From positions 1-64,000 of the IMG/VR virus record IMGVR_UViG_3300036851_000360: a stretch of 64,000 nucleotides of DNA; one strand, given 5' to 3'. Within the stretch, counting starts at the first letter, position 1. Each line of letters starts with the position of its first letter. Shown in pieces: positions 1 through 64,000 of this stretch. The notes under the pieces are model-generated. The model saw only the letters and a program-made list of their open reading frames with translations, was not told the origin of the DNA and made no database searches. Source of the DNA: a virus. The translations under genes and the position numbers were made by a program.

Positions 1-60
1 AGCACCACGCCATGCGTGCTGATCTTGCCTTCTTTTCCGACTACTGGGAGTGATGCCGAA

Positions 61-417
61 ATGGCGAAGCTGCCTGCGCCGACCAAACTGGGGCCGAAGG
101 CCCGCAAGGTCTGGACAGAGATCACCGGCGTCTACGACCTGCGCACCGACGAGCTGCTCGTGCTCGAGGATTGCTGCCGCGAGATTGACATTGTGGAGCG
201 GCTCGAGGAGGAGTTCCGTGACGCCCCGACGATGGTGAAGGGGTCGATGGGGCAGCTGGTGGCGTCGCCGATGCTGCAGGAGTTGCGCCAACATCGCGCC
301 GTCGTGGCCCGTCTGTTGAAGCAGCTGAACCTGCCGGACGAGGACGGCCGCCAGGGGCAGAGCACGTCGGATTTGGCGCGCAAGGCCGCGAACGCGCGCT
401 GGAGCCGTGGCGCGTAG
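61..417 (+). CDS. terS: Terminase small subunit (P27-like)
   Basis: ATG at 61 after GGGAG; VKGSMGQLVASP...ELRQHR and ARKAANARW motifs typical of actinophage TerS; overlaps terL. Confidence 0.85.
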   Translation: MAKLPAPTKLGPKARKVWTEITGVYDLRTDELLVLEDCCREIDIVERLEEEFRDAPTMVKGSMGQLVASPMLQELRQHRAVVARLLKQLNLPDEDGRQGQSTSDLARKAANARWSRGA

Positions 418-2158
418 CCGCCTCGCGCGGAGCGATGACTTTGACGAGCTCGCCGAGATCGAGGCCTGGTACCGCCACGAACTGGCTCAGCCGGCGGCGC
501 TACCGGAGCTGGCGTGGGAGCCAGTGCGGATCGGCCCTACGTGGCAGATCGAGAACGGCCGCTGGGTGCTGCCTGAGCACACACTCGGCTGGGGCGTGCT
601 GGCCTGGCACGGTCGGTGGTTGCAGCAGTCGCGGGGGATCCCGTGGCGCCACACCCTCGAACAGGCGCGGTTCATCCTGTGGTGGTACGCCGTCCAGCCA
701 GACGGCCGTTTCGTCTACCGGGATGGCGTGTTCCAGCGCCTCAAGGGGCACGGCAAGGACCCGATCGGCGCCTGCTTGAGTCTCGGCGAGATGCTCGGCC
801 CCGTTCGCGTTGTCGACTGGGTGCGGGGCCAGCCGGTGGGCGGGGACGTCGAGGCAGCGTGGGTGCAGACCGCAGCTGTGTCGCTCGAGCAGACGAAGAA
901 CACGATGCGCCTGCTGCCGGGCCTGGTAACGGCTGAGGCGCGGCTGAAGTTCGGGCTGCAGCCGGGTAAGGAGCAGGCGTACGCGCTCGGGGATCAGCGG
1001 TTCATGCAGGCGGTGACGTCGTCGCCGTCCACGCTTGAGGGTGCGCGGTCGACGTTTGTGCTGATGAACGAGACCCACCACTGGTTGGAGAACAACCAGG
1101 GCCATGAGATGGCCGCGGTGATCGAGCGAAACAGCACGAAGTCCGCTGGTGGCGCTGCTCGCACGTTGCGGATCACGAACGCGTTTGAGCCCGGCGAGGA
1201 TTCGGTCGCGGAGATGGACCGCGAGTTGTGGGAGAAGGTCCAGTCCGGTGAGGCCGTGGACGTCGGCCTGCTGTACGACTCGCTGGAAGCACCGCCTGAG
1301 GCTCCACTGACTGCTGAGGCCGCACCGTCGGTGGTGGAGGCGATCCGCGGGGATTCGGTGTGGCTGGACACGACGAGCATCGTCAAGTCGATCCTGGACA
1401 TCCGGAATCCGCCGTCCCGTTCGAGGCGGTTCTGGTACAACCAGATCGTCGCCGCCGAGGACGCGTGGGCGGATCCGCTGCAGTGGGACGCGTTGGCTGC
1501 GGCGGGCCAGTTGGTGTTGCCGAACGAGCCGATCGTGGCGTTCTTCGACGGCTCCAAGTCGGACGACACCACGGGCCTGGTGGGCTGCAGGCTGTCCGAT
1601 GGGCATGTGTTCGTGATCGACGCGTGGGCGAAACCGGCGGGTGAGCGGGGCAAGGGCTGGGTCGTGCCGCGGGCGTCGGTCGATGAGGCTGTGACGGCGA
1701 TGTTCGACGCCTACAAGGTGGTCGCGTTCTTCGCGGACCCGTCGGACACCCGTGATGACACGGGTGAGCGGTTCTGGGAGCCGCTGGTCGACGATTGGCA
1801 TCAGCGGTATGGGCCGCAGTTGAAGTTGTGGTCGGTGCAGTCGGGGGATCGCCGGCACGCGATCGCCTGGGATATGCGCTCGGTTGAGCGGCAGAAGTTG
1901 TTCACGGAGGCTGCGGAGCGGTTCAGCGCGGAGATGGCGGCCCGGCTGTTTACCCATGATGGGGATCTGCGGCTCCGGCAGCACGTACGGAACGCCCGCC
2001 GCAGGCCGAACAAGTACGGCGTATCGCTGGGCAAGGAGCATCGTGAATCGGCCCGCAAGGTCGACTTGGCGGTGTGCGCGGTGGGCGCTCGGATGCTGCG
2101 CCGGCTGGTGCAGAACAAGGACACGTCGACGAAGCAGCGCTCCGGTCGTGTCTGGTGA
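407..2158 (+). CDS. terL: Terminase large subunit
   Basis: Walker A-like RLKGHGKD, Walker B VLMNETHHW, nuclease motifs FFDGSKSDDTT and KVDLAVC; 583 aa. Confidence 0.95.
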   Translation: MARSRLARSDDFDELAEIEAWYRHELAQPAALPELAWEPVRIGPTWQIENGRWVLPEHTLGWGVLAWHGRWLQQSRGIPWRHTLEQARFILWWYAVQPDGRFVYRDGVFQRLKGHGKDPIGACLSLGEMLGPVRVVDWVRGQPVGGDVEAAWVQTAAVSLEQTKNTMRLLPGLVTAEARLKFGLQPGKEQAYALGDQRFMQAVTSSPSTLEGARSTFVLMNETHHWLENNQGHEMAAVIERNSTKSAGGAARTLRITNAFEPGEDSVAEMDRELWEKVQSGEAVDVGLLYDSLEAPPEAPLTAEAAPSVVEAIRGDSVWLDTTSIVKSILDIRNPPSRSRRFWYNQIVAAEDAWADPLQWDALAAAGQLVLPNEPIVAFFDGSKSDDTTGLVGCRLSDGHVFVIDAWAKPAGERGKGWVVPRASVDEAVTAMFDAYKVVAFFADPSDTRDDTGERFWEPLVDDWHQRYGPQLKLWSVQSGDRRHAIAWDMRSVERQKLFTEAAERFSAEMAARLFTHDGDLRLRQHVRNARRRPNKYGVSLGKEHRESARKVDLAVCAVGARMLRRLVQNKDTSTKQRSGRVW

Positions 2159-2344
2159 CTACGAGTTCGCCCGGGCTACGGCCTCGGCCTCGGCGGGGAA
2201 CGCCTGGATGTACAGCCTCGTGATGTAGATCCGTCGCTCGGTTCGCCGGCGTCGGATCCACGCCCACTGCGGGAGTACTGCGAGCTGGGCTTGCCAGTAG
2301 TTGAACCGACTCTGCCAGAACCTGACCACAGCTTCGTCGTCCAC
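2159..2344 (-). CDS. Small antisense hypothetical protein (moron-like)
   Basis: Fills the gap after terL; GTG at 2344 lies 6 nt after a TACGAT -10-like hexamer (leaderless). Confidence 0.5.
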   Translation of the reverse strand: MDDEAVVRFWQSRFNYWQAQLAVLPQWAWIRRRRTERRIYITRLYIQAFPAEAEAVARANS

Positions 2345-2367
2345 GCCCGAATCGTAGGAGAGCACCT

Positions 2368-2697
2368 ATGGCTGCGCTGACCGCCACCACCCTCACTCAC
2401 ACGGCGGCTGTGTCATGGCCGGCGTCGCCCGGCGTTGCAGCCGCGGCGGCGAACGGGGACACGATCCCGAACGGCGGCGAAACGATCCTGGTCATGAACA
2501 ACACAGCTGGGGCGTCGGCGACGGTGACGGTCCGGACGACGGTGAACGTGGATGGGTTGACGGCGCCGGTGCGGACGTTCACGGTGCCTGCGAACACGAT
2601 CCAGCTGGTGAAGCTGGGTCCGGTGTCGGTGTACGGGTCGTCGACGCGGGTGGATTGTTCGGCGACCTCGGTGCAGCTCGCCGCGTACGCGCTCTGA
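2368..2697 (+). CDS. Small beta-rich virion protein (decoration-like)
   Basis: GGAGAG RBS; T/V/A-rich alternating pattern; lies in the head operon. Confidence 0.6.
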   Translation: MAALTATTLTHTAAVSWPASPGVAAAAANGDTIPNGGETILVMNNTAGASATVTVRTTVNVDGLTAPVRTFTVPANTIQLVKLGPVSVYGSSTRVDCSATSVQLAAYAL

Positions 2698-2730
2698 CCT
2701 GCCGTTACCTGCCCGGGAGGAGGGTGAGAC

Positions 2731-3042
2731 GTGGCTGTGCATGTGGTCGCGGATAACCAGGTTGGTGTGCACAACTTGGCGTTGGCGGCGGGCACCGTGG
2801 AGGTCGTCCAGTTCGGTCAGGACGCCGACCAGGTCGAGGTCATCCAGATTTCCGGTGCTGACCCGGTGTATTTCACTACGGACGACTCAACCCCCAGTGT
2901 GCCGTCGGCGGGTGCGCCGTCGGCGTGCTACAGCACTCTGGCGCCGCTGCTTCCGGTGCTGCTGGATCCGCGGACGTGGCGGGCCACCAGTATCCGGCTG
3001 ATCTGCGCTTCGGCGGCGGTCGTGTCGGTTGTGCGTGCGTGA
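2731..3042 (+). CDS. Small beta-rich virion protein (decoration-like)
   Basis: GAGG RBS; stop overlaps the portal start; V-rich beta pattern. Confidence 0.55.
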   Translation: MAVHVVADNQVGVHNLALAAGTVEVVQFGQDADQVEVIQISGADPVYFTTDDSTPSVPSAGAPSACYSTLAPLLPVLLDPRTWRATSIRLICASAAVVSVVRA

Positions 3043-4490
3043 TGCTGACCCCTGAGGGTGCGCGTGCCCTGGTCAAGGACGAACTGTTCAAGGGCTGGGA
3101 GAAGGAGCGCGAGCACCTCGACCGGATCGACAAGTGGTTCCGGTGGGAGCAGGAACGTGTCCAGTTGCCGCGGAAGGCGACGTTGGAGCACAAGCAGCTT
3201 GCGGAGTTGGCGAAGGTTCCGTGGCTGTCGTTGATTGTGACGGCGTGCGCGCAGGCCTTGTATGTGGACGGTTACCGGTCGGAGCTGGACCAGACCGATG
3301 AGGACGAGGCCGACGGTGAGGCGTCGGCGATGTCGCGGCCGTGGCGGGCATGGCTGGCGAACGGCATGGACCGCCGCCAGACCGCGGTGCACCGGGCTGC
3401 GCTGGGCTACGGCTACTCCTTCGTGAAGGTGTTGCCGGGTGAGGACCCGCTTTCGGGGCGGGACATGTCCGTCATCCGCGGTGTCTCCCCGCGGAAGATG
3501 TACGCGTTGTGGGAGGACGCCGCGGAGGACGACTGGCCGCGGTACACGCTGCAGGTGGTCGAGTCGACCCGCAACGGCAAGCACCTGGTGAAGGTGCTCG
3601 ATGACACGGCGGAGCACACGCTCGAGGTGGACGACCACGGCGACAAGGTCACCTACCTGGGTGTGCCGCGCGTGCACGATGCGGGGGTGTGCCCGGTGGT
3701 GCGGTACGCCAACATGCTGGATCTGGAGGGGCGCAGCCCTGGCGAGATCGAGCCGCATATCCCGAACGCGGCCCGGATCAACAAGACTGCCTACGACCGG
3801 CTGTTGGTGCAGCACTTCAACTCGTGGAAGGTCCGCACGATCGCCGGCCTGCAGGAACCGGAAGCTGGCGACGACTCGGCGCTGACGAAGCTGCAGCTGC
3901 GGCAGGACGACATCTTGATCGCCGAGGACGCGGACACCAAGTTCGGCACCTTGGACGAGACCACCCTCGATGGGTTCATATCTGCTCACCGCGCTGATGT
4001 GGAGACCCTGGCCGCGGTGTCGCAAACCCCGACCCACGAGCTGACCGGGCAGATGGCCAACCTCTCCGCGGAAGCTTTGGCCGCCGCGCGGGCGAGCCTC
4101 AACCAAAAGGTGACGGAGCGGCAGAAGTCCTTTGGCGCCTCGCACTCGCAGGTGCTGCGCCTCGCTGCGGCGTTGGAGAACGACGAGACCTATGCCACGG
4201 ACCCGACCGGTCGGGTGACCTGGCAGGACATGGAGATTCGTTCCATGTCCCAGGCCGCCGACGCGCTGGGGAAGCTCGCGGAGATGTTGGGGGTGCCCCC
4301 AACAGCGCTCTGGGCGATGATCCCGGGCGTCGAGAAGACCGACGTTACCGAATGGATCAAGCTCGCCGAGCAGGGCGACCCGATCTCGAAGATGCAGCAG
4401 CAGCTTGAGCGGCAGCGCATCACCACCGAGGCCAAGGCCCGCGCTGCCGCTCAACCGGCGCGGCCAGCGAGCAATGGCGTCAACGCCTGA
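3042..4490 (+). CDS. Portal protein (SPP1 gp6-like)
   Basis: TGATG overlap; HRAALGYGYSF, GVCPVVRY and NLSAEAL motifs; position after terL. Confidence 0.92.
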   Translation: MLTPEGARALVKDELFKGWEKEREHLDRIDKWFRWEQERVQLPRKATLEHKQLAELAKVPWLSLIVTACAQALYVDGYRSELDQTDEDEADGEASAMSRPWRAWLANGMDRRQTAVHRAALGYGYSFVKVLPGEDPLSGRDMSVIRGVSPRKMYALWEDAAEDDWPRYTLQVVESTRNGKHLVKVLDDTAEHTLEVDDHGDKVTYLGVPRVHDAGVCPVVRYANMLDLEGRSPGEIEPHIPNAARINKTAYDRLLVQHFNSWKVRTIAGLQEPEAGDDSALTKLQLRQDDILIAEDADTKFGTLDETTLDGFISAHRADVETLAAVSQTPTHELTGQMANLSAEALAAARASLNQKVTERQKSFGASHSQVLRLAAALENDETYATDPTGRVTWQDMEIRSMSQAADALGKLAEMLGVPPTALWAMIPGVEKTDVTEWIKLAEQGDPISKMQQQLERQRITTEAKARAAAQPARPASNGVNA

Positions 4491-5451
4491 GGGCCGCCGC
4501 CTCACCGAGGAACACCGGCTCGCGCAGCAGCAGGTACGGGACGGGTTCCTCGCCGAGTTCATCGCCTTGTGGGTACTGCTGGACTCGGCCCGGCTGGACG
4601 AAACCGGACCTGGTTGGATCCGCGCGGTGACGCGGGCGGTTCAGGTGTTCCGGCTGCGGTCGGCTGAGGTGGCGACTCGTTACTACTGGGACTTCCGCGC
4701 AGCCGAGGCCCCCGCGCCGCCTGCGCGGCCACGCCTGGAATTGTCACCGGAACGGGCAACCCGGCCGGAGACTCCGCCACCCCCGTCTGCACCCAACACG
4801 GGGCGACCCCCTCGGCGTCGCCCGGATGGATCTCAGTCGCGGCGGGCTGCACCGGATGTGATCCCGTCTCCGCGCCGGTCTGAGGTGCGGTTCGAGTTTG
4901 ACGAGTCGCTGTTCCGTCCAGATGAGCGTCGCACCCGGATCGAGATCCCGGACATCGACTGGACGCCGCGGGACCGGGCGACCGAGGTGTCGCTGATCGT
5001 GACCGGGCCGGTGGGGCAGAAGTCGAAGCGGTCCCGCGGGAAGTCCGAGACGGTGGCGCGGGACGAGTCGTTCGTGGAAGCCGCAGGCGCAGCGTCGCGG
5101 CAGGTGCTCACCGGTGGCCGGCAGAGCCTGCTGACGCTGCTCGACGACGATCCGCAGGTGCGCGGCTGGATCCGGGTCACCGACGGAGATCCGTGTGCGT
5201 TCTGCGCGATGCTCGCCTCCCGCGGCCCGGTGTTCAAGTCGCAGGAGTCGGCCGGGTTCTCCGCGCACGACCACTGCGCCTGCACCGCCGAGCCCGTCTA
5301 TTACAACGACGCACCCTGGCCTGGTCGGGCGGCGGAGTTCCGTCGGCTGTGGCGTGAGCACATTGAGGGCCGATTCTCGGGTGCGGACGCACGCCGGGAG
5401 TGGCGGCGGTTGTACGAGCGGCTGCAGCGCGAGGCCCGGCAGATCGCCTAG
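4474..5451 (+). CDS. Capsid maturation / MuF-like head protein
   Basis: WIRVTDGDPCAFCAMLASRG...HDHCAC motif; lies between portal and scaffold. Confidence 0.8.
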   Translation: MASTPEGRRLTEEHRLAQQQVRDGFLAEFIALWVLLDSARLDETGPGWIRAVTRAVQVFRLRSAEVATRYYWDFRAAEAPAPPARPRLELSPERATRPETPPPPSAPNTGRPPRRRPDGSQSRRAAPDVIPSPRRSEVRFEFDESLFRPDERRTRIEIPDIDWTPRDRATEVSLIVTGPVGQKSKRSRGKSETVARDESFVEAAGAASRQVLTGGRQSLLTLLDDDPQVRGWIRVTDGDPCAFCAMLASRGPVFKSQESAGFSAHDHCACTAEPVYYNDAPWPGRAAEFRRLWREHIEGRFSGADARREWRRLYERLQREARQIA

Positions 5452-5711
5452 TCGGCTGGCGCTCCAGGGGCGTGACCGAACTCCTCGTGATACCGGCGCA
5501 GCCAGGCGGCGTAGTCCTTGGCGTACTGCGCGGTCTCGCGTTCGTAGCGCTCTTGCTCGTGCCGGTTGAACCGCGCGGTGTCTAGCGAGATCAGGATCCA
5601 GACGGGGATCCACAGGCCGACGGTGATCAGGATCAGGATCACGTGCAGGCCCGCGAGGTCTGGGCGCTGACGTGGCGGCAGGGGTCGGGTCGGCGGCGGC
5701 CCCATCGGCAT
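5448..5711 (-). CDS. Antisense small membrane protein (moron)
   Basis: Hydrophobic LHVILILITVGLWIPVWILISL segment; converges on the MuF-like gene stop. Confidence 0.65.
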   Translation of the reverse strand: MPMGPPPTRPLPPRQRPDLAGLHVILILITVGLWIPVWILISLDTARFNRHEQERYERETAQYAKDYAAWLRRYHEEFGHAPGAPAD

Positions 5712-5840
5712 GGTCACGTCCCCAGCGTCGCCCGAATCTGACTGATCGTTACCTGACTTCCGCCTGACGCAGGTGGATCTAGCGCTTCGGCGTAAGGCCG
5801 TGGGGCTGTTCGTAGTACCCGCAATGGGAAGGACGCCGTA

Positions 5841-6416
5841 ATGGCTGACGAGCACGACCAGAGCGACAACGAGTTAGACGGCATCAGGGACGACGAGGCG
5901 AAGCAGCTGCTCGCCGCCGCCGACGCACCGCCCGACCAGCCCGAGAAGCCCGATGTGGTGGACAAGGACTGGCAGGCCGAAGCCGAGAAGTGGCGCGGTT
6001 TGTCTCGCAAGAACGAGAAGTCGTTCAAGGACACCGCCGCGAAGCTCAAGCAATACGAGGACGCGAACAAGACAGAGTTGCAGCGCCTGCAAGAGGAACG
6101 CGACTCTGGCATGACCCGCGCCGAGAAGGCCGAGGCTGCGCTGAAGCGGCGGGAACTCGCCGAACAGTTCGCCCCCGAGCACGCCACGGTCGCACAGATT
6201 AAGGCTGTCGCGAAGCGGCTGTCCGGCGCGGACGACGACGAGCTCGAGGCGGACGCGAAGGAACTGTTCGAGCTCATCGCACCGGAACCGAAGGCGGCCC
6301 CGAAGGTCGCCGGTGCCCGGCCGAAGGAACGCCTGAAGGGCGGCTCTGAACCGGATGAAGCGCCCGAGGTCACGGACCCACGGAAGCTCGCGGACCTGAT
6401 CCCACGGCGCCGTTAA
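5841..6416 (+). CDS. Capsid scaffolding protein
   Basis: Acidic coiled coil, WQAEAEKWRGLSRKNE and KTELQR motifs; directly upstream of the capsid gene. Confidence 0.85.
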   Translation: MADEHDQSDNELDGIRDDEAKQLLAAADAPPDQPEKPDVVDKDWQAEAEKWRGLSRKNEKSFKDTAAKLKQYEDANKTELQRLQEERDSGMTRAEKAEAALKRRELAEQFAPEHATVAQIKAVAKRLSGADDDELEADAKELFELIAPEPKAAPKVAGARPKERLKGGSEPDEAPEVTDPRKLADLIPRRR

Positions 6417-6481
6417 CTAACCCCCGCTCGGCCAGCCACAGAGGCCGGTAGCGGTTCATCAACGCTCCCCAGGAGGTTTCT

Positions 6482-7696
6482 GTGGCTTCAACATTCATTA
6501 AGGCGGAGAAGATCGCCGCGCAGGCTCTCGGCCTTCTGGAGCGGGAGATCATCATCCCGGCTCTGGTGTGGCGCGACGCCGGCGGCAGCTTCCAGGGCGC
6601 GGCCGGTGACACCATCACGATCCGGGTGCCAGCCCGCACCCAGGCCCGCACCCGCCCGCTGCGCGGGACCCGCCCGACCACCTCCGAGGGTGCGGGCATC
6701 ATCACGATGGACGAGCTGACCGAGACCTCGGTCGACGTCACGCTCGACACCGCGGTCTACTCGGCGGTGCCGATCACCGATGAGGAGCTGTCGCTCGACA
6801 TCTCCGACTTCGGCGCGCAGATCGCGGAGCCGCAGGTTCGGGCGGTCGCCGAGGGCATCGAGAACGCGGTGGTCGCGGAGATGACCGGCGCGACCTATGC
6901 GACCACGCTCACCCTGGACACCTCGCAGCCGTACAAGACGGTCGTCGACGCCCGGGTGGCGTTGAACAAGGCGAACGTTCCGATGTCGGAGCGGGTGCTG
7001 GTGGTCGGCGCGGACCTTGAGGGGATCTTCCTGAAGTCCGACGAGCTGCACCAGGCGGACAAGGCTGGTACCGACTCGGCGCTGCGTGACGCCACCATCG
7101 GGTCGCTGGCCGGGTTCAACCGGGTCGTCGTGTCCAACGCGCTCCCTGCGAATGTGGGGTTCGCGTTCCACCGCACCGCGTACGTGCTCGGTATGCGTTC
7201 CCCGCTGGTGCCGGACGGCGCCACCTACGGTGCGTCGCGTAACGCGTTCGGTCTCGCTATGCGGTGGATCCGTGACTACGACTTCCGCAACGTGCAGGAC
7301 CGGTCGCTGTTCGACACCTACATCGGAACGAACGTGGTTGCGGACGGCGCCGACGAGGTCCAGACGGTGACGATCACCGGCACCCCGACGGGTGGCACGT
7401 TCACCCTGACCTGGAGTGGGCAGACCACCGCGGCGATCGCCTACAACGCCACTGCGGCGGCGGTGCAGTCGGCGCTGCTGGCGCTGTCGAACATGCCGGA
7501 GTCGTATGTGTCCGTGACCGGTGGTCCTGGCCCTGGCACTCCGTATTCGGTGCGGTTCGCCGACGGCGCCAACGTCGCCCAGATGACTGCCTCGGGTGCC
7601 GGCCTCACCGGCGGTACGAGCCCCGCCGTGGCGGTCGCGACCGCCACGGGTGGCGGGTCGGCGACGCTGGTCCGCGCGGTCAAGATCACGGTCTGA
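6482..7696 (+). CDS. Major capsid protein (P22 coat-like, HK97 fold) with inserted Ig-like domain
   Basis: AGGAGG RBS; GDTITIRVP, ITDEELSLDI and RWIRDYD motifs; DEVQTVTITGTPTGGTFTL domain near the C-terminus. Confidence 0.9.
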   Translation: MASTFIKAEKIAAQALGLLEREIIIPALVWRDAGGSFQGAAGDTITIRVPARTQARTRPLRGTRPTTSEGAGIITMDELTETSVDVTLDTAVYSAVPITDEELSLDISDFGAQIAEPQVRAVAEGIENAVVAEMTGATYATTLTLDTSQPYKTVVDARVALNKANVPMSERVLVVGADLEGIFLKSDELHQADKAGTDSALRDATIGSLAGFNRVVVSNALPANVGFAFHRTAYVLGMRSPLVPDGATYGASRNAFGLAMRWIRDYDFRNVQDRSLFDTYIGTNVVADGADEVQTVTITGTPTGGTFTLTWSGQTTAAIAYNATAAAVQSALLALSNMPESYVSVTGGPGPGTPYSVRFADGANVAQMTASGAGLTGGTSPAVAVATATGGGSATLVRAVKITV

Positions 7697-7699
7697 CCG

Positions 7700-8149
7700 G
7701 TGCTCCCGCTCGCGACGATCCCCGAACTCGAGGCGCGTCTCGGGCGGGTACTCACCGGGGCCGAGCTCGACCGGGCCAACGGATTGCTCGACGACGCCTC
7801 CGCCCTGGTGCGGGACGTTGCGGGCAAGACCTGGATCGACCCCGGCACCGGGCTTCTGGAGCCGGTGCCGGGGTCGATCCGATGGGTGGTGTTGCGGGCC
7901 GCCGAGCGTGCCATCCGGAACCCGCAAGGGTTCTCCTCGGAGTCGGCCGGTGACTACTCGTATCAGCGCACCGGGGTCGAACCCGGGGTGTACCTCACCG
8001 AAGGTGAGGAGAAGGCCATCCGGAAGGCCATCGGCAAGACCGGGTTGTGGACGCAGCCGGTGACCCGCGGCGACGAGTACCTGCACACCGTGTGGGGTGA
8101 GGACCAGTTCGGGGCTGAGCTGTTCCCGCTCGACGTCTACCGAGACTGA
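7700..8149 (+). CDS. Head-to-tail adaptor
   Basis: LATIPELEARLG...LLDDASALVR...RNPQGFSSESAGDYSY motif; position after the capsid gene. Confidence 0.85.
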   Translation: MLPLATIPELEARLGRVLTGAELDRANGLLDDASALVRDVAGKTWIDPGTGLLEPVPGSIRWVVLRAAERAIRNPQGFSSESAGDYSYQRTGVEPGVYLTEGEEKAIRKAIGKTGLWTQPVTRGDEYLHTVWGEDQFGAELFPLDVYRD

Positions 8150-8163
8150 ACGGGGGGTCGGCC

Positions 8164-8508
8164 GTGCTGCTTGATCATGGCCCGCACACCGTGCAGATCT
8201 GGATGGAAGAGGAGATCACCGACTCCCGCGGCAACGTCGTCCGCCGACCTGTTGCGGATCCGGTGACCGTGACCGGATGTCTGGTGCATCCAGTGGCTTC
8301 CACCCGGGGTGCGTTCAGCGCGATCGATGTCCGGCAGGGCCAGCGTGTCGACGCCTCGTGGCGGCTGATGGCCCGCGACGCACCGCTCGGCTGGTGGTCG
8401 AAGGTCGAGTTCGACGGCAAGACGATGACAGTGCTGGGTGGGCCGCTCGTCTACACCATGTCCGACGGCACCCGGCACGTGTCCGCGACCCTGCAAGAGG
8501 AGCGCTGA
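8164..8508 (+). CDS. Head-to-tail stopper
   Basis: DSRGN motif and beta-rich C-terminus; synteny. Confidence 0.75.
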   Translation: MLLDHGPHTVQIWMEEEITDSRGNVVRRPVADPVTVTGCLVHPVASTRGAFSAIDVRQGQRVDASWRLMARDAPLGWWSKVEFDGKTMTVLGGPLVYTMSDGTRHVSATLQEER

Positions 8509-8509
8509 C

Positions 8510-8800
8510 ATGGCCATCGTCTATGCCTTCGCCACCGACGAGTACTTCGCGAAGCTGCCGGGTGTGCGGGGCGAGATCCGCAGCACCGCAAACGCTGGCG
8601 CGGGGCGGGCTGAGGCGATCCTGGCCGCGCACCGCGCCGAGGGGCACTCCCAGATCACCGTTACCCACGGCGGTCTCGACTACTTCGTCAGCCTGGACGA
8701 CACCCGCGGGGATCACGCCGCGGCAGCGATCGAGTATGGCCGTCGTGGTGGCAGGTCCGGGCGCACCGCCGGGATTCACGCGCTGCGGGGCGCGTTCTGA
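8510..8800 (+). CDS. Neck/connector protein (DUF5403-like)
   Basis: AEAILAAHR...DYFVSLDD...AAAIEYGR motif; synteny. Confidence 0.7.
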   Translation: MAIVYAFATDEYFAKLPGVRGEIRSTANAGAGRAEAILAAHRAEGHSQITVTHGGLDYFVSLDDTRGDHAAAAIEYGRRGGRSGRTAGIHALRGAF

Positions 8801-9228
8801 TGCCCCGTTTCGCTGTCGACTACCTCGACGTTCTCACCACTCTGCTGCGCGCTGAGCTGCCCGGGGTGAAGGTGATGACTCGGATCCCGGACCACATCAC
8901 CGAGCACCTACCGCTGGTTGTGATCCGCCGCGTGGGTGGTGATTCCCCAGCTCCGGAGTTCTTCGACCAGCCGTGGATCAACGTGCAGTGCTGGTGTGAA
9001 GACGACCGGGCCTCCGGCGTTGATGCCTTTCGACTCGCCGCGAACCTCGCCGACGACGTGCGCCGCGTGCTGTGGACGGCGTACCGCACCCAGCAAGTGA
9101 TCCACGGCTTGGGGTGGATCGGCTGGATCCGGGAAACCTCTGGGCCGCAAGAGGTCTCCGACCCTGACCTCGTGTTCTTGGGTCGCTACTCGGCCACGTA
9201 CGAGCTGCGCATCCGTTCCGCGGCCTGA
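8800..9228 (+). CDS. Tail terminator
   Basis: LPLVVIRRVGG motif; precedes the major tail protein. Confidence 0.75.
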   Translation: MPRFAVDYLDVLTTLLRAELPGVKVMTRIPDHITEHLPLVVIRRVGGDSPAPEFFDQPWINVQCWCEDDRASGVDAFRLAANLADDVRRVLWTAYRTQQVIHGLGWIGWIRETSGPQEVSDPDLVFLGRYSATYELRIRSAA

Positions 9229-9300
9229 TCGCTTCCCCTGTTCCACGTCTCCGCTCCCCGGGGCGTGGCCCTTGTCATGCCCTGCTGAAAGGACGCCATT

Positions 9301-9843
9301 GTGGCACTCAACGATAGCGCGGTGATCATCCCGGGGACGGGTCAGATGTACATCGCCCCATCTGAGACCGCGCAGCCAGCCAGTCTCACTGCCCCCGCGG
9401 CGCCGTGGGTGAACCTGGGACACACGTCCCGCGAGGACGGTTTGACGATCACCCGTGACGGCGGGGACTCCGAGGTCATCGGGACTTGGCAGAACCCGTC
9501 CCTCCGGGAGCGCCGCGACCCCACCACGTTCGCGATCACTGCGTTCCTTCACCAGGTCGACAACGATGTGCTCGAGCTGTACTTCGGCCCGGGTGACGTC
9601 GCCACCGCGGACGAGTTCGGTGTCACCTCCGCGATCGCGACTGTGGAGAAGGCGCTGTACGTGCGGATCATCGACGGCACCAACGAGGTCGGCCTGTACG
9701 TGCCGAAGGTGTCGATCTCTTCGGAGGACGACGTCGAGATCGATGTCGAGGGGTTCCTCGCCTTCCCGGTCAGGATGACGGTCCTGCAGGCCACCGGCTC
9801 CAACCTGATGACGTTCCTCGGCCCCGAGCTCGGCGCCGCCTGA
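9301..9843 (+). CDS. Major tail tube protein
   Basis: WVNLGHTSREDGLTI...GTWQNPSLR motif; 180 aa. Confidence 0.88.
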   Translation: MALNDSAVIIPGTGQMYIAPSETAQPASLTAPAAPWVNLGHTSREDGLTITRDGGDSEVIGTWQNPSLRERRDPTTFAITAFLHQVDNDVLELYFGPGDVATADEFGVTSAIATVEKALYVRIIDGTNEVGLYVPKVSISSEDDVEIDVEGFLAFPVRMTVLQATGSNLMTFLGPELGAA

Positions 9844-9845
9844 TC

Positions 9846-9887
9846 GATCGGCGGGCGGCCCACCCCGAACCGGGTCGCCTGCCGATC
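9846..9887 (+). terminator. GC-rich stem-loop after the major tail gene
   Basis: gatcggcgggcggcc ... gggtcgcctgccgatc inverted repeat. Confidence 0.55.
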
Positions 9888-9924
9888 TCCTCATGTCCAC
9901 GGTTCGGGAGATGGTTCGGGAGAC

Positions 9925-10350
9925 ATGACCACCAGCAAGGACGATCCCTCAGTCGTCGACCAGTTGGCCGACGACGCAGCCGCCCCCACCGAGTACCCGC
10001 CCGGTGTTCCCGAGTTGAAGACGATGCTGGCGATCCAGCCCCGGTCCCGCCGGGCCGCGTTCAAGCGGAAGTACGCCGAGGTCGCCGGGAACATGACCAA
10101 GGCGCGCGAGCTCGAAGCCGCCACCAAGAAGATCAAGAATGCGGATGAGCGGCAGGTTGCGCAGCTGAACCTTTGGGCCGAGATCGACGAGCTCAACCAG
10201 CTCATCGTCGACGCCCTGAAGATCGCCGCCGTCGATGAGGCGAAGTTCGATGCCTGGGCCGACGAGGTGTCCGACGAAGACCTGTCCGCCACGTTCGCCG
10301 TCTACCAGCAGCGAGCCCAGCCGGGGGAAGCGCCCAGCTCGACGAGCTGA
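9925..10350 (+). CDS. Tail assembly chaperone (G)
   Basis: Lies between tail tube and tape measure; ends near the GGGGGAA slippery site. Confidence 0.85.
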   Translation: MTTSKDDPSVVDQLADDAAAPTEYPPGVPELKTMLAIQPRSRRAAFKRKYAEVAGNMTKARELEAATKKIKNADERQVAQLNLWAEIDELNQLIVDALKIAAVDEAKFDAWADEVSDEDLSATFAVYQQRAQPGEAPSSTS

Positions 10351-10706
10351 TCGAGGAGCACGGGCGCGCCCTGCTGTACGACCTACAAGTCATCGGGGTG
10401 GACCTCCGGGACCTGTGGCGGCCGAACAGCAGGGTAACGCCCCGGTACGTGCTCTGGCTCGTCGGGCAGCTCCCCCAGGAGTCCGCGTTCGCTGCCTCGG
10501 CGCGCGGCGGCGCGGAGTTCCGTTCCTGGACACCGCCGCTCTACCTCCTCGCCGCGGTCGTGAACCTTCTCAACGCCGCGAACCGGCAGCGCGCCGGCAA
10601 GCGGACGCGTGAGCCGCTGGTGAAGCCGCCGACGGCGAAGTCGAAGCCGCGCGTGGTGACCGTCGCTCAGCTCGCTGCCCGACAGAGGGCGGCAGCCAAC
10701 AACTGA
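10323..10706 (+). CDS. Tail assembly chaperone -1 frameshift extension (GT)
   Basis: G GGG GAA at 10323-10329; the -1 frame is open (GSAQLDELIEEHGRALLYDLQVIGVDLRDLW...) to 10706. Confidence 0.82.
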   Translation, partial: GGSAQLDELIEEHGRALLYDLQVIGVDLRDLWRPNSRVTPRYVLWLVGQLPQESAFAASARGGAEFRSWTPPLYLLAAVVNLLNAANRQRAGKRTREPLVKPPTAKSKPRVVTVAQLAARQRAAANN

Positions 10707-10729
10707 ACGCCCCACCGGGAGGTGCCTAC

Positions 10730-13700
10730 GTGACATCTCCCGGTGGGCGCGAGGTCGGCCGCGTCAGTATTCGCGTGCTGCCGGACACGGCCGGATTCCG
10801 GCAGCGCCTGCAGCGTGCCCTCGACGCAGCTGAGTCCGGGCTCGAGGTCGAGATCCCTGTCGAGTTCGACGTCGACCCAAACGAGCTCAAGGCCAAGCTT
10901 GCGGCGATCCAGGCGAGAGTGACGGTCCCAGTCGACCTGGAGCCGGACATCCCGAAGCTGCGCGCCCAGCTCGCAGCGCTGGACAACTCGCGGATCACGA
11001 TCCCAGTCGAGCTTGAGCTGCGCGACACGGCGCGGCTCAACGCTGTTCTTGCGAGGCTGAACAACCGGGCGATCCGGATCAACGTCCGGCTCAACGGCGT
11101 GAGCCAGGCGATCGCCCGCCTCACCGCGTTGGACGCGATCGTGCGTCGGCTCGACGGCCGCAACATCAGCATCAACATCGACGTCGACGCGGGAGCCGCG
11201 ATCGCGCAGATTGCCGCGATCGAGGCTGCGCTGGTCGGGGTGCGCGCGTCGCTGGGATCCGTCGGTACGTCGGGCAGTCAGTCCTTCAGCCGCATGGGCA
11301 GCGCCATCACGGCCGCCGTTGCTGCGGCGCTGCTGCTGCCGCCGATCGCCGCCGCCATCGCGGTGGCCGGGGCTGGGATCACCGCCGCCTGGGGCGCGAT
11401 CTCTACCGCGATCGTTGCGATCCCGCCCGCGATCTTGCTGCTGGCTGGCCCGATCGCGGCGGTGATAGCCGGCCTCGACGGGATCAAGGCCGCCGCGAAG
11501 ACGATCAAGCCCGAGTTCGACGCGATGCAGAAGGCGGTATCCGCCACCTTCGAGCAACGCATGATCCCGATCTTCGAGCGGCTGACGAAGACCTTCCCGC
11601 AGCTGACCAACGGGATGAAGGGGACAGCGATCTCGCTGTCCGACATCGCACTGCGGCTGACCGAAATGGTCACCTCAGCCGAGGGACTGACCCGGATCGA
11701 CCTAGTCTTCGCCAACATCAACCGGACGCTGGGCGACCTGTCGCCCGGCATCTCCGCGCTCGTCGACTCGTTCTTGATCCTCGGCTCCCAGGCTTCGATC
11801 TTCGACGTGCTCTCCGGCACGATCAACACGTTCGCCCAATCGTTCCGGCAGATGGTCATCGACGTCAGCGGCGAGGGCGGCGTCCTCGACGCGGCGATGC
11901 GCGGGCTGCAGGGCACGCTGGAGGGACTGGCCCGCGGCTTCGTCGACCTCGTGCGCAACGGCCTGGAGGTCTTCGCGGCCGCCGCGCCGGGCGTGAACGC
12001 GCTGATCGAGGAGATGACCGGCTTCTTCAACCGGTTCGACTGGACCTCGCTCGGGGCGTCGGTCGGCGGGGTGTTCCAGGGCCTCGCGGACGCCATCGCG
12101 GGCGTGCCGACGCAGACGATTCGGGACATCGAGACCGCGTTCGCCGACCTGTCGGCGGTGTTCCAGTCGACCGACTTCCAGGCCGACATTCAGGCCATGA
12201 TCGGCGCTATCCCTGAGGCCATCGGCCTGGTCAGGGACCTGACCGCAGCGTTCGGCGACGTTGGCGCGGGGGTGGCGACCGCGCTCGAAGCCTACGGCCG
12301 GGTCAAGGAGGCCATCGGTCAGGTCGATGAGGCGATCCAGACTGCGCTCCCCGGCTTCGACCTGTTCGGCACGATCATCCGCAACATCCCCGGCGTGAAC
12401 CTGGGGCCGCTCATCGGCGATCTGGCCGCCGGCTACAACGAGGTCACCGGCACCGTCGAGGAAGGCAGCACGAAGGCCGGCGACGCCGCCGCGAAGGGCA
12501 TGACCGACCTCGGCGCGAGGGCCGCGCTTGAGGGTGAGCGGGGCATGTCGCAGGTGCCGGGTGCCACAAAGGCCGGCCTGAAGGGCGTCGCACCCGCCGT
12601 CACGGAGGGGCTGACCCCGGCCGCGCAGGCGCTCGTCACCGCGTTCTCCCAGATGCCGCCGGTCGTGCAGGAGGGATTCGCCAGCCTCGCCCCGGCTGCG
12701 GCAGCAGGCATGGCCGTGCTGTCCGCCGCCATCACCGACGGCGGCGCCGACATGCAGGCGTCGCTCTCATCGAGCTTCGGCATCCTGGCCACCACCGCCA
12801 CCGACGGCATGACCACGATCTCGACCGCGATCACCGGTGGCGCGCCCCAGTGGAGCCTGGCCGTCGGCACGGCGATGCAGCAGGTCCAGCTGGTGTTCAA
12901 CACGTCGTTCAGTCAGATGGCCACCATCGCCGAGCAGGGCATGATCGGCGTGCAGACGGCGATGACGTCGGGGACGGCTGGCTGGTCGCTCGCGATCGGC
13001 CTCGCCATGCAAGCCGTGATGCTGGTGTTCACCACCTCGTTCTCGCAGTTCGCCACCATCGCCGAGCAGGGCATGATCGGCGTCCAGACGGCGATGACCA
13101 CCGGAACCGCGGGCTGGAGCCTGGCCGTCGGCCTCGCGATGCAGGCCGTGATGCTTGTACTCACCACCTCGTTCAGCCAGTTCGGGGTGATCGCCGAGCA
13201 GGGCATGATCGGCGTGCAGACCGCGATGACAGCCGGCACCGCAGGCTGGTCGCTAGCGGTCGGCGTCGCCATGCAGGGCGTCATGCTCGTGCTGACCACG
13301 AGCTTCTCGCAGATGGCGACGATCGCCACCGCAGGCATGCTCACGGTCCAGACCGCGATCACAGCCGGTGTCGCGCTCTGGGCCACCGCCTTGGCCACCG
13401 GGATGCTGCAACTGCACACCGTTGTGTCCAACGGCTTCCTGCAGATGGCTGCTATTGCCACCAACGGGATGGCGCTGTTCGCCGCGGCGATCAACATCGG
13501 GTTCGCCGGAGTCATCGCATCGGTCAACGCCGGCATGCTGCTGATCGTCGCCGCGGTGACCGTGGGGTTCGCGCAGATCGTCGCGGCCGTCACCGCTGGC
13601 ATGGCGCAGGTCGCGGCGGCGCTGCAACTGAACTGGGCAGCGGCGATCGCCGCCACCACGGCCGCGATGGCGCAGATGACCTCCGCCGTGCAGGTCGGCA

Positions 13701-14359
13701 TGCAGCAGATCACCACCGCCACCCAGCAGGGCATGCAGCAGGCCACTACTGCTGTCCAGCAGGGCATGCAGCAGATGGTGTCGGCGATCACGACCGGGAT
13801 GAACCAGGCCGTGTCCATTGTGCAGTCGGCGATCTCGAGGATGGTGTCCGCGCTCAACTCGGCCGTCGGCCAGTTCCGCGCCGCCGGCGCCAACATGGGT
13901 CAGGCCTTGGCCGATGGCCTCAACTCGAAGGCCGGGGCAGTCGAGGCGGCCGCCCGCCGACTCGCCAACGCCGCCGCAGCAGCGATGCGCGCGGCAGCGC
14001 AGATCCGCTCACCAAGCCGGATCAGCACCTACTTGGGCGAGATGTGGGGCGCGGGCTTCGTAGGCGGGCTCGACAACTCGGTCTCGGATGTTGAGCGGTC
14101 GGCCCGGGCTCTGGCCGACGCAGTCGTCGACGGTGTCTCCGGTGTGCAAGACGTCCTGGCGGGTGACGCGTGGGCGGCGGACTTCAACGCGAAGGTGAAC
14201 GCCCAGCTCGCCCAGCATGACACCACAGGCACGTCGGGCCAGACCGCGGGGAAGCAGATCGTCATCCAGACGACGATCAACAATCCGCAGGCTGAGCGGG
14301 GCAGCGACTCGATAGCACAGGTGCACCGGCGCCAGGCTGCGATGGGGATATTCGGATGA
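10730..14359 (+). CDS. Tape measure protein
   Basis: 1209 aa, Ala/Gly-rich; N-terminal GREVGRVSIRVLPD; C-terminal IRSPSR motif. Confidence 0.93.
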   Translation: MTSPGGREVGRVSIRVLPDTAGFRQRLQRALDAAESGLEVEIPVEFDVDPNELKAKLAAIQARVTVPVDLEPDIPKLRAQLAALDNSRITIPVELELRDTARLNAVLARLNNRAIRINVRLNGVSQAIARLTALDAIVRRLDGRNISINIDVDAGAAIAQIAAIEAALVGVRASLGSVGTSGSQSFSRMGSAITAAVAAALLLPPIAAAIAVAGAGITAAWGAISTAIVAIPPAILLLAGPIAAVIAGLDGIKAAAKTIKPEFDAMQKAVSATFEQRMIPIFERLTKTFPQLTNGMKGTAISLSDIALRLTEMVTSAEGLTRIDLVFANINRTLGDLSPGISALVDSFLILGSQASIFDVLSGTINTFAQSFRQMVIDVSGEGGVLDAAMRGLQGTLEGLARGFVDLVRNGLEVFAAAAPGVNALIEEMTGFFNRFDWTSLGASVGGVFQGLADAIAGVPTQTIRDIETAFADLSAVFQSTDFQADIQAMIGAIPEAIGLVRDLTAAFGDVGAGVATALEAYGRVKEAIGQVDEAIQTALPGFDLFGTIIRNIPGVNLGPLIGDLAAGYNEVTGTVEEGSTKAGDAAAKGMTDLGARAALEGERGMSQVPGATKAGLKGVAPAVTEGLTPAAQALVTAFSQMPPVVQEGFASLAPAAAAGMAVLSAAITDGGADMQASLSSSFGILATTATDGMTTISTAITGGAPQWSLAVGTAMQQVQLVFNTSFSQMATIAEQGMIGVQTAMTSGTAGWSLAIGLAMQAVMLVFTTSFSQFATIAEQGMIGVQTAMTTGTAGWSLAVGLAMQAVMLVLTTSFSQFGVIAEQGMIGVQTAMTAGTAGWSLAVGVAMQGVMLVLTTSFSQMATIATAGMLTVQTAITAGVALWATALATGMLQLHTVVSNGFLQMAAIATNGMALFAAAINIGFAGVIASVNAGMLLIVAAVTVGFAQIVAAVTAGMAQVAAALQLNWAAAIAATTAAMAQMTSAVQVGMQQITTATQQGMQQATTAVQQGMQQMVSAITTGMNQAVSIVQSAISRMVSALNSAVGQFRAAGANMGQALADGLNSKAGAVEAAARRLANAAAAAMRAAAQIRSPSRISTYLGEMWGAGFVGGLDNSVSDVERSARALADAVVDGVSGVQDVLAGDAWAADFNAKVNAQLAQHDTTGTSGQTAGKQIVIQTTINNPQAERGSDSIAQVHRRQAAMGIFG
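12851..13510 (+). repeat. 132-bp (44-aa) tandem repeats inside the tape measure gene
   Basis: WSLA-type units start at 12851, 12983, 13115 and 13247, with a degenerate fifth at 13379. Confidence 0.85.
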
Positions 14360-15252
14360 CCAGCCCGCTGTACCCGCCGTTCTATCCGCCCGCCTACCCG
14401 GCCATACCGGCAGCTCCTCCGGTCCCGGAGGAGCTGCTGGTCAACGGGGTGAGCCTCGGCTCGTACTGCTACATGACCACCGACGTTTCCAGCCTCCTTG
14501 GTGTACCAGCCCGCCGAGGCGACGACGGCGTGGTGCCGGGCCGGCACGGGCGGATTCGCACGCCACAGAAGAAGTTCGATGTCGGCGAAGTCGTGCTGCC
14601 GCTGTGGGTGGTCGGTTGCCGTCCCGACGGGACGATCCCATCGACGGGGCGGATGGAACGGGAATTCTTCCGCCGCCGCGACGAGCTCCTCCGCCTGTTC
14701 TACGCCGATGACGTGACGTTGCAGTTCCGCCGCGCTGACGGGGTCGTGCTGTCCACGCGCGTCGAGGTCATTGACGTCATGGACTTCACCCGGCGTCGGG
14801 CGGAGCCGCTGGCGAAGGTGTCGGTGGCGCTTCGGCTCGCGGACGCGTTCTGGACCGAGGCCATCGACGTGGCGCAGACCATCACTGGAACCACCGGCAC
14901 GACGGTCGAGCTGACAGCATTTCAGGGCTCCACGGCGCCAATTGCGGATGCTCGGATCACGTTCACCGGCCCGGTGTCGAACCCGCGGCTCGCGGTCGGC
15001 CAGCGGTGGGTGCAATTCAACGGCGTGATCGTGGCTAGCCGGGAACTGGTGCTCGAGTGCGGGCACTGGCGGGCGTCGTCCGGGGCCGGGGCGGCGTGGT
15101 CGCCCGATCGGCGGCAGGTGTTCCGCGAGCCAGGTCCCGCGTGGCTGGAGATCCCGCCATCACCGGAGCCGCTGAACGTGGTCTTCACGCACACCGGGGG
15201 CGGCTCGGCGACGGCCGAGATCTCCGGCAACCGCAAGTTTCTGACGGCGTGA
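14356..15252 (+). CDS. Distal tail (Dit-like) protein
   Basis: Immediately follows the tape measure; RRGDDGVVPGRHG and ITFTGPVSNPRL motifs. Confidence 0.78.
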   Translation: MTSPLYPPFYPPAYPAIPAAPPVPEELLVNGVSLGSYCYMTTDVSSLLGVPARRGDDGVVPGRHGRIRTPQKKFDVGEVVLPLWVVGCRPDGTIPSTGRMEREFFRRRDELLRLFYADDVTLQFRRADGVVLSTRVEVIDVMDFTRRRAEPLAKVSVALRLADAFWTEAIDVAQTITGTTGTTVELTAFQGSTAPIADARITFTGPVSNPRLAVGQRWVQFNGVIVASRELVLECGHWRASSGAGAAWSPDRRQVFREPGPAWLEIPPSPEPLNVVFTHTGGGSATAEISGNRKFLTA

Positions 15253-15262
15253 TGAGGGGCCG

Positions 15263-15697
15263 ATGAGCAATCTGTATGACAAGGCCCGCGAGGGTTTCGT
15301 CTCCGGCGAGATCGTTTGGAAGGACGGCGGGTCGGTCGTCAAGGCTCTGCTCGTCAGGGGCTATGCGTTCAGCGTCGCGCACAAGTTCGTGTCCGAGATG
15401 ATCGGCGCTGGCGGCACGATCGTCGCCAGCGACACCCTGAACTCGCTGACCAACACCAATGGGGTGTGCGACGCCGCGGACGCGGTATGGGAGGCGACGC
15501 CGGAGGGCACGGCGATCCCGCACATCATCCTCATCCAGGCCTCGGCGGTCACCGGTGGTGCGGATCTGCCGGCCTCACAGCAGCGGCTGATCGCGTGTAT
15601 CGACCGCGGTTCCGGGGTGACGCTCTCGATCACCCCGAACGGACAGAACATCACCGGCTCCTGGTCGCCAGGCGCGGACCGCATCTTCCGATTCTGA
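15263..15697 (+). CDS. Minor tail protein
   Basis: NLYDKARE...LIACID...TPNGQNI...IFRF pattern of small actinophage tail proteins. Confidence 0.65.
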   Translation: MSNLYDKAREGFVSGEIVWKDGGSVVKALLVRGYAFSVAHKFVSEMIGAGGTIVASDTLNSLTNTNGVCDAADAVWEATPEGTAIPHIILIQASAVTGGADLPASQQRLIACIDRGSGVTLSITPNGQNITGSWSPGADRIFRF

Positions 15698-15707
15698 AGG
15701 GGAGAAC

Positions 15708-16997
15708 GTGGTCAACAGGTACTCGCCGCGGACGCCGGCCTGGGTGGACGGGCCGCAAGGGTTGGTGTTCGCGGCCGACGCGAACCGCTGGGAGCAGGGC
15801 ATCGAGGCGCTCGACAACGCCCTCGACGCCGCCGAGGGTCGGCTGGACGCGCTGCAGGCCGCGCTCGGAGGCATCACCGCCACCGGTGTCCCGGTAGTCA
15901 CTACCGCCACTCGCGGCACGCCCACCAAGGGCCGGATCGTCTTCGACGACGACCTGGATCAGTACATCGGCGGGACCGGGACTGCATGGATCGAACTCAG
16001 CGTCGGCGAGGAGGTCCCCGGCCCCGGTTCCGGGACCGCACCGACCGGGCTGACCGCGGTCACCCAGCCGGACAACTCGATCGTCGTGAGCTGGAACCCG
16101 GTGGTGGGTGCGACCCACTACAAGCTGTACGAGATCCGCTCCCCGGGCGGCGTCTCGGGCGCGGACAACATCACCACGACCTCGACCACGCGCACCCCTA
16201 GCTCGATGGGCAACTACGAGTACTGGGTGACCGCCTTTGTCGGCGGCGTGGAGTCGGCGCAGTCCAACCACGGGCTCTGCGTGCTGCCCTACAGCACCGG
16301 CGGCGGCGGTGGAGGTGGTTCCGGCAGCACGCCGGCGCAGCTGCTCGCGCTCGGATCGACCGGCGGCAAGTGGAACCTAGGTGTCGGTTACCCGTCCGGG
16401 CACGTCGACATCGCACCGTCCACGTTGGAGGGCGGCTGGACGGAAGCCCCGTACTTCTACGTCAATGAGGCCGGGACCAAGGTCCACTTCCAGGTCCCGA
16501 TGAACGGCGGGCGCACGAGCTCCAATACGAAATATCCCCGGTGCGAGCTGCGCGAGTACATCGGTAGCTCCAAGGCGGCGTGGTCCGGGTCGTCCGGAAC
16601 GCATGTGATGTCCGGGCGGACCACCGTCCTGCACATGGAGTCCGGCAAGCCGGAGATGGTCGTCGCGCAGATGCACGACGGGTCGGATGACACCCTGCAG
16701 ATCCGGGTCGAGGGCACGACGTGGCGCGCGTCGATCAACGGCACCGAGCACTCCACCACGCTGGGCACGTTCTCGACGGGCACCGAGGTGGCGTGGGAGA
16801 TCCGGGTGGTCAACGGCACACTCACGATCAAGATCAACGGCACCACGAAGATCACAACCAACCCAGGATACGGCTCAGGGCAGTACTTCAAGGTGGGCTG
16901 CTACGCACAGCAGAACAACACCTCCGATGGCGGCGGCAACCCCGACAACGGGTACGCGTCCTGCGAACTGCGGGACCTCGTAGTTACGCACAGCTGA
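15708..16997 (+). CDS. Tail-associated protein: coiled coil + FN3 + PL7 (alginate lyase-type) domain
   Basis: APTGLTAV...VSWNPV...YKLY (FN3); PRCELRE, AQMH and YFKVGCYAQ match the three PL7 motifs. Confidence 0.8.
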   Translation: MVNRYSPRTPAWVDGPQGLVFAADANRWEQGIEALDNALDAAEGRLDALQAALGGITATGVPVVTTATRGTPTKGRIVFDDDLDQYIGGTGTAWIELSVGEEVPGPGSGTAPTGLTAVTQPDNSIVVSWNPVVGATHYKLYEIRSPGGVSGADNITTTSTTRTPSSMGNYEYWVTAFVGGVESAQSNHGLCVLPYSTGGGGGGGSGSTPAQLLALGSTGGKWNLGVGYPSGHVDIAPSTLEGGWTEAPYFYVNEAGTKVHFQVPMNGGRTSSNTKYPRCELREYIGSSKAAWSGSSGTHVMSGRTTVLHMESGKPEMVVAQMHDGSDDTLQIRVEGTTWRASINGTEHSTTLGTFSTGTEVAWEIRVVNGTLTIKINGTTKITTNPGYGSGQYFKVGCYAQQNNTSDGGGNPDNGYASCELRDLVVTHS

Positions 16998-19900
16998 TGG
17001 CGACGATCTATGTCTCCACGACCGGAAGCGACGGCAACGCGGGCACGACGCCGGGCTCACCCAAGCTGACCCTCGGCGGTGGGCTGGCCGCCGCGAGCGC
17101 CGGGGACACGGTGCAGGTCGCGTCCGGCACCTATAGCGGCAACTTCATCACCAGCAAGGGCGGATCGTCGGGGAACTTCATCACGATTCGCTCCGAGGTG
17201 AAGCACGGTGCGAAGATCAGTGGCAACGACGGCACCTCGAACGAGTCCGCGGTCGAGATCAACCACGCCTACATCCGCGTCCAGGATTTCGAGATTACCG
17301 GCACGGCCGGGTCGGGCCTCCGGAACGGTGTGATCGTCAACGCGGACAACGTCGAGGTCATCGGCAACCACATCCACACCACCTGCCAGTTTTTGACCGA
17401 AGGGACTTCTTGGCAGGGCGGCGCCGGGATCGACTTCTGGGGCGCGTCGCGGACGAACGTCTTGGTCGACGGCAACCGCATCCACCACATCGGGGCGCCG
17501 GGTAGCACCCAGCAACTGGTGCACGGCCTGTACCCAGCACAGCCGGCGACGAACTGCCGCATCGTCAACAACGTGGTCTACGACTGCGAGGACTACGGCA
17601 TCCAGCCGTACCCGGAGGACGAGGCCACCGGCTGGAAGATCGTCAACAACACGGTGGTCGCGTGTGGGCGCGGCATCCGCACCGGCGACAACACAATCGT
17701 CCGCAACAACATCAGCTACAACAACAAGGCGAACAACTTCGACGTCCGCGGCTCCGGCAGCACCCTGTCGAACAACATCTCGGGCGGCTCCGGCTCATCC
17801 AGCATGTCCGGGGTCACCGTCGCCAACCCGCTGTTCACCAACTACTCGGCCCGGGACCTGACTTTGGCTGCGGGGAGCCCCGCCCTGGACGCGGGCACCG
17901 CCACCGACGCCCCGGCCACCGACGTCGCCGCCACCGCCCGTCCGCAGGGGTCTGCGGTGGATGCTGGTGCCTACGAGAAGCCAGCCGCCGTCGGAGGCGG
18001 GACAGGCGCGCCGTACACGCTCGCGTTCCCCGACGGGACGCCCTACCCGACGATCCCGGCCGGTACGACCGTGGTCAATGTGTCGACGTCGTCGGCCTTG
18101 TCCTCGGCGTTGTCGTCGGCGACCGCCGGGCAGCGGATCGTGCTCGCGGACGGGTCGTACTCGGGCGCGTTCTCGATGTCCGGGCGGGCAGGCACGGCGG
18201 CGGCCGGGATCTCGGTTGAAGCGGCCAACGTCGGCGGTGCGACGTTCGCGACCGGATCGACGTTCCGGGTCACGAACTGCTCGTACGTGACGATCTCGGG
18301 TCTGATGTTCAACTGGCAGGGCGAAGGCGAGACCTTTCAATTCCGTGGCACGTCACACCACTGTCGGCTCACCCGCTCCACGTTCGGCCCGACCACGCAC
18401 GCCGAGTCGTCCGGTGTGCAGACCTGGGTTTTCATCGGGGACGACTGCTACCACATCCGGATTGATCACAACGAGATCCGGAACAAGGGAACGAGCGGCA
18501 ACGGCGTCCGGGTGTACGGCTCGTTCGCGAAGGTCGACGCCGGCCAGGGCTCGAGCGCCGGTTGCCGGTGGGTGCGCATCGACCACAACATCTTCCGGTC
18601 GATCAAGCCTGAGGTGGGCAACGACAAGGAACCGGTGCGCTACGGCGTGTCCACGATGTCGCGGACGATCAGCAACGGCGTCATCGAGCGGAACCGCTTC
18701 GAGGACTGCATCTGTGAACCTGAGGTCATCTCGGTGAAGATGGGCGGCATCCGGACCACCGGTAACACCATCTACCGGTGCGCGGGTGGGCCGGTGATCC
18801 GTCACGGCACCAACTCGGTCATGAGCGATAACTACGTGGTGGACCGGGTTGACACCTTCGGCACCACCATCGGCTCCGGCGGCATCCGGTTCTACGACGC
18901 GGATCACGAGGTTGCCTACAACTACATTGACGGTGTCTTTGGCGGGAACTTCCAAGGCCCGCTGCTGCTGGACACCGGCGACGCCGAGGGCTCGAGCACG
19001 AACCTGTCCGGGCACTGGCGGGTCATCGGCGCCGACGTGCAGCGGAACGTGATCGTCGACTGCCCCGAGGGCATCCGGATCGGCGATAACTATTCGTCGG
19101 TGCCACGGGACTGCCGGATCCAACACAATCTCGTGGTCGATGCCGACTCCGGCGCCGCCATCACCCAGCGGGTCGCTCCGTCTAACACGGTGCTGGACGG
19201 AACGAACGTCTACTACGCCACCACGACCGCGGCGGGGATGACCCAAGACGCGGACACGATCTGGCGCAAGCCGGGATTCGGACCCCGGCTGACCTACCTG
19301 GAGCAGGCCGACGTCGGCCCGGCCGGGGACCTCGGGGACACCGACGGAACCGGTGTTGAGGCGGGCGGTATCGCCGCCGACCCGGCCGACATCCTGAACA
19401 TCGGGGCCGACGAGGGCCAGAACCATTTCCAGCTGCAGTACGCCCTCGACGGCAGCACCGGCAACGACATCACCATCACACAGTTCGACGACGTCGCTGC
19501 CGGGTTCACCGCCGACCCGTACTTCAAGGTCGTCACGAACCTCGATGGCGCACCTGCGGTGCAGTTCCGGGTGCGGGCGGACGCGGCCACTACGACAGGT
19601 TCGTCGACACCGCGCTCGGAGCTACGGGAGACCCGCGCCGACGGCACCGAGATGGCGTTCGACGCCATGCACGGCGACCATTCGCTGCGCACTCGGGTCC
19701 GGATCACCCACCTGCCAGCGGGTGACCCCGAGGTCGTCGTGGCGCAACTGCACAACGGCGTCACCGGGGACCGGATCGCGATCCGCACACAGCTGGTGTC
19801 CAGCCAGATCAAGTTGCTGTGCCGGATCAACGGCACCCAGGTGGATCCCCGGTTCGACGAGTCCTACGCGGTGGGCGACGAATTCGAGGTCTTCGTCAAG

Positions 19901-20986
19901 GTGCTGGACGGTGGGCTTGTCGAGGTCTACTACAACGGCGTCACCGAGCCCACGGTCACCGGCCAGCTGGCCGCGAGCGGAGCGGGCGCCTCCTGGTACT
20001 GGAAGCTGGGGGCATACGCGCAGTTCGACGAGACCACCACGTCGGCCACCGAGTACGTGTCGGTCGAGCACCGCGACCTGCAAGTCACCCATGGCGGCGG
20101 CCGGGTGGACGCAGGCGCGGACGCGCAGGTGATCACGGGGCAGGCATTCACTCGGCTGGCGCAGGAGCTCGGTCTCACCGGGGTCACGGCCCGCCGTTGG
20201 ACGATCGTGTCTCGGCCGCTGCCGCCCGACCCGGAACCCGACCCGGGTCCGGGCGACCCGGGGGACATGACGATCGCCGCGGTCCGGCACGGCTGGGGCA
20301 CTCCGCACGCGTTGTCCGACGAGTTCGACTACACCGGCCCGCCGAACTCGACGAAGTGGAAGCTGCCCGGCGCGGACTGGGCCGGGCACAACGGCAACGG
20401 TCGTCGCCGCCCGGAACGGCAGACCGTCGCCGACGGGAAGTTCGTCATGACCGGGCTGCAGAACGGCGACACGGGGTGGTGTCAACATCGGCTGGACGTG
20501 CAGTACGGCCGCTGGGAGGCGCGGGTTCGGAGCTTCGCCGGGGCCCCGTCCGCGGGCGAACCGGACTCCACGTCGAACGGCAACGACTATCACCCGCTGC
20601 TGCTGCTGTGGCCGCAAAGCAACTCCCGTCAAACCGATGGCGAATATGACTGGATGGAAAACGGGGCGCCAGGCGAAAACACGCTTGAGGCGTTCATCCA
20701 CTACCCGCATCCAGGCACGAGCGTGGTTCAGCAGGAGCACTTCGAGCGGCCCAACAGCAGCCTGAGCCAGTTCCACAACATCGCCATGGAGTGGACCTCT
20801 CAGCACATCAAGGGCTTCTTCGACGGCGTGGAGTGGTTCTCCGTGAGCGGGGGTGCGAACAGCGTGCGACGCAACATCCAAACCATGCCCGCGGGTCACG
20901 CGGTGATACAGCTCGACGACTTCGACGGCACCAATCAGACGCCAGCAACGATCGAGCTCGAATGGTTCCGTTATTACAGTCTGTGA
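16997..20986 (+). CDS. Multi-module depolymerase: beta-helix + PL6 (chondroitinase B-like) + PL7 + half PKD + GH16
   Basis: TGATG start; YVSTTGSDGNAGT beta-helix; EPEVISVK and IRHG (PL6); PRSELRE, AQLH, YWKLGAYAQ (PL7); EYDWME (GH16 ExDxxE). Confidence 0.85.
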   Translation: MATIYVSTTGSDGNAGTTPGSPKLTLGGGLAAASAGDTVQVASGTYSGNFITSKGGSSGNFITIRSEVKHGAKISGNDGTSNESAVEINHAYIRVQDFEITGTAGSGLRNGVIVNADNVEVIGNHIHTTCQFLTEGTSWQGGAGIDFWGASRTNVLVDGNRIHHIGAPGSTQQLVHGLYPAQPATNCRIVNNVVYDCEDYGIQPYPEDEATGWKIVNNTVVACGRGIRTGDNTIVRNNISYNNKANNFDVRGSGSTLSNNISGGSGSSSMSGVTVANPLFTNYSARDLTLAAGSPALDAGTATDAPATDVAATARPQGSAVDAGAYEKPAAVGGGTGAPYTLAFPDGTPYPTIPAGTTVVNVSTSSALSSALSSATAGQRIVLADGSYSGAFSMSGRAGTAAAGISVEAANVGGATFATGSTFRVTNCSYVTISGLMFNWQGEGETFQFRGTSHHCRLTRSTFGPTTHAESSGVQTWVFIGDDCYHIRIDHNEIRNKGTSGNGVRVYGSFAKVDAGQGSSAGCRWVRIDHNIFRSIKPEVGNDKEPVRYGVSTMSRTISNGVIERNRFEDCICEPEVISVKMGGIRTTGNTIYRCAGGPVIRHGTNSVMSDNYVVDRVDTFGTTIGSGGIRFYDADHEVAYNYIDGVFGGNFQGPLLLDTGDAEGSSTNLSGHWRVIGADVQRNVIVDCPEGIRIGDNYSSVPRDCRIQHNLVVDADSGAAITQRVAPSNTVLDGTNVYYATTTAAGMTQDADTIWRKPGFGPRLTYLEQADVGPAGDLGDTDGTGVEAGGIAADPADILNIGADEGQNHFQLQYALDGSTGNDITITQFDDVAAGFTADPYFKVVTNLDGAPAVQFRVRADAATTTGSSTPRSELRETRADGTEMAFDAMHGDHSLRTRVRITHLPAGDPEVVVAQLHNGVTGDRIAIRTQLVSSQIKLLCRINGTQVDPRFDESYAVGDEFEVFVKVLDGGLVEVYYNGVTEPTVTGQLAASGAGASWYWKLGAYAQFDETTTSATEYVSVEHRDLQVTHGGGRVDAGADAQVITGQAFTRLAQELGLTGVTARRWTIVSRPLPPDPEPDPGPGDPGDMTIAAVRHGWGTPHALSDEFDYTGPPNSTKWKLPGADWAGHNGNGRRRPERQTVADGKFVMTGLQNGDTGWCQHRLDVQYGRWEARVRSFAGAPSAGEPDSTSNGNDYHPLLLLWPQSNSRQTDGEYDWMENGAPGENTLEAFIHYPHPGTSVVQQEHFERPNSSLSQFHNIAMEWTSQHIKGFFDGVEWFSVSGGANSVRRNIQTMPAGHAVIQLDDFDGTNQTPATIELEWFRYYSL

Positions 20987-23900
20987 TTGGCGGGAGTCAA
21001 CGGCGATGAGGCAGCTGTTGTGACCGGCCCGATCGATAGCGACGCCGAACTCAACTGGGTCGCCCCGACCACCACCGGCACCTACGTCATCCGCTACGCG
21101 GTCGACGCGAACGAGGGCACGTTCAGCGACGACGTAGTCGTCACGGTGGTGGACGCCCCAACCGGCCCGCAGACGGTTCACCTGGACTCGATCCCATCCC
21201 GGGCGGCCATCGGCGAACCCACCATCGTCATCGACCAGCCGGCTGGCGCGACCCCGACCATGCTCGGCGTCAACACCGTCCTGGGCGAGACATTCTTCCT
21301 GGGCTACAACCCCCAAGTCCCGACCGGCCCGCAGACCGTCCACCTGGACTCGATCCCATCCCGGGCGATCGTCGGCGAGCCGACGGTCACGGTGCGCCCG
21401 GCGCCACTGCCGGTCGTCGTCAACCTGGACTCGATCCCGTCGCGGCTGCGGATCGGTGCCCCGTCGGTGACGGTTGGGAACGCCCCACCGGACCAGCCGA
21501 TCACCGACCTGACCCTCTCGCTGTTCGCGATCGACCCGGCCACCGGGTACGGGATCCCGCTCCCGGATTTCGAGTCCCTCACGCTGTCGCCGTTGCGGAA
21601 CTCCGGCGGCTCGATCAGCCTGGACTACCCGGAGGACGGCGAGAACTTCGCGGTCCTGCGAGCCGCGATCACCAACGGCCGCGACGTCGAGGTCGAGATC
21701 TGGGTGTCCGGCACCTCCCGCGGTGCCCTGCGCGGCTATCTACAGGAAGCCCAGGGCGACGACACGGCCGAGGACGGCGCGTGGACGTTCGCCGGCGGCT
21801 TCCTCGGGTTGCGCATGGACGAGGCGTGGATCCGCCCGCAGGAACAGGGCCCGCTCGTCCCCGATGACGACGACAACCCGGACAACGACCAGCACGCCAA
21901 CGAGAAGCGTGAACTGATCTTCAACGCGTCGACCGCGGGTACCGTGATGGCCACGGCCATGACCCAGGCCCACACCCGCAACGCACTGAGCGACATCGTC
22001 TGGGACTTCACCGCCACCCACGACTCCGACGGCACCCCCTGGCCACAGGTGATCACCACCCGGTTCAGCCCGGGCGCCAGCTACAAGCAGCTACTGGATC
22101 GGCTGGTCACCCTCGGACTCGCCGAGTGGGACGTGCAGTGGAGCGGCGCCCACCGGGTACTGAGGATGTGGGTGCCGGAGGGCCGGGGCACCGACCTGTC
22201 CGACGACGCGGTACCGGTGGTACTGCAGCACGGGCAGAACATCCTGGACGCCCCCCGACGCTGGTCGGTGCGCGAGGCCGGCACGACGGTGATGGTGGCC
22301 GGCGCGGACGGCCTCTACGACGAGGCATCGGACGCGACCGCGCTCACCCGCCGGGGTCGGCGGATCGAGCGGTTCGTGTCGGCGAACAACCTGGCCGACG
22401 CGGGCGCGGTCACCGCTTACGCGCTCAACCAGCTCCCACTGGTCACCACCGGGCTGCACGAGGTCACGCACGGGATCGGGTTCCTGTCCGGCTCGCCACG
22501 GCCGATCGTCACCTACGACGTCGGGGACTGGGTGCTGTCCGAGTCCGGGGACACCCAGGAACGGTTGCGGGTGGTGCAGTGGACGTTGACCGTCGACAAC
22601 GATGGGGGCCTGTCCGGGACGGTCACACTCAACGACACCGTCACCGACGCCCTGGTGCGGTTGCAGGCCCGCCTGGACGCCATCACCTCCGGTGAGACGG
22701 TCGTCGGCACGAGCGAGCCGTCGTCGGGGAACCTGTCGGACATCACCCCGCCCGCCGCGCCGGAGGGCCTGGTCGTCTCCTCGATCGCCTACCAGGACCC
22801 GGCGCACACCAACACCCTCGCGTCGGTCACGGTGGGCTGGCTGCCGGTCGTCACCAACGCCGACGGTTCGAACTACCCGCAAGTCCAGGCCGCGCGCTAC
22901 CTCCTGCTTCAGATGGAGGATCTGGAGAACAACCCGCCGGACCCCGACGATCCCGACGACGACAGGATGATCGACCAGGACACCTGGACCTGGGCGGACT
23001 GTCCCCAGGTGGTCCAGGACTACGCGGGGGTGCTGCGCCAGGAGTGGGTCGCTGACGGCAGCCCGGCGGGCGTGGAGACGTGGCTGCAGTCCTACGTCGC
23101 CGAGTTCTCCGCCACCCCGACGGCGACCGACGACGTGGCTGGCTACAAGGTGCGCTACGCCTACCTCGGCCTGGATCAGGTCGGCGGGATCCCGAGTTCG
23201 GACCCGTTCCCTGACGACGACCGGGTCTACTACGAGGCCACCCCGTCGAACGGCATCTCGGGCACGTCGTGGACGTTCGGCGGGGTCGAGGCCGGCGCGA
23301 ACCTGCGCATCGAGGTGCAGGCGTTCGACCGGTCCAGCAACCACGGGCCGTGGGCGTCGATCGGGCACGACACCGCCATCGACGACACCCCGCCGCCCCG
23401 CCCCGGACCGCCCGGGATCACGGCGTCGTTCCGCGGGGTGCACATCACCTGGGACGGGCTCGGCCAGATCGGCGAGCCGATGCCGATGGACTTCGACCAC
23501 GTCGAGGTGTGGATTAGCCAGTCTGCGGACTTCTCCACGGCAGCGTCCACGGCTGGGTTGGCTACCGCGTTCGACCCGTTGAACCCGAACCCGCAGCATG
23601 TCGGGGACCTGTTCGCGGCCGGGACTCATCCGGTGCAGGACATGCTGTACGAGGTCGGCTACTACGCGGCTCTGCGGGCGGTGGACCGGTCGGGGAACGT
23701 GTCGCTGATGTCGGCGGCCGGCGGGCCAGCCACGGCGGAGAAGCTGTTCTCCGACGACCTGCGCGATCAGATCATCAACGACTCCTCGATGATCGCCGCG
23801 CAGACCATCGGCACGTTGCATGTTGTCGACGGTGCGATCATCACCGCGAAGATCGCCGATCTTGCGGTGAACAACGCGAAGATCGCCGACCTCGAGGTGG

Positions 23901-24904
23901 GCAAACTCCGCTCCGGGACGATGATCGCGCAAGTCACGATCGCCGGGAAGTTCCGCACCCACGAGTCCGACGCCGCGAACCGGGTCGAGTTCGACGCCGC
24001 AGGGCTGCGGCTCTACCGCGGCTCGACCGTCGTTGGGTCGTGGAACGTCACCGACGGATCCATGCTGATCACGGGAACGTGGCGCACCGGGCTGACCGGG
24101 GAACGCGCCGAGGGCCACCCGGACGGCTCGGTCCGCTGGTACCCCCAGTCCGGGTCTAACTACTCCCAGATAGCGAACTTCGGCAACGACGTCGTGTGGC
24201 GCGGCCCTCTCGACACAGCCGGCCGCTCCGGGCGGATCAATGTCAACGCCCTTGGTGTCGGGTTGAACTTCTCCGCCGAGTCGGAGATCCCCAGCAACCT
24301 CCGCGCAGAGATCGCCGTGTTCGACCGCCGGGCCCGCATCACCAGCCCATTCGCAGCGTTCGAGGTGAACGGGAAGCTGGACAACCCCGCCGGCGGGCCA
24401 CGCCGGTTCCAGTTCTCCCAAACCTCCGCGTCCGGGACGACGCTGCCGTACTCATACCTGTCGTACATGGCCTCCTCCTCGTCAGGTCGGGGCGGGTTCT
24501 GGGGTAACGGCGCTGGCATCAAGATGGAGGCCGGTCAGGTTCTGGTCACCGGCGACGAGCTCGACGGGTTCGGCGTCATCAAGGCGAACGAGTTCGCGGT
24601 CGCCTCCAGCGCGCAGATCAAACGCGACATCGTGGACGTCGACGACGAGGCGGTTCCGCTTGACCCGGAGCAGGTGTTCCGTGACGCCCCGGCGGTGCAG
24701 TTCAACTACGTCGACGACGCCCCCGATGTGCCGCCGCGGCTGGGTGTGCTCGCCGAGCAGATGCCGGAACTGATGCGACACGTCGGCCCTGACGGCAAGG
24801 GCGGTGTGGTCCTGTCAGTTGGGGTGACGAGCCAGCTCGCCCTCCAACACGCGGCGCTCCGCCGCATCATCGCCCGCCTGGACGCCCTGGAAGGAAGCCT
24901 GTGA
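20987..24904 (+). CDS. Large minor tail / tail-tip protein with FN3 domains and C-terminal S74-like chaperone (start may be GTG 21020)
   Basis: Hub-like region (YDVGDWV), FN3-like AFDRSSN and AVDRSGN, ITAKIADL repeats, SSAQIKRDI...LGVLAEQ autochaperone-like end. Confidence 0.78.
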   Translation: MAGVNGDEAAVVTGPIDSDAELNWVAPTTTGTYVIRYAVDANEGTFSDDVVVTVVDAPTGPQTVHLDSIPSRAAIGEPTIVIDQPAGATPTMLGVNTVLGETFFLGYNPQVPTGPQTVHLDSIPSRAIVGEPTVTVRPAPLPVVVNLDSIPSRLRIGAPSVTVGNAPPDQPITDLTLSLFAIDPATGYGIPLPDFESLTLSPLRNSGGSISLDYPEDGENFAVLRAAITNGRDVEVEIWVSGTSRGALRGYLQEAQGDDTAEDGAWTFAGGFLGLRMDEAWIRPQEQGPLVPDDDDNPDNDQHANEKRELIFNASTAGTVMATAMTQAHTRNALSDIVWDFTATHDSDGTPWPQVITTRFSPGASYKQLLDRLVTLGLAEWDVQWSGAHRVLRMWVPEGRGTDLSDDAVPVVLQHGQNILDAPRRWSVREAGTTVMVAGADGLYDEASDATALTRRGRRIERFVSANNLADAGAVTAYALNQLPLVTTGLHEVTHGIGFLSGSPRPIVTYDVGDWVLSESGDTQERLRVVQWTLTVDNDGGLSGTVTLNDTVTDALVRLQARLDAITSGETVVGTSEPSSGNLSDITPPAAPEGLVVSSIAYQDPAHTNTLASVTVGWLPVVTNADGSNYPQVQAARYLLLQMEDLENNPPDPDDPDDDRMIDQDTWTWADCPQVVQDYAGVLRQEWVADGSPAGVETWLQSYVAEFSATPTATDDVAGYKVRYAYLGLDQVGGIPSSDPFPDDDRVYYEATPSNGISGTSWTFGGVEAGANLRIEVQAFDRSSNHGPWASIGHDTAIDDTPPPRPGPPGITASFRGVHITWDGLGQIGEPMPMDFDHVEVWISQSADFSTAASTAGLATAFDPLNPNPQHVGDLFAAGTHPVQDMLYEVGYYAALRAVDRSGNVSLMSAAGGPATAEKLFSDDLRDQIINDSSMIAAQTIGTLHVVDGAIITAKIADLAVNNAKIADLEVGKLRSGTMIAQVTIAGKFRTHESDAANRVEFDAAGLRLYRGSTVVGSWNVTDGSMLITGTWRTGLTGERAEGHPDGSVRWYPQSGSNYSQIANFGNDVVWRGPLDTAGRSGRINVNALGVGLNFSAESEIPSNLRAEIAVFDRRARITSPFAAFEVNGKLDNPAGGPRRFQFSQTSASGTTLPYSYLSYMASSSSGRGGFWGNGAGIKMEAGQVLVTGDELDGFGVIKANEFAVASSAQIKRDIVDVDDEAVPLDPEQVFRDAPAVQFNYVDDAPDVPPRLGVLAEQMPELMRHVGPDGKGGVVLSVGVTSQLALQHAALRRIIARLDALEGSL
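21161..21475 (+). repeat. Three near-identical TVHLDSIPSR..IGEPT linker repeats
   Basis: acctggactcgatccc recurs at about 21180, 21342 and 21423. Confidence 0.8.
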
Positions 24905-25053
24905 CACACGGCCCAGAGATCAACGTGTCTGAGGTCATCGCCGAGCTCGACCCGCTCGGGAAGGCGTTGTTCGACGCCGCCTTGGAACGGGTGCGGGTGC
25001 GGCGTCTGCAGGAGCGGATCGCTGAGCTTGAGCAGCAGCAGGAAGGGGTCTGA
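24901..25053 (+). CDS. Small coiled-coil tail accessory protein (50 aa)
   Basis: GTGA overlap with the upstream stop; MTHGPEINVSEVIAELDPLGKALFDAALER...; ends just before the next gene. Confidence 0.6.
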   Translation: MTHGPEINVSEVIAELDPLGKALFDAALERVRVRRLQERIAELEQQQEGV

Positions 25054-25055
25054 AC

Positions 25056-27230
25056 GTGCCGACTTCGTTCCCCACGTTCGTTGACACCCCGGAAGGGGAA
25101 GAGCCGGAGCCGGGCACCCCAGACGCCGACGCCGCCTACCTGAACAGCGTCAACGTCGCGATCAACACGCTCGAGAACACGCTGCCCGGCAAGGTCGACG
25201 CTGGCACTCTCGCCACGGTAGCCAGCTCCGGCGCCTACACCGACCTGATCGGTTCACCGTTCATCCCGACCGCGCCGAGCCACATCGGCGCGCAGCCGGC
25301 CGGCACCTACGTGGTGCCCGGCGATCTGGCGGCGTACGCCCCGGTCGCACACACCCACGCCGCGCCGAACAAGGTCCCCGTGGGCAGCATCAACGCCACC
25401 GGCACCCCCACTGCCTCGACGTTCCTGCGTGGTGACGGCACCTGGTCGCCGCCCCCACCGGACATCAGCGGCGGGATCAGCGGCGCGGTTGGCGACGGAG
25501 TCGTCGACGACACCGTCGCGATCAATGCTGCGCTCACGGCCGCCCGCACCGGTGGTGGCGGTCTGGTGAAAGGCGCCCCCGGCAGCACCTACCTGATCAA
25601 CGCGCCGTTGGTCATCGGGTCGAACACCGTGCTGGATATGACCGGCTGCCGGGTGGTGCTCGACCCGGCGGTGACCCAGTCCAACATGCTGAACAACCGT
25701 GCGGTCTCCACGTCGAACCGCACGGTCACCGACGGCGCGATCGCCGCCGCCGCGAACATCCTGGTGTCCGCTGCGGCCGCTTGGACGTCGGCCGACATCG
25801 GCCGCAGCGTGCACATCCCCGGCGCTGGCTGGGAGCTGCACGGCGGGGACGAGACCCCGGTCTGCGCCACGATCCTCTCAGTGTCGGGCACGGACGCCGA
25901 GCTGGACACCGTTGCCGGTACGACCGTTGTCGGCGCCACGGTGACCATCTACAACCGCGACGAGAACATCTTGGTGACCGGCGGTACCTGGGACGCGGGG
26001 GCCAACGAAGGCGGCGCCGACAACACCGGGCGACACATCCTGCGATTCCGCCGCATCGACGACCTGACGGTGCGGGACCTTCGGGTCGAGTGCACCGGCG
26101 GGAAGTACGCGATCACCCCCGGCGACTGCAACCGCGTGAAGATCACCGACTGCTCGTTCGACACCAGCTCCGACGGCATCCACTTCCACGGCCCGGCACG
26201 TGGCATCACGATCCGCGGGATCACCGGCGTCATGGGCGACGACTCGGTCGCGATCGGCACCGACGACATCCCGCAATATCAGGACGTCGCCGGGCCCATC
26301 AGCGAAGTGGTCATTGAAGACGTCGACTGCGTCACCGACATCAACATCGTGAAGATCTACACCCGGATCGGGATCGACCTGAACAACATCACGATCCGCA
26401 ACATCCGCGGGCGGAGCCTCGGCGAGTTCACCGGCATCACCCTTGTCGACGGGACCATGGACAACATCCTGGTCGACGGCGTGAACATCACCGGCCCGGC
26501 GGGCGGCATCTTCCGCTCGGTGATGCTGGCCTGCTCGAGCTCGAAGGCCACCGTCCGCAACGTCGTGTCTAGCGGCGGGTTCCTGTGCCAGGTCGTCACC
26601 GGGTTCACCGTCGACTCCCTGCTCGTGCAGGGCGCGGTGCACAGCTCACCCACCAGTGGCGATCACATGGTCGTCATCGATGGTTCCGTCGGCCACCTGT
26701 CGGTCTCCGACTTCTCCTGCACGCTCCCCGCCAGTGCGTCTCTCGTCCGCATGACCAACGGGGCCAGCATCGGCGCCGCCTACATCTCCGACGGTGTCCT
26801 CACCGGCGTCACCCACGGCTCGTTCCTCGACGCGCAGGTGTCATCCGGCACCCTCGGGCGGGCCGTGCTCCGCGGGCTCCGGGGCAGCAGCATTGCGTTT
26901 GGGTTCGCCACCAGCATCTCCGGGGAGGTGAACCTGTCGGACGTCGACCTGTCCGCAGCGATCGGACTGGTGTACGTGGCGGGCGGCAACCTAGTGATCC
27001 GCAACGGGCAGGGCATCACCGGAACGGCTACAGCCAGCTTCCGCGATGCCGGCACTCTCGCTGTCCGGGCCCCCGACTTCCCCATCGATCTCGACCTGGC
27101 CAACAGCCGATCCGCCGGCGACCGGGCCTTCAACGTCGACGCTGGCCTGTCCTGCGGTGTCGGCCCGGTGGTGTTCAACGGGACCGCCTGGGTGAACGTC
27201 GCCTCCGGCGCCACGTACACGCCGGCCTGA
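25056..27230 (+). CDS. Tailspike with pectin-lyase-like right-handed beta-helix
   Basis: Fibre-like N-terminus (LATVASSGAYTDL, FLRGDGTW); GAVGDGVVDDTVAINAAL; SDGIH...GDDSVAI (GH28-like). Confidence 0.78.
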   Translation: MPTSFPTFVDTPEGEEPEPGTPDADAAYLNSVNVAINTLENTLPGKVDAGTLATVASSGAYTDLIGSPFIPTAPSHIGAQPAGTYVVPGDLAAYAPVAHTHAAPNKVPVGSINATGTPTASTFLRGDGTWSPPPPDISGGISGAVGDGVVDDTVAINAALTAARTGGGGLVKGAPGSTYLINAPLVIGSNTVLDMTGCRVVLDPAVTQSNMLNNRAVSTSNRTVTDGAIAAAANILVSAAAAWTSADIGRSVHIPGAGWELHGGDETPVCATILSVSGTDAELDTVAGTTVVGATVTIYNRDENILVTGGTWDAGANEGGADNTGRHILRFRRIDDLTVRDLRVECTGGKYAITPGDCNRVKITDCSFDTSSDGIHFHGPARGITIRGITGVMGDDSVAIGTDDIPQYQDVAGPISEVVIEDVDCVTDINIVKIYTRIGIDLNNITIRNIRGRSLGEFTGITLVDGTMDNILVDGVNITGPAGGIFRSVMLACSSSKATVRNVVSSGGFLCQVVTGFTVDSLLVQGAVHSSPTSGDHMVVIDGSVGHLSVSDFSCTLPASASLVRMTNGASIGAAYISDGVLTGVTHGSFLDAQVSSGTLGRAVLRGLRGSSIAFGFATSISGEVNLSDVDLSAAIGLVYVAGGNLVIRNGQGITGTATASFRDAGTLAVRAPDFPIDLDLANSRSAGDRAFNVDAGLSCGVGPVVFNGTAWVNVASGATYTPA

Positions 27231-27255
27231 CGCACACGCAAGCAGGGGAGCCCCG

Positions 27256-27966
27256 ATGGCTATTCGGTTCGACGCAGCCGGAGATCGCGTCTACATCGCC
27301 ACCACGCTGCCAAACCCCGCAACGACGGGGTTGACGATCCTCGGGTGGTGGCGGGTACGGGTCGACCGCGACGACTACTCGGCCTACTACCGGACCTCCG
27401 CGGCCGGGACGTCGATCCACACCGTTGAAACCACCTCCACCGGGCTTGGGGTGAACATCTTCACCCCGTCCGGGGAGATCACCGACACCTACATCAACGC
27501 GGTCGACGAGTGGGTGGGGATCGCGGTCGTCGACAACGGGTCCGGCACGGTCACCCAGTACGTCCGCCCGGATGGGGGTGCGACCACGTCGAACAGCGGC
27601 GCGATCGCCTCCGGCACACCTGACCTGTTGTGTGTCGGCGGCCGGTCACAGTCCGACGCCACGGAGTGGTTCAACGGCGCTGCTACGCACGTCCGCGTGT
27701 TCGCCGACGCGCTCACCCAGGCCGAGATCGAGGACGAGTGGGCGTCGGCGAACCCGGTGCTGACAGCGTGGGCGGACTACCCGTTTCAGTCCGACATCCA
27801 GGACGCCTCAGGGAACGGCCGGCACCTCACCGCCGTGTCCGGCACGCCAGCGTTCGAACCGGGGCCGCTACCGGCCGACTCGACCACGGCGACCAGGTCG
27901 CGGGTTCTGACGCATGCCCGTCCACGTCTCGTCCGCGGTCGGACCCGCGCTGGCCGCAGACCATAG
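27256..27966 (+). CDS. LamG/concanavalin A-like tail protein
   Basis: WFNGAATHVRVFADALTQAEI and DASGNGRHLT motifs. Confidence 0.72.
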   Translation: MAIRFDAAGDRVYIATTLPNPATTGLTILGWWRVRVDRDDYSAYYRTSAAGTSIHTVETTSTGLGVNIFTPSGEITDTYINAVDEWVGIAVVDNGSGTVTQYVRPDGGATTSNSGAIASGTPDLLCVGGRSQSDATEWFNGAATHVRVFADALTQAEIEDEWASANPVLTAWADYPFQSDIQDASGNGRHLTAVSGTPAFEPGPLPADSTTATRSRVLTHARPRLVRGRTRAGRRP

Positions 27967-27991
27967 CAACCCCGATCGGAGGCCCGGCCGG

Positions 27992-28330
27992 GTGGACGCG
28001 GTCCTGACCACGCTCATCGGGGCAGCCCCACAACTCGGTGTCGGCGGCATCCTCCTCACCCTGCTGGCGTTGTTGATGCGCCGGGAGTCGCAGGACCGGG
28101 CTGACTACCGCACCCAGATCGCGGAGCTGTCGTCCCGGCACGCCGACGAGTTGAGGCGGATCAACGAGTCGCACGATGCGGAACTCGCCGAACTGCGTGT
28201 GGAGATCAAAGGTTTGCGGGTGCAGCTCGACGAGGTCAACCGGAAACTCGACGAGGAACGTGGCCTGAGGCGGGCAGCGGAGGACTCCATGCGACCCCGG
28301 CACCGGCGCACCCCAGGCGACACCCCATGA
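27992..28330 (+). CDS. Single-TM coiled-coil membrane protein (holin-like, lysis cassette)
   Basis: GGAGG RBS; [17 protein letters not shown] followed by a long charged coiled coil. Confidence 0.6.
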
Positions 28331-29022
28331 ACCGGGCCCGGCACCGGCTGCAACTGTGGACCCGGAACCGGATGGTGATGCTCGCCGTCGCCGCCACGGC
28401 GGTGCTGTTCATCGTCGCCGCGTCAGTGTGGGCCCAGCTCGGGCAGCAGGCCGCGCAGCAGCAGACCGGGGTAGTGGAACAGCAGCGCGACCAGGCGACC
28501 GAGCAACGAGACGACGCCGCCGCGCAGGCCGTGTCCCTCGCCGAGCAGATCAAGGCGGCGTGCGGGGACGGGTCCCTGTCAGGGGCAGTGTGTGAGCAGG
28601 CGGAGCAAGTCGCTGCAACACCCGTCCCTGGACCGGTTGGACCCCAAGGCGTCCCCGGGGCGTCTGGGCAACCCGGGACAGCCGGCGAGCCCGGCGCGGC
28701 TGGACCTGCTGGACCGACCGGGACGGCTGGCGACCCGGGGGCTACTGGCCCTGCCGGGCCCGCCGGCACGGATGGCCGGGATGGTGTGGACGGCGCGGAT
28801 GGTGTCGACGGGCAGGATGGCGAGCCTGGTCCAGCTGGCCCGGCAGGTCCACAAGGACCGACTGGCGAGCCTGGAGAGGACGGCCAGGACGGCGACGACG
28901 GGCCCCAAGGCCCACCCGGTGAGCCGCCAGCCTCCTACACGATGACCATCCTTGGGATCACGTACACGTGCACCCGCACCGGCGGGGACAACACCTCGCC
29001 CACATACACCTGCTCGACCTGA
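28327..29022 (+). CDS. Membrane protein with collagen-like G-X-Y repeats
   Basis: N-terminal TM; about 33 Gly-X-Y triplets; C-terminal YTC...YTC. Confidence 0.75.
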
Positions 29023-29067
29023 GCAGCTCTGATCCTTGCAGTTCAACGTCACCTTCTGGGAGACACC

Positions 29068-29766
29068 TTGAAGAAGATCGTCGTACCCGCTGCTGCCCTC
29101 GCGCTGTCTCTTATGACAGTTGGCGCGGGCCTGGCGCAGGCGGCGGAGCCGGCCAACTGCGCCGACGCCATAACCGCTCTCCAGCGCGCCGACTCGGACC
29201 ACCGCGCTGCTGTCGCCGCGGACGACAAGGCCGCCGCGGCGGAGAAGGCCGTCGACGACCTCGAGCGGGCAGAGGATCGGCTCGCGGACGCCGAGCGGGA
29301 TCTGGCGGCTGCGCGGGACACGCTCACGCGGGCCAAGGACCGTCTCGCCGATCTGAAGAAGCCCGGCGATGGCCCTGACGACAACACCACTCAGGAGCCG
29401 GGTGAGACCATCGGGAGCGAGCAGCAGATCGCCGACGCGCAGTCCGCTGTCGACGCCGCGGAGGACAAGGTCGATGACCTCACCGTCGTGCGCAACGACC
29501 GCCTGGAGGAGCGCAACGACGCTGTCGATCTGGAGAACGACGGCGACGCCGACGACCTGCAGGACGAGGCCGACAAGACCGACGCCGCCGCGCTGAAGAA
29601 GGCGGTCGACGAGGCGCGGGACGACTTCAACCGGATCTGCATCGACGAGGACGACCCCACCGACGACGTCACTACGACGCCCGCCACCCCGACGCCGGCG
29701 CCTGACGTGGACGTCACCGTCGTGACCCCCCGCGGGGGCGTGGCCACCGGCGGCGGTCCTGCGTGA
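29068..29766 (+). CDS. Secreted coiled-coil protein with class F sortase-type sorting motif
   Basis: Sec signal ending AQA-A; two Cys; Pro/Thr linker; C-terminal PRGGVATGGG; coupled to the sortase gene. Confidence 0.72.
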   Translation: MKKIVVPAAALALSLMTVGAGLAQAAEPANCADAITALQRADSDHRAAVAADDKAAAAEKAVDDLERAEDRLADAERDLAAARDTLTRAKDRLADLKKPGDGPDDNTTQEPGETIGSEQQIADAQSAVDAAEDKVDDLTVVRNDRLEERNDAVDLENDGDADDLQDEADKTDAAALKKAVDEARDDFNRICIDEDDPTDDVTTTPATPTPAPDVDVTVVTPRGGVATGGGPA

Positions 29767-30410
29767 CCCAACGCCTCCTGTTCAGCGCGGCCCTCGGCGC
29801 CATTCTGGCCGGGGCCGCGCTGGTCGCCTGCACGACCACGGCCCAGGTGGTGGAGGATCTGCCGTCGGGTGGTGCGGCTGCAAGCTCGGTGCAGGCACCT
29901 GAGTTCGTTGAGGTTGCGGAGCCGACGGCGATCCGGATCCCGAAGATCGGGGCCAGTTCGGAGCTCGACGAGCTCGGGTTGAACGCCGACGGGTCCCTGC
30001 AGGTGCCGCCCGTTACGGATCCGTTGACCGCTGGCTACTACGCCGGCGCAAAGCCGGATGAGTCCGGGGACGAGGTCTTGCCTGGCGAGCTGGGCGCGGC
30101 GGTGGTCGCGGCTCATGTCGACGGCGTGATCAACGGGAAGAAGGGCCAGCCCGGGTTGTTCTTCCGGCTGCACCAGCTTGAGCCCGGCGACGAGATCTTC
30201 ATCGATCAGGCCGATGGCGGTCAGCTGCGGTTCCTCGTCGACCGCGTCGAAACCCACAGCAAGGACCGCTTCCCCTCCGACGCAGTCTATGGACCGACTG
30301 AGCGGCCAGAGCTGCGGCTCGTGACCTGCGGCGGATCGTTCTCGAGGACGTCAGGACATTACCTCTCCAACGTCATCGCGTTCGCGACCCTGGCGCCCGA
30401 GCAGCAGTGA
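29763..30410 (+). CDS. Class F sortase
   Basis: IRIPKIG, LQVPP, VAAHVD (His), FFRLHQLEPGDEI, LRLVTCGG (Cys), YLSNVI; possible LVAC lipobox. Confidence 0.9.
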   Translation: MTQRLLFSAALGAILAGAALVACTTTAQVVEDLPSGGAAASSVQAPEFVEVAEPTAIRIPKIGASSELDELGLNADGSLQVPPVTDPLTAGYYAGAKPDESGDEVLPGELGAAVVAAHVDGVINGKKGQPGLFFRLHQLEPGDEIFIDQADGGQLRFLVDRVETHSKDRFPSDAVYGPTERPELRLVTCGGSFSRTSGHYLSNVIAFATLAPEQQ

Positions 30411-31108
30411 TCGGTCGGTGCGCGTCCTGTCTGCACCGCCGTTCCGAGCACGACTACCCCCGCCCCAACGCTGGCTGCAGCCGATGCCTCTGTCCGATGT
30501 GGTTTGCGCCGATCTGGCTGCTCGGGTGGCGGGCGCTCAACCAGTGGCTCGCCGAGAAGGTGTGGAGGATCCCACGTGACCAGCCCGCACATTCCCGGCC
30601 GAGCCCAGCTAGCGCGGTGCCAGACGGAGGCGGCGTTCTGGCGGAACTACGCCGCCCTCGCCCGGTTCGCCCGGCCGGATCATCTGCCACCGCTGCGGAA
30701 CCAGAACCGCCGTCGTCTGTGGCCTCGCCCGCCGTGGCATCGGGCGTCCACACCGGCGGCGATTCCGCAGCAGCGGGCAGTCCCGCAAGGTTTGCCGCCG
30801 CGGTCCCGGATCGGGTTGCCGAGACGGTGAAGCAGTTCTGGGCCTGGCTGTTCCTGCCGCGCCGGGTCCTGTCGGCGATGGAGCGCGACATCGCCCGCGT
30901 GCAGTGGGCGCAGACCGAGACTCTGACCAGGTTGAAGGAGTTGAAGACGATGACCGTTGTGGTTGCCAAGCCGGGTGATCGCGGAGCGGCTCTGGCGGAA
31001 CTGTGGCAGGTGCGGGATCTCCTCGCCGAGAGTGACCCGGACCTCGCAGCCCGCCTCCACGCTGTCTATAACGCGCTCGTGGTCGCCCACCCGGGCGACG
31101 CGGGCTGA
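30407..31108 (+). CDS. Hypothetical protein with N-terminal Cys/His cluster
   Basis: GTGA coupling to the sortase; CASCLH...H...CSRCLC. Confidence 0.45.
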   Translation: MIGRCASCLHRRSEHDYPRPNAGCSRCLCPMWFAPIWLLGWRALNQWLAEKVWRIPRDQPAHSRPSPASAVPDGGGVLAELRRPRPVRPAGSSATAAEPEPPSSVASPAVASGVHTGGDSAAAGSPARFAAAVPDRVAETVKQFWAWLFLPRRVLSAMERDIARVQWAQTETLTRLKELKTMTVVVAKPGDRGAALAELWQVRDLLAESDPDLAARLHAVYNALVVAHPGDAG

Positions 31109-31111
31109 CCG

Positions 31112-31151
31112 GTGCCCCGCCCTTCTGTGCTCCCCATGGAGGGCGGGGCAC
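31112..31151. terminator. Bidirectional terminator-like hairpin
   Basis: gtgccccgccct / agggcggggcac arms between convergent ORFs. Confidence 0.65.
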
Positions 31152-31160
31152 CACCCCCCG

Positions 31161-31466
31161 CTACTGCGCAACGGGGATCCGCGGGCGCCACTCGCCCAGC
31201 ATCCGCCGCCCGATCATCCGCTTGACGGAAACCCACTGGCGGCCGTCGACGGGGCAGGTCCACAGCGTGCCGGATCGCAGGTCTGCTGGGTCTCCTTCAG
31301 GCTGGCATGTATGTGCCTCAGTGGACGGAGCCGCATCCTCGACCTGCGCCGTCAACCACTCGTGGGCGTCCTCAAGCGACTCGAAGTCGTGTCGCTCGAC
31401 GTAGGTGTCCTTGTTGGTGTCGCGGTAGATCTCGATCGTCACTCGGTACTCGCGAGTCTGCTCCAC
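31161..31466 (-). CDS. Antisense hypothetical protein
   Basis: 101-aa ORF with globular composition ending at the shared hairpin. Confidence 0.55.
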   Translation of the reverse strand: MEQTREYRVTIEIYRDTNKDTYVERHDFESLEDAHEWLTAQVEDAAPSTEAHTCQPEGDPADLRSGTLWTCPVDGRQWVSVKRMIGRRMLGEWRPRIPVAQ

Positions 31467-31499
31467 ACGCAGTTCCTACCAGCTGGTCAAGGAGGATGG

Positions 31500-31739
31500 A
31501 TGGGCGACTGGTATCTCGGCAACGACAACCGCTGGCACTACGACAAGAACGCACCCAGCCCGGGCCAGCAGCCAGCGGTGACGATGATGCACCCCGTCGT
31601 CCATCCCACACCGCCCGCCGAGCCTGTCTTCGCCGGCGACGTCGGGGACTGGGTCGACCCCAACGCCCCCGACCCCACCCCCGACGAGATCGCCGACCCG
31701 GAACACTCCGACTACGTCGACCCCTGGTTCGGGCCGTGA
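31500..31739 (+). CDS. Small Pro/Asp-rich protein coupled to the endolysin
   Basis: AAGGAGG RBS; GTGA overlap with the endolysin start. Confidence 0.55.
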   Translation: MGDWYLGNDNRWHYDKNAPSPGQQPAVTMMHPVVHPTPPAEPVFAGDVGDWVDPNAPDPTPDEIADPEHSDYVDPWFGP

Positions 31740-32467
31740 CCCTGCTGCGGACGTACGAGCCCGCGAGGACCTGCACCGGCGGGCCCGAGCCGGGGGCGAA
31801 GGCGTTGATGGCGTGGTTTCTCGGCGCGTTCGGGTCGCAGGGCGGGAAGAACCTCGGCATCTACAACTGCCGGTCCGTCCGCGGTGGGTCCACCACGAGC
31901 TTGCACGGCGAGGGCCGGGCTTGCGACCTCGGTATCAACCCGCACGGCGCCCCCTACGGAACCCTCCTCGCCGAACGACTGCGGCTCAGCTCGGGCGAGC
32001 TCGGCATCCAGTGCCTCATCTGGAACCGGCGCATCTGGTCCGGCTCCTACCCCGATGCGGGCTGGAGGCACTACTCCGGCACCAACGCCCACGTTGAGCA
32101 TATTCACTTGGAGCTCTCAAGGGTGGCCGCGCGGAGCCTCACGCCAGCGCAGATTCAGCGAGTCCTGTCACCCGCCTCGCCCACCGCACGAGCGCCGTTG
32201 CCTCAGCCTGCGCCCCGCCCGCCAGTTCGGAAGGACGAACAGGTGTACATCAAGCACCAGCCCGACCCGACCAAGCCGGACATCTGGACCGCCCTGCTCG
32301 TGGGCCCGTTCTTCATCGGGCTGAACGCGAACGAGGCCCGTTCCGCAGACGGTGAGATCCAGCGGGGCGCGACCTGCCAGTGGGTGGAACGCGCGACGTG
32401 GGACGACCTGGACCGCCGCAGCATGGCCATCGCCCGCATTACCCCGAACACCCCCGGAGCGCAGTGA
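31736..32467 (+). CDS. Endolysin, M15-like Zn peptidase
   Basis: GIYNCRSVRGG..SLHGEGRACD...HVEHIHLE zinc-binding motifs; precedes the holin. Confidence 0.82.
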   Translation: MTLLRTYEPARTCTGGPEPGAKALMAWFLGAFGSQGGKNLGIYNCRSVRGGSTTSLHGEGRACDLGINPHGAPYGTLLAERLRLSSGELGIQCLIWNRRIWSGSYPDAGWRHYSGTNAHVEHIHLELSRVAARSLTPAQIQRVLSPASPTARAPLPQPAPRPPVRKDEQVYIKHQPDPTKPDIWTALLVGPFFIGLNANEARSADGEIQRGATCQWVERATWDDLDRRSMAIARITPNTPGAQ

Positions 32468-32520
32468 TCATGGGGGAGCACAGCCTGGTCAACGACCGGG
32501 ACGACACAACCGGAGGAACC

Positions 32521-32859
32521 GTGAATGTGCTTGGACGCGAGCCCGCGCAGTGGATCGGACTCCTGTCCGCCGCTGTCGCCCTGTTCTCTTCGCTCATCTT
32601 CCCGCTCGACGTCGGGCAGCAGGGCGCCGTGATCGCCGTCGCCACTGCCGGGTTCGGAATTGCGGGCGCGTTGGCGGTGTCGGCGGAGAAGGCTGCGCCG
32701 TTGGTCGCTGGCCTGGTGCAGTCGGTGATCGCCTTGGCGCTTGCCTTCGGGTTGCAGCTTCCCCCGGAGGTCCAGGGATCGATCATGGCGTTCGTTGCCG
32801 CAGGAGTGGCGTTCTACCTTCGCACTCAGGTCACCGCACCAGTACCCGCAGACGCCTAA
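32521..32859 (+). CDS. Holin (multi-TM)
   Basis: GGAGGA RBS; LGREPA start; four hydrophobic segments; RTQVTAPV end. Confidence 0.8.
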   Translation: MNVLGREPAQWIGLLSAAVALFSSLIFPLDVGQQGAVIAVATAGFGIAGALAVSAEKAAPLVAGLVQSVIALALAFGLQLPPEVQGSIMAFVAAGVAFYLRTQVTAPVPADA

Positions 32860-32905
32860 CCCCCCGAGCTCGCCCGGCGGGATCCCCGTCACGCCGGGCA
32901 GACGG

Positions 32906-32943
32906 AGAGCGGCCCCTTGCCTACGTGGGCAGGGGGCCGCTCT
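32906..32943. terminator. Terminator at the end of the late operon
   Basis: agagcggcccc-tgcc / ggca-ggggccgctct hairpin between convergent genes. Confidence 0.8.
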
Positions 32944-32959
32944 TTCGTGCGTTCAGAGG

Positions 32960-33370
32960 TCAGCGGTGGCGCCGTTCCAGGACTTCGCGTGCACGAGCGT
33001 GGTCCGCTGTGGTCAGCGGTGTTGGCGCGGCGACCGCTGCGTGGATGCGCTCGTACCAGCCGTCCAGGATCAGACCGACCGGCACCTCTTCCCAGTCGAT
33101 CGGGCCGACCAAGCGGGTCAGGCCCGCGATGCGGGACACCACGTTCTCGCAGTTGATCGACCAGTTGCCGTTCAAGGCGTGCTGCCGAGCGTCTCGCAAG
33201 TCGGACCAGGCCAACTTGAGCAGCCAACGGAGCGCCGAGTCGGGCGTGGCGTACTCCTCGTCCACCTGGCTAGCCGCCTCGTCGATGTACTCCAGCGGGT
33301 CGCGTTCCCGCCACCGTTCCCTGAGGTCGGCTGCGGTCAGCTCCACGTACTCGGTCACGGTGCTCCTCAC
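32960..33370 (-). CDS. Hypothetical protein
   Basis: Coupled minus-strand operon, 136 aa. Confidence 0.6.
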   Translation of the reverse strand: MRSTVTEYVELTAADLRERWRERDPLEYIDEAASQVDEEYATPDSALRWLLKLAWSDLRDARQHALNGNWSINCENVVSRIAGLTRLVGPIDWEEVPVGLILDGWYERIHAAVAAPTPLTTADHARAREVLERRHR

Positions 33371-33639
33371 CAGTCGAAGTACTCGTCGTAGTCGCCTTCA
33401 CCGGCTGTCGGCGATTTCCCCTCGAACGACCGGACGTGACCGGGCCAGTAGTAGGGCGCTGCCGCGGTGCGCTCACCGTTCGGGCTGAGGATGTCCCGCA
33501 GCTCGACGCACCACTCGACCGGGATCACCTCGTCGTGCAGATCCTGCCCGAGGTGCTCGGACAGCAGCCATTGGATGTCGTCGGGCTGCAGCATGCCAAG
33601 ATCGGCGGCGAGATCAGGAGCGGTCATACCCTCAGCCAT
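33367..33639 (-). CDS. Hypothetical protein
   Basis: Coupled minus-strand operon; GGGAG RBS. Confidence 0.55.
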   Translation of the reverse strand: MAEGMTAPDLAADLGMLQPDDIQWLLSEHLGQDLHDEVIPVEWCVELRDILSPNGERTAAAPYYWPGHVRSFEGKSPTAGEGDYDEYFDW

Positions 33640-33898
33640 GGGGCTTCTCCCTCCGGAAACGTCGGGCGCCGTCCTCGCGCACCGTGCCATCCCAGTAGTA
33701 GGTGACAGCGTCGTAGAGCACCGCCTTGGATGCCTCGGTCAGTCCGAGGCCGGGTTGGGAGTCGTAGTCCTTCACCGCGACCCGGCGGCCCTCGGGGATC
33801 TCGAGGCGGCCGTAGCGTAGTTGGTCCGCGCTCACTTTGAACTCGCGACCGTCGTACGGCCCCCCGATGACCACGGCAAGGACCACTTCGTCAGCCAC
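33632..33898 (-). CDS. Hypothetical protein (GGPxDG motif)
   Basis: VIGGPYDGR motif common in small phage proteins; GGAGG RBS. Confidence 0.6.
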   Translation of the reverse strand: MADEVVLAVVIGGPYDGREFKVSADQLRYGRLEIPEGRRVAVKDYDSQPGLGLTEASKAVLYDAVTYYWDGTVREDGARRFRREKPHG

Positions 33899-34322
33899 GG
33901 TTCACCTCCGTGTCCGGCGCCCACTCGGCCCTGTACGAGCCGTGACCAGCGTAGGGGAGAGCGAGCAGGCGCAGGGTCGGGCATGGCCACTCTAGGTAGC
34001 TGTCCCACGGCACCGGCGCGTGATCACAGAGTGTGCAAGTCCACCGGTACGGCGGACCACCCTCGACCCCACGCGGCTTGTGTAAGTCGATGATCCGCCG
34101 TTTCGCCTGTACCTCCGCGAGAACCCGCGCCGGATCCCACAGGGCGATGTGCCGAGCGTCCCGCTTCCGGTCGGCGACGTGGACGAGCTCGTCGTCAGGC
34201 CACCGGCAAACGTCTTCCTCCTCGGAGAGCCACCTCTGCCCCTCGTAGTGCGCGTCCTGCGCCACCTGCTCGTCCTCGTCGACCCGTTCCTTGAGGAAGG
34301 CCTCGAGCTCGTCACTCACCAA
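33891..34322 (-). CDS. DUF6221-like protein
   Basis: FLKERVDEDE...HIALWDPARVLAEVQAKRRII...LRLLALPYA motif. Confidence 0.75.
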   Translation of the reverse strand: MVSDELEAFLKERVDEDEQVAQDAHYEGQRWLSEEEDVCRWPDDELVHVADRKRDARHIALWDPARVLAEVQAKRRIIDLHKPRGVEGGPPYRWTCTLCDHAPVPWDSYLEWPCPTLRLLALPYAGHGSYRAEWAPDTEVNRG

Positions 34323-34351
34323 CGATCTCCGTCCGCTCGTAGCCTGCGATA

Positions 34352-34537
34352 ATGCCGCACTTCCGCCCCTACCAGGTCATCCCCGGTCACCCCATCACCA
34401 TCACGATCACCGCCGTGGACGGTGGGCGGGCCGAGGTGGTCGGGACGGTAGCCAAGGTGACCGACGTCGCGAGCCCGTCCACTGTGCTGCGGATGGAAGT
34501 CGTCGACGCCCACGTTCGGCCGCTACCAGCGAAGTAG
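34352..34537 (+). CDS. Small hypothetical protein
   Basis: 61-aa beta-rich ORF filling an intergenic gap. Confidence 0.4.
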   Translation: MPHFRPYQVIPGHPITITITAVDGGRAEVVGTVAKVTDVASPSTVLRMEVVDAHVRPLPAK

Positions 34538-34538
34538 G

Positions 34539-34748
34539 TCACCTCTTCGATCCTCCCAGCTTCTCCGCGGCCAGCGCCGCCGAGTACAGGGTGCACGGCG
34601 ACTTCACCTTCCCCGACGAGTCCCCGCCGCTCGGGCACTTCGGGCAGCGCCCATCCGCCCCCGGCTTGTGCTCGGTGAGGATCTTCCTCGTCGTGTCGTG
34701 CCTCAGAATGAACCGCACCAGGTCCCCCGACAGGTCCTGGGCGCTCAC
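34539..34748 (-). CDS. Small Zn-finger-like protein
   Basis: H...CPKC...PC motif; GAGGG RBS before GTG. Confidence 0.55.
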   Translation of the reverse strand: MSAQDLSGDLVRFILRHDTTRKILTEHKPGADGRCPKCPSGGDSSGKVKSPCTLYSAALAAEKLGGSKR

Positions 34749-34836
34749 CCCACCCTCAACATGTAGTGCTGCATTCGTGTGCTCCCCACACTGGTTGTGT
34801 TGGTTCCTGTCATGGTCTGGCCGCATACTGCAAGCC

Positions 34837-35250
34837 ATGGCGGAGACAGCGCAGATACCTGCCTGGGTGGCGGTCACCCCCCGGGCGGTTGTCGACTGCC
34901 ACTGGATCGCCCACCAGGTAGCCGCCGAGGTCGGCAGGGCGTCCGTCCACGGTGAGGTGTGCTCGATCCTCGACTGGGTCACCACAGACCTCCCCGACGA
35001 GGCCGCTGTTCATGCGCGGGTGGTAGGCGACGACACCAGCACTCTCGCGTGGCTCCTCGGGTTCACCCCCGTCCCGCCGATCGAGCTGCCCCGACGCAAC
35101 CCCGACGGCACCGTCGTGACAGTCGAGCAGGTCACGGCTGAGCTGCTGGTCGGGAAGACGGGGATGCCGGAGCAGCGCATCGCCGCCGAGAACCAGGCCC
35201 ACCGCCAGGTCGCCCGGTGGCGGCGTCTCGCGTCCCTGGTGCCGCACTAG
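34837..35250 (+). CDS. Hypothetical protein
   Basis: CATACT -10-like hexamer 7 nt before ATG (leaderless); converges with the transfer module. Confidence 0.6.
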   Translation: MAETAQIPAWVAVTPRAVVDCHWIAHQVAAEVGRASVHGEVCSILDWVTTDLPDEAAVHARVVGDDTSTLAWLLGFTPVPPIELPRRNPDGTVVTVEQVTAELLVGKTGMPEQRIAAENQAHRQVARWRRLASLVPH

Positions 35251-35579
35251 CGCCTCACTCGTGCGGCACCAGCGTCTTCGGCGGGTGCAGGTGTCCACTC
35301 CGCCGGCCGCTGCTCCGGGATCCGCGGCAACCCCGGGAAGTCGCCTTCCCGCGATCTGGCCCACTCGTCCCGGTCCCCGTACGGCGGGTACCGCACCTTC
35401 TGCAGCTCCGTGTACTCGCCGGGCAGTTCGTGGGTGCGGTGGTACTGGCCGCCGGCGTAGTCGTCGTAGGACTGCATCCGGTCCGAGCGGAGCTCGAGTG
35501 CCAACCGGGCGGCGACGACGAGTTCATGGTCGTGGGGGAGCTGCGACAGCTTCAGCCCCAGGTCTGCGGCGTCACTCAT
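35247..35579 (-). CDS. Hypothetical protein coupled to the relaxase
   Basis: ATGA overlap with the relaxase stop. Confidence 0.6.
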   Translation of the reverse strand: MSDAADLGLKLSQLPHDHELVVAARLALELRSDRMQSYDDYAGGQYHRTHELPGEYTELQKVRYPPYGDRDEWARSREGDFPGLPRIPEQRPAEWTPAPAEDAGAARVRR

Positions 35580-38500
35580 GCCCGTTCCCTCACTCGTGCC
35601 TGCTCGTCTGCCATCTCGGGTGCGGCCAGCCACCGGGTTTGCCGTTCGGCCTCTTCCTCCGCCGCCCGCATCTCGTCGGCGCGGTCACGGTCGGTGCGCT
35701 CAAGGAGGGACTCGCGGGCTCGTCTCACCGAGTCCGCCACCGCATCCGCTGCCGGCACTTCCCGCCGGATGCGTGGGTCGTGTTCCGTCGGATCCGCGAT
35801 CGCAACGTCGCGGATGTCCGCCACAGCTGTCTCGAGGGGCTTCCGCGGCACGGGCAGTTCATGGACGTGCTCGCCGACGAGATCTTCCTCGTGGATCGGG
35901 CGGCGTTCATCGTCGGCGACCCGGTCGGCTTCCTCCGCCGCCAACCACTCCGCCATCGTGGTCCGATCCTCTGGGCGGGCCAGGTCAACTTCGCGGCGCG
36001 CCAACTCCGCCTTGGCACGCTCACCCGAATCACGGGTGCCGGCGGTGTGGAGGAACCACGCGGTCCGCTCCTTGTCTGCGACCTCAAGGTTGAGCTTCAA
36101 CTGTTCGAGCTGTGCCGCTTCCTGTTCAGCCTTGACTGCCGCCTCGAGGACCCCCCGCTTCTCGTCGCCTTCGAGGGTTTCGGCGTGCGCCCGCCACAAC
36201 CCGACCTGGTTTCGACGGTCCGCCAACTGCTCGGAGGTGGCCGCGAGTTCGTCCGCGACATAGCGGGGGGCCCACAGCTGTTCCCGTTCCCATGCCGCGG
36301 CCCGGGCGAGAAGCTGCCCGTCGGACTGCATCGCCTCCTCCGGCCCGACATCCGGCAGGCCGAGAGCGTCGTGGGCGGTCGCCCAGATCGCGCGCTTCTC
36401 CGCCAGCCCTGCGGCGGGGGCAGGGCCGAGCGGGTCATGCTCGTCCGTGTACTCGGCGCCCTCCCGGGACGCGGCTGCCCAACCGGCGCGGGACTCCCAC
36501 ACCGCCCGCCGTAGCGGATCCTCCGGGACCGGCCCCAGTGTCTCCATCGCCCAGGGTGGACGTTCCTCCGCCACCCTTGCGCCGAGCTCGTGACGCCGCT
36601 CATCAGCCTTGTCGGCTTGTTTCTCAAGCCAACCGCGCCACACGTCGCTCACCCCGGCGGGGATGAGGTCCCGGTAGGAGGTGATCCGCGGGATCTGTTT
36701 CCCGAGGGTGTTGCGGATGCGGGCGTGCAGCACCTGCGCTGCTCTCTCAGCGCCAGCCAGGGACTTCCCTTCCAGCGCGTCGCGGAGCACGCCCTCGGGG
36801 TTGTGGCCAGAAACCTCCGCGTTGCGGAGGAGTCGCTCCACAGCGCTCATCGCCTGGTCCGCGGCCAGCGCCTCACGTTGTTCAGGGGTGATGACGCCTT
36901 CCGCGGCGAGCCGATCCAGGCGGGTTGAGGTCGCGCCGGCGGTGGCCTCGTTGATCCCAACGAGTAGCCGGTCGACGTTGCGGAAGGTGGACTGCTCGTC
37001 CTCGATGGCCTGCTCGCGCTGGGCGATCGCCCCCCGTTCCTCCTCGGCGTTCTTGAATGAGTCCGCGAGGACAGCCTTTGCGGTGCGACCCTCGACCTCC
37101 TGCGCTTCCCCGACGGGCGCGTCGGAGGCCAGCTGCTTGGTGGTGACCCACGCTGTGTTCGACTCCCGGCCGCGTGTCATCCCCACGTAGGTGCCGGTGA
37201 GGTCGTGCCCGGTGTCGACGGTGCGGCCCTGTGCGGCGTGCAGGGTGGAGGCGTAGGCGAGGGACAGGTGCTTCTCGACGTAGCTGGCGCTCAGAGTTAG
37301 CGCGACCCCCTTGCTGGTCTCCACCCGCAGTGCCCCGTCGGCGAGGAAATGAGTCACCCGGTACGTCTGCCGGTTGATCAACGGGAGAGGGTTACGGCCG
37401 AGGCGCCAACTGTTCTTTCGTGCCTGCACAAGGTCGCCGATCCCGGCGATGTTGCCGTCTTTGCCGAGACGTACACCGCGTTCGGACACCTTCCCCAACC
37501 GGACGAGCTCGGCCCGGAGCTGGGCGTTCACCTGGGCGGCCTGGTCGTTGCTGCGGACCAACAGCAGGGACTTTTTCCCTGCGAGGGTGTCCGCCAGCCA
37601 CGCCTGCCCTGCCTTGTGCTCGGCCTGTTCGGTTGTGCCGCAGCCACGCAACCGGCCGTGCTTGTCGTACTCGTCGAGGGCTGCGACATTCCCTTCACGC
37701 CACAGCAGCGACGCCGTGCGTTCCCACTCCTCCTGGAACCGCCACACCTGCGTCAGCTCGTAGGACCGTGCCGTGCGACGGAGATCAGCGAACACCCCAC
37801 CGGCCTCGACTGAACGCATCTGCCGTGCGTCGCCGACTGGCAGGAGTTTCGCCCCAACCTCCTCGCACCGCTGCACCAGATCGGCCATGTCCCGGGTGGA
37901 TGCCATCCCCGCCTCGTCCACCACGACCAGGTCACCGGCTCGCAGTTGTAGGGAGTCGTCGTTCTCGACCGCGAGGCGCCACCGGTCGAAGTTGAACGAC
38001 TCCACCCCCTCTTCAGCCATGACGTCGGCGGCGTTCTGCGAGGCGGCCAGCCCGAACGTGCGGCGGCCATGTTCGGCCCACGCGCCCGCGATCAGCCCGA
38101 CAGTTGTCGACTTGCCAGTACCGGCGGCAGCGGAGATGGTTTCCACGTAGGCGCCGGAGGTGAGGACGCCGCAGATCGCGGCCTCCTTGTCCGCCCCCAA
38201 CGTCTCGTCCGCCGCCTCGTTGTAGCGGCGGATGAACGCATCCACCTGCGCCTGGCTCAGCTTCGCCGCCCCAGTCCTGACAGCTGCCTGCTCAGCGATC
38301 CGCTCCTCGGCGATCTGCCCGACTGTGGCGAACTGGGCGGAACCGGGACGCTGGAACGCGGACAGATCACCGGCCAACCGGAACTCGGCTGGCAGGCCGT
38401 CAACCGACTCTTTGGCGACAACGACCTTGGCTTCGGCGAGGGCCTTGTCGGCGAGCCGCTCCAACATCGCGGGGATGTCACCGGCGGGGACACCGAGGTT

Positions 38501-39799
38501 CGCGGGGAGCGCACCCGAGATCGCGAAGATCAGATCGGAGCGGGTCCACACGTGCTCGTTTTTCCCGACTTCCCACAACGCCGCCTTGATCACCTGAGAG
38601 GGGGAGACTTCATCCGCCCGCCCTTGCCCCTTCAGCGCGAGGACGTCGTGGGCGACCTGCTCCAACCCGCCCACCATCTTCGTGCGGGCCTCACGCTCCC
38701 ACCGGTCCAACCGCTGTTCCGCGGTCTCCCCGGTGTGCGACTTCCCCTTCCTCGTCAACAGGGTGGCGCGTTCGGCGATGTACTGCCGCTCCAACGGCGA
38801 CACGGACCGGCCGTGCTGCTCCTCGTACTCGCGGATCAACTGCTCCGTCTTCGCGGTGACCGCGTGGGACCGCTTCGAAAACAGGTCCATGAGCTGCTGC
38901 GGCACACCCGCGATCTCGCGGATGATCCCGTCCTTGCGGGCGTCGCGGGTCACAAACCGGACCCCCAACGTGCGGGCGAGCTCGGCCTCCATGACCCGCT
39001 CACCCACCGCGGCGGCAGCCCACTTGTGCAGCGTCAACGCCGCCCCGTCGACCCGGCCCCACTTCCCATCAGCGCGTTCGTGAACGTTCAGGATCGCCTG
39101 GTGCACATGCAGCTGTGGATCCCGCTCCCGGGAGTCGTGCTGCAGGAACTGGGCGACGATGAACCCCTTCTGCTCCATCCAGCGACCCGCACCGGAGGAG
39201 TGGTTCCCAACCCGGGCGTACGCGTTCGCCTCGAGGTAGTCGACACTTGCCGACGCGCCAGCCATCGCTGCGCCCTCAACCGCGCTGAGCATGGCCCGCC
39301 ACGATGCCGCCTCCTGATGACGTCCTGCACCAGCGGCGACGTTCATCGCCCGCTCGAAGGCGACCGCCAGGAGGGTCACGGACTTCGGGACCGAGAAGGT
39401 GGCATCCCAGAACGCCACCGCCTGCCGCGACTCCCGCTCCGCCGCAGCCTGAAGTTCGGCTCGCCGCTCCGGGCCCGCATCGGGCTCCTTCGCGAGCGCC
39501 TCTTTGTAAATCTCGTCCGGTGACCGGTAGCGGCGGTGGGCGGGAGCCAACGCCCGCGCCTCCGCCCACATCTCCCGGTGATGGGTGGCCTCGTCGCGAG
39601 GGTCGAGCAGACGGGCGTAGATCGCCTCCATCAGATCGGAGTTGACCTCGCCCGCCAGCCCGAGAGCCTGGGCGCCCCGCCCATGCCAGCCGCCGGGCGG
39701 TTCACCCGCGGCTACGGCACCCGTGTAGTAGCCCTCCCGCCCGGTCGACACCGGTCCGGTCAGGTACCCCACCGAGTAGCCCTTGGTCACCTTGAACAC
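35576..39799 (-). CDS. mobF: MobF (TrwC-family) conjugative relaxase with RecD-like SF1 helicase
   Basis: GYYTG tyrosines, GGWHGRGAQALGL, DATFSVPKSV, HDSRERDPQLHVH (HUH); helicase motifs AAAGTGKS, VVDEAGM, YASTLHAAQGRTVD. Confidence 0.95.
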   Translation of the reverse strand: MFKVTKGYSVGYLTGPVSTGREGYYTGAVAAGEPPGGWHGRGAQALGLAGEVNSDLMEAIYARLLDPRDEATHHREMWAEARALAPAHRRYRSPDEIYKEALAKEPDAGPERRAELQAAAERESRQAVAFWDATFSVPKSVTLLAVAFERAMNVAAGAGRHQEAASWRAMLSAVEGAAMAGASASVDYLEANAYARVGNHSSGAGRWMEQKGFIVAQFLQHDSRERDPQLHVHQAILNVHERADGKWGRVDGAALTLHKWAAAAVGERVMEAELARTLGVRFVTRDARKDGIIREIAGVPQQLMDLFSKRSHAVTAKTEQLIREYEEQHGRSVSPLERQYIAERATLLTRKGKSHTGETAEQRLDRWEREARTKMVGGLEQVAHDVLALKGQGRADEVSPSQVIKAALWEVGKNEHVWTRSDLIFAISGALPANLGVPAGDIPAMLERLADKALAEAKVVVAKESVDGLPAEFRLAGDLSAFQRPGSAQFATVGQIAEERIAEQAAVRTGAAKLSQAQVDAFIRRYNEAADETLGADKEAAICGVLTSGAYVETISAAAGTGKSTTVGLIAGAWAEHGRRTFGLAASQNAADVMAEEGVESFNFDRWRLAVENDDSLQLRAGDLVVVDEAGMASTRDMADLVQRCEEVGAKLLPVGDARQMRSVEAGGVFADLRRTARSYELTQVWRFQEEWERTASLLWREGNVAALDEYDKHGRLRGCGTTEQAEHKAGQAWLADTLAGKKSLLLVRSNDQAAQVNAQLRAELVRLGKVSERGVRLGKDGNIAGIGDLVQARKNSWRLGRNPLPLINRQTYRVTHFLADGALRVETSKGVALTLSASYVEKHLSLAYASTLHAAQGRTVDTGHDLTGTYVGMTRGRESNTAWVTTKQLASDAPVGEAQEVEGRTAKAVLADSFKNAEEERGAIAQREQAIEDEQSTFRNVDRLLVGINEATAGATSTRLDRLAAEGVITPEQREALAADQAMSAVERLLRNAEVSGHNPEGVLRDALEGKSLAGAERAAQVLHARIRNTLGKQIPRITSYRDLIPAGVSDVWRGWLEKQADKADERRHELGARVAEERPPWAMETLGPVPEDPLRRAVWESRAGWAAASREGAEYTDEHDPLGPAPAAGLAEKRAIWATAHDALGLPDVGPEEAMQSDGQLLARAAAWEREQLWAPRYVADELAATSEQLADRRNQVGLWRAHAETLEGDEKRGVLEAAVKAEQEAAQLEQLKLNLEVADKERTAWFLHTAGTRDSGERAKAELARREVDLARPEDRTTMAEWLAAEEADRVADDERRPIHEEDLVGEHVHELPVPRKPLETAVADIRDVAIADPTEHDPRIRREVPAADAVADSVRRARESLLERTDRDRADEMRAAEEEAERQTRWLAAPEMADEQARVRERA

Positions 39800-39805
39800 T
39801 ACGGT

Positions 39806-40523
39806 TCAGCTCCGCACCCGCGCGTACTGCTGCAGCCGGGCGTTCGGGGTCGCGTCGAACGTCCACGACGCCGGCGTGAGCAGCTCGCACACGTTGGCGA
39901 TCGCCGCCCGGGCGGCCTGCCGCGCCATGTCGGTGCGGTAACCCATCGGGTGGGTTTGCGCCCCCCACGAGTTCGGCACCCCCCACCGCACGTATCCGTT
40001 GTCCATCAGCGGGCCCGCCCGTCGGTGTTGTCCGGGCAGGCGGGCAGCCAAGAGATGACCTGCTCGGCGGTCAGGCCGACCCGCTCAAGGGCAGCGAAAT
40101 CGGCAGCGTCAGGGGTCTCGACGAAGTCGCCATACACGGCATGCCGTTGGATTCGGCCCTTCGCGTCGCCTGCGTCCGCCCACGCCCAGTTGAGTTCCTG
40201 CTCGGCGATCCGCTCGGCCCGCTCCTCGGCGGTGAGTTCGTCGTCAGGGTGGAAGTTCTCGGTCATCGGGCCCGTCCTTCCTCGGCGGGCTGGCCGCGGT
40301 ACTCGATCCACGAGGCCGTGCCGTACGGGTTCTCCGTGATCCAGTTGGCGCTGGCGTTTGCCAGCGCGTCGTCACGGTCGGCGCCGCGGATCCCGTCGTC
40401 GTGGCTGGTGCCGTTCGGCCAGTGCACGGTCACGTCGTGCCAGGGCTGGCCCTGCTGGGCCTGCCGTTCGGCGTAGGCCGCCTCGATCTCGGCCGCGATC
40501 TGCGGATCGGTCAGGTCTGCCAT
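39806..40523 (-). other. Three small coupled hypothetical genes (40523-40263, 40266-40006, 40006-39806)
   Basis: Overlapping stop/start codons; the first two products both end in GRAR*. Confidence 0.6.
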
Positions 40524-40689
40524 GTGGATCTTCCTTCCTGTGTCGTTCACACCGCTGGATTGGCCAATGCATCGGTGTGGCTTCCTTCTTTGAGCTGTTA
40601 TGGGATCTTGGGGACGTGTGGTGATCTTGAGTAGATGGATCTTGTGAGGTGAGTGGATCTAGATAGATAGAGATCGGTTAGAGGTTGTT
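40524..40689. promoter_or_regulatory. AT-rich intergenic region: candidate oriT/promoter
   Basis: Lower GC; GATCTTG at 40604, 40623 and 40638 plus GATCT at 40656; ATTGGCCAAT palindrome at 40559-40568; lies between T4CP and relaxase genes. Confidence 0.5.
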
Positions 40690-41370
40690 CTATGGCCTGC
40701 GGAGCTTGAGTTCTCGGTGCTTGCGTGCGTCCTCGAGCTGCTCGTCGGTAGGCGCCGGCGGGAGGCCGGTGGTGCTCCACGCTTCGGCGACCGCATGGAT
40801 GTGGCCGGCAAGCGGCGCCGCGAGGGGCTCCTTAGCTGCCTGACCTGCTGGTTTGTGGTCCTGAAGGCTGCACGACCCGAGGTGTTTGCGGACCCGCTCG
40901 ACCAGGCGCGGCATGGACTGGTCGTGCCACATGCCCTGCGCTACCGGGTCGTCCTGCGACCCGTACGCCTTCGCGTGGTACCGGCGCAGCCACAGGAGCT
41001 CTTCGATCAGCCAGGGGTGCCAGGCCCAGCAGGAGGGCAGTTCGTTCCCGGGATACCGCAGGTAGACGGCGTTCAGCCACGTCTCGAGGTCGCGCAGACG
41101 CTCGTCAAGTTTCTCGGGGTCTTCACCGACCTGCAGTAGCCACGCCCGTCCGTCGTCCTTCCCTCCTGGCGCGAGGAGGGCGACGAGGCCTTCCTCGAGG
41201 TGCCGGAAGGCCTTCCACATCCCCCGGAGTTCGTCGTCCCACCCGCGTGCGTCGCCCAGTTCCTGCAGCCGGCGGGAGTGCCGGTCGAGCTCCCGCCCGA
41301 TCGTCTGGGCGTCGAGCGGCTGGGTGGGCTCCTCGGGTGGGGGTCCTGCGGGAGGGTCAGTGGGTGGCAT
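40690..41370 (-). CDS. DUF4913-like conjugation-associated protein
   Basis: WL..VY...CWAWHPWLIEELLWL...WH motif; directly downstream of the T4CP. Confidence 0.6.
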   Translation of the reverse strand: MPPTDPPAGPPPEEPTQPLDAQTIGRELDRHSRRLQELGDARGWDDELRGMWKAFRHLEEGLVALLAPGGKDDGRAWLLQVGEDPEKLDERLRDLETWLNAVYLRYPGNELPSCWAWHPWLIEELLWLRRYHAKAYGSQDDPVAQGMWHDQSMPRLVERVRKHLGSCSLQDHKPAGQAAKEPLAAPLAGHIHAVAEAWSTTGLPPAPTDEQLEDARKHRELKLRRP

Positions 41371-43201
41371 TGGTCAGCTCCCGGTCGGGTGCGGCACCCA
41401 CGGGTACAGGTGTCTGTGGGTGGGTGGGTGCTGGGAGGTCGATGGGTGCGGGTGCCGGGAGCGCAACGGGGTGGGTGACCAGGTGGGTGGGAGATGGCCG
41501 GGAGAACACCCGGCGGGCACCCACACCCACGAGGCGGGTGAGAACCGATGGGTGTCGCTTCCACACGGGGATGACCCGCCCGATCACGATGGGCATGTCG
41601 CCCGTGTAGACGATGGCCTTCCACTTCGGGAGGCTCGCCAGTTGTCCCACGGACAGCACAGGCGCTTTGCGCACGGACGTGGAGGTGATGTCGCCGTCGC
41701 CGTTGCGGGTGACGACGGTTTCGTCGCGGTCGCCGGCGAGGTCGGAGAAGGCCTTCAGGCCACCGACGGCTTTGTTGCCGCCGATGTACATGAGCACGTT
41801 GGAGTTGTTGATGAGCCGCTCGGCTCCGGCCTCGCCGTACTTCGCGATCATGTCGGCGTAGGACTGGAACACCGGCATCAGCTGGATGCCGGAGCCGCCG
41901 AAGTCTCCGGACCAGTCGGGCAGCGGGACGGGGCAGACCCGGGCGGCCTCGTCGAGCGGGAACCGGATCGGCGGGTCGAGCCGCCCCCGGCACGCCCCCT
42001 CAAACGACGGCAGCGCTGCGAGACGGCGGGCTTCGCGGGCGATATACCCGGTCAGCGCTTGCAGCAGCGGAGCAGTGTTCGCCTCATGCCTGCCCAACAA
42101 ATACACGGTGCCCTTGCCGCGGATCAGTTCGGCAACGTTGAACGGGGCGGCCCCCTTGGTGGAGGCGGCCGCCGCCGGCGAGTGGAGCCACTGCAGTGCG
42201 GGCAAGATCCCGGTGGTGATGCTCGAGCGGGTGGTCGGGTTCAGGCCGATGAACTGATCGACGGCGGGCCGGAACGACGGGACCGGGGACGCCTGGAGAA
42301 GTTCATGTACCTCATCGCCGATGTGGTCGGGATTCGCGACCCAGCGGAGGATGTCGTGGCAGTCCCGGGTGCCCTCGGACAGGCCGGCGGCGTGGAGGAA
42401 CGCGGCGAACACCCGCCGGGACTGGGCATCCCAGTCCGCCGAGTCTCCGCGTACACCCTCCCGCTCGGGGATCATGTCTGCGGCCCGGTCGATCGCCACC
42501 GTGGGGTCGTCGCACCCGTGGACGGGGTCGAAGCTGATCGTGGAGTCGACTTCACCCACCCAGGCCGGGTTGTACACCCAGATGGGACCCGTCTTCGCCC
42601 GCAGCTCCCGGGTCTGGTCGTAGAGGTCGGTGCGGGTGGAGGTGGTGACTACGGCCCCGGGGGCGTCGATGACGGGGGTTCCGAGGAGGGCGGTCTTGCC
42701 TCGGCGGGGGCCCGCGACGATGAGTACGACGTCTTCGGCCGAAGCCCACACCCGCATCCCGGCCGCCCGACACAGCAGCACACCCAGCTCCCGGGTGGGT
42801 GTGCGCCACCGCTTCACCCACCCGGCATCCCGTAGGTGCGGGCGGACAGCGCGGGCCTTGCGGTGCATCGCCCACCAGGAGGTGCCGCGGGCGACCTGTA
42901 AGGGGGTGGCGACGCCCGAGCGCCGGCGGGCCTTCTCGCCCCACCGGGTGACGGTGCGGGCCGTCCCGCCGCGCCACCACACCACCCCCGCCACGCAGGC
43001 GACGCCTGCAATGGTGAGGACACCGGCGAGGGTGAGAGCCCCATGGCTCATGTACAGCCACGCGGAGACGCCGACACCGCCGCCGATGCCGACCTTGCGG
43101 GAACTGCCGGCCAGACCGCGCTTGAGCTTGCGGATCCAGTCGCCCACGAAGATGGCGGCGGCCACACCTGCGGTGACGAGGACGACGAACTCGGCGGTCA
43201 C
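41357..43201 (-). CDS. Type IV coupling protein (VirD4/TraG/TraD-like)
   Basis: N-terminal TMs; Walker A GPRRGKT; VVTTSTRTD; Walker B PLDEAA; QSYADMIAKYG; GTG start coupled to the upstream stop. Confidence 0.92.
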   Translation of the reverse strand: MTAEFVVLVTAGVAAAIFVGDWIRKLKRGLAGSSRKVGIGGGVGVSAWLYMSHGALTLAGVLTIAGVACVAGVVWWRGGTARTVTRWGEKARRRSGVATPLQVARGTSWWAMHRKARAVRPHLRDAGWVKRWRTPTRELGVLLCRAAGMRVWASAEDVVLIVAGPRRGKTALLGTPVIDAPGAVVTTSTRTDLYDQTRELRAKTGPIWVYNPAWVGEVDSTISFDPVHGCDDPTVAIDRAADMIPEREGVRGDSADWDAQSRRVFAAFLHAAGLSEGTRDCHDILRWVANPDHIGDEVHELLQASPVPSFRPAVDQFIGLNPTTRSSITTGILPALQWLHSPAAAASTKGAAPFNVAELIRGKGTVYLLGRHEANTAPLLQALTGYIAREARRLAALPSFEGACRGRLDPPIRFPLDEAARVCPVPLPDWSGDFGGSGIQLMPVFQSYADMIAKYGEAGAERLINNSNVLMYIGGNKAVGGLKAFSDLAGDRDETVVTRNGDGDITSTSVRKAPVLSVGQLASLPKWKAIVYTGDMPIVIGRVIPVWKRHPSVLTRLVGVGARRVFSRPSPTHLVTHPVALPAPAPIDLPAPTHPQTPVPVGAAPDRELTNATH

Positions 43202-43452
43202 GACCGCGCCCCTGCCCGCTGGCTGTAGGTGTGGCGCAACTCCAGGGACGTCCCGAACGCGCAGATGAGCGCGAAGATCCATGACTGCGGTGTCGCGTAG
43301 ACGAGGACCGCACCCAGCGCGAGCGTGGACGCCCCCATGAACCCGGCGCTGAGGGCGCCTGCCGGGATGCTGATCCAGCTACGGGTGGTCACCCGGGAGA
43401 TGACGGAGAGGCCGACCGACAGAGCGAAGTACGAGAGCAGAAGGCTGATCAT
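43198..43452 (-). CDS. Small polytopic membrane protein
   Basis: Almost entirely hydrophobic 84 aa; coupled on both sides. Confidence 0.65.
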   Translation of the reverse strand: MISLLLSYFALSVGLSVISRVTTRSWISIPAGALSAGFMGASTLALGAVLVYATPQSWIFALICAFGTSLELRHTYSQRAGARS

Positions 43453-44360
43453 GCGGGCTGGTGTCCGTTCACGGAGAGGCTCTTCACGAGCTGCTTGGCG
43501 GTGTGCTCGGTGACGCCGAGCTTCTTCTGGAGGACGACACGACCGGCACCACCGGCGATGAGTTCGCGGGCCTTGTCGAGGTCAATGTCCCGTGGGGGTG
43601 CGACCGGACCTCGTGACGAGGTCTCCTTGCCTCGCGACGAAGTACCATCCGGTGTCGTCGTAGCCCGGGGTGCGGTCTGCCAGCGCAGCGACAGGCCGTT
43701 GTCGTCGACCTGGGAGAGATCGGGAACGACGACGTCCTCAACCCGCTCGAGCGCGGGGACGTCGACCCGGCCAACGGTGTGAGCGTCCTGTCGCCGTGCC
43801 CGCTCGACCCGGTACGACTCCCATGCTTCACGCGGGTCGGTGATGCCCTGGTCGATGGACCAGCGGCGGGCACCCAACGTGCGCCACGGGAAGTGCCGCC
43901 ACCGCTCGGCCGAGAACAGGGCCCCGGTGTCGTCGAGGCGGCCTTCGACGCTCAGCTGAATGTGGTGGGCGCGGCGGGTGTGCAAGCCCCACAGCCAGGG
44001 GCTGGACAGGGAGAACAGGGCGAACATGACCGCTGCCGGGCTGGGTGCCCAGCCGGTGGAGAAGTGGCTGTAGTTGACGGCGGCGGCCACACCTGCGAGG
44101 AGGTAGGACCAGCGCCGATACTTGGCGGCGGTGGCGGTGTCCTTCCGTAGGAGGGCGTCGTGGGCGTGCCACTGCACGTACAGGGAGATGGATTCGAACG
44201 CCGCCGCAGCCCCGCCGGCGATGACCACTGTCAGCGGGAACCAGTCCTGTCGGAACGCGTCGAGCCCGAACTGGAACTGGCCGTAGACGGCGAAGCAGGT
44301 GACGAGGGAGATTGGGGCGACGGTCCGCCAGGTCACGTCGTCGCTACGGCTGGTGTCCAT
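43449..44360 (-). CDS. DUF2637/Spd-like membrane protein with C-terminal HTH
   Basis: Four TMs (AAVNYSHF) then a soluble tail ending GRVVLQKKLGVTEHTAKQL. Confidence 0.6.
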   Translation of the reverse strand: MDTSRSDDVTWRTVAPISLVTCFAVYGQFQFGLDAFRQDWFPLTVVIAGGAAAAFESISLYVQWHAHDALLRKDTATAAKYRRWSYLLAGVAAAVNYSHFSTGWAPSPAAVMFALFSLSSPWLWGLHTRRAHHIQLSVEGRLDDTGALFSAERWRHFPWRTLGARRWSIDQGITDPREAWESYRVERARRQDAHTVGRVDVPALERVEDVVVPDLSQVDDNGLSLRWQTAPRATTTPDGTSSRGKETSSRGPVAPPRDIDLDKARELIAGGAGRVVLQKKLGVTEHTAKQLVKSLSVNGHQPA

Positions 44361-44653
44361 CAGGACCGGCCGTCCCTACCCCGGCCGACCCGCCGCGGGA
44401 TGATGAACGCCAGGTTGACCAGGGCGATCACGAACCCCAGCAGGCCCACGGTGAACACGAACTGGGCGGCCCCGGTGGTCAGCCACAGCTCGCGCATCGG
44501 AATGCCAACCACCACGGCGGCGACAGGTGCGCCGGGGAACAGCCACAGCCCGGACTCCTTGAAGTCGGAGTGCCGTGGGGGCAGGTCGAGCCGAGGCAGC
44601 GGCTGGGTGGGCTGCTCTGAGCGGGGGGCAGCCTCGTGGGCTGGGGCGCTCAT
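44360..44653 (-). CDS. Small two-TM membrane protein
   Basis: Two hydrophobic segments and a basic tail; coupled. Confidence 0.6.
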   Translation of the reverse strand: MSAPAHEAAPRSEQPTQPLPRLDLPPRHSDFKESGLWLFPGAPVAAVVVGIPMRELWLTTGAAQFVFTVGLLGFVIALVNLAFIIPRRVGRGRDGRS

Positions 44654-45597
44654 CGGGCCCACCCCTCGACCACGTCGGCGGCCTCGGCCTCCCACGTGGC
44701 GTCCAACCCGTCTCGGGCGAACTGCGAGAGGCCCCCGTCGTAGTGCCGCTCGACACCGCGCAGGATCTCCGTGTCGGACATCTCCAGGATGTCCTCGGGG
44801 TTTTCCTTCCAGCTGCAGTCGAGGACCCAGTCGCGGGCGGCCTGAACGAACTCGGGGTGGCTGCTCATCGGGCCCGCCCCTCGGCGAACCGGCCGGTGGT
44901 GAACACGGCGGCCTGCGCGTCCCACGCCTGGTGGGGGTGTTCGACCTGGGCGTGTTCTCGGATCGTGGCCTGATTGCGCTGGCCTGCGATGGCCGCCAGG
45001 CGGTCGTAAAACTGGCTGAGGGTCGCGAAGTACGGGCGGCCGAGGTCGGCTCGGCTACGGTCGGCATGCCAGGCATCGCCGCGGGTGCCGAGGTCGCGCC
45101 ACAGGTCGGTGAGGGACCTGCTGTCCGGCGTGGTGCCGGTATCGGGTGGGCTGTCAGACTGCACGTGCCTGTTCCTTCCTGGGAGGTTGGTTCGGGTAGG
45201 GCCCCGGCGGGAGTTGCAGCTCCGTGCCGGGGCCGTCTTCACCGGGCGGCCGCATCCTCAGGTGCTGGTGCGACGGACTTCCAAATGCTGGCCAGCTGCT
45301 GGGCGTCACCCCGCTGATACGCGGCCTCCGCGGAGGCGAACAGTTCGTCCGCGCACGTGAACCGGTGCGACCCGGCAACCGCCTTGATCCGCGCGAGGAG
45401 GGTTTCGAGGTCGGTCACCGGGTCACCGCCGTGGGGCGGGCCAGGAACACCGTCACGTCACCGCTGTTGCGGAGCTGCGTCAGCAACGTCAGCAGGCACA
45501 CCCAGCAGATCTGGCCGGCGCCGACCTCGTCGACGGTTGGGATGAGGGCACGGTCCCGGCCGGCACGTTTACCGCAGGTGGAGCAGGTGTTCGCCAT
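44650..45597 (-). other. Four small genes at the head of the transfer operon (45597-45415 CxxC/CxxC; 45418-45239; 45164-44865; 44868-44650)
   Basis: RBSs and overlapping stop/starts; a hairpin at 45201-45236 separates the two pairs. Confidence 0.55.
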
Positions 45598-45704
45598 GCC
45601 AGGTCTCCTCACTGGGTCAACCGATCGTGTTGCCTACCCTCCCAGATCTGTGCAATCTTTGCAAGGTGTTCGTCCTCTGTGTGGTGTGTGGGAGGGTTGG
45701 GTGG

Positions 45705-46307
45705 ATGACAGATCCACGCCAACTACTCAGCAGCGTCCAGGCCGGCAAAGAGCTAGGCCTAGCTGCGAGCACGCTGTGGCGCTGGCACCACAGCGGGAAA
45801 ATTCGAGCCGACTTCGTGACACCCGGCAAGCACCTGCGCTGGGACGTCGACCGGCTCAGGCGCTTCCTCGCCAACCCCGACATGGAGGAACTGAACGTGC
45901 CCGAGCCGGCCTCGAACCCAGAGCACCCGTCTGTCGTCGCCGCGATCGTCACCTCACATCTCGGCGTCCTCGCGGGACGGCGCAACGACGGCAGGCCGCC
46001 ATGGACGTTCATCGCCGGCGAGATCGAACCTGGCGAGTCGCAGATAGACGCCGCCGTGCGAGAGGTTAAAGAGGAAACGGGGCTGCTTGTCCGGGCCGGG
46101 CATCACGAGATCGGCCGACGGGTGCACCCGAAGACCCGCCGCACGATGATCTACCTGGCGTGCACCCCGACGCATGGCACCGACGTGTTCGTCGGCGACG
46201 AGGACGAGCTCGCCGAGGTGCGGTGGCTGTCGCTCGAGGAGGCGGACGAGCTGCTGCCGGGGATGTTCGAGCCGGTCCGCGAGCACCTCGGCCGGGTCAT
46301 CTCCTGA
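45705..46307 (+). CDS. BldC/Xis-like HTH fused to a Nudix hydrolase
   Basis: ELGLAASTLWRW...TPGKHLRWD (MerR/Xis-like HTH); Nudix box GEIEPGESQIDAAVREVKEETG. Confidence 0.88.
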   Translation: MTDPRQLLSSVQAGKELGLAASTLWRWHHSGKIRADFVTPGKHLRWDVDRLRRFLANPDMEELNVPEPASNPEHPSVVAAIVTSHLGVLAGRRNDGRPPWTFIAGEIEPGESQIDAAVREVKEETGLLVRAGHHEIGRRVHPKTRRTMIYLACTPTHGTDVFVGDEDELAEVRWLSLEEADELLPGMFEPVREHLGRVIS

Positions 46308-46354
46308 CCGGACCGCAGGCTGTCATACGACTGTCCAAGTTGACTAAGCGCAGG

Positions 46355-46543
46355 TCAGCCGCGCGGGTGTCGCGATCCCTGCCGTAGGTGCACCGGCTCG
46401 GCGATGGAACAGCCGATCGGTTCGTGTGCGTACTTCGGCAGCTCGGCATGTAGCCAGCCGACGTTCTCCAGCCACTCGATGGGGCGCCGGCAGTTGGCGC
46501 AGGCGTAGGGCGGCCCGTCGCAATCCGGACACGGCTGCATCAT
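46355..46543 (-). CDS. Small Cys-rich protein
   Basis: CPDC...CANC...WLH...C; AAGGA upstream. Confidence 0.5.
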   Translation of the reverse strand: MMQPCPDCDGPPYACANCRRPIEWLENVGWLHAELPKYAHEPIGCSIAEPVHLRQGSRHPRG

Positions 46544-46580
46544 TTGGAATCTCGATCCTTCACATGAGGCTGGTCAGGCG

Positions 46581-46751
46581 TTATCGGACATCCGTGCTCG
46601 CGTCGCGGCCGACCTCGCGCTCCAGGGCGCGAGTGACGAGCGCGAGCACGGTCTCACCGTTCGCCGCCGCGGCGGCCCGCACGCGATTGACCAGGTCGCG
46701 GTGCAGCCGCCAGGTCACGGCCCGTTTGTCGGGGTGCGGTCGGTTGGCCAT
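46581..46751 (-). CDS. Ribbon-helix-helix (Arc/CopG-like) protein, 56 aa
   Basis: GAGGAG RBS; MANRPHPDKRAVTWRLHRDLVNRVRAAAAANGETVLALVTRALEREV. Confidence 0.7.
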   Translation of the reverse strand: MANRPHPDKRAVTWRLHRDLVNRVRAAAAANGETVLALVTRALEREVGRDASTDVR

Positions 46752-46770
46752 GGATTACTCCTCGGGGGAC

Positions 46771-46803
46771 GAGGCGGACCCCACCAGAGTGGGGTCCGCC
46801 TCT
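46771..46803 (-). terminator. Hairpin between the cassette genes
   Basis: gaggcggacccca / tggggtccgcctc perfect 13-bp stem. Confidence 0.65.
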
Positions 46804-46808
46804 TGCGG

Positions 46809-47033
46809 TCAGAGCACCGTGACCCGGTGCCCGCGGGCGAGGGTGCGAACCTCGCTCGAATCCAGGGCGTAGTCCACGAACCGCACGCCCTGGCGGACGG
46901 CCGTGACCTCCAGGCCGACCGGCTGAAAGCCGTTGCGCGTGCGGCGGTACTCGCGCACCACCATGCCCTCCAGTAGGTCCTCAACCGCCACGTCGGCGGT
47001 CGGGTTGGCGACCTGCGGGTCGAGAGCGAACAT
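46809..47033 (-). CDS. Small hypothetical protein (beta-rich, 74 aa)
   Basis: GAGGAG RBS; upstream TTGCCA-18-TATGTT promoter with a ccgccc/gggcgg palindrome in the spacer. Confidence 0.6.
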   Translation of the reverse strand: MFALDPQVANPTADVAVEDLLEGMVVREYRRTRNGFQPVGLEVTAVRQGVRFVDYALDSSEVRTLARGHRVTVL

Positions 47034-47177
47034 GGCCCCTCCTCGGGGTCCGGGCGGCCCCCGGCTGGGGCCGCACTGGGCGGGTGTCCGTCTCGATGAG
47101 AGAAACATATCCGCCCAGGTAGGGCGGTGGCAAGCTACCCGCTGCAAGTTCACTCGGTTGGGGTAGCAAGCCACCCG

Positions 47178-47399
47178 TCACATGAGGCTGATCAGGGCAT
47201 TGGTGAGCGCGTTGCCGGCCTTGTCCGCGCGTGCGCGCCGGGCTCGGTCGTACCGGAGCGTGGTCGACAGGTACCGGTGGCCGAGCTGCATCTGTACGTC
47301 TCCGACGGACGCGCCGGTGTCGAGCATCAGCGTGGCGCAGGTGTGGCGGAGCCCGTGCATGGTGCGGAAGTCCTGACCCGCGAGCCGTGAACTTGCTGG
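47178..47399 (-). pseudogene. C-terminal remnant of a tyrosine recombinase
   Basis: HGLRHT...QLGH..LSTTLRYDR catalytic motifs; in-frame stop 14 codons upstream of the ATG; no N-terminal or core domain in the window. Confidence 0.82.
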
Positions 47400-47467
47400 T
47401 CAGGGCGCTATAAGGTTCACATGGTACTAGCGAAACCCGAGCTCGCAGATGGACTACTATCCCCCAT

Positions 47468-48955
47468 GTGTCCGACTCGTACAGGCCGAGGCCGCGCGCA
47501 GGGCAGTACCTGCGCGTCAGCCTGGACCGCTCCGGCCGTGCCCGGTCCGTCGACGAACAGCAAGTTGACAACGAGCGGGCCGCCGGCGAGCACGGATGGG
47601 AGATCGTCGCCAACTACGCCGACCCCAACCGGTCCGCAAGCCGATACGCAACGAAGCTGCGGGAGAACTACCTGCGCCTGCTCGAGGACATCCGCAAGCG
47701 CGAGCTTGACGTCCTGATCATTTGGGAGCCGTCGCGCGGATCCCGCAAGGTGTCGGAGTGGGTGGAGCTCATCGAGGTCGCCGAGACAGCGGCGGTCAAG
47801 TTCCACGTCACGTCCCACGGACGTACCTACGACCCTGCGAGGCCACGTGACCGGCGCTCTCTCCTCGAGGATGCTGTCGACTCTGAGTATGAGTCGGGGA
47901 AGAACTCGGAGAGGGTGAAACGCTCGACCGCTGCCTCGGCCGAGGCAGGCCGCCCGTTCGGGTCGATCCCCTTTGGGTACCGGCGGGAGTACGAGGCTGG
48001 GTCGACCAGCCCGACCGCACAGGTCCCCGACCCTGAGACAGCCCCTGTCGTCCAGGAGATTGTCGCCCGCATCCTGGCGGGCGACCCGCTGCACCGGATC
48101 GCGATGGATTTGAACCGACGGGGTGTGTTGACACCGCAGATGGTCCGCGACCGCCGTCTCGGGCGTGAGGGTGTGCGCCGGGGTGGCTGGAACAACCCGA
48201 AGATTCGGAAGTTGTTGTCGTCGCCGACGATGGCGGGGTGGCGGGTTCATCAGGGCGAGGTGTTCGGCCCGGCGATGTGGAAGCCGCTCGTCGCTCCGGC
48301 GGACCACGCGGCCGCGCTGGCGATCATCAACGATCCGAGCCGGCGGACGCAGCGGGGGACGGAGCCGAAGTTCCTGCTGTCGGGGATCGCGGAGTGTGGG
48401 GTGTGCGGCGGCTGGTTGCGCCGCTTTCCCAACCGTGGGCACCAGTCGTACGGCTGCGCGGGACGGAACAACCAGAACGACGGACATGTGGTGCGCCGCG
48501 CGGAGCATCTCGACGCGATGGTGGTGAAACGTGTCGTGGAGCGTCTGCGGGACCCGGGCCTGGCGGAGGGGCTGGCGCGGCGGAGAGCAGCGGCGGATGA
48601 GTCCGCTGCGGAGGCGGCGCGGGAGCTGGCGGCTCTGCACAGGCAGCTCGCCGACTACGAGGTGAAGGCGCAGCAGGGCGGCGTGTTGGCGGCCTCGTTC
48701 GAGCGGGTCGCGCTGGGAATCGCTCAGCAGATCGAGGCCGCGCGGGCGCGTCTGGTGACGTCGGCGGTTGTCCCAGCGGGCGTACTGGATTTGGCCGGCC
48801 CGGATGCCGCCGTACGGTGGGCGGCCATCCAGGACGACATTGTGAAGCAGCGTCTCATTGTGCGTTCGCTCGTGCAGGTGATTGTGCATCGGTCGAATGC
48901 GCCGCGTGGGTCGCGGGTGTTTGACGAGTCGTCGGTCGAGATCGTGGATCGTTAG
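47468..48955 (+). CDS. int: Large serine integrase
   Basis: YLRVS catalytic Ser; SAS..R, SRGSR; recombinase domain; Zn ribbon LLSGIAECGVCG...YGC; coiled coil. Confidence 0.95.
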   Translation: MSDSYRPRPRAGQYLRVSLDRSGRARSVDEQQVDNERAAGEHGWEIVANYADPNRSASRYATKLRENYLRLLEDIRKRELDVLIIWEPSRGSRKVSEWVELIEVAETAAVKFHVTSHGRTYDPARPRDRRSLLEDAVDSEYESGKNSERVKRSTAASAEAGRPFGSIPFGYRREYEAGSTSPTAQVPDPETAPVVQEIVARILAGDPLHRIAMDLNRRGVLTPQMVRDRRLGREGVRRGGWNNPKIRKLLSSPTMAGWRVHQGEVFGPAMWKPLVAPADHAAALAIINDPSRRTQRGTEPKFLLSGIAECGVCGGWLRRFPNRGHQSYGCAGRNNQNDGHVVRRAEHLDAMVVKRVVERLRDPGLAEGLARRRAAADESAAEAARELAALHRQLADYEVKAQQGGVLAASFERVALGIAQQIEAARARLVTSAVVPAGVLDLAGPDAAVRWAAIQDDIVKQRLIVRSLVQVIVHRSNAPRGSRVFDESSVEIVDR

Positions 48956-49251
48956 AGGTCGCTGGGGAGCGGTGGTACGAGTACGAGGCGCCGTTCGTGG
49001 CGGGCGGCGGGTGTTGCTGCCGGCCCGCAGAGCAGGAGGTTGAGGAACTGGCCGAGCTGCCAGGCCTGGTTGAGCGGGTGCGCGTTTTTGCGGATGTAGA
49101 CGGTGCGGGTGTAGTCGTTCAGTTCGCCGAGGATCTCGTCGGACATCTCGACGTACTGGACGGTGACCCCGATGCTGCGGAGCACTTCGACGAGGTCGAG
49201 CATCTCGTTCAGGTGCTGGCGTGGATCTGGCTGCGCTGCCGCAACACCCAT
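48952..49251 (-). CDS. ImmA/IrrE-like protein lacking HExxH
   Basis: GVTVQY...GELNDYTRTVYIRK resembles the ImmA N-terminal fold; position between repressor and integrase. Confidence 0.5.
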   Translation of the reverse strand: MGVAAAQPDPRQHLNEMLDLVEVLRSIGVTVQYVEMSDEILGELNDYTRTVYIRKNAHPLNQAWQLGQFLNLLLCGPAATPAARHERRLVLVPPLPSDL

Positions 49252-49365
49252 CGGGAGACCTTCTTTCACTCGCCTGGCTGTGTGGTGGGAGGGCCGTCCG
49301 GGGTCTGGGGTCAGCCTGTCGGGTCGGCACGTGCCGACCCTTCTTCGGCCATGCGGACGTGCACG

Positions 49366-49818
49366 TTACTCAGTTCCGCCACCGTCGGCGACCCTTCGAT
49401 CACTGCTGGTTGGTGGGGTGTGGGGTTCTTCGATGGGTGCATCCTCGGTGTACCAGCGGAAGTAGCCGGTTTGTCCGGGGTGGATGGGTTCGTCGGCTTC
49501 TCGTCGGGAGGCTAGGCGGCGGGCTAGTTCGGCGACGAGTTCGAGGTCGTGGGCTTCGCCGAGCCTAGGCCCGAGGTCGGCGGGGGCGATGTCGGGTGTG
49601 GGCTCGGCTGTTTCGACTGTTTTGGCTGGTTCGTCGGTGAGGGAGTCGTGGAGGTACTCCTCGAGCCGTTCGATGTTGGGGGAGCGGTGGACCTGGCCGC
49701 GCTCGATGCGGGCGACGGTCTTGGGGTCGATTTGGAGGATCTCGGCGAGTTCGCGGCGGCTGAGTCGCCGGCGTTCGCGTGCTCGTCGGAGGTGTTCGCC
49801 TCTGATGGTGTCGTTCAC
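49366..49818 (-). CDS. Immunity repressor (XRE HTH)
   Basis: GEHLRRARERRRLSRRELAEILQIDPKTVARIERG; GTG 8 nt after TAGACT; divergent from the Cro-like gene. Confidence 0.88.
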   Translation of the reverse strand: MNDTIRGEHLRRARERRRLSRRELAEILQIDPKTVARIERGQVHRSPNIERLEEYLHDSLTDEPAKTVETAEPTPDIAPADLGPRLGEAHDLELVAELARRLASRREADEPIHPGQTGYFRWYTEDAPIEEPHTPPTSSDRRVADGGGTE

Positions 49819-49826
49819 GGCCCCGG

Positions 49827-50002
49827 AGTCTAGGGCACAATAGGACACACGCGGTGTCCCTACCAGGTTGTTTTCAGACATGCCTAGGCTCCCCGTCTGT
49901 CCCCGTCACAGCTCTGAGAGTGACTGATCAGGGCAGAAAAGGCCAGTCCTAGCAATGACAGCATTGACGGGCGGGACACGTAAGGGCACAATAGGACACA
50001 TG
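49827..50002. promoter_or_regulatory. Lysis/lysogeny switch: divergent leaderless promoters with repeated operators
   Basis: agggcacaataggacaca at 49832-49849 and 49983-50000; TTGACG-17-CACAAT-7-ATG. Confidence 0.82.
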
Positions 50003-50263
50003 TACAGCCGACTGATCGACGCCGAGGCGTTCCTCGCCCGCTGCGCCGCGGCCGACTTGACCCTGAAGGAGCTCGCCGAGCGGAGCCTTCTCTCCGAAAG
50101 CATGGTCAAGAAGGTCTGCTACGGCCGCCGGCAACTCGCCGACCACGCCGCCCACCGGGTCGCGAAGGTCCTCGGGTGTCATCCCAACGACTTCTCCGTC
50201 CCCAAGCCGGTCGACCGCCCGCCAGCGCCGAACCCTGACCTGTCCGACTGCGAAGCGGCATGA
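50000..50263 (+). CDS. Cro-like HTH protein
   Basis: LTLKELAERSLLSESMVKKVCYGRRQ...RVAKVLG; first gene of the rightward operon. Confidence 0.8.
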   Translation: MYSRLIDAEAFLARCAAADLTLKELAERSLLSESMVKKVCYGRRQLADHAAHRVAKVLGCHPNDFSVPKPVDRPPAPNPDLSDCEAA

Positions 50264-52176
50264 CCTACGACGAGGCCCTCGCCATCCTCGGCCCCGAGCT
50301 GGTTGCCCGCATGAACGAGCGCCTCGGCCCGCCCGCTCCGCTGTCCGAGGAGCAGATCACGCTGCTCGTCGGCATCCTCGGCGACCTCCCAGACGAACCG
50401 TCTGCCACCGCCGCCTGAACCCCGCAACACGACGCAGCCCCCCACCGCCGTAACGGTGGAGGGCTAGTCGAACGACCACAAAGGAAGGCTGCCCCAAGTG
50501 ATCGTCGATCCCACGATACCTGCCCGACCGGATGATCAGGCTGGCCGGCATCGAGTTCGCCGTGGCGCCACGTGCCCCGACACGGGTCGCATCGTCGGTA
50601 AGACGTTGCCCCAGTTCAGGGCGAAGGCGATCATCCGCCGCAACGAGGGCGACCTTGAGCCGCGCACCCGGCGGGCACGATGAGCGGCGCGGGCCACAGC
50701 GCATGCGCTGACTACGTCCGCCGCTTCTTCGACGAGCAGGGCATCGAGGTGACCATCGCGACCGTCCCACCACTGGTCGCCGGGACGTACACCGAGCCAG
50801 GCATGACCTGCCCTCACGGCACGACCTACTGGTTCGAGCCGACTGGTGACCAGATCGCGGCGTGGGCTCGGGACGGTGTCGCATGAGGGCTGGCGGCTGC
50901 TATGTCGAGACGTTCGTCGAGGACGACGGCGGATGGGGCTGGCAGTGCTTCGACTGCGAGACCGAAGGTGCCGGGTTCGCCAACCTCGGGGCAGCTGAGG
51001 CGGCTGGTGAGCACCACCGCGTCGAGGTCGCCACCCAGGAGCTCATCGAGGAGGGGGAACTGCCGTGACCACCAAACGCCGCAACGCGCCGATGCCTGCC
51101 CGGCGGATGCGTGAGGCCGTCACTCTGGCTGCTGAGCTGGAGTTGCGTGTGGAGAACCAGCGTCTATGGGAGCAGTTCGTGGCGTCGACCGCCGACGTGG
51201 ACTGGCTGCGTGAGGAGCGCGACGAGTGGCGTGCTGCCGCGCACGAGGCTGAGGGTGATGTGGCGGCGCTCCGTCAGATCCTTTCGGTGCAGAGCGACAC
51301 GATCGCTGCCCTGCGCGAGCAGCTCGGCACGGCGCACGAGGACGGAGGGCGAGACCGATGAGCGACGAGACTTCAGTCATCTACCACGTCATCTCGTACG
51401 CCGACTGGGCGAACCTGGGGTGGACGGACTGCTGTCACCGCCTGGTGGCCGAGCTTCCGAAGGACGACGTGTGCGTGCCGCCGGGGGACCGCGAGCCGGG
51501 TGCGATGCGCTGCGACGGAGGGCGAGACCGATGAGCGTGCACCGACCCGAGGTGGTCGCCCAGTGCATCGCACAGGTGCGGGCCTGGCAGGGCAGTTCGA
51601 ACGAGGGGCTGGCACCGACCCGGACGCAGTGCGGCGTGCTCGCCGACGAGGTCGAGCGGCAGCGCGCCCCGATCGACTGGCCGCCCCGGTTCCGCGCCGC
51701 CGCGGACGCAGCCAGGGCAGCGGGCTACGTGGACGCCGCCGAGCACTTCCGCGCGCTATCCAACAACGTGGCACTGGACGTGGTCGAGGCCATCGGGCGC
51801 GCGCTGCGCGGAGAGACGTCGTGACCGCCGTCGCTGTCCTTGCCGCCGCTGCGCTGGCTGTGGCTGGCCCGGATCTGGTGACGATCGCGGGGGTGCTGCG
51901 CGGACGGGTTGGTCATCGGGTGCCGCGTGTGGGGTGGCTGGTCGGTGTCGTTGTCGCCACTCACACCGCTCTGGTTGTTGCGGGTCTGTCGAGGGGGATG
52001 TCGTGATGGACATGTTGTGGGCGGTTTACGGGTTCGGTTGGGTGCCGTGGGTGTTGGTCGCCTGGGTTGCGGTGGCTGTGGTGGTGGGCCTGGTTGTGGG
52101 GCGGATTGTGCGCCGGCGGGACAAGCAGGTGCCGCCGACGGTGCCTCCGTCTTCGGGGGCCGGCGGGCTGCCGTGA
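50260..52176 (+). other. Early operon 1: about nine small coupled hypothetical genes, the last two membrane proteins
   Basis: ORFs 50260-50418, 50498-50683, 50680-50886, 50883-51068, 51065-51361, 51358-51534, 51531-51824, 51821-52006, 52006-52176, mostly linked by ATGA/GTGA overlaps. Confidence 0.6.
51341..51537 (+). repeat. 24-bp perfect direct repeat flanking one gene
   Basis: gacggagggcgagaccgatgagcg at 51341-51364 and 51514-51537. Confidence 0.9.
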
Positions 52177-52200
52177 CGGGGCTGTAGCTGGGACGATGGG

Positions 52201-52242
52201 GCGCCGGGCAACCTTGAGGGGTGGCCCGGCGTCTTCTTTGTT
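52201..52242 (+). terminator. Intrinsic terminator
   Basis: gcgccgggc-acc / ggtggcccggcgt hairpin followed by cttctttgtt. Confidence 0.7.
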
Positions 52243-52269
52243 GGGTGTCTTAGTCTGTCCCTTCCACCC

Positions 52270-52308
52270 TTGACGGGTAGGACACTTTAGGGCACAATGG
52301 GACACATG
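52270..52308 (+). promoter_or_regulatory. Second copy of the repressor-type leaderless early promoter
   Basis: TTGACG-17-CACAAT-7-ATG, near-identical to 49964-50002. Confidence 0.85.
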
Positions 52309-55300
52309 GCTGCCCCACTACCCAGCACCACCCCGGAGCCCCAGCTCCGCCCCCCTGAGATCCCCGCCCCTGCCCCGCTGTGCGCGATGTGGCAGGGCCG
52401 CTGCGGTAACCCCGCCCACCTCATCGTCCACACCACGAAGCGAATCGGATCCCACGACGAGCCCATGTCGTGGCTGGTGTGCGACGCCACCCCCTGCTGG
52501 GACGCCGCACGCCGACACGCCGAGACGTACGGGCTCCGGTACGTGGACTCCCGCCGGATCACTCCCGCCGACATCGAAGCCATCACGAGGCGCGAGGCGG
52601 TGGCGGCATGAACACCACTGCACTTCCGGGTCGAACCGACGAGCTACTCGACGCGCAGACCACCGCCATCGCCTTCATCCGCGAGCACGGCCTCTACGCC
52701 GACAGCATCGACCTTCGCCTGGGTTCCACCACCGCCCGCCGGTGGAACCGGGAGACGCAGGACTTCGACCGTCCCTGCATGCCAATCAGGGCCACGGTCT
52801 GCATGTTCCGCCACCCGGAGGAGTTCCTCCGCTGGGCTGATGCGCTCCCGCCCGCGGACGTCCTCGTCAAGCGCCGCGACGGGGACACCTGCCTGAATCT
52901 GTACAGCGACCACGCCAACATCACCTGGGAGATCGCGTCGGGCATCAGCCGCCCTGAGACGGGGCCGCATCTGCCGGGGATCCCTGCGCCGTGGACGCGC
53001 AACCGGCGCCGTGCACTCACCGATCACGGCCGGATCTCCGCCGAACAGCTCCGCACCGTCCTGGCGACGCTGGGTGGTGCGTCATGACCACCTATCTGAT
53101 TGACCAGCGCGTGCAGGTGTTCATGCCCGACGTCCAGCGCCTCGTCCCCGGCCTCGTCCTGTCGGCCACCACCAGCTGTGTGCGGGTCTCGCTCGATGAC
53201 CGCATGGCTGTGGTGTCGGCGGACCCGGCTGACCACTTCCGCATCCACCCCATCGAGGCGGTGACCCATGCCTGACAACGACCTCGCCCGCGCCGTGGAG
53301 TGGGCCGAGCGTGCCGGCCAGCTCCGGTACTTCGTCCAAGAGCTCGTCGCCCTCGCCCGGCTCCACAACGCCCCCACCGGGTTCGTGGCGGAACAGGTCG
53401 CGCAACTCGCCGCCCAGGCCGAGCGGACCGAAGGGCTCGGTCTCGACGAGGAGGCGATCGCCCGGTCGGCAGAGACCCGGCAGCTCGCCGCCGACCTACA
53501 CCGGTCCCGCCGTCCGCGAAAGGGGCGCCGTGATGCCTGAGCGTCCCTGTCTCTGCTCAGGCGGTTTCACGTGCACACAGCACTTCACCGCCCAGGCCCG
53601 CCGACTGATGGCCGACAACAAGCTGGACGCGTTGGCGAAGGACTTCGTCGGCATCGATGACGACCAGTGGTGCGTCCTCGTCTACCTCCACGTCCAGGAC
53701 GACCTGGACCTCCTCCTGTTCGAGGGCGGCGCGTCGTGAAACCGATCCGCCATCCGGTCCAGACCACGTTCGTGGTGGGGCTCGAGCACTGGGTTGTCGT
53801 CCAACGCAACACCAAAGGCGGCTGGCGGGTCGTGGAGATCGCCGAACACGCCAGTCACATCGATTCCACCCATGTGTGGCGCCGCGACGCCGAAGTCGTC
53901 GCTGCCGCCATCGCGGTCGTCCGCAGTTTCAACACCCTCACCGCCGAGGACCACCGATGACCAACGCCAGCAGCGCTCTGCCGCACATCAACCTCGAGCT
54001 CGACGCTTACAAGCACCCCCACTTCGACGAATGGTGCTACGGCGAGGACCGCGGCCCATGGCAGGGCGGCTACCCGGTTGTCGCACAGCCCCGCTTCGAG
54101 GACGCCGGCCGGGTGTTCCAGGCGGCCGTCGACATCAAGTACCTCCGTCTTGAGCGCGACCAGCTACCCGAGTTCATCGCCTGGCTGACCGCCGTCTACC
54201 ACGCCACCAGCGAGGAGACCGGGTCGTGACCAACACCAACAGCGTCAGCTCGGACGACGCGTTCATCGACGGCATCGCCGCCATGCCCGCCTCAGACCAG
54301 CGCGGCGCCCTCATCGACGTCGTCCTCGACACCGCCACCTGGCAGATCGCCCAGCCGTCCGATGTGGACGGGAGGGCCCGGTGAACGGCTACCTCGACGA
54401 GGACTTGCCCCGCGATCAGCACTCGCTGGCGTGCCCCATCTGGCAGTCGGACGACCCCGCCGACGAATGCGACTGCGGCGCTGGTGACTTCCAGGTCGGC
54501 GTGCAGCAGAAGCTCGAGCGGTTCGAGTCGTACGAGGGGGTGCGGTGACGGGCGAACACAGCGGACCTGCCCAACGACTCCGACTGCCTCCAGGCCCATA
54601 TGTCCGACGCCTCGTGCCACTGCTCGCGCGCCGACTGGCTGGACGAGATGGTGCCCCGAGCGCGGGCCCGTACCGAGCTGCTCACCCACCTTGAGCGGTG
54701 GGCACGGGAGCGGGAGATCTTCGAGACCGGCGACCTGGAGCGGGCGTGCCGGGTCAACGTGCCCATGCCGACCGAGCCGCACCAAATCGCCTGGGAGATA
54801 TCGCCTCATCTGCGGGAATACCTGCGGATGGGCGGGAACATGGCCCAGTCGATCGTGCGCCAGACCTACCAGCAGATGGCGGTACGCGCGATCAACATGC
54901 GCAAGGAGTGCGCAGTCCGGCTCGCCGCGCTTGAGGCGGCGAAGCCGAAGGCTGCCCCCGAACCGGAACCCGCACCGCGACCGGCTGGTCTGGCCGAGCA
55001 GCTCGCCATGGCCATACCGGCCGGCGGTGTCGTCACCCTTCAGACGGCGGGGGAGCGGCTGTGATGAGTGGGCCTGACCCCGAACACCGGGGGCTGTGAT
55101 GTCCGACTGCTGCGGTGGGTGCGGTTCGTCGATGGTCCCCCGATCGTCAGGGGAATCCCGCGTCGACACACACGAGGGCCGCGGCCTGTGCCCTCCCTGC
55201 TACCGCCAAGCCCACTACACGGGCCGGTTGGACGAGTACCCGCGGCGGAGCTGGTCCCGGGAAGACGTGATGTCCGAGTGGGATCTGCTCCGGTCGGAGG

Positions 55301-55488
55301 GCTACACGCGTCGCGTCGCCGCTGACCGGTTGGGCATGAGGTGGGAGACGTTCGACCGCGCCTACTGGCGGGCCAGGGCAGCGGGTGATCCGCGGGCGGT
55401 GCCGGAGCAGGTGGCCAGCGACGCCGGCATCTGGACCATCCCCCCGACCCTGCGGCCACACGATCACACCATCGGGAGGGTGAAGTGA
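52306..55488 (+). other. Early operon 2: about eleven small coupled hypothetical genes
   Basis: ORFs 52306-52611, 52608-53087, 53084-53275, 53268-53540, 53533-53739, 53736-53960, 53957-54229, 54226-54384, 54381-54548, 54545-55064, 55096-55488; several with Cys clusters. Confidence 0.6.
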
Positions 55489-55769
55489 ACTGGCGATCAC
55501 AGGCGGCGTGTCTCGACGCCGACCCGGAGTTGTTCGCCGAGCAGAACAGCCACTCGACCGCCGACTGGACGCAGCTTCAGCGCACAGCGGATACGTACTG
55601 CCGTTTCTGCCCTTCCCTCCTTGAGTGCCGAGCTGAGGGGGACGCGAACCAGGAACGCGGCATCTGGGGCGGCCGATACCGCCGTGAACGGCACGGCAAG
55701 GTCAAGATGCGCACCCTCGTGGTCGTCGACACCCGCAAGCCGCGTATGCCGGCGAGGGCAGCGTCATGA
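55485..55769 (+). CDS. whiB: WhiB-family transcription factor
   Basis: WRSQAAC..DPELF, CRFCP...C and GIWGG motifs. Confidence 0.92.
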   Translation: MNWRSQAACLDADPELFAEQNSHSTADWTQLQRTADTYCRFCPSLLECRAEGDANQERGIWGGRYRRERHGKVKMRTLVVVDTRKPRMPARAAS

Positions 55770-55984
55770 ACCTCAGCCCCCGCGAATGGGACGTCCTCGT
55801 CGGCACAGCAGAGGGACTCACCGACGAAGAGATCGGCGCCCGCCTCTACATCACAGCCGGCACGGTGAAGATGTACGCCCGCCTACTGCGGGCCCGGCTC
55901 GGCGCCCGCAACCGCGCCCACGCCGTATCGATCGCCTACCAGCGGGGGCTGCTGGCCACCTCGTTCGAAGAGGTGGCGGCGTGA
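55766..55984 (+). CDS. Stand-alone LuxR-type HTH protein
   Basis: LSPREWDVL...GLTDEEIGARLYITAGTVK...LGARNRAHAV. Confidence 0.88.
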   Translation: MNLSPREWDVLVGTAEGLTDEEIGARLYITAGTVKMYARLLRARLGARNRAHAVSIAYQRGLLATSFEEVAA

Positions 55985-55988
55985 CCTC

Positions 55989-56171
55989 CTACGCCTCCGG
56001 GTCGACGCGCTTCGGGAGCCGAGCTCCGGGCTCGCGCAGCAGCCAAGCGATGACCTCGTTCAGCACCGCCGAGCGGTTCCGCTCGCCGTATGCCGTGCCG
56101 AACTTCTCCCACCGCTCCTTGTCGACGCGGAGGGACCGCACCGGGGTGTGGTCGGGGTTCGGGGACGGCAC
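55989..56171 (-). CDS. Ribbon-helix-helix-like regulator
   Basis: TPVRSLRVDKERWEKF...RNRSAVLNEVIAW; GTG 7 nt after TACGCT. Confidence 0.7.
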   Translation of the reverse strand: MPSPNPDHTPVRSLRVDKERWEKFGTAYGERNRSAVLNEVIAWLLREPGARLPKRVDPEA

Positions 56172-56188
56172 GGCGTCGAGCGTAGGTG

Positions 56189-56302
56189 CGTGTCCATACG
56201 CAGCACAAACGTTGTCGCCCAACCGGGCCTCCTCGCGTCCCTACAAGTGGACCACGGGGCCGCTTTGCGTGTCCATACAAGCCTGCGATATCGTGTCCAT
56301 AC
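56189..56302. promoter_or_regulatory. Divergent promoters with three CGTGTCCATAC operators
   Basis: Exact 11-mer at 56189, 56268 and 56292; TTGCGT-18-TATCGT rightward promoter. Confidence 0.78.
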
Positions 56303-56333
56303 ACGAACATCCGTTTACCTGTGGGGAAGCCGC

Positions 56334-56654
56334 ATGACCCAGCCGAACGCGATACCCATCGACGACCTCGCAACCTGGGTCGCCGCCTACCGCGAAGCGT
56401 GTCGTAACCGTGATCAATGGGGCGAAGTCGCCGACCGCGCCAAACAGCAGATCACCCAGCAACTCGAGCGCAACGCCGCCGACATCGGCACCGTCGACGG
56501 CCGCCCCGCGGTGAAGTGGACGGCCGTCACCACCCTCCGCCTCGACACCAAGGCACTCAAGGAGAAAGACCCCGAGCTCGCCGAGCGGTACACCGTCGAG
56601 ACCACGAGCCGCCGCTTCACCGTCCTCGACACCGGTGAGCCCGGGGCCGCGTGA
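56334..56654 (+). CDS. Protein resembling the C-terminal domain of YqaJ-type phage recombination nucleases
   Basis: VKWTAVTTLRLDTKALKEKDPELAERY...SRRFTV. Confidence 0.65.
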   Translation: MTQPNAIPIDDLATWVAAYREACRNRDQWGEVADRAKQQITQQLERNAADIGTVDGRPAVKWTAVTTLRLDTKALKEKDPELAERYTVETTSRRFTVLDTGEPGAA

Positions 56655-56748
56655 TGTGCACCTGCCGCGACCCCCTCGACCCGTGCGCACACTGCCAACG
56701 GCGGATCGACGACGCCGAGCACGCCCGCGAATACGGGCGTGACGTCTG

Positions 56749-57531
56749 ATGCAGCTGTCCGCGTTCGTGCCCCCGCAGCCCGACGGGCACCCCATCGCCG
56801 CCGCGCTTCGTCAAGCTGTTCTCGACCAGTCCAACCTGGCCCCGCGCAGCCTGCAGCGGGCGCTCGGCCCATCCGAGTACGGCGAACCCTGTTCCCGGCG
56901 CCTCGCCTACCGGCTCATGGATGAACCGAAGACAAACACGGACTCCGACCCGTGGGCCAGCATCGTCGGCACCGCCACCCACGCCTGGCTTGCTGACGCG
57001 CTCCTCGCCGACAACGAGCGTTCCGGAGAACTGCGGTGGCTTGTCGAACGTCGCCTCGAGGTCCGCCCCGGGCTCGAAGGGTCCTGCGACGCCTACGACG
57101 TTCGCCGACACGCCGTTGTCGACCACAAGGTCGTCGGCCCCAGCAAGCTACGCGAGTACAAGATCTCCGGCCCATCGGAGCAGTACCGCAAACAGGTCCA
57201 CATCTACGGGAAGGGCTACCGGCGCCTCGGCCTACCCGTCCGTGAAGTTGCGATCGCGTTCTACCCCCGAGCAGGGCAACTGTCCGGGATGCACGTGTGG
57301 TCCGAACCGTTCAACGAGGCCATCGCCGACGAAACCATCGCCCGCGTCGACACCGTGCTGCAGCTCGTCGTCGAGATGGACGTCGAACACCACCCCGAGC
57401 ACTACAAAGCGATCCCACGCCAGCCCGGCCGGAACTGCCTCTACTGCCCGTGGATGCGCCCGGGCCCCGACACCGGCCGCGCATGCCCCGGTGACACCCA
57501 ACTCCCCGCGGCCCCTCCGGCCGTGGCCTGA
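56749..57531 (+). CDS. Cas4-like PD-(D/E)XK exonuclease
   Basis: LGPSEYGEPCSRRL, GTATHAW, GSCD, VVDHK, QVHIYG, CLYCPW...C. Confidence 0.85.
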   Translation: MQLSAFVPPQPDGHPIAAALRQAVLDQSNLAPRSLQRALGPSEYGEPCSRRLAYRLMDEPKTNTDSDPWASIVGTATHAWLADALLADNERSGELRWLVERRLEVRPGLEGSCDAYDVRRHAVVDHKVVGPSKLREYKISGPSEQYRKQVHIYGKGYRRLGLPVREVAIAFYPRAGQLSGMHVWSEPFNEAIADETIARVDTVLQLVVEMDVEHHPEHYKAIPRQPGRNCLYCPWMRPGPDTGRACPGDTQLPAAPPAVA

Positions 57532-57556
57532 GAAACCCGAAACAGGAGACAGGAAC

Positions 57557-58183
57557 ATGGAACTCGGCACCTTCGCGCCCCGCCCCCGTGAAGAGATGGT
57601 CGGCGACCAGCTGCAGGCAAAGGAAGCCATCGGCAAGACGCTCGTCGTGTTCGTCCGCGAACACAAGACCGGCATCAAGACCAAGTTCAACCAGGACCCC
57701 AAGGAGAAGGGCTACAAGCCCGACGGCGGGGACGGAGTCATCGTCGACGTCGCCGACGTCAACACCAACGAGGTATGGATCGACGTGTTGTGGCTCAACG
57801 GGGCTGTGGTGGACAACCTCGCCCCGTACGTCGGGCAGGCCGTCCCCATTGAGCTGGTGTGGACGCCCAGCCAGAAGGGCGGCAACCCGTTCATCGGTGT
57901 TGCAGCCCTCGAGGGTCTCCGACTGCAGACGGCGCAGCAGTGGGCCGCAGCGAACCCCACCCGGTTCGACACCGAGCGGGCGCAGCGTAAGGCTACCGTC
58001 GACGCACACGTCGCACCTGCGGCCGCCGCGCCAGCCCCGCTGCTGACGGTTCCGGTTGCCCCCGCGGCCGCACCCCCGGCCCCTGCTGCACCGGCTCCGG
58101 CTGCGGCGCTCAACCCGAACGACCCAGCAGTCGCGCAGCTCCTCGCACAGCTCCAGGCACAGCAGACGACAGCCGCCTCCTAG
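57557..58183 (+). CDS. Putative ssDNA-binding/recombination accessory protein
   Basis: AGGAGA RBS; beta-rich core and Ala/Pro tail; follows the exonuclease. Confidence 0.55.
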   Translation: MELGTFAPRPREEMVGDQLQAKEAIGKTLVVFVREHKTGIKTKFNQDPKEKGYKPDGGDGVIVDVADVNTNEVWIDVLWLNGAVVDNLAPYVGQAVPIELVWTPSQKGGNPFIGVAALEGLRLQTAQQWAAANPTRFDTERAQRKATVDAHVAPAAAAPAPLLTVPVAPAAAPPAPAAPAPAAALNPNDPAVAQLLAQLQAQQTTAAS

Positions 58184-58288
58184 AACGACGGGCGGTGAGC
58201 CTGCCGCCTCGGCTGCACAAGTCGAGGCGGCGGACTGAACGCCCGTCGCTCCCCAAGCACACACGGGCAGGAACGGAAGAGGTGACCC

Positions 58289-58879
58289 ATGACGCCGAGG
58301 AAGTCCGGCATCCCCACTGAGTATTCCGGGACCACGTTCCGGTCCCGTCTCGAGGCCCGGTGGGCCCGATTTTTCGACGGCATCGGCTGGAACTGGGAGT
58401 ACGAACCGTTCGACGCGGACGGCTACATTCCCGATTTCCTCATCCTCGGCCGCTCCTCTCTCCTCATCGAGATCAAGCCCTACGGCGACCTGAGGATGCT
58501 TGTCGAGGAGGCTGATCGGGTCCGGCCCCTCGTTGGGCTCGGCTGGTCCGGGCACTTCGCGGTGTTCGGTGTCAACCCACTCCTCGACCTGAACGGCTCG
58601 ATGGGGCGTCCTGGACCAGGGGTCTATGTGACCGGCGGATCCGACTGGGGATCACCCGCAAGCGAGTCCGCGCTCGGTTGGACCGACTGTGGCTATGTCA
58701 CGAACTACGGCAGCCACGGGCAGGAATGCGGTGCCATGTCCGTGTTCCACCAGACGGACAGCTACCAGGCGATCCCATGCGGCCACGCAGATGGGGACCA
58801 CCACCTCGGCGAACCTCAACTCAGCTACATCAACACCATCTGGACCGCCGGACGCGACGCGACGAAGTGGTCGGCGTGA
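58289..58879 (+). CDS. PD-(D/E)XK nuclease
   Basis: FRSRLEARWARFFD...WEYEP...YIPDF...IEIKP. Confidence 0.8.
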   Translation: MTPRKSGIPTEYSGTTFRSRLEARWARFFDGIGWNWEYEPFDADGYIPDFLILGRSSLLIEIKPYGDLRMLVEEADRVRPLVGLGWSGHFAVFGVNPLLDLNGSMGRPGPGVYVTGGSDWGSPASESALGWTDCGYVTNYGSHGQECGAMSVFHQTDSYQAIPCGHADGDHHLGEPQLSYINTIWTAGRDATKWSA

Positions 58880-61416
58880 CGAGCGCAGACACCACCTACG
58901 ACGGGGCCCTCGCCTGGTGGGACGCGGGCTGCAGCGTCGTCCGCGTCGCCCTCGACGGCACCAAGCGCCCCGACGGCGTCTGGAAGCAGTACCAGCGCGA
59001 ACGCGCCGACCGCGACACCATCCACCGATGGTTCACCGCCGGCCACTCCGGCGTCGGCATCGTCTGCGGCGCCGTGTCCGGCAACCTCGAAATGCTTGAG
59101 CTCGAGGGCCGCGCCATCACCGAGGGCGTCCTGCAGCAGATGGTCGCCGCGTGTGACCAGCTCGGCGTCGGCGACCTGTGGCGCACCCTCACCACCACCT
59201 GCGCAGAAGCCAGCCCCTCCGGCGGCCTCCACGTCTTCTACCGCGTCCCCGACGGCGTCGCCGGCAACACCAAGCTCGCGCAACGCCTCGCCCACGACGA
59301 CGAGTACACCGCCGAGGAACACGAACTCGCAGCCAAGGGCAAGACCATCGTCCGCGGCCTCATCGAAACCCGCGGCGAAGGCGGCTTCGTCGTCGTCGCC
59401 CCCAGCCACAGCACCGTCCACCCCACCGGCAAGCCCTACACCTTCATCGCCGGCAACCCCGCCACGATCCCCACCATCACCGGGGAACAGCGCGACCTCC
59501 TGCACATCGCCGCCCGAACCTGCGACCAGCTCCCGGCACCCGCAGCCATCCCCGAACCCGTCATCCTCGAGCAGCGCCGCACCGACGGAGGCACCAGCCC
59601 CGGCGACGACTACAACACCCGCGGCTCCTGGGCCGAACTGCTCACCGAACACGGATGGACCCGAGTGTGGGGCGACCACACCCGCACCTACTGGCGCCGC
59701 CCCGGCAAGAACTTCGGCATCTCCGCCGTCACCGGCGGCACCGAAGGTGACTACTTCTACTCCTGGACAACCTCCAGCGTGCTCCCCGCCGAAGAGGCCA
59801 TGTCGAAGTGGCGGGTGTACGCCGTCCTCGAACACGCAGGCGACTTCCACGCCGCAGCCAAGACACTCAAGAGCCGCGGCTACGGGCAGGCCCCACCGCC
59901 GCCCACCCGGCCCGTACTCACCACCGTCCCCATGGGCAGCAGCACCCACACCAACGGCAGCAGCGCCCTCGCCCCGCAGGTTGCAGAACAGGCCTCAAAT
60001 AATATTCCGGCCGACGCCACCCTCGAACGTTCCGACGACGGCAACGCCCTCGCCCTCGTCGACCAGTACGGCACCCGCATCCGGTACTGCCCCGAACGCG
60101 GCCGCTGGCTGCACTGGACCGGGAACCGGTGGGAATGGTGCCCCTCCGGCGGCGGTGTCGTCCGTGAGTACGCCAAGCACATCGCCCGCAGCCTCCCCGA
60201 CGACGACAACGCGGCGATGAAGCACAAGCAGCGCAGCCTCGGCGCCATAGGCACCACGGCCATGCTCATCCAGGCCGCCACCGACCAACGTGTCGTCGTC
60301 GCACTCGACGAGCTCGATGCCCGCCCCTACGAGCTCAACACCCCCGTCGGGATCGTCGACCTTCGCACCGGCGACACCAGCCCTGCCGACCCCACCCACC
60401 TGCACACCCGCATCACTAAAGCCGCACCCGACGCGGACGCAGACCCCAGCAGGTGGCTCACCTTCCTCGCAGACACCTTCGAAGGCCACCAAGAGCTGCC
60501 CGCCTACATGCAGCGCCTCGTCGGCTACTCCGTCACCGGTGTCGTCCGCGACCACGTGCTGCCGTTCCTGTTCGGCGCCGGCGCCAACGGCAAGGGCGTG
60601 TTCCTCGAGACCATGCGTGCCGTCCTCGGCGACTACGCCACGACCGCGCCGTCCGGGTTCCTGATGGCGAAAAACTACGCCGGCCACGAAACCGAGATCG
60701 CCCGTCTCGCCGGAGCGCGCATGGTCGTCTGCTCCGAAATCAACGAAGGCGACCGGTTCGACGAAGCCAAGGTCAAGCAGCTCACCGGCGGAGACGCGCT
60801 GACCGCACGGTTCATGCGGCAAGACCACTTCACGTTCACCCCGACCCACAAGCTGTGGCTGATGGGCAACCACCAGCCCTCCGTCACCTCCGGCGGCCAC
60901 TCGTTCTGGCGGCGGCTGCGGATCGTGCCATTCGTCAACACTGTGCCCGAGGAGAAGCGGGTCGACGACCTGCAGGGAATCCTCGCCACCCAGCACGGCG
61001 GCGCCATCCTGCACTGGATCGTCACCGGCGCTGCGGCCTACTTCACCGACGGTCTCCAGGAACCCGAGTCGGTGCGCGCCGCAACCGAGGAATACGCCAA
61101 CGAGCAGGACACGGTGGCTCGGTTCGTCGCGGACCGATGCCACCTCGGGCCCCGCGAACATCTGCGGATGAAGGTCGGGACCTTGCGGGCGGCCTACGAG
61201 GCATGGTGCTCCGACGAGGGCGACCCAGCGGTGAAACCACGCACGTTCGGCCTGACCCTGCGCACCCGGTTCGGAGTGGAGGCGACCCGGACGAATCGGG
61301 ACCGCTTCTACACCGGCATCGCCCTGCTCGCGGAGCGTGACGAAGAGGAGGGTGACCGGCCCGACGATGCGTCACCCGCACCTGAGAGGCGGGACCTGGC
61401 GTGGGGCCTCGGGTGA
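58876..61416 (+). CDS. Primase-polymerase fused to a D5/P4-type SF3 helicase
   Basis: SPSGGLHVFY, ETRGEGGFVVVAPS; D5_N region; Walker A GAGANGKG; VKQLTGGDALTARFMR; FWRRL. Confidence 0.93.
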   Translation: MTSADTTYDGALAWWDAGCSVVRVALDGTKRPDGVWKQYQRERADRDTIHRWFTAGHSGVGIVCGAVSGNLEMLELEGRAITEGVLQQMVAACDQLGVGDLWRTLTTTCAEASPSGGLHVFYRVPDGVAGNTKLAQRLAHDDEYTAEEHELAAKGKTIVRGLIETRGEGGFVVVAPSHSTVHPTGKPYTFIAGNPATIPTITGEQRDLLHIAARTCDQLPAPAAIPEPVILEQRRTDGGTSPGDDYNTRGSWAELLTEHGWTRVWGDHTRTYWRRPGKNFGISAVTGGTEGDYFYSWTTSSVLPAEEAMSKWRVYAVLEHAGDFHAAAKTLKSRGYGQAPPPPTRPVLTTVPMGSSTHTNGSSALAPQVAEQASNNIPADATLERSDDGNALALVDQYGTRIRYCPERGRWLHWTGNRWEWCPSGGGVVREYAKHIARSLPDDDNAAMKHKQRSLGAIGTTAMLIQAATDQRVVVALDELDARPYELNTPVGIVDLRTGDTSPADPTHLHTRITKAAPDADADPSRWLTFLADTFEGHQELPAYMQRLVGYSVTGVVRDHVLPFLFGAGANGKGVFLETMRAVLGDYATTAPSGFLMAKNYAGHETEIARLAGARMVVCSEINEGDRFDEAKVKQLTGGDALTARFMRQDHFTFTPTHKLWLMGNHQPSVTSGGHSFWRRLRIVPFVNTVPEEKRVDDLQGILATQHGGAILHWIVTGAAAYFTDGLQEPESVRAATEEYANEQDTVARFVADRCHLGPREHLRMKVGTLRAAYEAWCSDEGDPAVKPRTFGLTLRTRFGVEATRTNRDRFYTGIALLAERDEEEGDRPDDASPAPERRDLAWGLG

Positions 61417-61713
61417 CGGATCAGGCGCTTCAATGCGTCACCCCTCGGGGTGACAGAGGTGACGCATCGTTTCAAGATCACGCCGTCGCTTCATGGAGTG
61501 ATCTACGAATCATCCGTCACCAGCGTCATCGAACAGACTGCCCACAGGCCCGGGTGACGCAAGTGACGCAACTTCTGACTTATCAGAGCCGTAGGAATTT
61601 CGGTGACACAGGTGACGCATCGTTTCAAGATCACCCCTCGCGCATGCGCGCAAGGACCCTGATAAGGGAAGTTGCGTCACCTGTGTCACCCCGTCACCGA
61701 GACGAGGTGACAC
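61411..61713. repeat. Candidate replication origin: GGTGAC/GTCACC iteron array
   Basis: 33-bp direct repeats at 61449-61481 and 61602-61634 (1 mismatch); inverted 18-mer at 61673-61690; many GTGAC cores. Confidence 0.72.
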
Positions 61714-61716
61714 ACA

Positions 61717-62169
61717 GTGGTCGCTAACTCGCGACACCTCGTCACCACCACCCCACGACGAACCACCTGCCACCGATGCAAACGCATCGTCCTCGAAGGC
61801 ACCGAGATGGGCGCCCCCTACTGCGTCGACGCCATCCCCCTCAACCTCCCCGGCGAACTCGATGCGCGCCTCAACGGCCGCAACACCTACCGAATCCTCG
61901 CCGGCCGGATCGCCCTCCGCGAACCCGACGACATCGCCGCCGACACCCGCAAAGGACGCCCCCCCGTCTGCGCCACACACAGCTGCGCGCCCATCAACCC
62001 GGCGCACATCGACCCCAACCACGTCGCCACCTTCGCCACCTTGATCGCCGAGACACCCAAACAGACACCAGACGAGACAAACGAGCAACACACCATGTTC
62101 GTCCTCAGCGGCGAGCTCCGCGGAACACGCCTCATCGCAGTCACCGACACCGACCGCCCACCCTTTTAA
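61717..62169 (+). CDS. Hypothetical Zn-binding protein
   Basis: CHRC...HSC motif; follows the origin. Confidence 0.6.
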
Positions 62170-62179
62170 GGAGAACCAG

Positions 62180-62416
62180 ATGCCCCGGCTCACGCCACGC
62201 CAGCACCGCATCCTCACCTACATCCGAGACCACACCCGCGAAGTCGGCTACCCGCCGACCGTCCGCGAGATCGGCGAGCACACGGGGCTGGCCTCCACCG
62301 CCTCCGTGCACCGGCATCTGCTCCGGCTTGAGGAGAAGGGGCTTCTGCGCCGAAGAGCAGCCGGACGTTCCCGTGCCGTCGTCCTCACCAGGCCCACCGC
62401 GCCTGAGGCGGCGTGA
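62180..62416 (+). CDS. LexA DNA-binding domain-only protein
   Basis: [13 protein letters not shown]...[34 protein letters not shown]; no peptidase domain; AAGGAG RBS. Confidence 0.88.
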
Positions 62417-63893
62417 CCGAACCTCAGCCGCTCGGCCGTCTCCTCCCCGGAGTGCTCGCCGACCTTGCCCGACGTCACGGCCACCACCCACCCACCACCC
62501 TCACAGACAGGACACCCATGACCGAGAAGATCCGCATCATCCCGGGGTGGACGCTCCAGGCCCGCTACGACGACGAGCGCCTGCTGCATGTCGAGCCGAG
62601 CCACAACCACGAGGTCTCCATCAAGATCGGCGATCAGGAGGCTGTGTTCGTTGACGGGCTCGACCTCCTCCGCGTCGTGTCGAAGGTCGTGCTTGAAGGG
62701 CTGTATGGGCCGTCGCCGACCGAGACCGATCGGGGTGCCGCGTGAACGCCGCCAACCCCATCGACGTCGACTCGCTACTCGCTTCGCTCGACCCAGCGCT
62801 GGCCGATTCGGGGGAGAACCAGTGGGGCAGCGCGAACCTCGAGAGCTGCGGCGAGTGCCCGTCCTGCGCGCCCGACCCGCTCTACGAGGCCGCGAACCTG
62901 CTGTTCCGGCACCGTCACAACCTCGCCCCCGACGTGCTTCGCACCCTCGCCAGCGTCTGGCAGTGCGGGTCGGCTTCCCGGTACGGCGAACCCCACGAAG
63001 AGTTCTGGGCCGACCAGGACGACTTCTACGCCGGCCACGACGTCGACGAGTGCGAGGCCGAGAACCAGGCAGGTGCCGCGTGATCCGCTGCGCGCGCTGC
63101 AAGCGCTTCACGAGCAACAACGTCGCCCTCCGCGGATTCGACGCGATCAAATCCGCCCACGGTGACTGCAAACGCTGCGGGCCCAAAGTCCCCGTCGATT
63201 GGGAGCACTGGGAGGACTGGGGTTGGTCCGACGATGAGGAAGAGGCGTTCGCCGACCGGCTCATCGCAGCGATCGAGGCAGGTGCCGCGTGAACGCCCTC
63301 GACCGCGCCCAAACCTACGCCGCGATCTTCCTCCAGGCCGGTGACCGCTGGCGCAACTACGTGCCCGTCGACGCAACCGTCACCGGCGACACCGTCCACC
63401 TCCAAGGCATCCGCATGGAACGCGGCAACAACGGGTGGCGGCTCGAAACCAACGACGAGGCGTGGATCGTCCGCGCGAAGGAGACGGCAGCGTGACCGCC
63501 ACAACAGCCACCTACGTTGAGTACGAGCTCCCGGGCGTGTTCGTCGCCGAGCAGGACCGCCGACCCGTCTCCAGCCGGGATCCACGAAAGGCAGCCGAGA
63601 CTGCGCCGCGACAGGCGTTCGCGTTCACCTTCTACGACGTCGTAGTCGCCACCGCCTACGTCGACGACGAGGAGGTCACCACAACCAGCCGGAGCCGGAG
63701 CCGCAGCGGCCGCTATTTCATCGACGGCGAGCAGTTCGACGCCGCTGGAGTCGAGGCGCTCCCGGGGGACCACCACATCTTGCTCGCGAACATGCGCGGC
63801 AACGGGTGGGAGCACGTCGTCCGCTGCCGGACCGGAAACTTCCAGCCGATGCAGCCGGGTGACGAGATTGTCTCGACTGGTGGTGCCGCGTGA
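62413..63893 (+). other. Small coupled hypothetical genes (62413-62745, 62742-63083, 63080-63292, 63289-63495, 63492-63893)
   Basis: GTGA overlaps; four products end in GAA* via the shared GGTGCCGCGTGA junction. Confidence 0.62.
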
Positions 63894-64000
63894 CCGCCCG
63901 GATCTGCTGGTGGTGCGGTCAACTCGACGACCTGCGGCCACACCCCCGCACCGGCGCCCCGCAGCGCTGTCCCTGCAACGCGAACACCGTCACCCCGTTC

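Follow-up and report, generated by a model that had tools for sequence, protein, structure and literature searches.

In chaperone-usher pili, a subunit lacks a single G strand and the neighbouring subunit provides it with its N-terminal extension, and split inteins and the engineered SpyTag/SpyCatcher pair reassemble separately encoded halves in trans. In phages, the term 'evolved' Dit or Tal describes tail proteins with carbohydrate-binding modules inserted in their loops. Tailspikes are attached via dedicated N-terminal anchor or adaptor domains, such as CBA120 TSP4-N (PMC8825819). A literature search at the level of titles and the starts of abstracts found no report of phage tail proteins joined through a split PKD or Ig domain.

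The window analysed here is a stretch of 64,000 nucleotides; its source is a soil phage. Two successive genes within it each encode what appears to be one half of a PKD-like domain, arranged as follows.

16997..20986, + strand: ORF1, 1329 aa, multi-enzyme depolymerase (ORF calls, domain matches)
N-terminal part of ORF1, + strand: beta-helix region (domain annotation)
18080-19060, + strand: Chondroitinase_B, ORF1 aa 362-688 (domain annotation)
19424-20092, + strand: Alginate_lyase2/PL7, ORF1 aa 810-1032 (domain annotation)
20105..20218, + strand: first half of the PKD-like domain (half 1), ORF1 aa 1037-1074, with strands A-C predicted (63% identity to P0091 202-238)
20219..20266, + strand: Pro/Asp-rich linker (LPPDPEPDPGPGDPGD), variable in length and sequence among homologues (sequence)
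20267..20983, + strand: GH16-like jelly-roll module with the motif E-Y-D-W-M-E (profile, fold of a homologue, invariant residues)
20984..20986, + strand: TGA stop of ORF1 (also in the Logan contig; stop kept at 7/7 related junctions)
20987..21019, + strand: in-frame spacer of 33 nt, with GAGG at 21008-21011, 8 nt upstream of the ORF2 start (sequence)
21020..24904, + strand: ORF2, 1294 aa, Tal-like tail-tip protein (conserved start, predicted hub fold)
21023..21160, + strand: second half of the PKD-like domain (half 2), ORF2 aa 2-47, with strands E-G predicted (48% identity to P0091 245-285)
within ORF2, + strand: PTGPQ/IPSRA repeats
21515-22708, + strand: gp27/VgrG-like hub, ORF2 about aa 166-563 (fold search)
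within ORF2, + strand: fibre region
24494-24871, + strand: C-terminal part resembling a tail-fibre chaperone region, ORF2 aa 1159-1284 (match to 6f45)

We propose, with a probability of roughly 0.6, that these two genes are coupled and that their products dock through fragment complementation of the PKD-like domain. ORF1 and ORF2 would be translated sequentially as separate genes and jointly encode one discontinuous beta-sandwich, to which the ORF1 depolymerase would contribute the first three strands together with the flexible linker and GH16 that come after them, and the Tal-like tip hub/fibre protein ORF2 would contribute the last strands as its N-terminal residues. After synthesis the halves would interdigitate via the B-E, C-F and A-G pairs, and the rebuilt domain would tether the depolymerase, without a covalent bond, to the N-terminal arm of ORF2, with GH16 hanging from the loop at which the chain is cut. 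If the halves do bind, as comparison and modelling suggest, ORF1 would be a virion protein.

Such a joint would resemble donor-strand complementation in that an incomplete Ig-like fold is completed by another polypeptide to give a highly stable non-covalent connection. It would differ in its setting, a phage tail rather than a pilus, and in that the domain is cut near the middle (about 38 + 45 residues) with three strand pairs crossing the interface. The locus was accordingly not assigned to the chaperone-usher donor-strand class, ORF2 2-47 being predicted to supply at least three strands versus a single strand in that class. The split inteins and SpyTag/SpyCatcher offer a parallel in the use of reassembling halves as plug and socket, whereas the joint predicted here involves neither splicing nor isopeptide chemistry. 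As in 'evolved' Dit and Tal proteins, a glycan-active jelly-roll would sit in a tail-tip loop, and P0026 and P0027, the fused relatives, are built in this way (the CBM2 of the phage J-1 Dit, 5ly8, was among the fold matches of the cis model of P0027); in the window, however, the insertion point doubles as a gene boundary. The halves appear to belong to the sequence family of the PKD-like linkers PF22352 and PF00801, which is shared with P0091, P0096 and P0100 and forms tandem arrays in many large proteins, but the linker domains of glycan enzymes and tail proteins are continuous. Finally, as with CBA120 TSP4-N (PMC8825819), a depolymerase would be hung on the tail by a small docking module that accommodates exchangeable enzymes, although there whole domains bind to one another's surfaces, whereas in the window one domain would be split between the partners.

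Comparison of the two halves with related proteins showed that, at the level of sequence, they are homologous to one intact domain and colinear with its two parts. In P0091, a related tail protein, half 1 matched residues 202-238 (63% identity, E 4e-10) and half 2 (ORF2 2-45) matched residues 245-285 (48% identity, E 1e-8), with a gap of 6 residues between them, and the uninterrupted P0091 domain (205-282) covers positions 2-84 of the 84 positions of Pfam K319L-like_PKD. Half 1 alone gave no Pfam match, and half 2 alone aligned with positions 49-84 of 84 of PF22352 with E 0.04 and 14.4 bits, under the 27-bit cut-off. The intact relatives scored 24.7 bits against PF00801 (P0096; cut-off 23.5) and 21.6 bits against PF22352 (P0091; cut-off 27). 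Profile HMMs specific for each half placed the halves side by side in P0091, P0096 (twice) and P0100, and detected 66 such pairs among 148 proteins from a search of representatives. Eleven positions of half 1 were invariant among 16 homologues and fourteen of half 2 among 17, including the core positions W1068 in half 1 and W13, Y22 and Y26 in half 2. A preliminary description of this DNA had placed the two halves of a PKD-like domain on either side of GH16 and a stop codon; this arrangement was confirmed.

In ORF1, half 1 (VDAGADAQV...RRWTIVSRP) is preceded by PL7 and followed by the Pro/Asp linker and by GH16, which runs to the stop. P0028, a protein already on record, has the same length, 1329 aa, and is 100% identical to ORF1 over the searched region (aa 960-1329). 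The GH16 module of the window scored 17 bits in Pfam, under the 22-bit cut-off, and that of its homologue P0027 scored 42.7 bits; the module in the P0027 model superimposed on 9xkt_A with Z 22.6 and rmsd 3.0 over 214 aligned residues. The GH16 catalytic motif is ExDxxE, and E1216, D1218 and E1221 of the window motif E1216-Y-D1218-W-M-E1221 were invariant in 16 sequences. Profile, modelled fold and motif together place the module in GH16, with a predicted enzymatic role. In a collection of named phages, neither the DNA of 19500-22500 nor the ORF1 protein found a match, and PHROGs returned nothing for ORF1.

For ORF2, the protein already on record is P0003, which has 1294 aa, the same start and 100% identity over the first 260 residues searched. 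In Foldseek, residues 150-640 resembled the baseplate hubs Mu gp44, T4 gp27 and VgrG and the tail tips of 80alpha, Douge and Bxb1, with E values of 4.6e-14 to 1e-8 and a probability of 1.00 for the Mu, T4, 80alpha, Douge, Bxb1 and T6SS VgrG matches, showing that the predicted structure has a hub fold. The tape measure gene lies upstream at 10730-14359, and by its modelled fold and its position downstream of that gene ORF2 is a Tal or baseplate hub protein. Between ORF2 and the gene following the tape measure there are three ORFs rather than one. Matches to ORF2 in the named phage collection were limited to distant 'minor tail protein' entries, and PHROGs gave one weak tail-fibre match only.

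Analysis of the gene boundary indicated that ORF2 has its own start. A single TGA at 20984-20986 (+) separates ORF1 (16721/16997..20986) from the ORF2 frame (20987..24904), with which it shares a frame. A Logan contig of 39,250 bp and depth 28 showed 0 differences from the window over 20500-21500; it is a separate assembly whose run is possibly the source sample and hence not an independent sample, and its identity argues that the stop is not an error of a single assembly. Upstream DNA was present at seven distinct loci (the window, L002, L005, L011=L017, L012, L010 and L013), and in all seven the ORF bearing half 2 was directly preceded by an ORF ending in GH16; seven further pairs of ORF1-like and ORF2-like proteins come from contigs of equal length and probably also share a contig. 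At these junctions (n = 7) the two ORFs were in frame in two, one of which (L002) has two consecutive stops, a tandem TAG TGA; they overlapped in ATGA (L005) or GTGA (L011 and L012) in three; and the remaining two had a short spacer and another frame, with a GGAGG-type site before GTG. Runs X2, X6 and X7 yielded only diverged GH16 pieces, uninformative on the junction. The spacer at 20987..21019 was different or missing in relatives. From GTG 21020, ORF2 reads (M)TGPIDSDAELNWVAPTTTGTYVIRYAVDANEGTFSDDVVVTVVD, and a start of the form M-T[GST]PID was conserved among relatives (M-TGPID in the window), which by this comparison shows that ORF2 initiates at a site of its own. Among the long structural genes of the window, all eight that were checked terminate in TGA, and the RNA after the stop has no unusual structure (bases 20975-21075, -33.1 kcal/mol versus -32.5 for shuffles, z -0.17). 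The same-frame ORFs divided by one TGA and the GAGG-8nt-GTG start at 21020 thus stand as first described, and the possibility that the TGA might be a sequencing error or a private nonsense mutation is made unlikely by the identical Logan contig and by the stop at every related junction.

The alignments further showed that the split itself is conserved. Half 1 occurred alone in 20 entries, corresponding to 19 distinct ORF1-like proteins (P0001 duplicates P0032), of which 15 end in GH16 and two in GH16 with an added PF14099 lyase; in P0105 the chain ends 3 residues past half 1 with no GH16. Half 2 occurred alone in 20 of 23 ORF2 matches, within the first 9 residues in 17 and behind a 217-aa N-domain in three; upstream of these N-domain relatives lies an ORF with half 1 and GH16 (L010, directly upstream) or, at the truncated L013, at least a GH16 end. 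Two natural single-chain forms keep both halves, with an insert of 255 aa in P0027 and of 487 aa in P0026. The content between the halves was therefore nothing, GH16, or GH16 plus the lyase, and the halves persist in 39/39 distinct split and 2/2 fused members across at least six architectures. The split recurs in relatives that are 60-85% identical, and also in a pair without any GH16, P0105 with P0022, which may be adjacent at one locus, as their contigs are equal in length; this distribution does not support the view that the split is a recent or private scar of GH16 capture, although a past capture at the split site may still have occurred. By sequence clustering the split family forms a single narrow clade, which collapsed at 50% to one full-length representative and a 61-aa piece starting with half 2 that is likely a fragment. 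The proteins recovered in a search of the 50% representatives were for the most part generic ones with several PKD domains; another split lineage was not among them, which is weak as evidence of absence.

Structure prediction was consistent with docking in trans. Co-folding of ORF1 (residues 1025-1329, GH16 included) with ORF2 scored 0.62, a mark that 116 of 157 solved complexes and two of 215 mismatched pairs attain, although split halves of a known fold such as PKD may pass via their likeness to solved structures; the best of three controls scored 0.00. The runs had at least 49% of contacts in common, with a low partner pLDDT of about 51-52. The confident interface comprised ORF1 1035-1076 and ORF2 2-47 only, with zero GH16 residues, and the predicted pairings (antiparallel for ORF1 1066-1070 with ORF2 23-28 and for 1051-1054 with 10-13, parallel for 1042-1044 with 40-42) fit the canonical B-E, C-F and A-G pairs of one beta-sandwich. 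In an AF2 cis model of fused P0027 the halves were confident (pLDDT blocks of 87-92 and 74-91) and both linkers, including the equivalent of the Pro/Asp linker, were below 50; confidence and strand pattern in that model suggest contact between the halves. A structural search with the cis model returned only jelly-roll (GH16) matches, over residues 50-285. The earlier proposal that the halves complement in trans is thus favoured by both comparison and a controlled co-fold.

The best surviving alternative is that the halves are a non-binding evolutionary remnant of a PKD linker cut by fission or insertion, such that ORF1 is free or otherwise attached and half 2 is a mere leader. Selection on the halves was weaker than on GH16 (dN/dS 0.09-0.36): in half 1, dN/dS was 0.32-0.42 in four of six pairs and about 1 in two, and in half 2 it was 0.22-0.56 in eight of ten pairs and 0.91 and 1.17 in two, each being a short, noisy region, and the pairs near 1 are what a remnant would give. 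The young and narrow family also fits a remnant, as do P0045-P0056, in which GH16 is joined directly to the tail protein with neither half, and P0002, with GH16 on a Tal-like protein and no halves; P0045-P0056 indicate that the clasp is dispensable for having this enzyme on a Tal. Nevertheless, we consider a remnant unlikely, because every split and fused member retains the halves across all those architectures, because P0105 keeps half 1 even though it is there a bare tail at the C-terminus, which a simple deletion would remove, and because W1068, W13, Y22 and Y26 are invariant and the co-fold interface is limited to the halves with controls at 0.00.

A second alternative, which we regard as improbable, is that half 2 pairs elsewhere, with itself inside the trimer of Tal or with some other tail protein, and that half 1 packs on the PL7 or GH16 of ORF1. 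Tal proteins of the gp27-like hub family are trimers, half 2 is not terminal in the three N-domain relatives, and the real-pair co-fold was confined to ORF1 and ORF2, all of which leave room for another partner. However, GH16 was available in the co-fold and contributed nothing to the confident interface, the N-domain relatives still have half 1 and GH16, or a GH16 end, upstream, and the strand pairings match a single canonical sandwich. Recoding, by TGA readthrough in the window (giving the 2635-aa protein first envisaged) or by frameshifting in relatives, with some fusion of ORF1 and ORF2 folding the domain in cis, draws on the common frame and single TGA and on P0026 and P0027, natural single chains that imply a fusion is viable, but is very hard to credit, since the in-frame layout is not conserved (2/7, about chance level, one with tandem stops), TGA ends the eight neighbouring structural genes checked, in E. 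coli a T placed directly after the stop, as here, makes termination strong, no stimulatory RNA structure follows (z -0.17), and ORF2 has a ribosome-binding site and a conserved start.

Returning to docking through a shared domain, the free ends at the split may serve as a landing site for modules (GH16, the PF14099 lyase and the 217-aa N-domain), and overlapping stop and start codons may help the halves to meet during synthesis. We give about even odds to the broader idea that a PKD-like domain cut in its C-C' loop acts both as an enzyme-mounting plug and as a hotspot for module gain, loss and re-fusion, with the overlaps aiding assembly during co-synthesis.

For annotation, these results caution that in-frame ORFs flanked by half domains need not imply readthrough or sequencing error. 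How phages mount exchangeable depolymerases on their tails determines which hosts they infect and makes an engineering target, and the halves may represent a natural plug-and-socket pair of about 40 + 45 residues. Known joints use whole adaptor domains, so a single small domain common to two products would, if true, be a new docking mode, and it would account for the mobile gene boundaries and enzyme modules found at this spot in one lineage.

The window covers the initial 64 kb of a viral contig of 72,180 bp (G+C ~68%), and re-checking it showed all coordinates in the preliminary description to be correct, including the shared frame of two long ORFs with one TGA between them. The relevant features are as follows.

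16997-20986, plus strand: ORF1, the upstream gene, a multi-enzyme depolymerase of 1329 aa, same frame as the next ORF
ORF1 aa 362-688, plus strand: Chondroitinase_B domain match
ORF1 aa 810-1032, plus strand: Alginate_lyase2 domain match
20105-20218 (ORF1 aa 1037-1074), plus strand: half 1 of a PKD-like domain, VDAGADAQV...RRWTIVSRP, flanked by lyase and GH16 and followed by a Pro/Asp linker
Close to the C-terminal end of ORF1, plus strand: GH16, weak match
20984-20986, plus strand: TGA stop, the single codon dividing ORF1 from the next ORF
21020, plus strand: GTG start of ORF2, the downstream gene, GAGG 8 nt ahead; the protein begins (M)TGPIDSDAELNWVAPTTTGTYVIRYAVDANEGTFSDDVVVTVVD

Sequence comparison indicated that half 1 and half 2, the latter opening ORF2, are the two halves of one domain that related tail proteins (P0091, P0096 and P0100) have uninterrupted, bearing out the earlier claim of a split PKD-like domain. 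The intact stretch of P0091 (202-285; VDAGADASV...SRAWTIVSGP-SGAGST-LATTAALSWTPTAAGTYVLRYTA...DDVQVTVT) covered positions 2-84 of 84 of Pfam K319L-like_PKD, and P0096 reached the PKD gathering score. Half 1 matched P0091 202-238 (63% identity, E 4e-10) and half 2 matched 245-285 (48% identity, E 1e-8); therefore, the cut sits in one loop. By itself, half 2 matched the C-terminal portion of the K319L-like_PKD profile (positions 49-84 of 84, E 0.04), and half 1 had no Pfam match. HMMs built separately from each half adjoined in P0091, P0096 (twice) and P0100, and gave 66 adjacent half pairs among 148 proteins from a representative search. The intact domain has ...IVSGP once, and both the end of half 1 (...IVSRP, 20216-20218) and the start of ORF2 ((V/M)TGP, 21023-21031) are similar to it; MAFFT placed VTGPI onto VSGPA. 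The ~3 residues seemingly duplicated on either side of the cut may reflect the way in which the cut or insertion came about.

Structure prediction was applied both to a natural fusion and to the separate chains. An AF2 model of the fused stretch of the relative P0027 (390 aa, 30-row alignment; mean pLDDT 76.8) had 8-9 strands in the two halves together, with pLDDT of 87-92 in half 1, 74-91 in half 2 and below 50 in both linkers. A GH16 jelly roll forms the centre of this model (9xkt_A, Z 22.6, rmsd 3.0, 214 aligned residues), and GH16 structures took up the match list of a structural search. Against 0.00 for the best of three controls, co-folding of ORF1 1025-1329 with ORF2 1-110 scored 0.62, a mark that 116 of 157 solved complexes attained, as did 2 of 215 mismatched pairs, although halves of a known fold may pass through likeness to solved structures. 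At least 49% of contacts agreed between runs, and partner pLDDT was at least 51. The confident interface, ORF1 1035-1076 with ORF2 2-47, was exactly the halves and included no GH16 residues of the modelled segment. The predicted strand pairs, antiparallel for ORF1 1066-1070/ORF2 23-28 and ORF1 1051-1054/ORF2 10-13 and parallel for ORF1 1042-1044/ORF2 40-42, are those of one Ig-like sandwich. The co-folding suggested earlier is in line with one sandwich, which speaks for compatibility of the halves rather than binding.

We propose, with a probability of roughly 0.6 and from computation only, that a PKD-like sandwich clasps the depolymerase to the tail tip. ORF1 and ORF2 would be synthesised as two chains, and three strands of half 1 would interdigitate with those of half 2, fastening the multi-enzyme depolymerase to an arm of the tail-tip trimer, with GH16 dangling on a flexible linker from the cut loop. 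The stop/start overlap in relatives could provide matched amounts, with the halves meeting during synthesis. Trans-complementation, one of three options offered initially, fits the comparison and the predicted interface to this extent.

That the halves are instead a remnant whose binding was lost seems unlikely. Selection on both halves is moderate and noisy: dN/dS was 0.32-0.42 in four of six pairs and ~1 in two for half 1, and 0.22-0.56 in eight of ten pairs for half 2 (0.91 and 1.17 in the others), compared to 0.09-0.36 for GH16. The values near 1 speak for a remnant, and the invariant core residues of each half speak against it. Pairing of either half with another partner is more doubtful still.

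Junctions were read at seven distinct related loci, the window included.

Window: TGA, then 33 nt; same frame as ORF1
L002: TAG TGA, then 27 nt; same frame
L005: ATGA overlap; different frame
L011 (=L017): GTGA overlap; different frame
L012: GTGA overlap; different frame
L010: short spacer with GGAGG-type site, then GTG; different frame
L013: short spacer with GGAGG-type site, then GTG; different frame

The two in-frame junctions of seven equal chance expectation, the M-T[GST]PID start of ORF2 homologues coincides with GTG 21020, and the RNA downstream of the stop had no unusual structure (z -0.17). Therefore, the TGA readthrough first considered is not the conserved mechanism, which is coupled translation of two genes, and recoding to a fusion protein is very improbable. 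A 1294-aa protein starting at GTG 21020 is on record. Sequencing error was likewise addressed: 20500-21500 was without any difference in an independent contig (depth 28; the run is possibly the source sample). TGA terminated all eight long structural genes checked, indicating the standard genetic code.

The split was also suggested to be a scar of recent GH16 capture, and its recurrence in 19 ORF1-like and 20 ORF2-like proteins, also without GH16, argues against a private scar. Half 1 alone was found in 20 entries, or 19 distinct proteins (P0001 duplicates P0032), with GH16 C-terminal in 15 and GH16 plus PF14099 lyase in two. P0105 ends three residues past half 1, without GH16, and P0022, with N-terminus VTGPIDNDAELNW, is probably its neighbour, as both come from contigs of equal length. 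Half 2 stood alone in 20 of 23 ORF2 matches (17 N-terminal, three behind a 217-aa domain), and a GH16-ending ORF lay directly 5' of the half-2 ORF in all seven loci with upstream DNA. Two proteins carry both halves on one natural chain around inserts: P0027 (half 1, GH16, Gly linker, half 2, Tal) and P0026 (half 1, PF14099 lyase, GH16, half 2, Tal). More distant relatives (P0045-P0056, P0002) have GH16 on Tal-like proteins without either half; thus, the halves come and go together. The 217-aa N-terminal domain (MAAP.FVG...) ahead of half 2 in P0009, P0018, P0020, L010 (3826-4491) and L013 had no Pfam match, and a similar domain heads P0096.

ORF2 is a Tal-like tail-tip protein with an N-terminal arm of ~150 aa starting with half 2, as indicated by its hub fold, fibre-tip-like C-terminus and the position of the tape measure gene (10730-14359). 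A model of residues 150-640 (mean pLDDT 74.2) matched baseplate hub proteins, among them Mu gp44, T4 gp27, T6SS VgrG and the 80alpha, Douge and Bxb1 tail tips (Foldseek, E down to 4.6e-14); the C-terminus resembled a tail-fibre tip (6f45, E 3e-4), and homologues contain Peptidase_S74. Three PTGPQTV.LDSIPSRA.(I/V)GEPT repeats, conserved in homologues, follow half 2 (aa ~46-150, 21155-21460). ORF2 is separated by three ORFs from the gene that follows the tape measure, an unusual arrangement in a tail module of siphophage type. The tail region holds glycan-active modules beyond ORF1 (the first three entries below), and the sortase ORF, an odd gene for a phage, is just downstream of ORFs with weak Rz-like spanin matches.

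15708-16997: 429-aa protein, Alginate_lyase2 at its end
25056-27230: pectate-lyase-like tailspike, 724 aa
27256-27966: Laminin_G_3/ConA-like protein
29763-30410: Sortase-domain ORF, 215 aa (PF04203, E 2.4e-16)
35576-39799, minus strand: 1407-aa ORF

The closest relative in the genome collection, L017 (DASPIH010000427.1; P0004, P0029), is a 26.8-kb contig in a Blastococcus sp. MAG, and runs with the window's DNA are soil metagenomes; there are hints of a Geodermatophilaceae-like host.

Donor-strand complementation in pili, which supplies one strand, is alike in working, as are split inteins and engineered split Ig domains. The proposed joint does not belong to these families, since it would supply half a domain and implies no chemistry. 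Known insertions of glycan-binding modules into loops of tail-tip proteins are consistent with the fused relatives. Known tailspike docking is via whole adaptor domains, as reported for CBA120 TSP4-N (PMC8825819). No split PKD or Ig domain that links tail proteins of phages turned up in the literature searched.

Another gene boundary recurs within the region that Pfam assigns to Chondroitinase_B (L002 4684-4860, L016 near 6970); the window and L005 read through it uninterrupted. The L002 ORF1 homologue begins MATFGTTIGSGG, with a TGATG overlap with a different beta-helix gene, and the same start residues occur in L016, P0045, P0046, P0049 and P0054. The free ends at the PKD cut seem to be a landing place for modules, with the chain closed again in two relatives, and fixed seams appear to be where the ORF1/ORF2 lineage shuffles its modules.

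Follow-up and report, generated by a model that had tools for sequence, protein, structure and literature searches.

An uncultured temperate actinophage carries a two-gene cassette that encodes a class F-type sortase with a predicted lipoprotein signal and, directly upstream, a predicted secreted protein that ends at a sortase tag and has no membrane anchor. We consider it probable, at roughly 0.6, that this cassette is a self-contained system in which the sortase cleaves the tag of its partner and ligates this stalk-like protein to the host wall, as a form of envelope decoration. The cassette was found in a 64,000-nucleotide stretch (the window; 68% GC) of an IMG/VR virus record (IMGVR_UViG_3300036851_000360; 72,180 bp, estimated 93% complete). 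Matches to PHROG families (E 1e-21 to 1e-170) revealed terminase, portal, protease, capsid, tape measure, holin, serine integrase, and primase-polymerase genes on this contig, and a tail fibre was likewise matched in the window. This joint presence of packaging, head, tail, lysis, and integration genes marks a tailed temperate phage, and all TerL relatives that we found belong to actinobacteriophages, at <60% identity. The record is a genuine, uncultured temperate actinophage of ~72 kb, and its hosts are probably high-GC soil bacteria. As the window lacks tRNA genes, the host can be placed to Actinomycetota and no finer.

The cassette follows a collagen-like gene of the tail-fibre type at the end of the tail module (28327-29022; Pfam Collagen, E 1e-16; PHROG tail-fibre families, best phrog_6320, E 4.5e-26); all features are on the plus strand unless stated otherwise. 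On its other side, the GTG start of a 233-aa ORF (30407-31108) overlaps the sortase stop (GTGA). This ORF has four homologues, two of which lie on contigs equal in length to contigs with sortase relatives; its GC3 is patchy, and it has neither a Pfam nor a PHROG family. The lysis region (31736-32859) contains a putative lysin (31736-32467; phrog_32486, E 1.2e-5), whose start was set at the GTG at 31736 because a similar N-terminal sequence starts the lysin-like ORF of another locus (L002), and a holin within 32380-32859 (phrog_9752, E 1.9e-21). A scan of positions 27000-33500 returned 0 promoter-like sites and 1 terminator-like site, no more than expected from shuffled sequence, and megablast of positions 28000-33000 against the phage collection gave no match.

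The sortase gene (29763-30410; GTG start, 215 aa) has a GC3 of 0.84 which, like that of the partner gene (0.87), is typical of coding frames in the window. Residues 104-210 of the sortase match PF04203 at 60.1 bits (59.9 in the genome search), against a gathering cut-off of 26.6. The class F model NF033748 aligns over its positions 5-154 of 155 with 158.5 bits (E 9.3e-47), 7.5 bits below its cut-off of 166. This shortfall is probably due to two extra segments, around residues 97-104 and 122-126, each of which is missing in 8 or 9 of the 18 sortases in our alignment, for the most part named chromosomal sequences. As the score is under 166 bits, we file the enzyme as class F-type by phylogeny and not by the curated threshold: the tree puts it with class F sortases from chromosomes, NCBIfam gave no match to any further sortase class, and those of its 464 sortase homologues that carry a sortase-class name are all called class F sortase. 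An AF2 model of the protein (pLDDT 80.2, with the beta-barrel mostly >90) matched, among the Foldseek PDB matches listed, sortases exclusively, of classes A, C, D, and E (E about 1e-8, TM 0.5-0.69).

The N-terminus of the sortase reads as a lipoprotein signal peptide (29763-29831), in which the predicted lipobox L20-V21-A22-C23 follows a hydrophobic core, fits the pattern [LVI][ASTVI][GAS]C, and is conserved in close homologues; a lipobox-like string occurs in 74 of 120 listed sortase homologues. Alignment and model place the catalytic domain at residues 54-212 (29922-30398), which contain the strings AHVD (117-120), LVTCGG (186-191), and YLSN (200-203). His118 (30114-30116), Cys189 (30327-30329, within LVTC), Tyr200, and Asn203 (30369-30371) are invariant in an alignment of 18 sortases. 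No Arg after Cys189 is invariant in this alignment, and a catalytic beta-8 Arg is lacking. Its canonical place is taken by Asn203, which stands opposite the Arg when two class E sortases are aligned to the enzyme (QRLIV versus SNVIA). This equivalence rests on MAFFT alignment with these two enzymes, since a profile of the 18 sortases searched against PDB sequences matched nothing at E <= 0.01 (His-region fragments appeared at E 0.35). As the pattern TC...Y..N recurs in 112 of the 120 listed homologues, the Asn, judged from sequence, characterises the NF033748-type group as a whole and is not a flaw of the window copy.

The partner gene (29068-29766; TTG start) is an ORF of 232 aa with 15 homologues, and no Pfam family was found for its product, which we read as a secreted, acidic, helical stalk protein. 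Residues 1-25 (29068-29142; MKKIVVPAAALALSLMTVGAGLAQA, cleaved before AEP) form a predicted Sec signal peptide, whose hydrophobic core and AQA-type site are conserved in the alignment of the 15 homologues. Cleavage between AQA and AE would leave a mature protein with a pI of 4.05 and 9 Lys. The region between Cys31 and Cys191 (29158-29640) is helical in the AF2 model (pLDDT 78.7), with helices at residues 31-97, 118-156, 161-169, and 173-191 modelled at pLDDT >90. These helices may pack as an antiparallel hairpin, presumably stapled by a Cys31-Cys191 disulfide; Cys191 is invariant and Cys31 nearly invariant in the homologues. The model is disordered from residue 192 to residue 232, beginning with an Asp/Thr/Pro-rich linker (residues 192-217; 29641-29718; pLDDT about 40-68) that holds a TTTP string invariant in all 15 homologues. 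An ESM Atlas search gave a best score of 0.78, under the level that counts, and Pfam and NCBIfam profiles detected no pilin-like domain or pilin motif. In a pattern scan of 185,579 species genomes, we found no chromosomal relative of this coiled-coil protein.

Behind the linker lies the sorting motif VVTPRGGVATGGGPA (residues 218-232; 29719-29763), with the stop codon directly after it (29764-29766), so that the protein ends in PRGGVATGGGPA-stop. The wider tag-bearing peptide stretch of the partner reads ...DVTVVTPRGGVATGGGPA. V218, P221, G223, G224, T227, G228, G230, and P231 are invariant in the 15 homologues, at 40-79% identity, every one of which stops 0-4 residues past the motif. In 29 of 30 full-length family representatives, picked by eye among 150 listed, the protein ends directly behind the tag. 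This conservation shows that the tail is more than a chance string, and the partner is the sole ORF of the window to bear such a C-terminal motif. PRGGVATGGG at residues 221-230 fits the tag core P-x-G-G/A-V/A/P-x-T-G-x-G, in a predicted secreted protein that adjoins a class F-type sortase. The tag corresponds to the motif portion of GVDTG_CTERM (NF058571), the name under which NCBI already curates the class F sorting signal. The partner stops 2 residues after TGGG, and both the hydrophobic transmembrane (TM) segment and the basic tail are absent. These two elements account for the larger share of the 44 positions in NF058571, which explains why that model did not match the partner at E <= 0.01. 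Neither LPXTG nor LAXTG occurs near the end of any credible window ORF; the partner has VATG where a canonical signal would have LPXTG. By analogy with the cleavage of LPXTG between Thr and Gly, the scissile bond is presumably Thr227-Gly228.

The two genes share the four nucleotides GTGA (29763-29766), in which the sortase GTG start overlaps the partner TGA stop. The same -4 nt gap is found in most loci with anchor-less partners, and genes overlap in 22 of 34 such loci. A preliminary description of this DNA had proposed an intact class F sortase with the AHVD, LVTCGG, and YLSN strings and a possible lipobox, translationally coupled to a secreted two-Cys protein that ends in PxGG...TGGG with neither TM helix nor basic tail. 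This layout stands: the motif strings are all present, fold and profiles agree on the enzyme, both ORFs and their overlap were recovered, and the organization of the partner, including its end, is conserved across homologues. The same description had hinted that the N-terminus of the sortase supplies the missing hydrophobic stretch, and this hint was not borne out: the -4 overlap is the usual junction and none of 120 listed homologues is fused. A frameshift or fusion product of partner and sortase was rejected, as none of these 120 proteins has a tag upstream of the catalytic domain and the partner homologues stop at the tag.

Pairs of this kind recur in phages and in bacterial chromosomes. 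A chromosomal census confirmed 597 stretches, the best 80 of which were examined, and a tag regex applied to same-strand ORFs near the class F sortase hit at 67 of these 80 chromosomal loci and at 14 of 20 viral loci. Whether on a phage or on a chromosome, the tag is paired exclusively with class F sortases. At 59 of the 80 chromosomal loci the partner could be classified: in 40 of these the tag of the adjacent partner continues into a TM segment and RRR, the classical tripartite sorting signal, while 19 partners are short and anchor-less. At viral loci, 17 of 18 classifiable partners are anchor-less. The preliminary description would have given up its reading if TM-less substrates were standard at chromosomal loci, and this holds in part: they are a common standing variant there (19/59), the TM form making up the rest (40/59). 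Given these 19 chromosomal cases, the missing anchor is a family trait that is enriched in phages and not unique to them. When 18 partners were scanned with NF058571, 3 scored above the cut-off and 2 more below it; the TM-bearing chromosomal partners L087, L101, and L051 reach 30.5-35 bits against a cut-off of 29. Partners differ in their N-terminal domains (DUF4397, Excalibur, DUF4331, choice-of-anchor P, or none) but keep the tag, a pattern that a sorting signal should show. All printed partners open with a hydrophobic signal-like segment, their starts having been chosen to maximise hydrophobicity.

The architecture of the partner goes with that of the sortase. Anchor-less partners accompany a lipobox sortase in 31 of 34 cases and TM partners a non-lipobox sortase in 37 of 41, with 3 and 4 mixed loci (n=75; raw Fisher p = 2e-13, with shared descent not accounted for). 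An independent-pairs test of this link found only 2 pairs on well-supported branches and thus had no power. Several actinophage lineages carry the module, usually in the tail-to-lysis gene interval, and on the careful tree the viral/chromosomal label changes 8 times, at least 3 of which are forced by well-supported branches. The rows nearest to the window sortase are viral (L003, L004). A clade of seven viral rows (window plus L003-L008) was not rejected (AU p 0.43) and is well-supported in neither tree. Single-protein scans of viral contigs gave no relatives, but alignment-based scans did find them. No cultivable actinophage with the module was found among 50,697 phage records, and sortases were absent from the INPHARED phage records with the query used, from PHROGs, and from BFVD.

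Among known systems, the closest are the chromosomal class F loci of Actinomycetota (NF033748 with NF058571 proteins), which share the sortase family, the tag core P-x-G-G-V-x-T-G-x-G, and the gene order, with the partner directly upstream and often overlapping. The phage cassette differs from them in a partner that ends at the tag, a lipoprotein sortase in place of a TM-anchored one, two extra sortase segments, and its location in a phage. Chromosomal anchor-less cassettes (Amycolatopsis L037, L044, L047; Pseudonocardiaceae L022, L024, L053, L077) likewise have a lipoprotein sortase and a partner whose end lies 0-12 residues behind the tag; a -4 nt overlap is common among them. These differ in their cargo (Ser/Thr-rich, choice-of-anchor P, or Excalibur) and come from bacterial genome records, not viral contigs; we found no literature on them. 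Our literature search for phage sortases returned one 2026 preprint (bioRxiv 10.64898/2026.10.24.761521) and nothing further. According to the available text of this preprint, huge gut phages encode Sortase B modules, and these are proposed to present phage proteins at the wall of the host. As in our cassette, the presumed substrate lies directly upstream of the phage-encoded sortase; by that text, the enzymes are of class B and Bacillota origin, keep His-Cys-Arg, and reside in genomes >200 kb from animal guts, whereas here a class F-type enzyme and an anchor-less partner occur in a ~72-kb temperate actinophage. Actinobacterial class E sortases (LAXTG; Streptomyces SrtE1/SrtE2, Thermobifida SrtE) have the sortase fold in common (Foldseek E about 3e-8 to 9j0t and 5cuw), and the A/V-x-T-G core of the tag resembles their LAXTG. 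They are 15-18% identical to the window sortase, keep the catalytic Arg where it has Asn, and act on substrates with TM segments and basic tails. Cutibacterium (Propionibacterium) acnes SrtF is described as the only characterised class F enzyme and uses LPXTG as class A does (Di Girolamo 2019, as reported in the accessible text of PMC8225981 and PMC13251363); what it shares with the NF033748/GVDTG group is the class letter. In the main texts searched, we found no paper defining the GVDTG tag; the literature search also gave no biochemical test of a class F sortase of this type or of the tag, and no lipoprotein sortases among the matches listed.

We propose that the partner would be exported by Sec, lose its signal peptide, and fold as an acidic hairpin of helices, about 10 nm in length, with a Cys31-Cys191 disulfide staple, trailed by the disordered Thr/Pro linker and an extended tag, VVTPRGGVATGGGPA. 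A lipid on Cys23, followed by a flexible linker of ~30 residues, would tether the sortase to the external side of the host membrane. On binding of the tag, Cys189 would attack, helped by His118 and by Asn203 at the usual place of Arg, with cleavage most probably after Thr227, and the stalk protein would be passed to an envelope amine, with a peptidoglycan precursor or cross-bridge as the most plausible acceptor. In this way, cells that are infected or lysogenic would acquire a coat of a phage-specified protein, which may serve surface decoration, for example receptor masking or exclusion; the preliminary description had further suggested cell contact for transfer. Membrane retention, normally the work of a TM segment and basic tail, would fall to the long, strongly conserved tag together with tight coupling of translation. 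Counting against this proposal are the absence of the canonical catalytic Arg, the NF033748 score 7.5 bits under the cut-off, and the reported lack of a phenotype after quadruple srtF deletion in Actinoplanes missouriensis (PMC13251363). In the accepted view, moreover, membrane insertion of the C-terminal helix of a substrate is a prerequisite for wall attachment (PMC10924467, in its accessible text), so that an anchor-less partner might simply be secreted.

We think it unlikely that the tag is processed to a product other than a wall-anchored one, namely by ligation to another protein, which a soluble substrate would permit, by formation of a long-lived acyl-enzyme in which the lipid-anchored sortase keeps its substrate, or by C-terminal trimming of GGGPA. 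Ligation could join partner molecules to one another, via a Lys or the newly exposed N-terminus, or attach them to a protein of the host surface. The missing TM/basic retention signal and the membrane insertion held necessary for wall anchoring (PMC10924467, with the same reservation as to its text) fit such an outcome, as do the Asn at the catalytic Arg place and the 9 Lys of the mature partner. At six Amycolatopsis loci (L023, L063, L070, L074, L078, L080), anchor-less and TM-bearing partners lie side by side, recalling a tip-and-base arrangement. However, the TM-bearing relatives show the full classical wall-sorting layout, so that wall attachment is to be taken as the family's default chemistry, and the partner has no pilin-like domain or motif.

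More improbable still is a late accessory role in lysis, in which a wall-tethered coiled coil and a transpeptidase would prepare or coordinate envelope breakdown or use up wall precursors. Such a role is suggested by the position of the pair between tail and lysis genes in the window, by a PHROG-labelled endolysin within about 2 kb downstream in six viral loci (L004, L008, L009, L011, L013, L015), and by a phrog_32486 lysin-like gene nearby in two others (L006, L007). But the tail-to-lysis junction is a common place for phage accessory cargo; the pair lies between terminase and portal in L010 and beside terminase in L016, and in the window a minus-strand gene (31161-31466) stands between the module and the lysin. 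Cassettes of the same kind also occur at hundreds of chromosomal sites (the 597 stretches), where lysis genes were not sought. The partner does resemble Rz-like spanin families weakly, in phrog_1403 only (E 4.1e-4, 21 bits, over the coiled coil), at the noise level for coiled coils. A spanin pair would comprise a membrane-anchored i-spanin and a lipoprotein o-spanin in a host with an outer membrane, and the partner bears a predicted cleavable signal peptide and not a membrane anchor. Finally, a useless passenger from a host chromosome, with a sorting signal decayed by loss of the TM tail, might be suspected from the abundance of chromosomal homologues and the sortase score slightly under the family cut-off, but it is very improbable given the tag and stop position kept in 15 homologues (40-79% identity), 17/18 viral loci, and 29/30 family representatives, the intact His118 and Cys189, the viral nearest rows on the tree, and the lack of a chromosomal relative of the partner in the species genomes scanned.

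Returning to wall ligation as the preferred reading, a broader and tentative extension, which we hold more apt to fail than to stand, is that class F systems comprise two co-evolved architectures. One would be the classical TM enzyme with a TM substrate. The other, so far undescribed, would use a soluble substrate: a lipid-tethered sortase with a His-Cys-Asn site would act on a fully secreted protein through a tag of roughly 13 residues with no membrane retention. Actinophages would have repeatedly recruited only this second type, beside lysis genes, for covalent modification of the host wall during infection, e.g. receptor capping on lysing cells or lysogens.

Across Actinomycetota, class F sortases are widespread; the streptomycetes and Actinoplanes treated in the accessible literature have several copies in each genome, and this literature gives no physiological role for the class. 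Quadruple srtF deletion in Actinoplanes missouriensis is reported to have had no phenotype, and in its accessible text that study did not recognise the tag in the neighbouring genes (PMC13251363). With a single sortase and a single tagged protein in the phage, the cassette offers the cleanest available pair for defining tag, cleavage site, and acceptor, and a simple natural system for a sortase class without a known job. It could yield a sortase/tag pair for protein ligation orthogonal to LPXTG, and covalent remodelling of the Gram-positive envelope would join the accessory functions of phages. The textbook three-part sorting signal is challenged by partners that lack an anchor and by their association with lipoprotein sortases; if the two-architecture reading is true, the phage pair would be a minimal natural system that overturns the rule of prerequisite substrate membrane insertion.

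Two overlapping genes were found on the plus strand, one for a secreted partner (29068-29766, TTG start, 232 aa) and one for a sortase (29763-30410, GTG start, 215 aa), the stop of the first and the start of the second sharing the sequence GTGA. Their third-position GC contents (0.87 and 0.84, respectively) are as high as those of the real genes of the window. The second ORF is a sortase: it scored 60.1 bits against Pfam PF04203 (cut-off 26.6) and matched the NCBIfam class F profile NF033748 over positions 5-154 of 155 (E = 9.3e-47), with a score of 158.5 bits, 7.5 bits below the curated cut-off. We collected 464 homologues; wherever a homologue's name specifies the sortase class, it reads 'class F sortase'. 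The AF2 model of the enzyme had a pLDDT of 80.2, and the PDB matches that Foldseek listed for it were all sortases (E about 1e-8, 15-23% identity). In viral collections, neither tblastn against 50,697 phage records, nor the PHROG families, nor a structural search of BFVD (E <= 0.001) returned a match to the sortase. Its N-terminus carries a predicted lipoprotein signal peptide with lipobox LVAC (Cys23), followed in the model by a low-confidence linker of ~30 residues. The preliminary description of a phage sortase coupled to a partner lacking a membrane anchor was therefore confirmed, as regards both ORFs, the GTGA overlap, the sortase profiles and fold, and the stop directly after the sorting motif.

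The partner matched no Pfam or NCBIfam family in profile scans. Its sequence predicts a signal-peptide site between AQA and AE and a mature pI of 4.05. Its structural model consists of a 67-residue helix (residues 31-97), a turn and helices returning to residue 191, followed by a disordered stretch (192-232); we read the helices as a hairpin, in which the conserved Cys31 and Cys191 would come to lie close to each other. The protein ends in a motif with the core P-x-G-G-V-x-T-G-x-G, hereafter the tag. Across 15 homologues of 40-79% identity the helical body diverges, V218, P221, G223, G224, T227, G228, G230 and P231 are invariant, and all 15 proteins stop 0-4 residues past the motif. Searched against 1.84 billion representatives, a profile of the partner family had 1,319 matches at E <= 0.001, many of which stem from an Excalibur domain in some family members; among the 150 matches listed, 54 end soon after the tag, 12 run into a transmembrane (TM) tail, 1 was 'other' and 83 lack the tag. 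Near-full-profile matches, chosen by eye from these 150, stop directly after the tag in 29 of 30 cases.

An alignment-based scan of viral contigs recovered 19 loci with class F-type sortases, and the ORF just 5' of each encodes a secreted protein with a variable body and the end V-P-x-G-x-x-x-T-G-(G/D)-G. On chromosomes (one genome per species; 597 of 600 matched stretches confirmed, best 80 loci kept), the tag lies in the last 70 residues of a same-strand ORF at 67 of 80 loci. In many of these the tag leads into a spacer, then a hydrophobic helix and finally an Arg-rich tail. Except for its motif, this is a classical tripartite signal for wall sorting, and NCBIfam NF058571 ('GVDTG_CTERM') models it, with 3 of 18 scanned partners above its cut-off and 2 more below. 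Because the tag is constant while the N-terminal domains differ (DUF4397, Excalibur, DUF4331, choice-of-anchor P, or nothing known), it behaves as a sorting signal. Only one ORF of the window carries it, so the phage sortase presumably has one private substrate. Full-text literature searches for GVDTG and class F sortase substrates returned no definition of the tag.

To call partner anchors, we applied the same regular expression and the same hydropathy rule to every ORF that ends just 5' of a sortase. Of the 80 chromosomal loci, 40 have a partner with a TM tail, 19 have one that ends 0-16 residues past the tag, and 21 were unclassified, among them loci that are truncated, that carry a variant motif or whose partner lies elsewhere. 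The 20 viral loci (the window and L003-L021) comprised 14 short partners, 1 with a TM tail (L018) and 5 unclassified; L012, L017 and L019, left unclassified by the regular expression, are also short by eye, and L015 and L020 have a tail of ~22 residues past the tag that is neither hydrophobic nor absent. Anchor-less partners thus occur at 17/18 viral versus 19/59 chromosomal loci (raw Fisher p = 3e-6, or p = 2e-5 with regular-expression calls only, both ignoring relatedness). A missing anchor is not special to phages, and the earlier sortase-substrate reading was partly supported. In a maximum-likelihood phylogeny of the 100 catalytic domains, the short/TM character requires 8 changes and the viral/chromosomal label likewise 8 (bootstrap range 6-8), at least 3 of the latter being forced by well-supported branches. 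Viral L003 and L004 lie nearest the window sortase, and one clade of the seven nearest viral sequences was neither supported nor rejected (p-AU 0.43).

L015 (4896-5414) and L020 (5102-5587) encode a third partner variant: Gly/Tyr-rich secreted proteins with the tag VPVGA(V/A)(S/A)AGDGS, in which Ala stands for Thr, and then about 22 basic, non-hydrophobic residues. The sortases paired with them are extended at the N-terminus by a long segment that includes a TM helix. Six Amycolatopsis chromosomal loci (L023, L063, L070, L074, L078 and L080) hold both an anchor-less partner, with the tag VPSGAAKAGDGSMA (Ala replacing Thr), and a TM-bearing partner (VPSGAPQTGG, TM helix, RRR) 5' of one and the same TM-anchored sortase; in L023 five ORFs bear the tag.

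The sortase anchor co-varies with that of the partner. Lipobox sortases accompany 31 of 34 anchor-less partners and 4 of 41 TM-bearing ones, the remaining 3 and 37 sortases having a signal-anchor helix (two obvious regular-expression false positives were fixed by hand); the raw Fisher p is 2e-13, and with two usable pairs in a phylogenetically independent-pairs test shared descent is possible. The partner stop overlaps the sortase start in 22 of the 34 anchor-less loci (median gap -4 nt), so there is no room for a hidden TM-coding segment. No tag-bearing N-terminal fusion occurs among 120 listed sortase homologues. On the overlap and the lack of a fused form among the listed homologues, we reject a frameshift or fusion as a reading of the earlier remark on the sortase's hydrophobic N-terminus.

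We favor the reading that the pair is a minimal envelope-decoration cassette, at a probability of roughly 0.6. The stalk protein would be exported by Sec, and the lipid-tethered sortase would capture the long tag, form a thioacyl at Cys189, probably after Thr227, and transfer the protein to an envelope amine, most plausibly of peptidoglycan. The tag-enzyme pairing is well supported by comparison; we infer every chemical step. Ligation to something other than the wall seems unlikely.

The virus record spans 72,180 bp (estimated 93% complete), of which the window is the first 64 kb. A PHROG scan identified genes for a large terminase (407-2158), a portal (2925-4490), a head protease, a major capsid (6482-7696) and a tape measure (10730-14359). 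A series of genes for tail proteins, tailspikes and collagen-like fibres extends to 29022, and the same scan placed a holin within 32380-32859, a serine integrase at 47468-48955 and a primase-polymerase at 58678-61416. The terminase relatives found are all from actinobacteriophages at <60% identity (best 52.9%, a Microbacterium phage), and neither these nor a nucleotide search of the phage collection gave a close cultured relative. Gene content, terminase relatives and a GC content of 68% indicate a temperate, siphovirus-like phage of a member of Actinomycetota. A 1,407-aa minus-strand protein (35576-39799) with Dda-like helicase/exonuclease V-type PHROG matches (E = 2e-20 and 6e-17) is large for a phage of such genome size.

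Gene position suggests a role linked to lysis, which we consider quite improbable. In the second phage most like this one (L002/L003, 69 kb), the genes follow the same order, namely tailspike, small membrane proteins, collagen-like fibre, partner, sortase and a lysin-like gene that resembles the window's in sequence. In L004, L008, L009, L011, L013 and L015 an endolysin with a PHROG label is encoded no more than about 2 kb 3' of the sortase; in L006 and L007 the sortase is followed by a phrog_32486 gene that resembles the putative lysin of the window. Tail genes lie 5' of the pair in L006, L007, L013, L015 and L020. In L010 (3949-8119) the pair sits between large terminase and portal, away from lysis genes, and in L016 it adjoins the terminase. 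At L014, L018 and L019, long contigs that may be non-phage, the single neighbor tested per locus matched no PHROG.

The whole stretch 27914-31108 encodes proteins with predicted export or membrane signals. Just 5' of the pair are plus-strand genes for a 138-aa protein with a TM segment and coiled coil (27914-28330) and for a collagen-like 'tail fibre' protein with a hydrophobic start (28327-29022), which overlaps the previous stop by 4 nt. A plus-strand 233-aa ORF (30407-31108) overlaps the sortase stop with its start; it has four homologues, and the contigs of two of them match in length contigs with sortase relatives. Its N-terminus has a hydrophobic stretch and is Cys-rich (CxxC...CxxC), and its C-terminal third resembles, by eye, a small ORF, helical as read from sequence, that several of these phages have between sortase and lysin (L002 7066-7461, L006 6792-7286, L007 6909-7307, L013 6530-6934). 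The small ORFs of L002, L006 and L007 share a start like LP..RG.L...W.Y...QTE.IT.I. A minus-strand 101-aa ORF (31161-31466; GC3 0.82, good coding statistics), which separates the rightward structural/sortase block from the lysis genes, matched no family in profile scans.

In an alignment of 18 sortases, His118 (AHVD), Cys189 (LVTCGG), Tyr200 (30360-30362, plus strand) and, three residues later, Asn203 (30369-30371, plus strand) are invariant, and no invariant Arg follows Cys189. When two class E sortases from two of the same genomes were added with MAFFT, their beta-8 Arg (QRLIV) aligned to Asn203 (SNVIA). Class E sortases have their catalytic Arg at this position, whereas the class F-type sortases sampled have an invariant Asn in its place, and the pattern TC...Y..N is present in 112 of 120 listed homologues. 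This suggests that the sampled group uses a His-Cys-Asn active site. By this comparison the missing Arg appears to be a family trait and no mark of a defective phage copy. That the pair is a decaying passenger cassette is highly improbable.

In PMC13251363, the physiological role of class F sortases is described as unknown, a quadruple srtF mutant of Actinoplanes showed no phenotype, and signal peptide, TM and basic features were noted for the srtF1 and srtF4 neighbors with 'no pentapeptide motif' found. SrtB with canonical substrates is described in 24 huge gut phages in bioRxiv 10.64898/2026.10.24.761521. The class F sortase/GVDTG cassette was known, though uncharacterized; what is new is that it is phage-borne, with a lipoprotein sortase and an anchor-less substrate. 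The main objection to the envelope-decoration reading is the accepted rule, as given in PMC10924467, that a substrate membrane helix is required for anchoring. Translational coupling and the conserved tag, ~13 residues long as against 5 for LPXTG, may jointly make up for the absent helix, and this possible compensation is what makes the system worth testing.

Follow-up and report, generated by a model that had tools for sequence, protein, structure and literature searches.

The 64-kb window analyzed here is part of a 72,180-bp viral contig (G0). Its central region carries a putative DNA-transfer (Dtr) module, whose order on the minus strand, in the direction of transcription, is a DUF2637-like membrane protein, a type IV coupling protein (T4CP), the protein f2, a candidate oriT, small ORFs and a MOBF relaxase-helicase, with f3 on the opposite strand (Table 1). 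Genes were called with our own GC3-based caller, and their start codons are approximate.

Table 1. Features of the window, in order of position
Feature	Position	Strand	Basis or remark
Late region	1-27230	+	TerS to large tail proteins; starts at conserved cos-like site
TerS	16-417	+	Late region
TerL	407-2158	+	Late region
Portal	2925-4490	+	Late region
Protease	4405-5451	+	Late region
Major capsid	6482-7696	+	Late region
Tape measure	10730-14359	+	Late region; followed by large tail proteins up to 27230
Secreted coiled-coil protein	29068-29766		Just before the sortase gene
Sortase	29763-30410	+	Pfam Sortase, E=2.4e-16
Possible endolysin (lead only)	31307-32467	+	Weak similarity to VldE/Extensin-like viral endolysins
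f3, conserved small protein	34834-35250	+	C-terminal ~138 aa of ORF 34291-35250; divergent from relaxase
128-aa ORF	35247-35633	-	Just downstream of relaxase
MOBF relaxase-helicase, 1407 aa	35576-39799	-	Uninterrupted single ORF; Pfam TrwC + AAA_30
Three small ORFs (39806-40051, 40006-40311, 40263-40550)	39806-40550	-	Between candidate oriT and relaxase
Candidate oriT core	40533-40595	-	Conserved element, invariant CACACC..GCAT..ATC..GG
AT-rich spacer	40596-40689	-	Cluster of (C/T)AAGATC direct repeats spaced by 15-19 nt; GC 0.42-0.50
f2, 226 aa, distant DUF4913-like protein	40690-41370	-	Always between T4CP and relaxase
T4CP (VirD4/TraG/TraD type), 641 aa	41357-43282	-	Pfam
DUF2637-like protein, 303 aa	43449-44360	-	Hydrophobic N-terminal half
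Small ORFs	44360-45612	-	Not conserved in related phages
HTH-NUDIX protein	45627-46307	+	NUDIX E=5.5e-19, HTH_17 E=0.0012
Tyrosine recombinase remnant (last 60 aa)	47178-47360	-	PF00589 positions 130-169
Large serine integrase, only intact integrase of record	47468-48955	+	Resolvase, Recombinase, Zn_ribbon_recom domains
PrimPol-D5_N-DUF5906 replication protein, 912 aa	58678-61416	+	Pfam; right arm

Transfer genes and the candidate oriT

The original prediction, made from the sequence before any database search, had named an intact MobF relaxase-helicase and a VirD4-like coupling protein, and both identifications hold. The relaxase matches TrwC (E=8.5e-47, residues 11-372) and AAA_30 (E=6.3e-50, residues 534-719), and its HxDSRxxDPQLHVH block aligns to TrwC chains (phmmer: 1omh, E=5.7e-11; 3l57, E=1.6e-7; 8a1b, E=1.9e-7). 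Across 18 sequences, Y12, Y24, Y25, H221, H231, H233, G560, G562 and K563 are invariant, covering the N-terminal Tyr residues, the His triad and Walker A. The T4CP matches TraG-D_C (E=1.9e-20) and T4SS-DNA_transf (E=2.2e-14) and has two N-terminal hydrophobic helices (TM segments) and a GPRRGKT Walker A motif; its Walker A/B residues G195, K196, D444 and E445 are the same in all 17 sequences compared. Judged by sequence, the catalytic equipment of both proteins is intact.

No gene of the module is better conserved than the relaxase, which is under purifying selection, with a dN/dS (0.135 between G0 and its relative G1; 0.27-0.31 in other pairs) similar to that of capsid genes (capsid 0.30, portal 0.24). 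Its ORF is unbroken, at 1400-1407 aa, in G0, G1, G6 and G7; in a prophage of Pseudonocardia zijingensis it shows one reading-frame change near codon 390-399, representing either decay or a sequencing error. Evolution is faster in the T4CP (dN/dS 0.38-0.53), f2 and f3 (0.33-0.79 for the three) than in the relaxase.

The f2 family has invariant W98, C114, W115 and H118 residues. Its earlier description as DUF4913-like is partly borne out: the nearest Atlas clusters (score 0.90) carry DUF4913 on 13-21% of their members, but the window protein itself has no Pfam match and DUF4913 is matched by 1 of 46 family members (E=0.004). When f3 is present, it always lies on the strand opposite to the relaxase (same strand in 0/34), ~2.6 kb downstream, and it is 76% identical in G1. 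Neither f3 nor the neighboring 128-aa ORF (79% identical in G1) has a Pfam or PHROG match. The small ORFs between candidate oriT and relaxase, for which no convincing Pfam match was obtained, may encode relaxosome accessory proteins; an 81-aa product has homologues in G1 (69% identity) and G7 (51%), and a 95-aa product has one in G1 (84% identity over 32 aa).

The several membrane proteins initially proposed reduce to two supported ones, the T4CP and the 303-aa DUF2637-like protein. The latter shares its C-terminal ~100 aa with the DUF2637 proteins encoded ahead of the T4CP in bacterial elements (residues 196-300 against 11 family members: 31-58% identity, BLASTP). Its family representative matches Pfam DUF2637 (E=2.4e-17), which the window protein itself does not; the latter matches phrog_10376 (E=2.8e-7) and has a homologue in the P. 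zijingensis prophage (48% identity over 313 aa). The small ORFs that follow have no Pfam match and no homologue in G1, G6, G7 or G10; the HTH-NUDIX protein is 70% identical in G1.

The AT-rich gap noted at the outset spans ~130 bp (~40551-40689), with a GC content of 0.42-0.56 in 50-nt windows versus 0.66-0.71 for the window overall. The conserved element in it is the only nhmmer match in the 72-kb record, recurs in G1, G6, G7 and G10, and has 15 invariant columns in an alignment of 23 sequences. Out of 80 bacterial genome loci with related relaxases, 38 carry it shortly upstream of the relaxase gene, once per locus, on the relaxase strand in 37 and at most 300 nt from the called relaxase start in 31. 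The G0 flanks can pair as a 7-bp inverted repeat, with a DNA hairpin of -10 kcal/mol (z=-2.04; 9 of 200 shuffles fold as well), and the consensus hairpin of the 23 sequences is weak (-0.25 kcal/mol). What had been called an oriT is presented here as a candidate: a conserved, relaxase-linked element does lie in the gap, and it could equally be a promoter or operator. In the adjoining spacer, CAAGATC has three exact copies within 40604-40644 (14 in the window against 4.79 expected); the repeats, which G1 keeps and G6 and G7 keep in part, may be accessory-protein binding sites or a promoter.

The phage frame of the record

Phage modules flank the transfer genes on both sides, as predicted. The late region matches phrog_9 (E=3.3e-71), phrog_104 (E=4.2e-106), phrog_193, phrog_283 and phrog_305, along with Terminase_4 (E=2.6e-4), and the right arm encodes RusA and HNH proteins in addition to the replication protein. 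Because the phage has this PrimPol-D5_N-DUF5906 replicase of its own, the relaxase would not be needed for phage replication. The sortase, with homologues in G6 (54%), G7 (47%) and the module-less relative G2 (36%), is regarded as flanking context. The lysis genes proposed for this side are reduced to a lead: no Pfam endolysin domain is present at E<=0.01, and ORF 31307-32467 shows similarity to Extensin-like_C (E=0.0076, below cut-off), phrog_32486 (E=1.2e-5) and, as its nearest Atlas clusters, viral VldE/CW_7 “putative endolysin” groups (score 0.78-0.85).

G0 and G2 have homologous starts (AGCAC...) and homologous ends (...CCTGGnC), and an AGCA start also occurs in 6 of 25 other TerL-related contig starts inspected. 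Contigs running through the terminus site have ~10 extra nt between the two ends, which fits a trimmed cohesive end, and HNH at the right end with TerS at the left fits cos packaging. Both G0 ends, lying at a conserved terminase-proximal site common to independent contigs, are probably cos ends, an argument drawn from contig ends and not from virion sequencing; since they probably are, the module would be present in virion-form DNA. On contiguity, which was to be confirmed, a second assembler yielded a single contig of 39 kb that spans 30001-50000 at an even depth of ~29, with 0 differences and 0 gaps; it likely comes from the same sample and so is not independent data. No host genes lie between late genes, module, integrase and early genes.

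The serine integrase is the sole PF00239 match in the record, and each phage record has one intact integrase; the module has none of its own. As anticipated, no intact second integrase is present: the recombinase remnant is a C-terminal fragment, 70% identical to the C-terminus of a 331-aa recombinase adjoining the relaxase in viral contig L098 and only 31% identical to the G1 integrase. The reported lack of VirB4 and FtsK-type genes is also upheld, with no match to VirB4 (PF12846, PF03135) or FtsK/SpoIIIE (PF01580) in the whole 72-kb record or in any of five phage records (PF03135 covered in G0 and G1 only). Each of five Pseudonocardia genomes has a single AAA_10 match far from the relaxase locus, and any helper channel is therefore hypothetical. 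The window is best read as the greater part of a complete temperate siphophage, packaged by cos ends, of a Pseudonocardia-like soil actinomycete. The module is integral to it and single-copy, a point on which the second assembly, independent contigs, cos-like ends and the att pair of an isolate agree.

Recurrence in phages and bacterial relatives

A search for other phages combining TerL, MobF and T4CP, suggested by the original prediction, showed that the module lies behind the tail genes in at least seven further phage settings, namely five or six viral or metagenome contigs with three different head modules, and one prophage. The order of tail genes, module, and integrase or early genes is kept in independent contigs from other metagenomes, with the module on the strand opposite to the tail genes. 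For instance, the G1 relaxase is 88% identical to that of G0, with a different TerL, portal and capsid; identities are 66% in G6, 63% in G7 and 47% in G9, where the gene is cut by the contig end and a third head type is found. L098 and L212 are fragments with module and tail homologues. The membrane T4CP and the DUF2637-like protein adjoin the relaxase in G0, G1, G6 and G10. The close relative G2 (TerL 82%) does not carry the module, which is therefore dispensable for the phage cycle. The P. zijingensis prophage, found in a cultured isolate, 91 kb long and of the same architecture, is bounded by 51-bp tRNA-Tyr repeats; this att core has only two copies in 140 kb, and the pair encloses the module along with the integrase and the early and late genes.

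In a FastTree phylogeny of 87 relaxases, a 21-row clade (SH-like 97) unites all 7 phage-context rows with 14 metagenome proteins of unknown context, and the remaining 66 genome-locus rows all fall outside it. Nested among the relaxases of Pseudonocardiaceae integrative elements, the phage-borne ones make up a single clade that spans 47-94% identity and three head types.

Across 86 sources, the core comprises T4CP in 58, f2 in 52, relaxase in 81 and f3 in 35. Like the phage module, the int-MobF-T4CP-DUF2637 elements of Pseudonocardiaceae and several actinomycete plasmids have an ordered set of DUF2637, T4CP, a ~205-226-aa protein, MOBF relaxase and a small divergent gene; the plasmids are those of Streptomyces tendae (NZ_CP043961.1, 35 kb) and Streptomyces sp. 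HNM0561 (NZ_CP089537.1), and Amycolatopsis pA387 (EF375609.1). The window relaxase is 45-55% identical to those of Pseudonocardia elements and 33-36% to those of the plasmids. Bacterial elements come with a tyrosine integrase, PrimPol/DUF3987 and SSB of their own, or with a plasmid ParA, whereas the phage module has neither set and lies within a phage genome in virion order. Homologues of phage structural genes are missing within +-10 kb from 76 of the 80 genome loci, and another 3 show a single marginal match. In PLSDB, two of these plasmids are typed as mobilizable and the third, NZ_CP089537.1, as non-mobilizable; our literature search found neither a transfer test for these plasmids nor experiments on this cassette in any actinomycete.

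A proposed transfer route, its alternatives and known systems

We propose that the phage genome can be moved by conjugation through a domesticated mobilisation module captured long ago, an account that is probably, if narrowly, correct. The central “lysogeny” region would be the site of this Dtr module, derived from the integrative elements and plasmids common in Pseudonocardiaceae and other mycelial actinomycetes. It would have been captured once, losing its own integrase and replication genes, and then kept by purifying selection as head, tail and integrase modules were swapped around it. In a lysogen, the relaxase would nick the excised circle or the prophage at the candidate oriT and stay on the 5' end, its helicase would unwind the nicked strand, and the T4CP would pass that strand to a mating channel not encoded by the phage, provided by a co-resident element or by a minimal inter-hyphal route of T4CP and DUF2637 protein. 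The recipient would re-circularise the DNA, and the phage integrase would integrate it. If so, the phage has two transmission routes, virions and contact-dependent transfer. The mobilisable phage first envisaged thus stands as regards an integral module with a conserved candidate oriT, its mechanism staying a proposal.

The module might instead work without moving the phage, which we consider unlikely. The relaxase-helicase could nick the phage circle and start rolling-circle concatemer synthesis for cos packaging; a relaxase and oriT of the same specificity as those of resident integrative elements could mobilise, compete or interfere with them; or host DNA adjoining the prophage could undergo Hfr-like transfer. 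Relaxases are HUH nucleases, kin of rolling-circle initiators, and the 40533-40595 element belongs to the same family as that of chromosomal elements, making cross-recognition conceivable; the stronger conservation of the relaxase relative to the T4CP and the missing channel also fit. Against these points, the phage encodes a replicase of its own, G2 is packaged although it lacks the module, bacterial elements pair the same relaxase with separate PrimPol/DUF3987 replication genes, and the T4CP and DUF2637-like protein, which have no replication role, are retained beside the relaxase.

It is improbable that the module is selfish or neutral cargo, an integrative mobilisable element (IME) that rides in capsids without offering the phage a route of transfer. 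In G0 and G1 it lacks both an integrase and an att site of its own, the isolate has no internal att copy, one relaxase clade spans the three head types with a dN/dS as low as that of capsid genes and uninterrupted ORFs, and a useless extra 11 kb in a size-limited capsid should soon be lost. Observations that suggest cargo are a core clearly derived from integrative elements, the absence from G2, the adjoining recombinase remnant and the broken relaxase frame of the isolate. The hitch-hiking IME captured from the flank, offered originally as an alternative, was right about origin, the core being common to integrative elements and small plasmids, but wrong about recency and autonomy, because the capture is old and the module, which lacks an integrase of its own, has diversified along with the phages. 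An artefact, whether a chimeric assembly or a prophage and a separate neighboring element cut out as one viral record, is very improbable. The record is a linear metagenome contig of 93% estimated completeness, and the only sequencing run containing it is probably its own source; nevertheless, the second assembly, the same junctions in contigs of other metagenomes, ends at a conserved terminus and not at arbitrary points, and the lack of intervening host genes largely refute this reading.

Among known proteins, TrwC (R388) and TraI (F, pKM101) have the same relaxase-domain fold family and His-triad block followed by a helicase domain. Only residues 184-314 of the window relaxase align significantly with them, and it differs in its actinomycete host and a long C-terminal region (~720-1407) without a Pfam domain. 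In a search of 50,697 phage records, the only named ones to match the relaxase were those of the “putative relaxase” of Mycobacterium phage Adler, which align at 24% identity with residues 359-932 only, a stretch that covers the helicase and leaves out the TrwC domain; the T4CP had no match among phage records.

Streptococcal IMEs (PMC5357655, PMC5704250) likewise combine a relaxase with a coupling protein and lack a mating pore, a helper channel being presumed; an IME has its own integration/excision module, whereas the phage module has none and its carrier is the phage. Actinobacterial T4SS-type ICEs (PMC3429521) share the TrwC-like MOBF relaxase, VirD4-like T4CP and integrase, often at tRNA genes, which the tRNA-Tyr site of the P. 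zijingensis prophage parallels; those ICEs are defined by the co-occurrence of VirB4-like proteins, of which none was found in the phage records. Phage-plasmids such as P1, N15 and SSU5 are also phage hybrids with typical plasmid functions, combining phage genes with plasmid replication and partition, and conjugation genes are rare in them (PMC12282955, PMC10123127, PMC10879196). Unlike them, the phage described here integrates (serine integrase; tRNA-Tyr prophage in a relative) and carries transfer functions instead. [quoted passage not shown]

Genome organisation and probable packaged form

The IMG/VR record (72,180 bp, of which bases 1-64000 make up the window) has a linear classification, and CheckV estimates it to be 93% complete. 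The GC content of the window is about 68%, and a tRNA search of it found none; since high GC yields many spurious ORFs, genes were called by codon-position GC, and their start codons are approximate. The gene order of the window is the virion order of a temperate siphophage. Ordered terminase, portal, protease, capsid, tape measure and tail genes identify a tailed phage, and the serine integrase, the Cro/CI-type HTH protein and the integration of a related prophage at tRNA-Tyr identify a temperate one.

Features of the window in map order, with supporting profile matches
Feature	Position	Strand	Remarks
Conserved cos-like site	1-60; 72121-72180 of the record
TerS	16-417	+	Terminase_4 E=2.6e-4
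TerL		+	phrog_9 E=3.3e-71
Portal		+	phrog_104 E=4.2e-106
Protease, major capsid, tape measure, then very large tail proteins	left 27 kb	+
Major capsid protein	6482-7696	+	404 aa
Two very large tail ORFs	16721-24904	+	1421 and 1305 aa
LamG-like protein, collagen-repeat protein, sortase, then possible endolysin	after the tail genes		endolysin a lead
Sortase and upstream secreted protein	29068-30410
Candidate endolysin ORF	31307-32467
f3	34834-35250	+	small protein, divergent from the relaxase
MOBF relaxase-helicase	35576-39799	-	1407 aa; TrwC + AAA_30
Conserved element (profile hit)	40533-40595
Gap with candidate oriT	40551-40689		CAAGATC copies within 40604-40644
f2	40690-41370	-	226 aa; between relaxase and T4CP
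Type IV coupling protein (T4CP)	41357-43282	-	641 aa; TraG-D_C PF12696 E=1.9e-20; T4SS-DNA_transf PF02534 E=2.2e-14
303-aa protein	upstream of T4CP		C-terminal 100 aa match DUF2637 proteins that precede T4CP in bacterial elements
HTH-NUDIX gene	module	+
Tyrosine-recombinase remnant	47178-47360		60 aa; right of module
Large serine integrase	47468-48955		intact; right of module
Cro/CI-type HTH protein	49955-50263	+	right arm
PrimPol-D5_N-DUF5906 replicase	right arm	+	912 aa
RusA, Phage_VG64 (mycobacteriophage-type protein), HNH endonuclease	right arm, close to right end	+

As to a possible lysis cassette, no endolysin domain exceeded the Pfam cut-off, and the candidate ORF has lead-level similarity to viral endolysins. 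The sortase is intact (Pfam E=2.4e-16), with a TLxTC-like motif, LVTCGG, and is overlapped at its start codon by the gene for a secreted acidic coiled-coil protein whose C-terminus lacks a membrane anchor. Sortase homologues occur in two related contigs with the module, G6 (54%) and G7 (47%), and also in the right arm of the module-less relative G2 (36%), which makes the sortase a trait of this phage group rather than of the module. The major capsid protein has a C-terminal extension of ~100 aa (residues 287-394) that matches "major tail protein / tail sheath" PHROGs and is probably an Ig-like decoration domain; the G2 capsid protein (310 aa) lacks it. The two very large tail ORFs abut in one frame, the stop of the first directly preceding the start of the second, and neither has a PHROG hit at E<=1e-5.

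Contiguity of the module with its phage surroundings, on which the original prediction turned, was upheld by a second assembly. In the Logan assembly of the sole sequencing run with the sequence, one contig of 39,250 bp spans 30001-50000 unbroken, with 0 differences, 0 gaps and a flat depth of ~29; the run is probably the source sample, and it is the assembly that is independent, not the data. Read "joints" considered as deletion variants were rejected: all sides are only 20-21 letters long, and they were taken as chance matches from other organisms.

The contig ends point to virion DNA. Our record (G0) and G2 (61,161 bp, from another metagenome, TerL 82% identical) both begin AGCAC... about 400 nt ahead of TerS/TerL, and their right ends are homologous (...CCTGGnC). 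The same AGCA start is found in 6 of the 25 other TerL-related contig starts examined (one being G2), and several more start a few nucleotides inside. In four contigs that run through the terminus, ~10 nt separates the "right end" and "left end" motifs, and in G6 the right-arm genes run straight into TerS, which closes the circular map. Shared starts and ends with a ~10-nt gap are the pattern expected of cos-ended virion DNA after overhang trimming, not of a prophage or a circle. Though indirect, these terminal sequences are good evidence that what is packaged is the whole 72-kb molecule with its module. The conserved cos-like site recurs at the starts of the loci L003, L007, L030, L033, L038 and L057, and could serve as a marker of complete genomes when this phage group is sought in metagenomes.

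Relaxase, coupling protein and candidate oriT

The module runs from 34.8 to 46.3 kb, chiefly on the minus strand, and includes small ORFs besides the genes named above. The relaxase matches the TrwC domain PF08751 with E=8.5e-47 and 160.5 bits (cut-off 25) over residues 11-372, covering profile positions 6-284 of 286. Its metal-binding histidine triad (motif III), QHDSRERDPQLHVH, aligns with the matching TrwC block (1omh, E=5.7e-11), and H221, H231 and H233 are invariant in an alignment of 18 relaxases. Y12, Y24 and Y25, candidates for the catalytic tyrosine, are likewise invariant in these 18 sequences, and the YY pair aligns with that of TrwC in a weak stretch of 7.3 bits. Fused to this domain is a RecD-like helicase (AAA_30 E=6.3e-50, AAA_19 E=9.9e-11) whose Walker A residues G560, G562 and K563 are invariant in the same 18 sequences. 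By relaxase domain, histidine triad and fused helicase, the protein is assigned to the MOBF (TrwC/TraI) family, and it is a single ORF of 1400-1407 aa in G0, G6, G7 and a fourth contig, G1.

The coupling protein combines a membrane anchor with a nucleotide-binding domain that carries Walker A and B motifs: hydrophobic segments lie at residues 27-45 and 83-101 of its N-terminal part, the Walker A sequence is GPRRGKT, and G195, K196, D444 and E445 are invariant in 17 sequences. The protein f2 is a distant candidate for membership of DUF4913 (PF16259): the window protein has no hit, one of 46 family members matches the profile (E=0.004), and the structural comparison gave an Atlas score of 0.90 and TM values of 0.42-0.57. 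A NUDIX gene, as found in the module, is a feature of some actinomycete integrative conjugative elements (AICEs).

The gap between the relaxase and f2 has a GC content of 0.42-0.56 and carries (C/T)AAGATC repeats spaced 15-19 nt apart. Exact copies of CAAGATC number three within the gap and 14 in the window, against 4.79 expected. The core of the gap is kept in G1, G6 and G7 though the adjoining genes are only 45-67% identical. A profile built from 13 regex-found copies, which as seeds match by construction, gives one hit each in G0, G1, G6, G7 and the related contig G10, and a single hit per locus in 38 of the 80 genome loci compared; 37 of these 38 are on the relaxase strand, and 31 are <=300 nt from the called relaxase start. 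Across 23 aligned copies, 15 columns are invariant (CACACC, GCAT, ATC, GG). The consensus fold is weak (-0.25 kcal/mol, with a compensatory change in 2 of 6 pairs), and for the G0 copy the folding energy is -10 kcal/mol (z=-2.04), a value matched by 9 of 200 shuffles; it is conservation of sequence and position, rather than a hairpin or covariation, that makes the case for a candidate oriT. A single-copy, strand-specific, relaxase-linked element of this kind is oriT-like, but the same traits would be expected of a promoter or operator that serves the relaxase operon. In MOBF plasmids, transfer starts away from the relaxase gene; by analogy, the T4CP, the integrase and the early side of the phage would enter the recipient first.

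Related phages and the history of the module

The search for other phages with the module, proposed with the original prediction, was fruitful. Relatives were gathered by searching viral contigs with the relaxase and T4CP and by comparing whole records. G1 (69,184 bp) is reverse-collinear with G0 across a stretch that reaches from the tail genes at 15.3 kb, by way of the module, to the early genes at 55.5 kb, and its relaxase is 88% identical; its TerL (phrog_9 E=1.2e-90), portal, HK97 capsid and S78 protease differ in type from those of G0, and its integrase is an intact tyrosine integrase of 380 aa. G6 (55,092 bp) is collinear with the entire late region of G0 and continues through sortase, f3, relaxase (66%), f2, T4CP (55%) and the DUF2637-like gene. 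Similarly, G7 (41,273 bp) has late genes, sortase, f3, relaxase (63%) and f2, where the contig ends. G9 (52,116 bp) has a third head type and a relaxase (47%) truncated by the contig end. Two shorter loci also belong here: L098 (19.8 kb), with a relaxase (50%), a tyrosine recombinase of 331 aa and homologues of a tail protein and the tape measure, and L212 (5.5 kb), in which the relaxase (48%) adjoins a G9-type tail protein. G2 has heads and some tail genes in common with G0 and neither relaxase nor T4CP. In a metagenome scan, among the matches listed, which are mostly 30-50% relatives, 2 of 80 loci have phage structural homologues (L227, which is G9, and L212).

Three further contigs were not counted as members: G015, with TrwC and T4CP and only a weak TerL-like hit; G016, with its T4CP at the contig end; and G017 (IMGVR_UViG_3300032783_000063), with no TrwC. 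The last is a closed 101-kb phage (101,305 bp, direct terminal repeats) with HK97 capsid, portal and TerL, and carries a T4CP-like gene (30%) at ~52.7-54.1 kb.

A relative is also present in a cultured isolate, Pseudonocardia zijingensis CGMCC 4.1545 (L138; contig NZ_JBHSKO010000001.1). Its order is G9-type heads, TerL with a LAGLIDADG insertion, tail genes, f3, relaxase (55%), the conserved element, f2, T4CP (48-51%) and the DUF2637-like gene. A 51-bp direct repeat occurs in two perfect copies, one at 157,731-157,781, at the 3' end of a tRNA-Tyr gene with the tyrosine integrase adjoining, and the other at 248,708-248,758, where host-type genes follow. No third copy is found in the 140 kb examined, so that integrase, early genes, late genes and module belong to a single integrated element of ~91 kb; a tandem [quoted passage not shown] was rejected on the same count. 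The module lies at the prophage end opposite the integrase, as expected if attP is between module and integrase in the virion map. The isolate relaxase has one frame change between codons ~389 and 399 (L138:11161-11194), between the relaxase domain and the remainder, which may reflect a genuine split, decay or an error of sequencing. The large terminase of this prophage (1126 aa; L189:1679-5059, contig 181,679-185,059) has LAGLIDADG/Hom_end at residues ~516-583, before the Terminase_6N match, an insertion that looks intein-like.

The nearest named relaxases are Pseudonocardia "MobF family relaxase" proteins, at about 50% identity. Neighbour clustering covered 86 sources (80 genome loci, four viral loci, G0 and G1) and returned a core of relaxase (81), T4CP (58), f2 (52) and f3 on the opposite strand (35); further families include the DUF2637 protein (23), a tyrosine integrase (14), SSB, PrimPol and DUF3987. 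Phage structural homologues within +-10 kb are absent from 76 of the 80 genome loci, amount to one marginal hit in three and to four in one (L138), by a small query set that distant phage genes could escape. The cassette is the sole annotated transfer-related gene set of a 35-kb circular Streptomyces tendae plasmid (NZ_CP043961.1), and similar arrangements are on two further small plasmids, by PLSDB gene tables that are incomplete. In addition to the MobF-T4CP-DUF2637 cassette, NZ_CP043961.1 and another Streptomyces plasmid, NZ_CP089537.1, have in common a block that encodes a DNA cytosine methyltransferase, a protein with an ASCH domain and some small ORFs; it may be an anti-restriction set of the leading region.

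In a FastTree phylogeny of 87 relaxases (SH-like support, no bootstrap; loci with a relaxase ORF <1100 aa or uncalled left out), a clade of 21 rows (SH-like 97) holds all 7 phage-context rows, 14 metagenome proteins of 60-94% identity placed by sequence alone, and 0 of the 66 other genome-locus rows. The clade is nested among Pseudonocardiaceae sequences. The simplest history is a single capture by a phage and long persistence thereafter, during which head, tail and integrase modules were exchanged. The recombinase remnant of G0 is 70% identical to the L098 recombinase and only 31% to the G1 integrase, so integrase exchange followed the capture. The idea that the G0 serine integrase, on cutting into a second element, brought the module with it was rejected, since the module predates the integrase swap. 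Between G0 and G1 the relaxase is 88% identical and the T4CP only 59%, which suggests gene exchange within the module.

Pairwise NG86 dN/dS values, rough figures because dS is near saturation in distant pairs, are 0.135 for the relaxase between G0 and G1 and 0.27-0.31 in the other five pairs. For comparison, capsid and portal give 0.30 and 0.24 between G0 and G6, and a tail protein 0.40; the ranges are 0.38-0.53 for T4CP, 0.33-0.75 for f2 and 0.38-0.79 for f3. The data describe a whole lineage of integrative, apparently cos-packaging phages in which selection maintains a relaxase, a coupling protein and a probable oriT.

Possible function and relation to known mobile elements

Phages and conjugative elements are treated as separate gene-flow routes. 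A search of 50,697 phage records with the relaxase gave two records of Mycobacterium phage Adler, 24% identical over the helicase part, two fragments that lack annotation, and nothing else; neither a T4CP match nor a near-DNA match was found. The literature searched describes no phage lineage that combines MOBF, T4CP and oriT; it yielded nothing relevant on DUF2637, pA387 or phage, relaxase and Pseudonocardia together, and, as far as titles and the opening of abstracts tell, no such module in papers on actinobacteriophages and relaxases. According to surveys, conjugation functions are rare exceptions among phage-plasmids (PMC10123127, PMC10879196; review PMC12282955), and the paper on the "conjugative prophage" Phi1207.3 names no relaxase (PMC4260502).

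The original prediction, of a relaxase, a coupling protein and a candidate oriT inside a phage, describes a real arrangement, now on firmer ground than the first reading could give it: the module is old and conserved and lies in apparently virion-form DNA. The second assembly, the contig ends and the recurrence in relatives make an artefact very improbable. What the module does we infer from its parts. The reading to which we give moderate credence is that these DNA-processing and coupling parts would mobilise the phage genome for conjugative transfer. We favour it because the parts are intact, conserved and kept with membrane partners, because they have no role in the replication system that the phage already has, and because the module adjoins the integrase, the region where actinophages tend to carry prophage-expressed genes. 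The main weakness of conjugative mobilisation is the missing channel. As the first reading of the sequence had it, no VirB4- or FtsK-type gene is present: PF12846 (VirB4-type) and PF01580 (FtsK/SpoIIIE) gave 0 matches in five phage records (G0 and four relatives), and PF03135 (VirB4-type) gave 0 in G0 and G1, so the coupling protein has no VirB4-type ATPase as partner in the record. In each of five Pseudonocardia genomes the single AAA_10 match lies far from the relaxase locus, and the near-identical scores of these matches suggest a housekeeping gene. The five genomes also have 8-10 FtsK-like genes each; no FtsK-like translocase is known to work with a relaxase.

Either a helper channel was not recognised here, or the cassette is a minimal system by itself. 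The latter would make DUF2637-T4CP-f2-oriT-MOBF a self-sufficient, VirB4-less single-strand conjugation system of mycelial actinomycetes, adopted by a temperate phage lineage; no other transfer-related genes are annotated on three 30-35-kb plasmids that carry the cassette, which also dominates Pseudonocardia integrative elements. We regard this stronger claim as rather doubtful. A different function, as a replication start or in interplay with resident elements, is unlikely, and selfish cargo is quite improbable.

If the module is active in conjugative mobilisation, such phages could enter receptor-less hosts and spread from lysogens without lysis, and host-range predictions from tail genes would be blurred. 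If it were also self-sufficient, spread would be bimodal, by virions to distant cells and by conjugative DNA between touching hyphae, with the donor not killed and the phage receptor not needed, and a conjugative phage of this sort would add a new class to the hybrid mobile elements. The result further highlights a widespread VirB4-less MobF-T4CP-DUF2637 cassette of actinomycetes, and the cultured P. zijingensis strain makes the question testable, although its relaxase frame is apparently broken in the deposited assembly.

Compared with known systems, the module resembles an IME in having a relaxase, a T4CP and a candidate oriT and no mating pore, and its core comes from integrative elements. 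To this extent the hitch-hiking IME that had been proposed as an alternative stands; it fails as an autonomous element, which has its own integrase/excisionase and att sites. Here, in agreement with the claim that an intact second integrase is lacking, the module itself has no more than the recombinase remnant and shares the one intact integrase with the phage, and the isolate prophage has no third att copy. T4SS-type ICEs of Actinobacteria are defined with a VirB4-like component alongside relaxase, T4CP and integrase (PMC3429521), and VirB4 is absent here. AICEs and Streptomyces-type conjugation use an FtsK/SpoIIIE-type Tra translocase, which is absent as well. A phage-plasmid has plasmid replication and partition functions and an extrachromosomal prophage, whereas this phage has an integrase, its relative is integrated, and no Par or Rep family was found among the proteins scanned, which take in part of the small ORFs. 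The record is best classed as a combination of kinds already known, a temperate phage and an IME-type mobilisation module.
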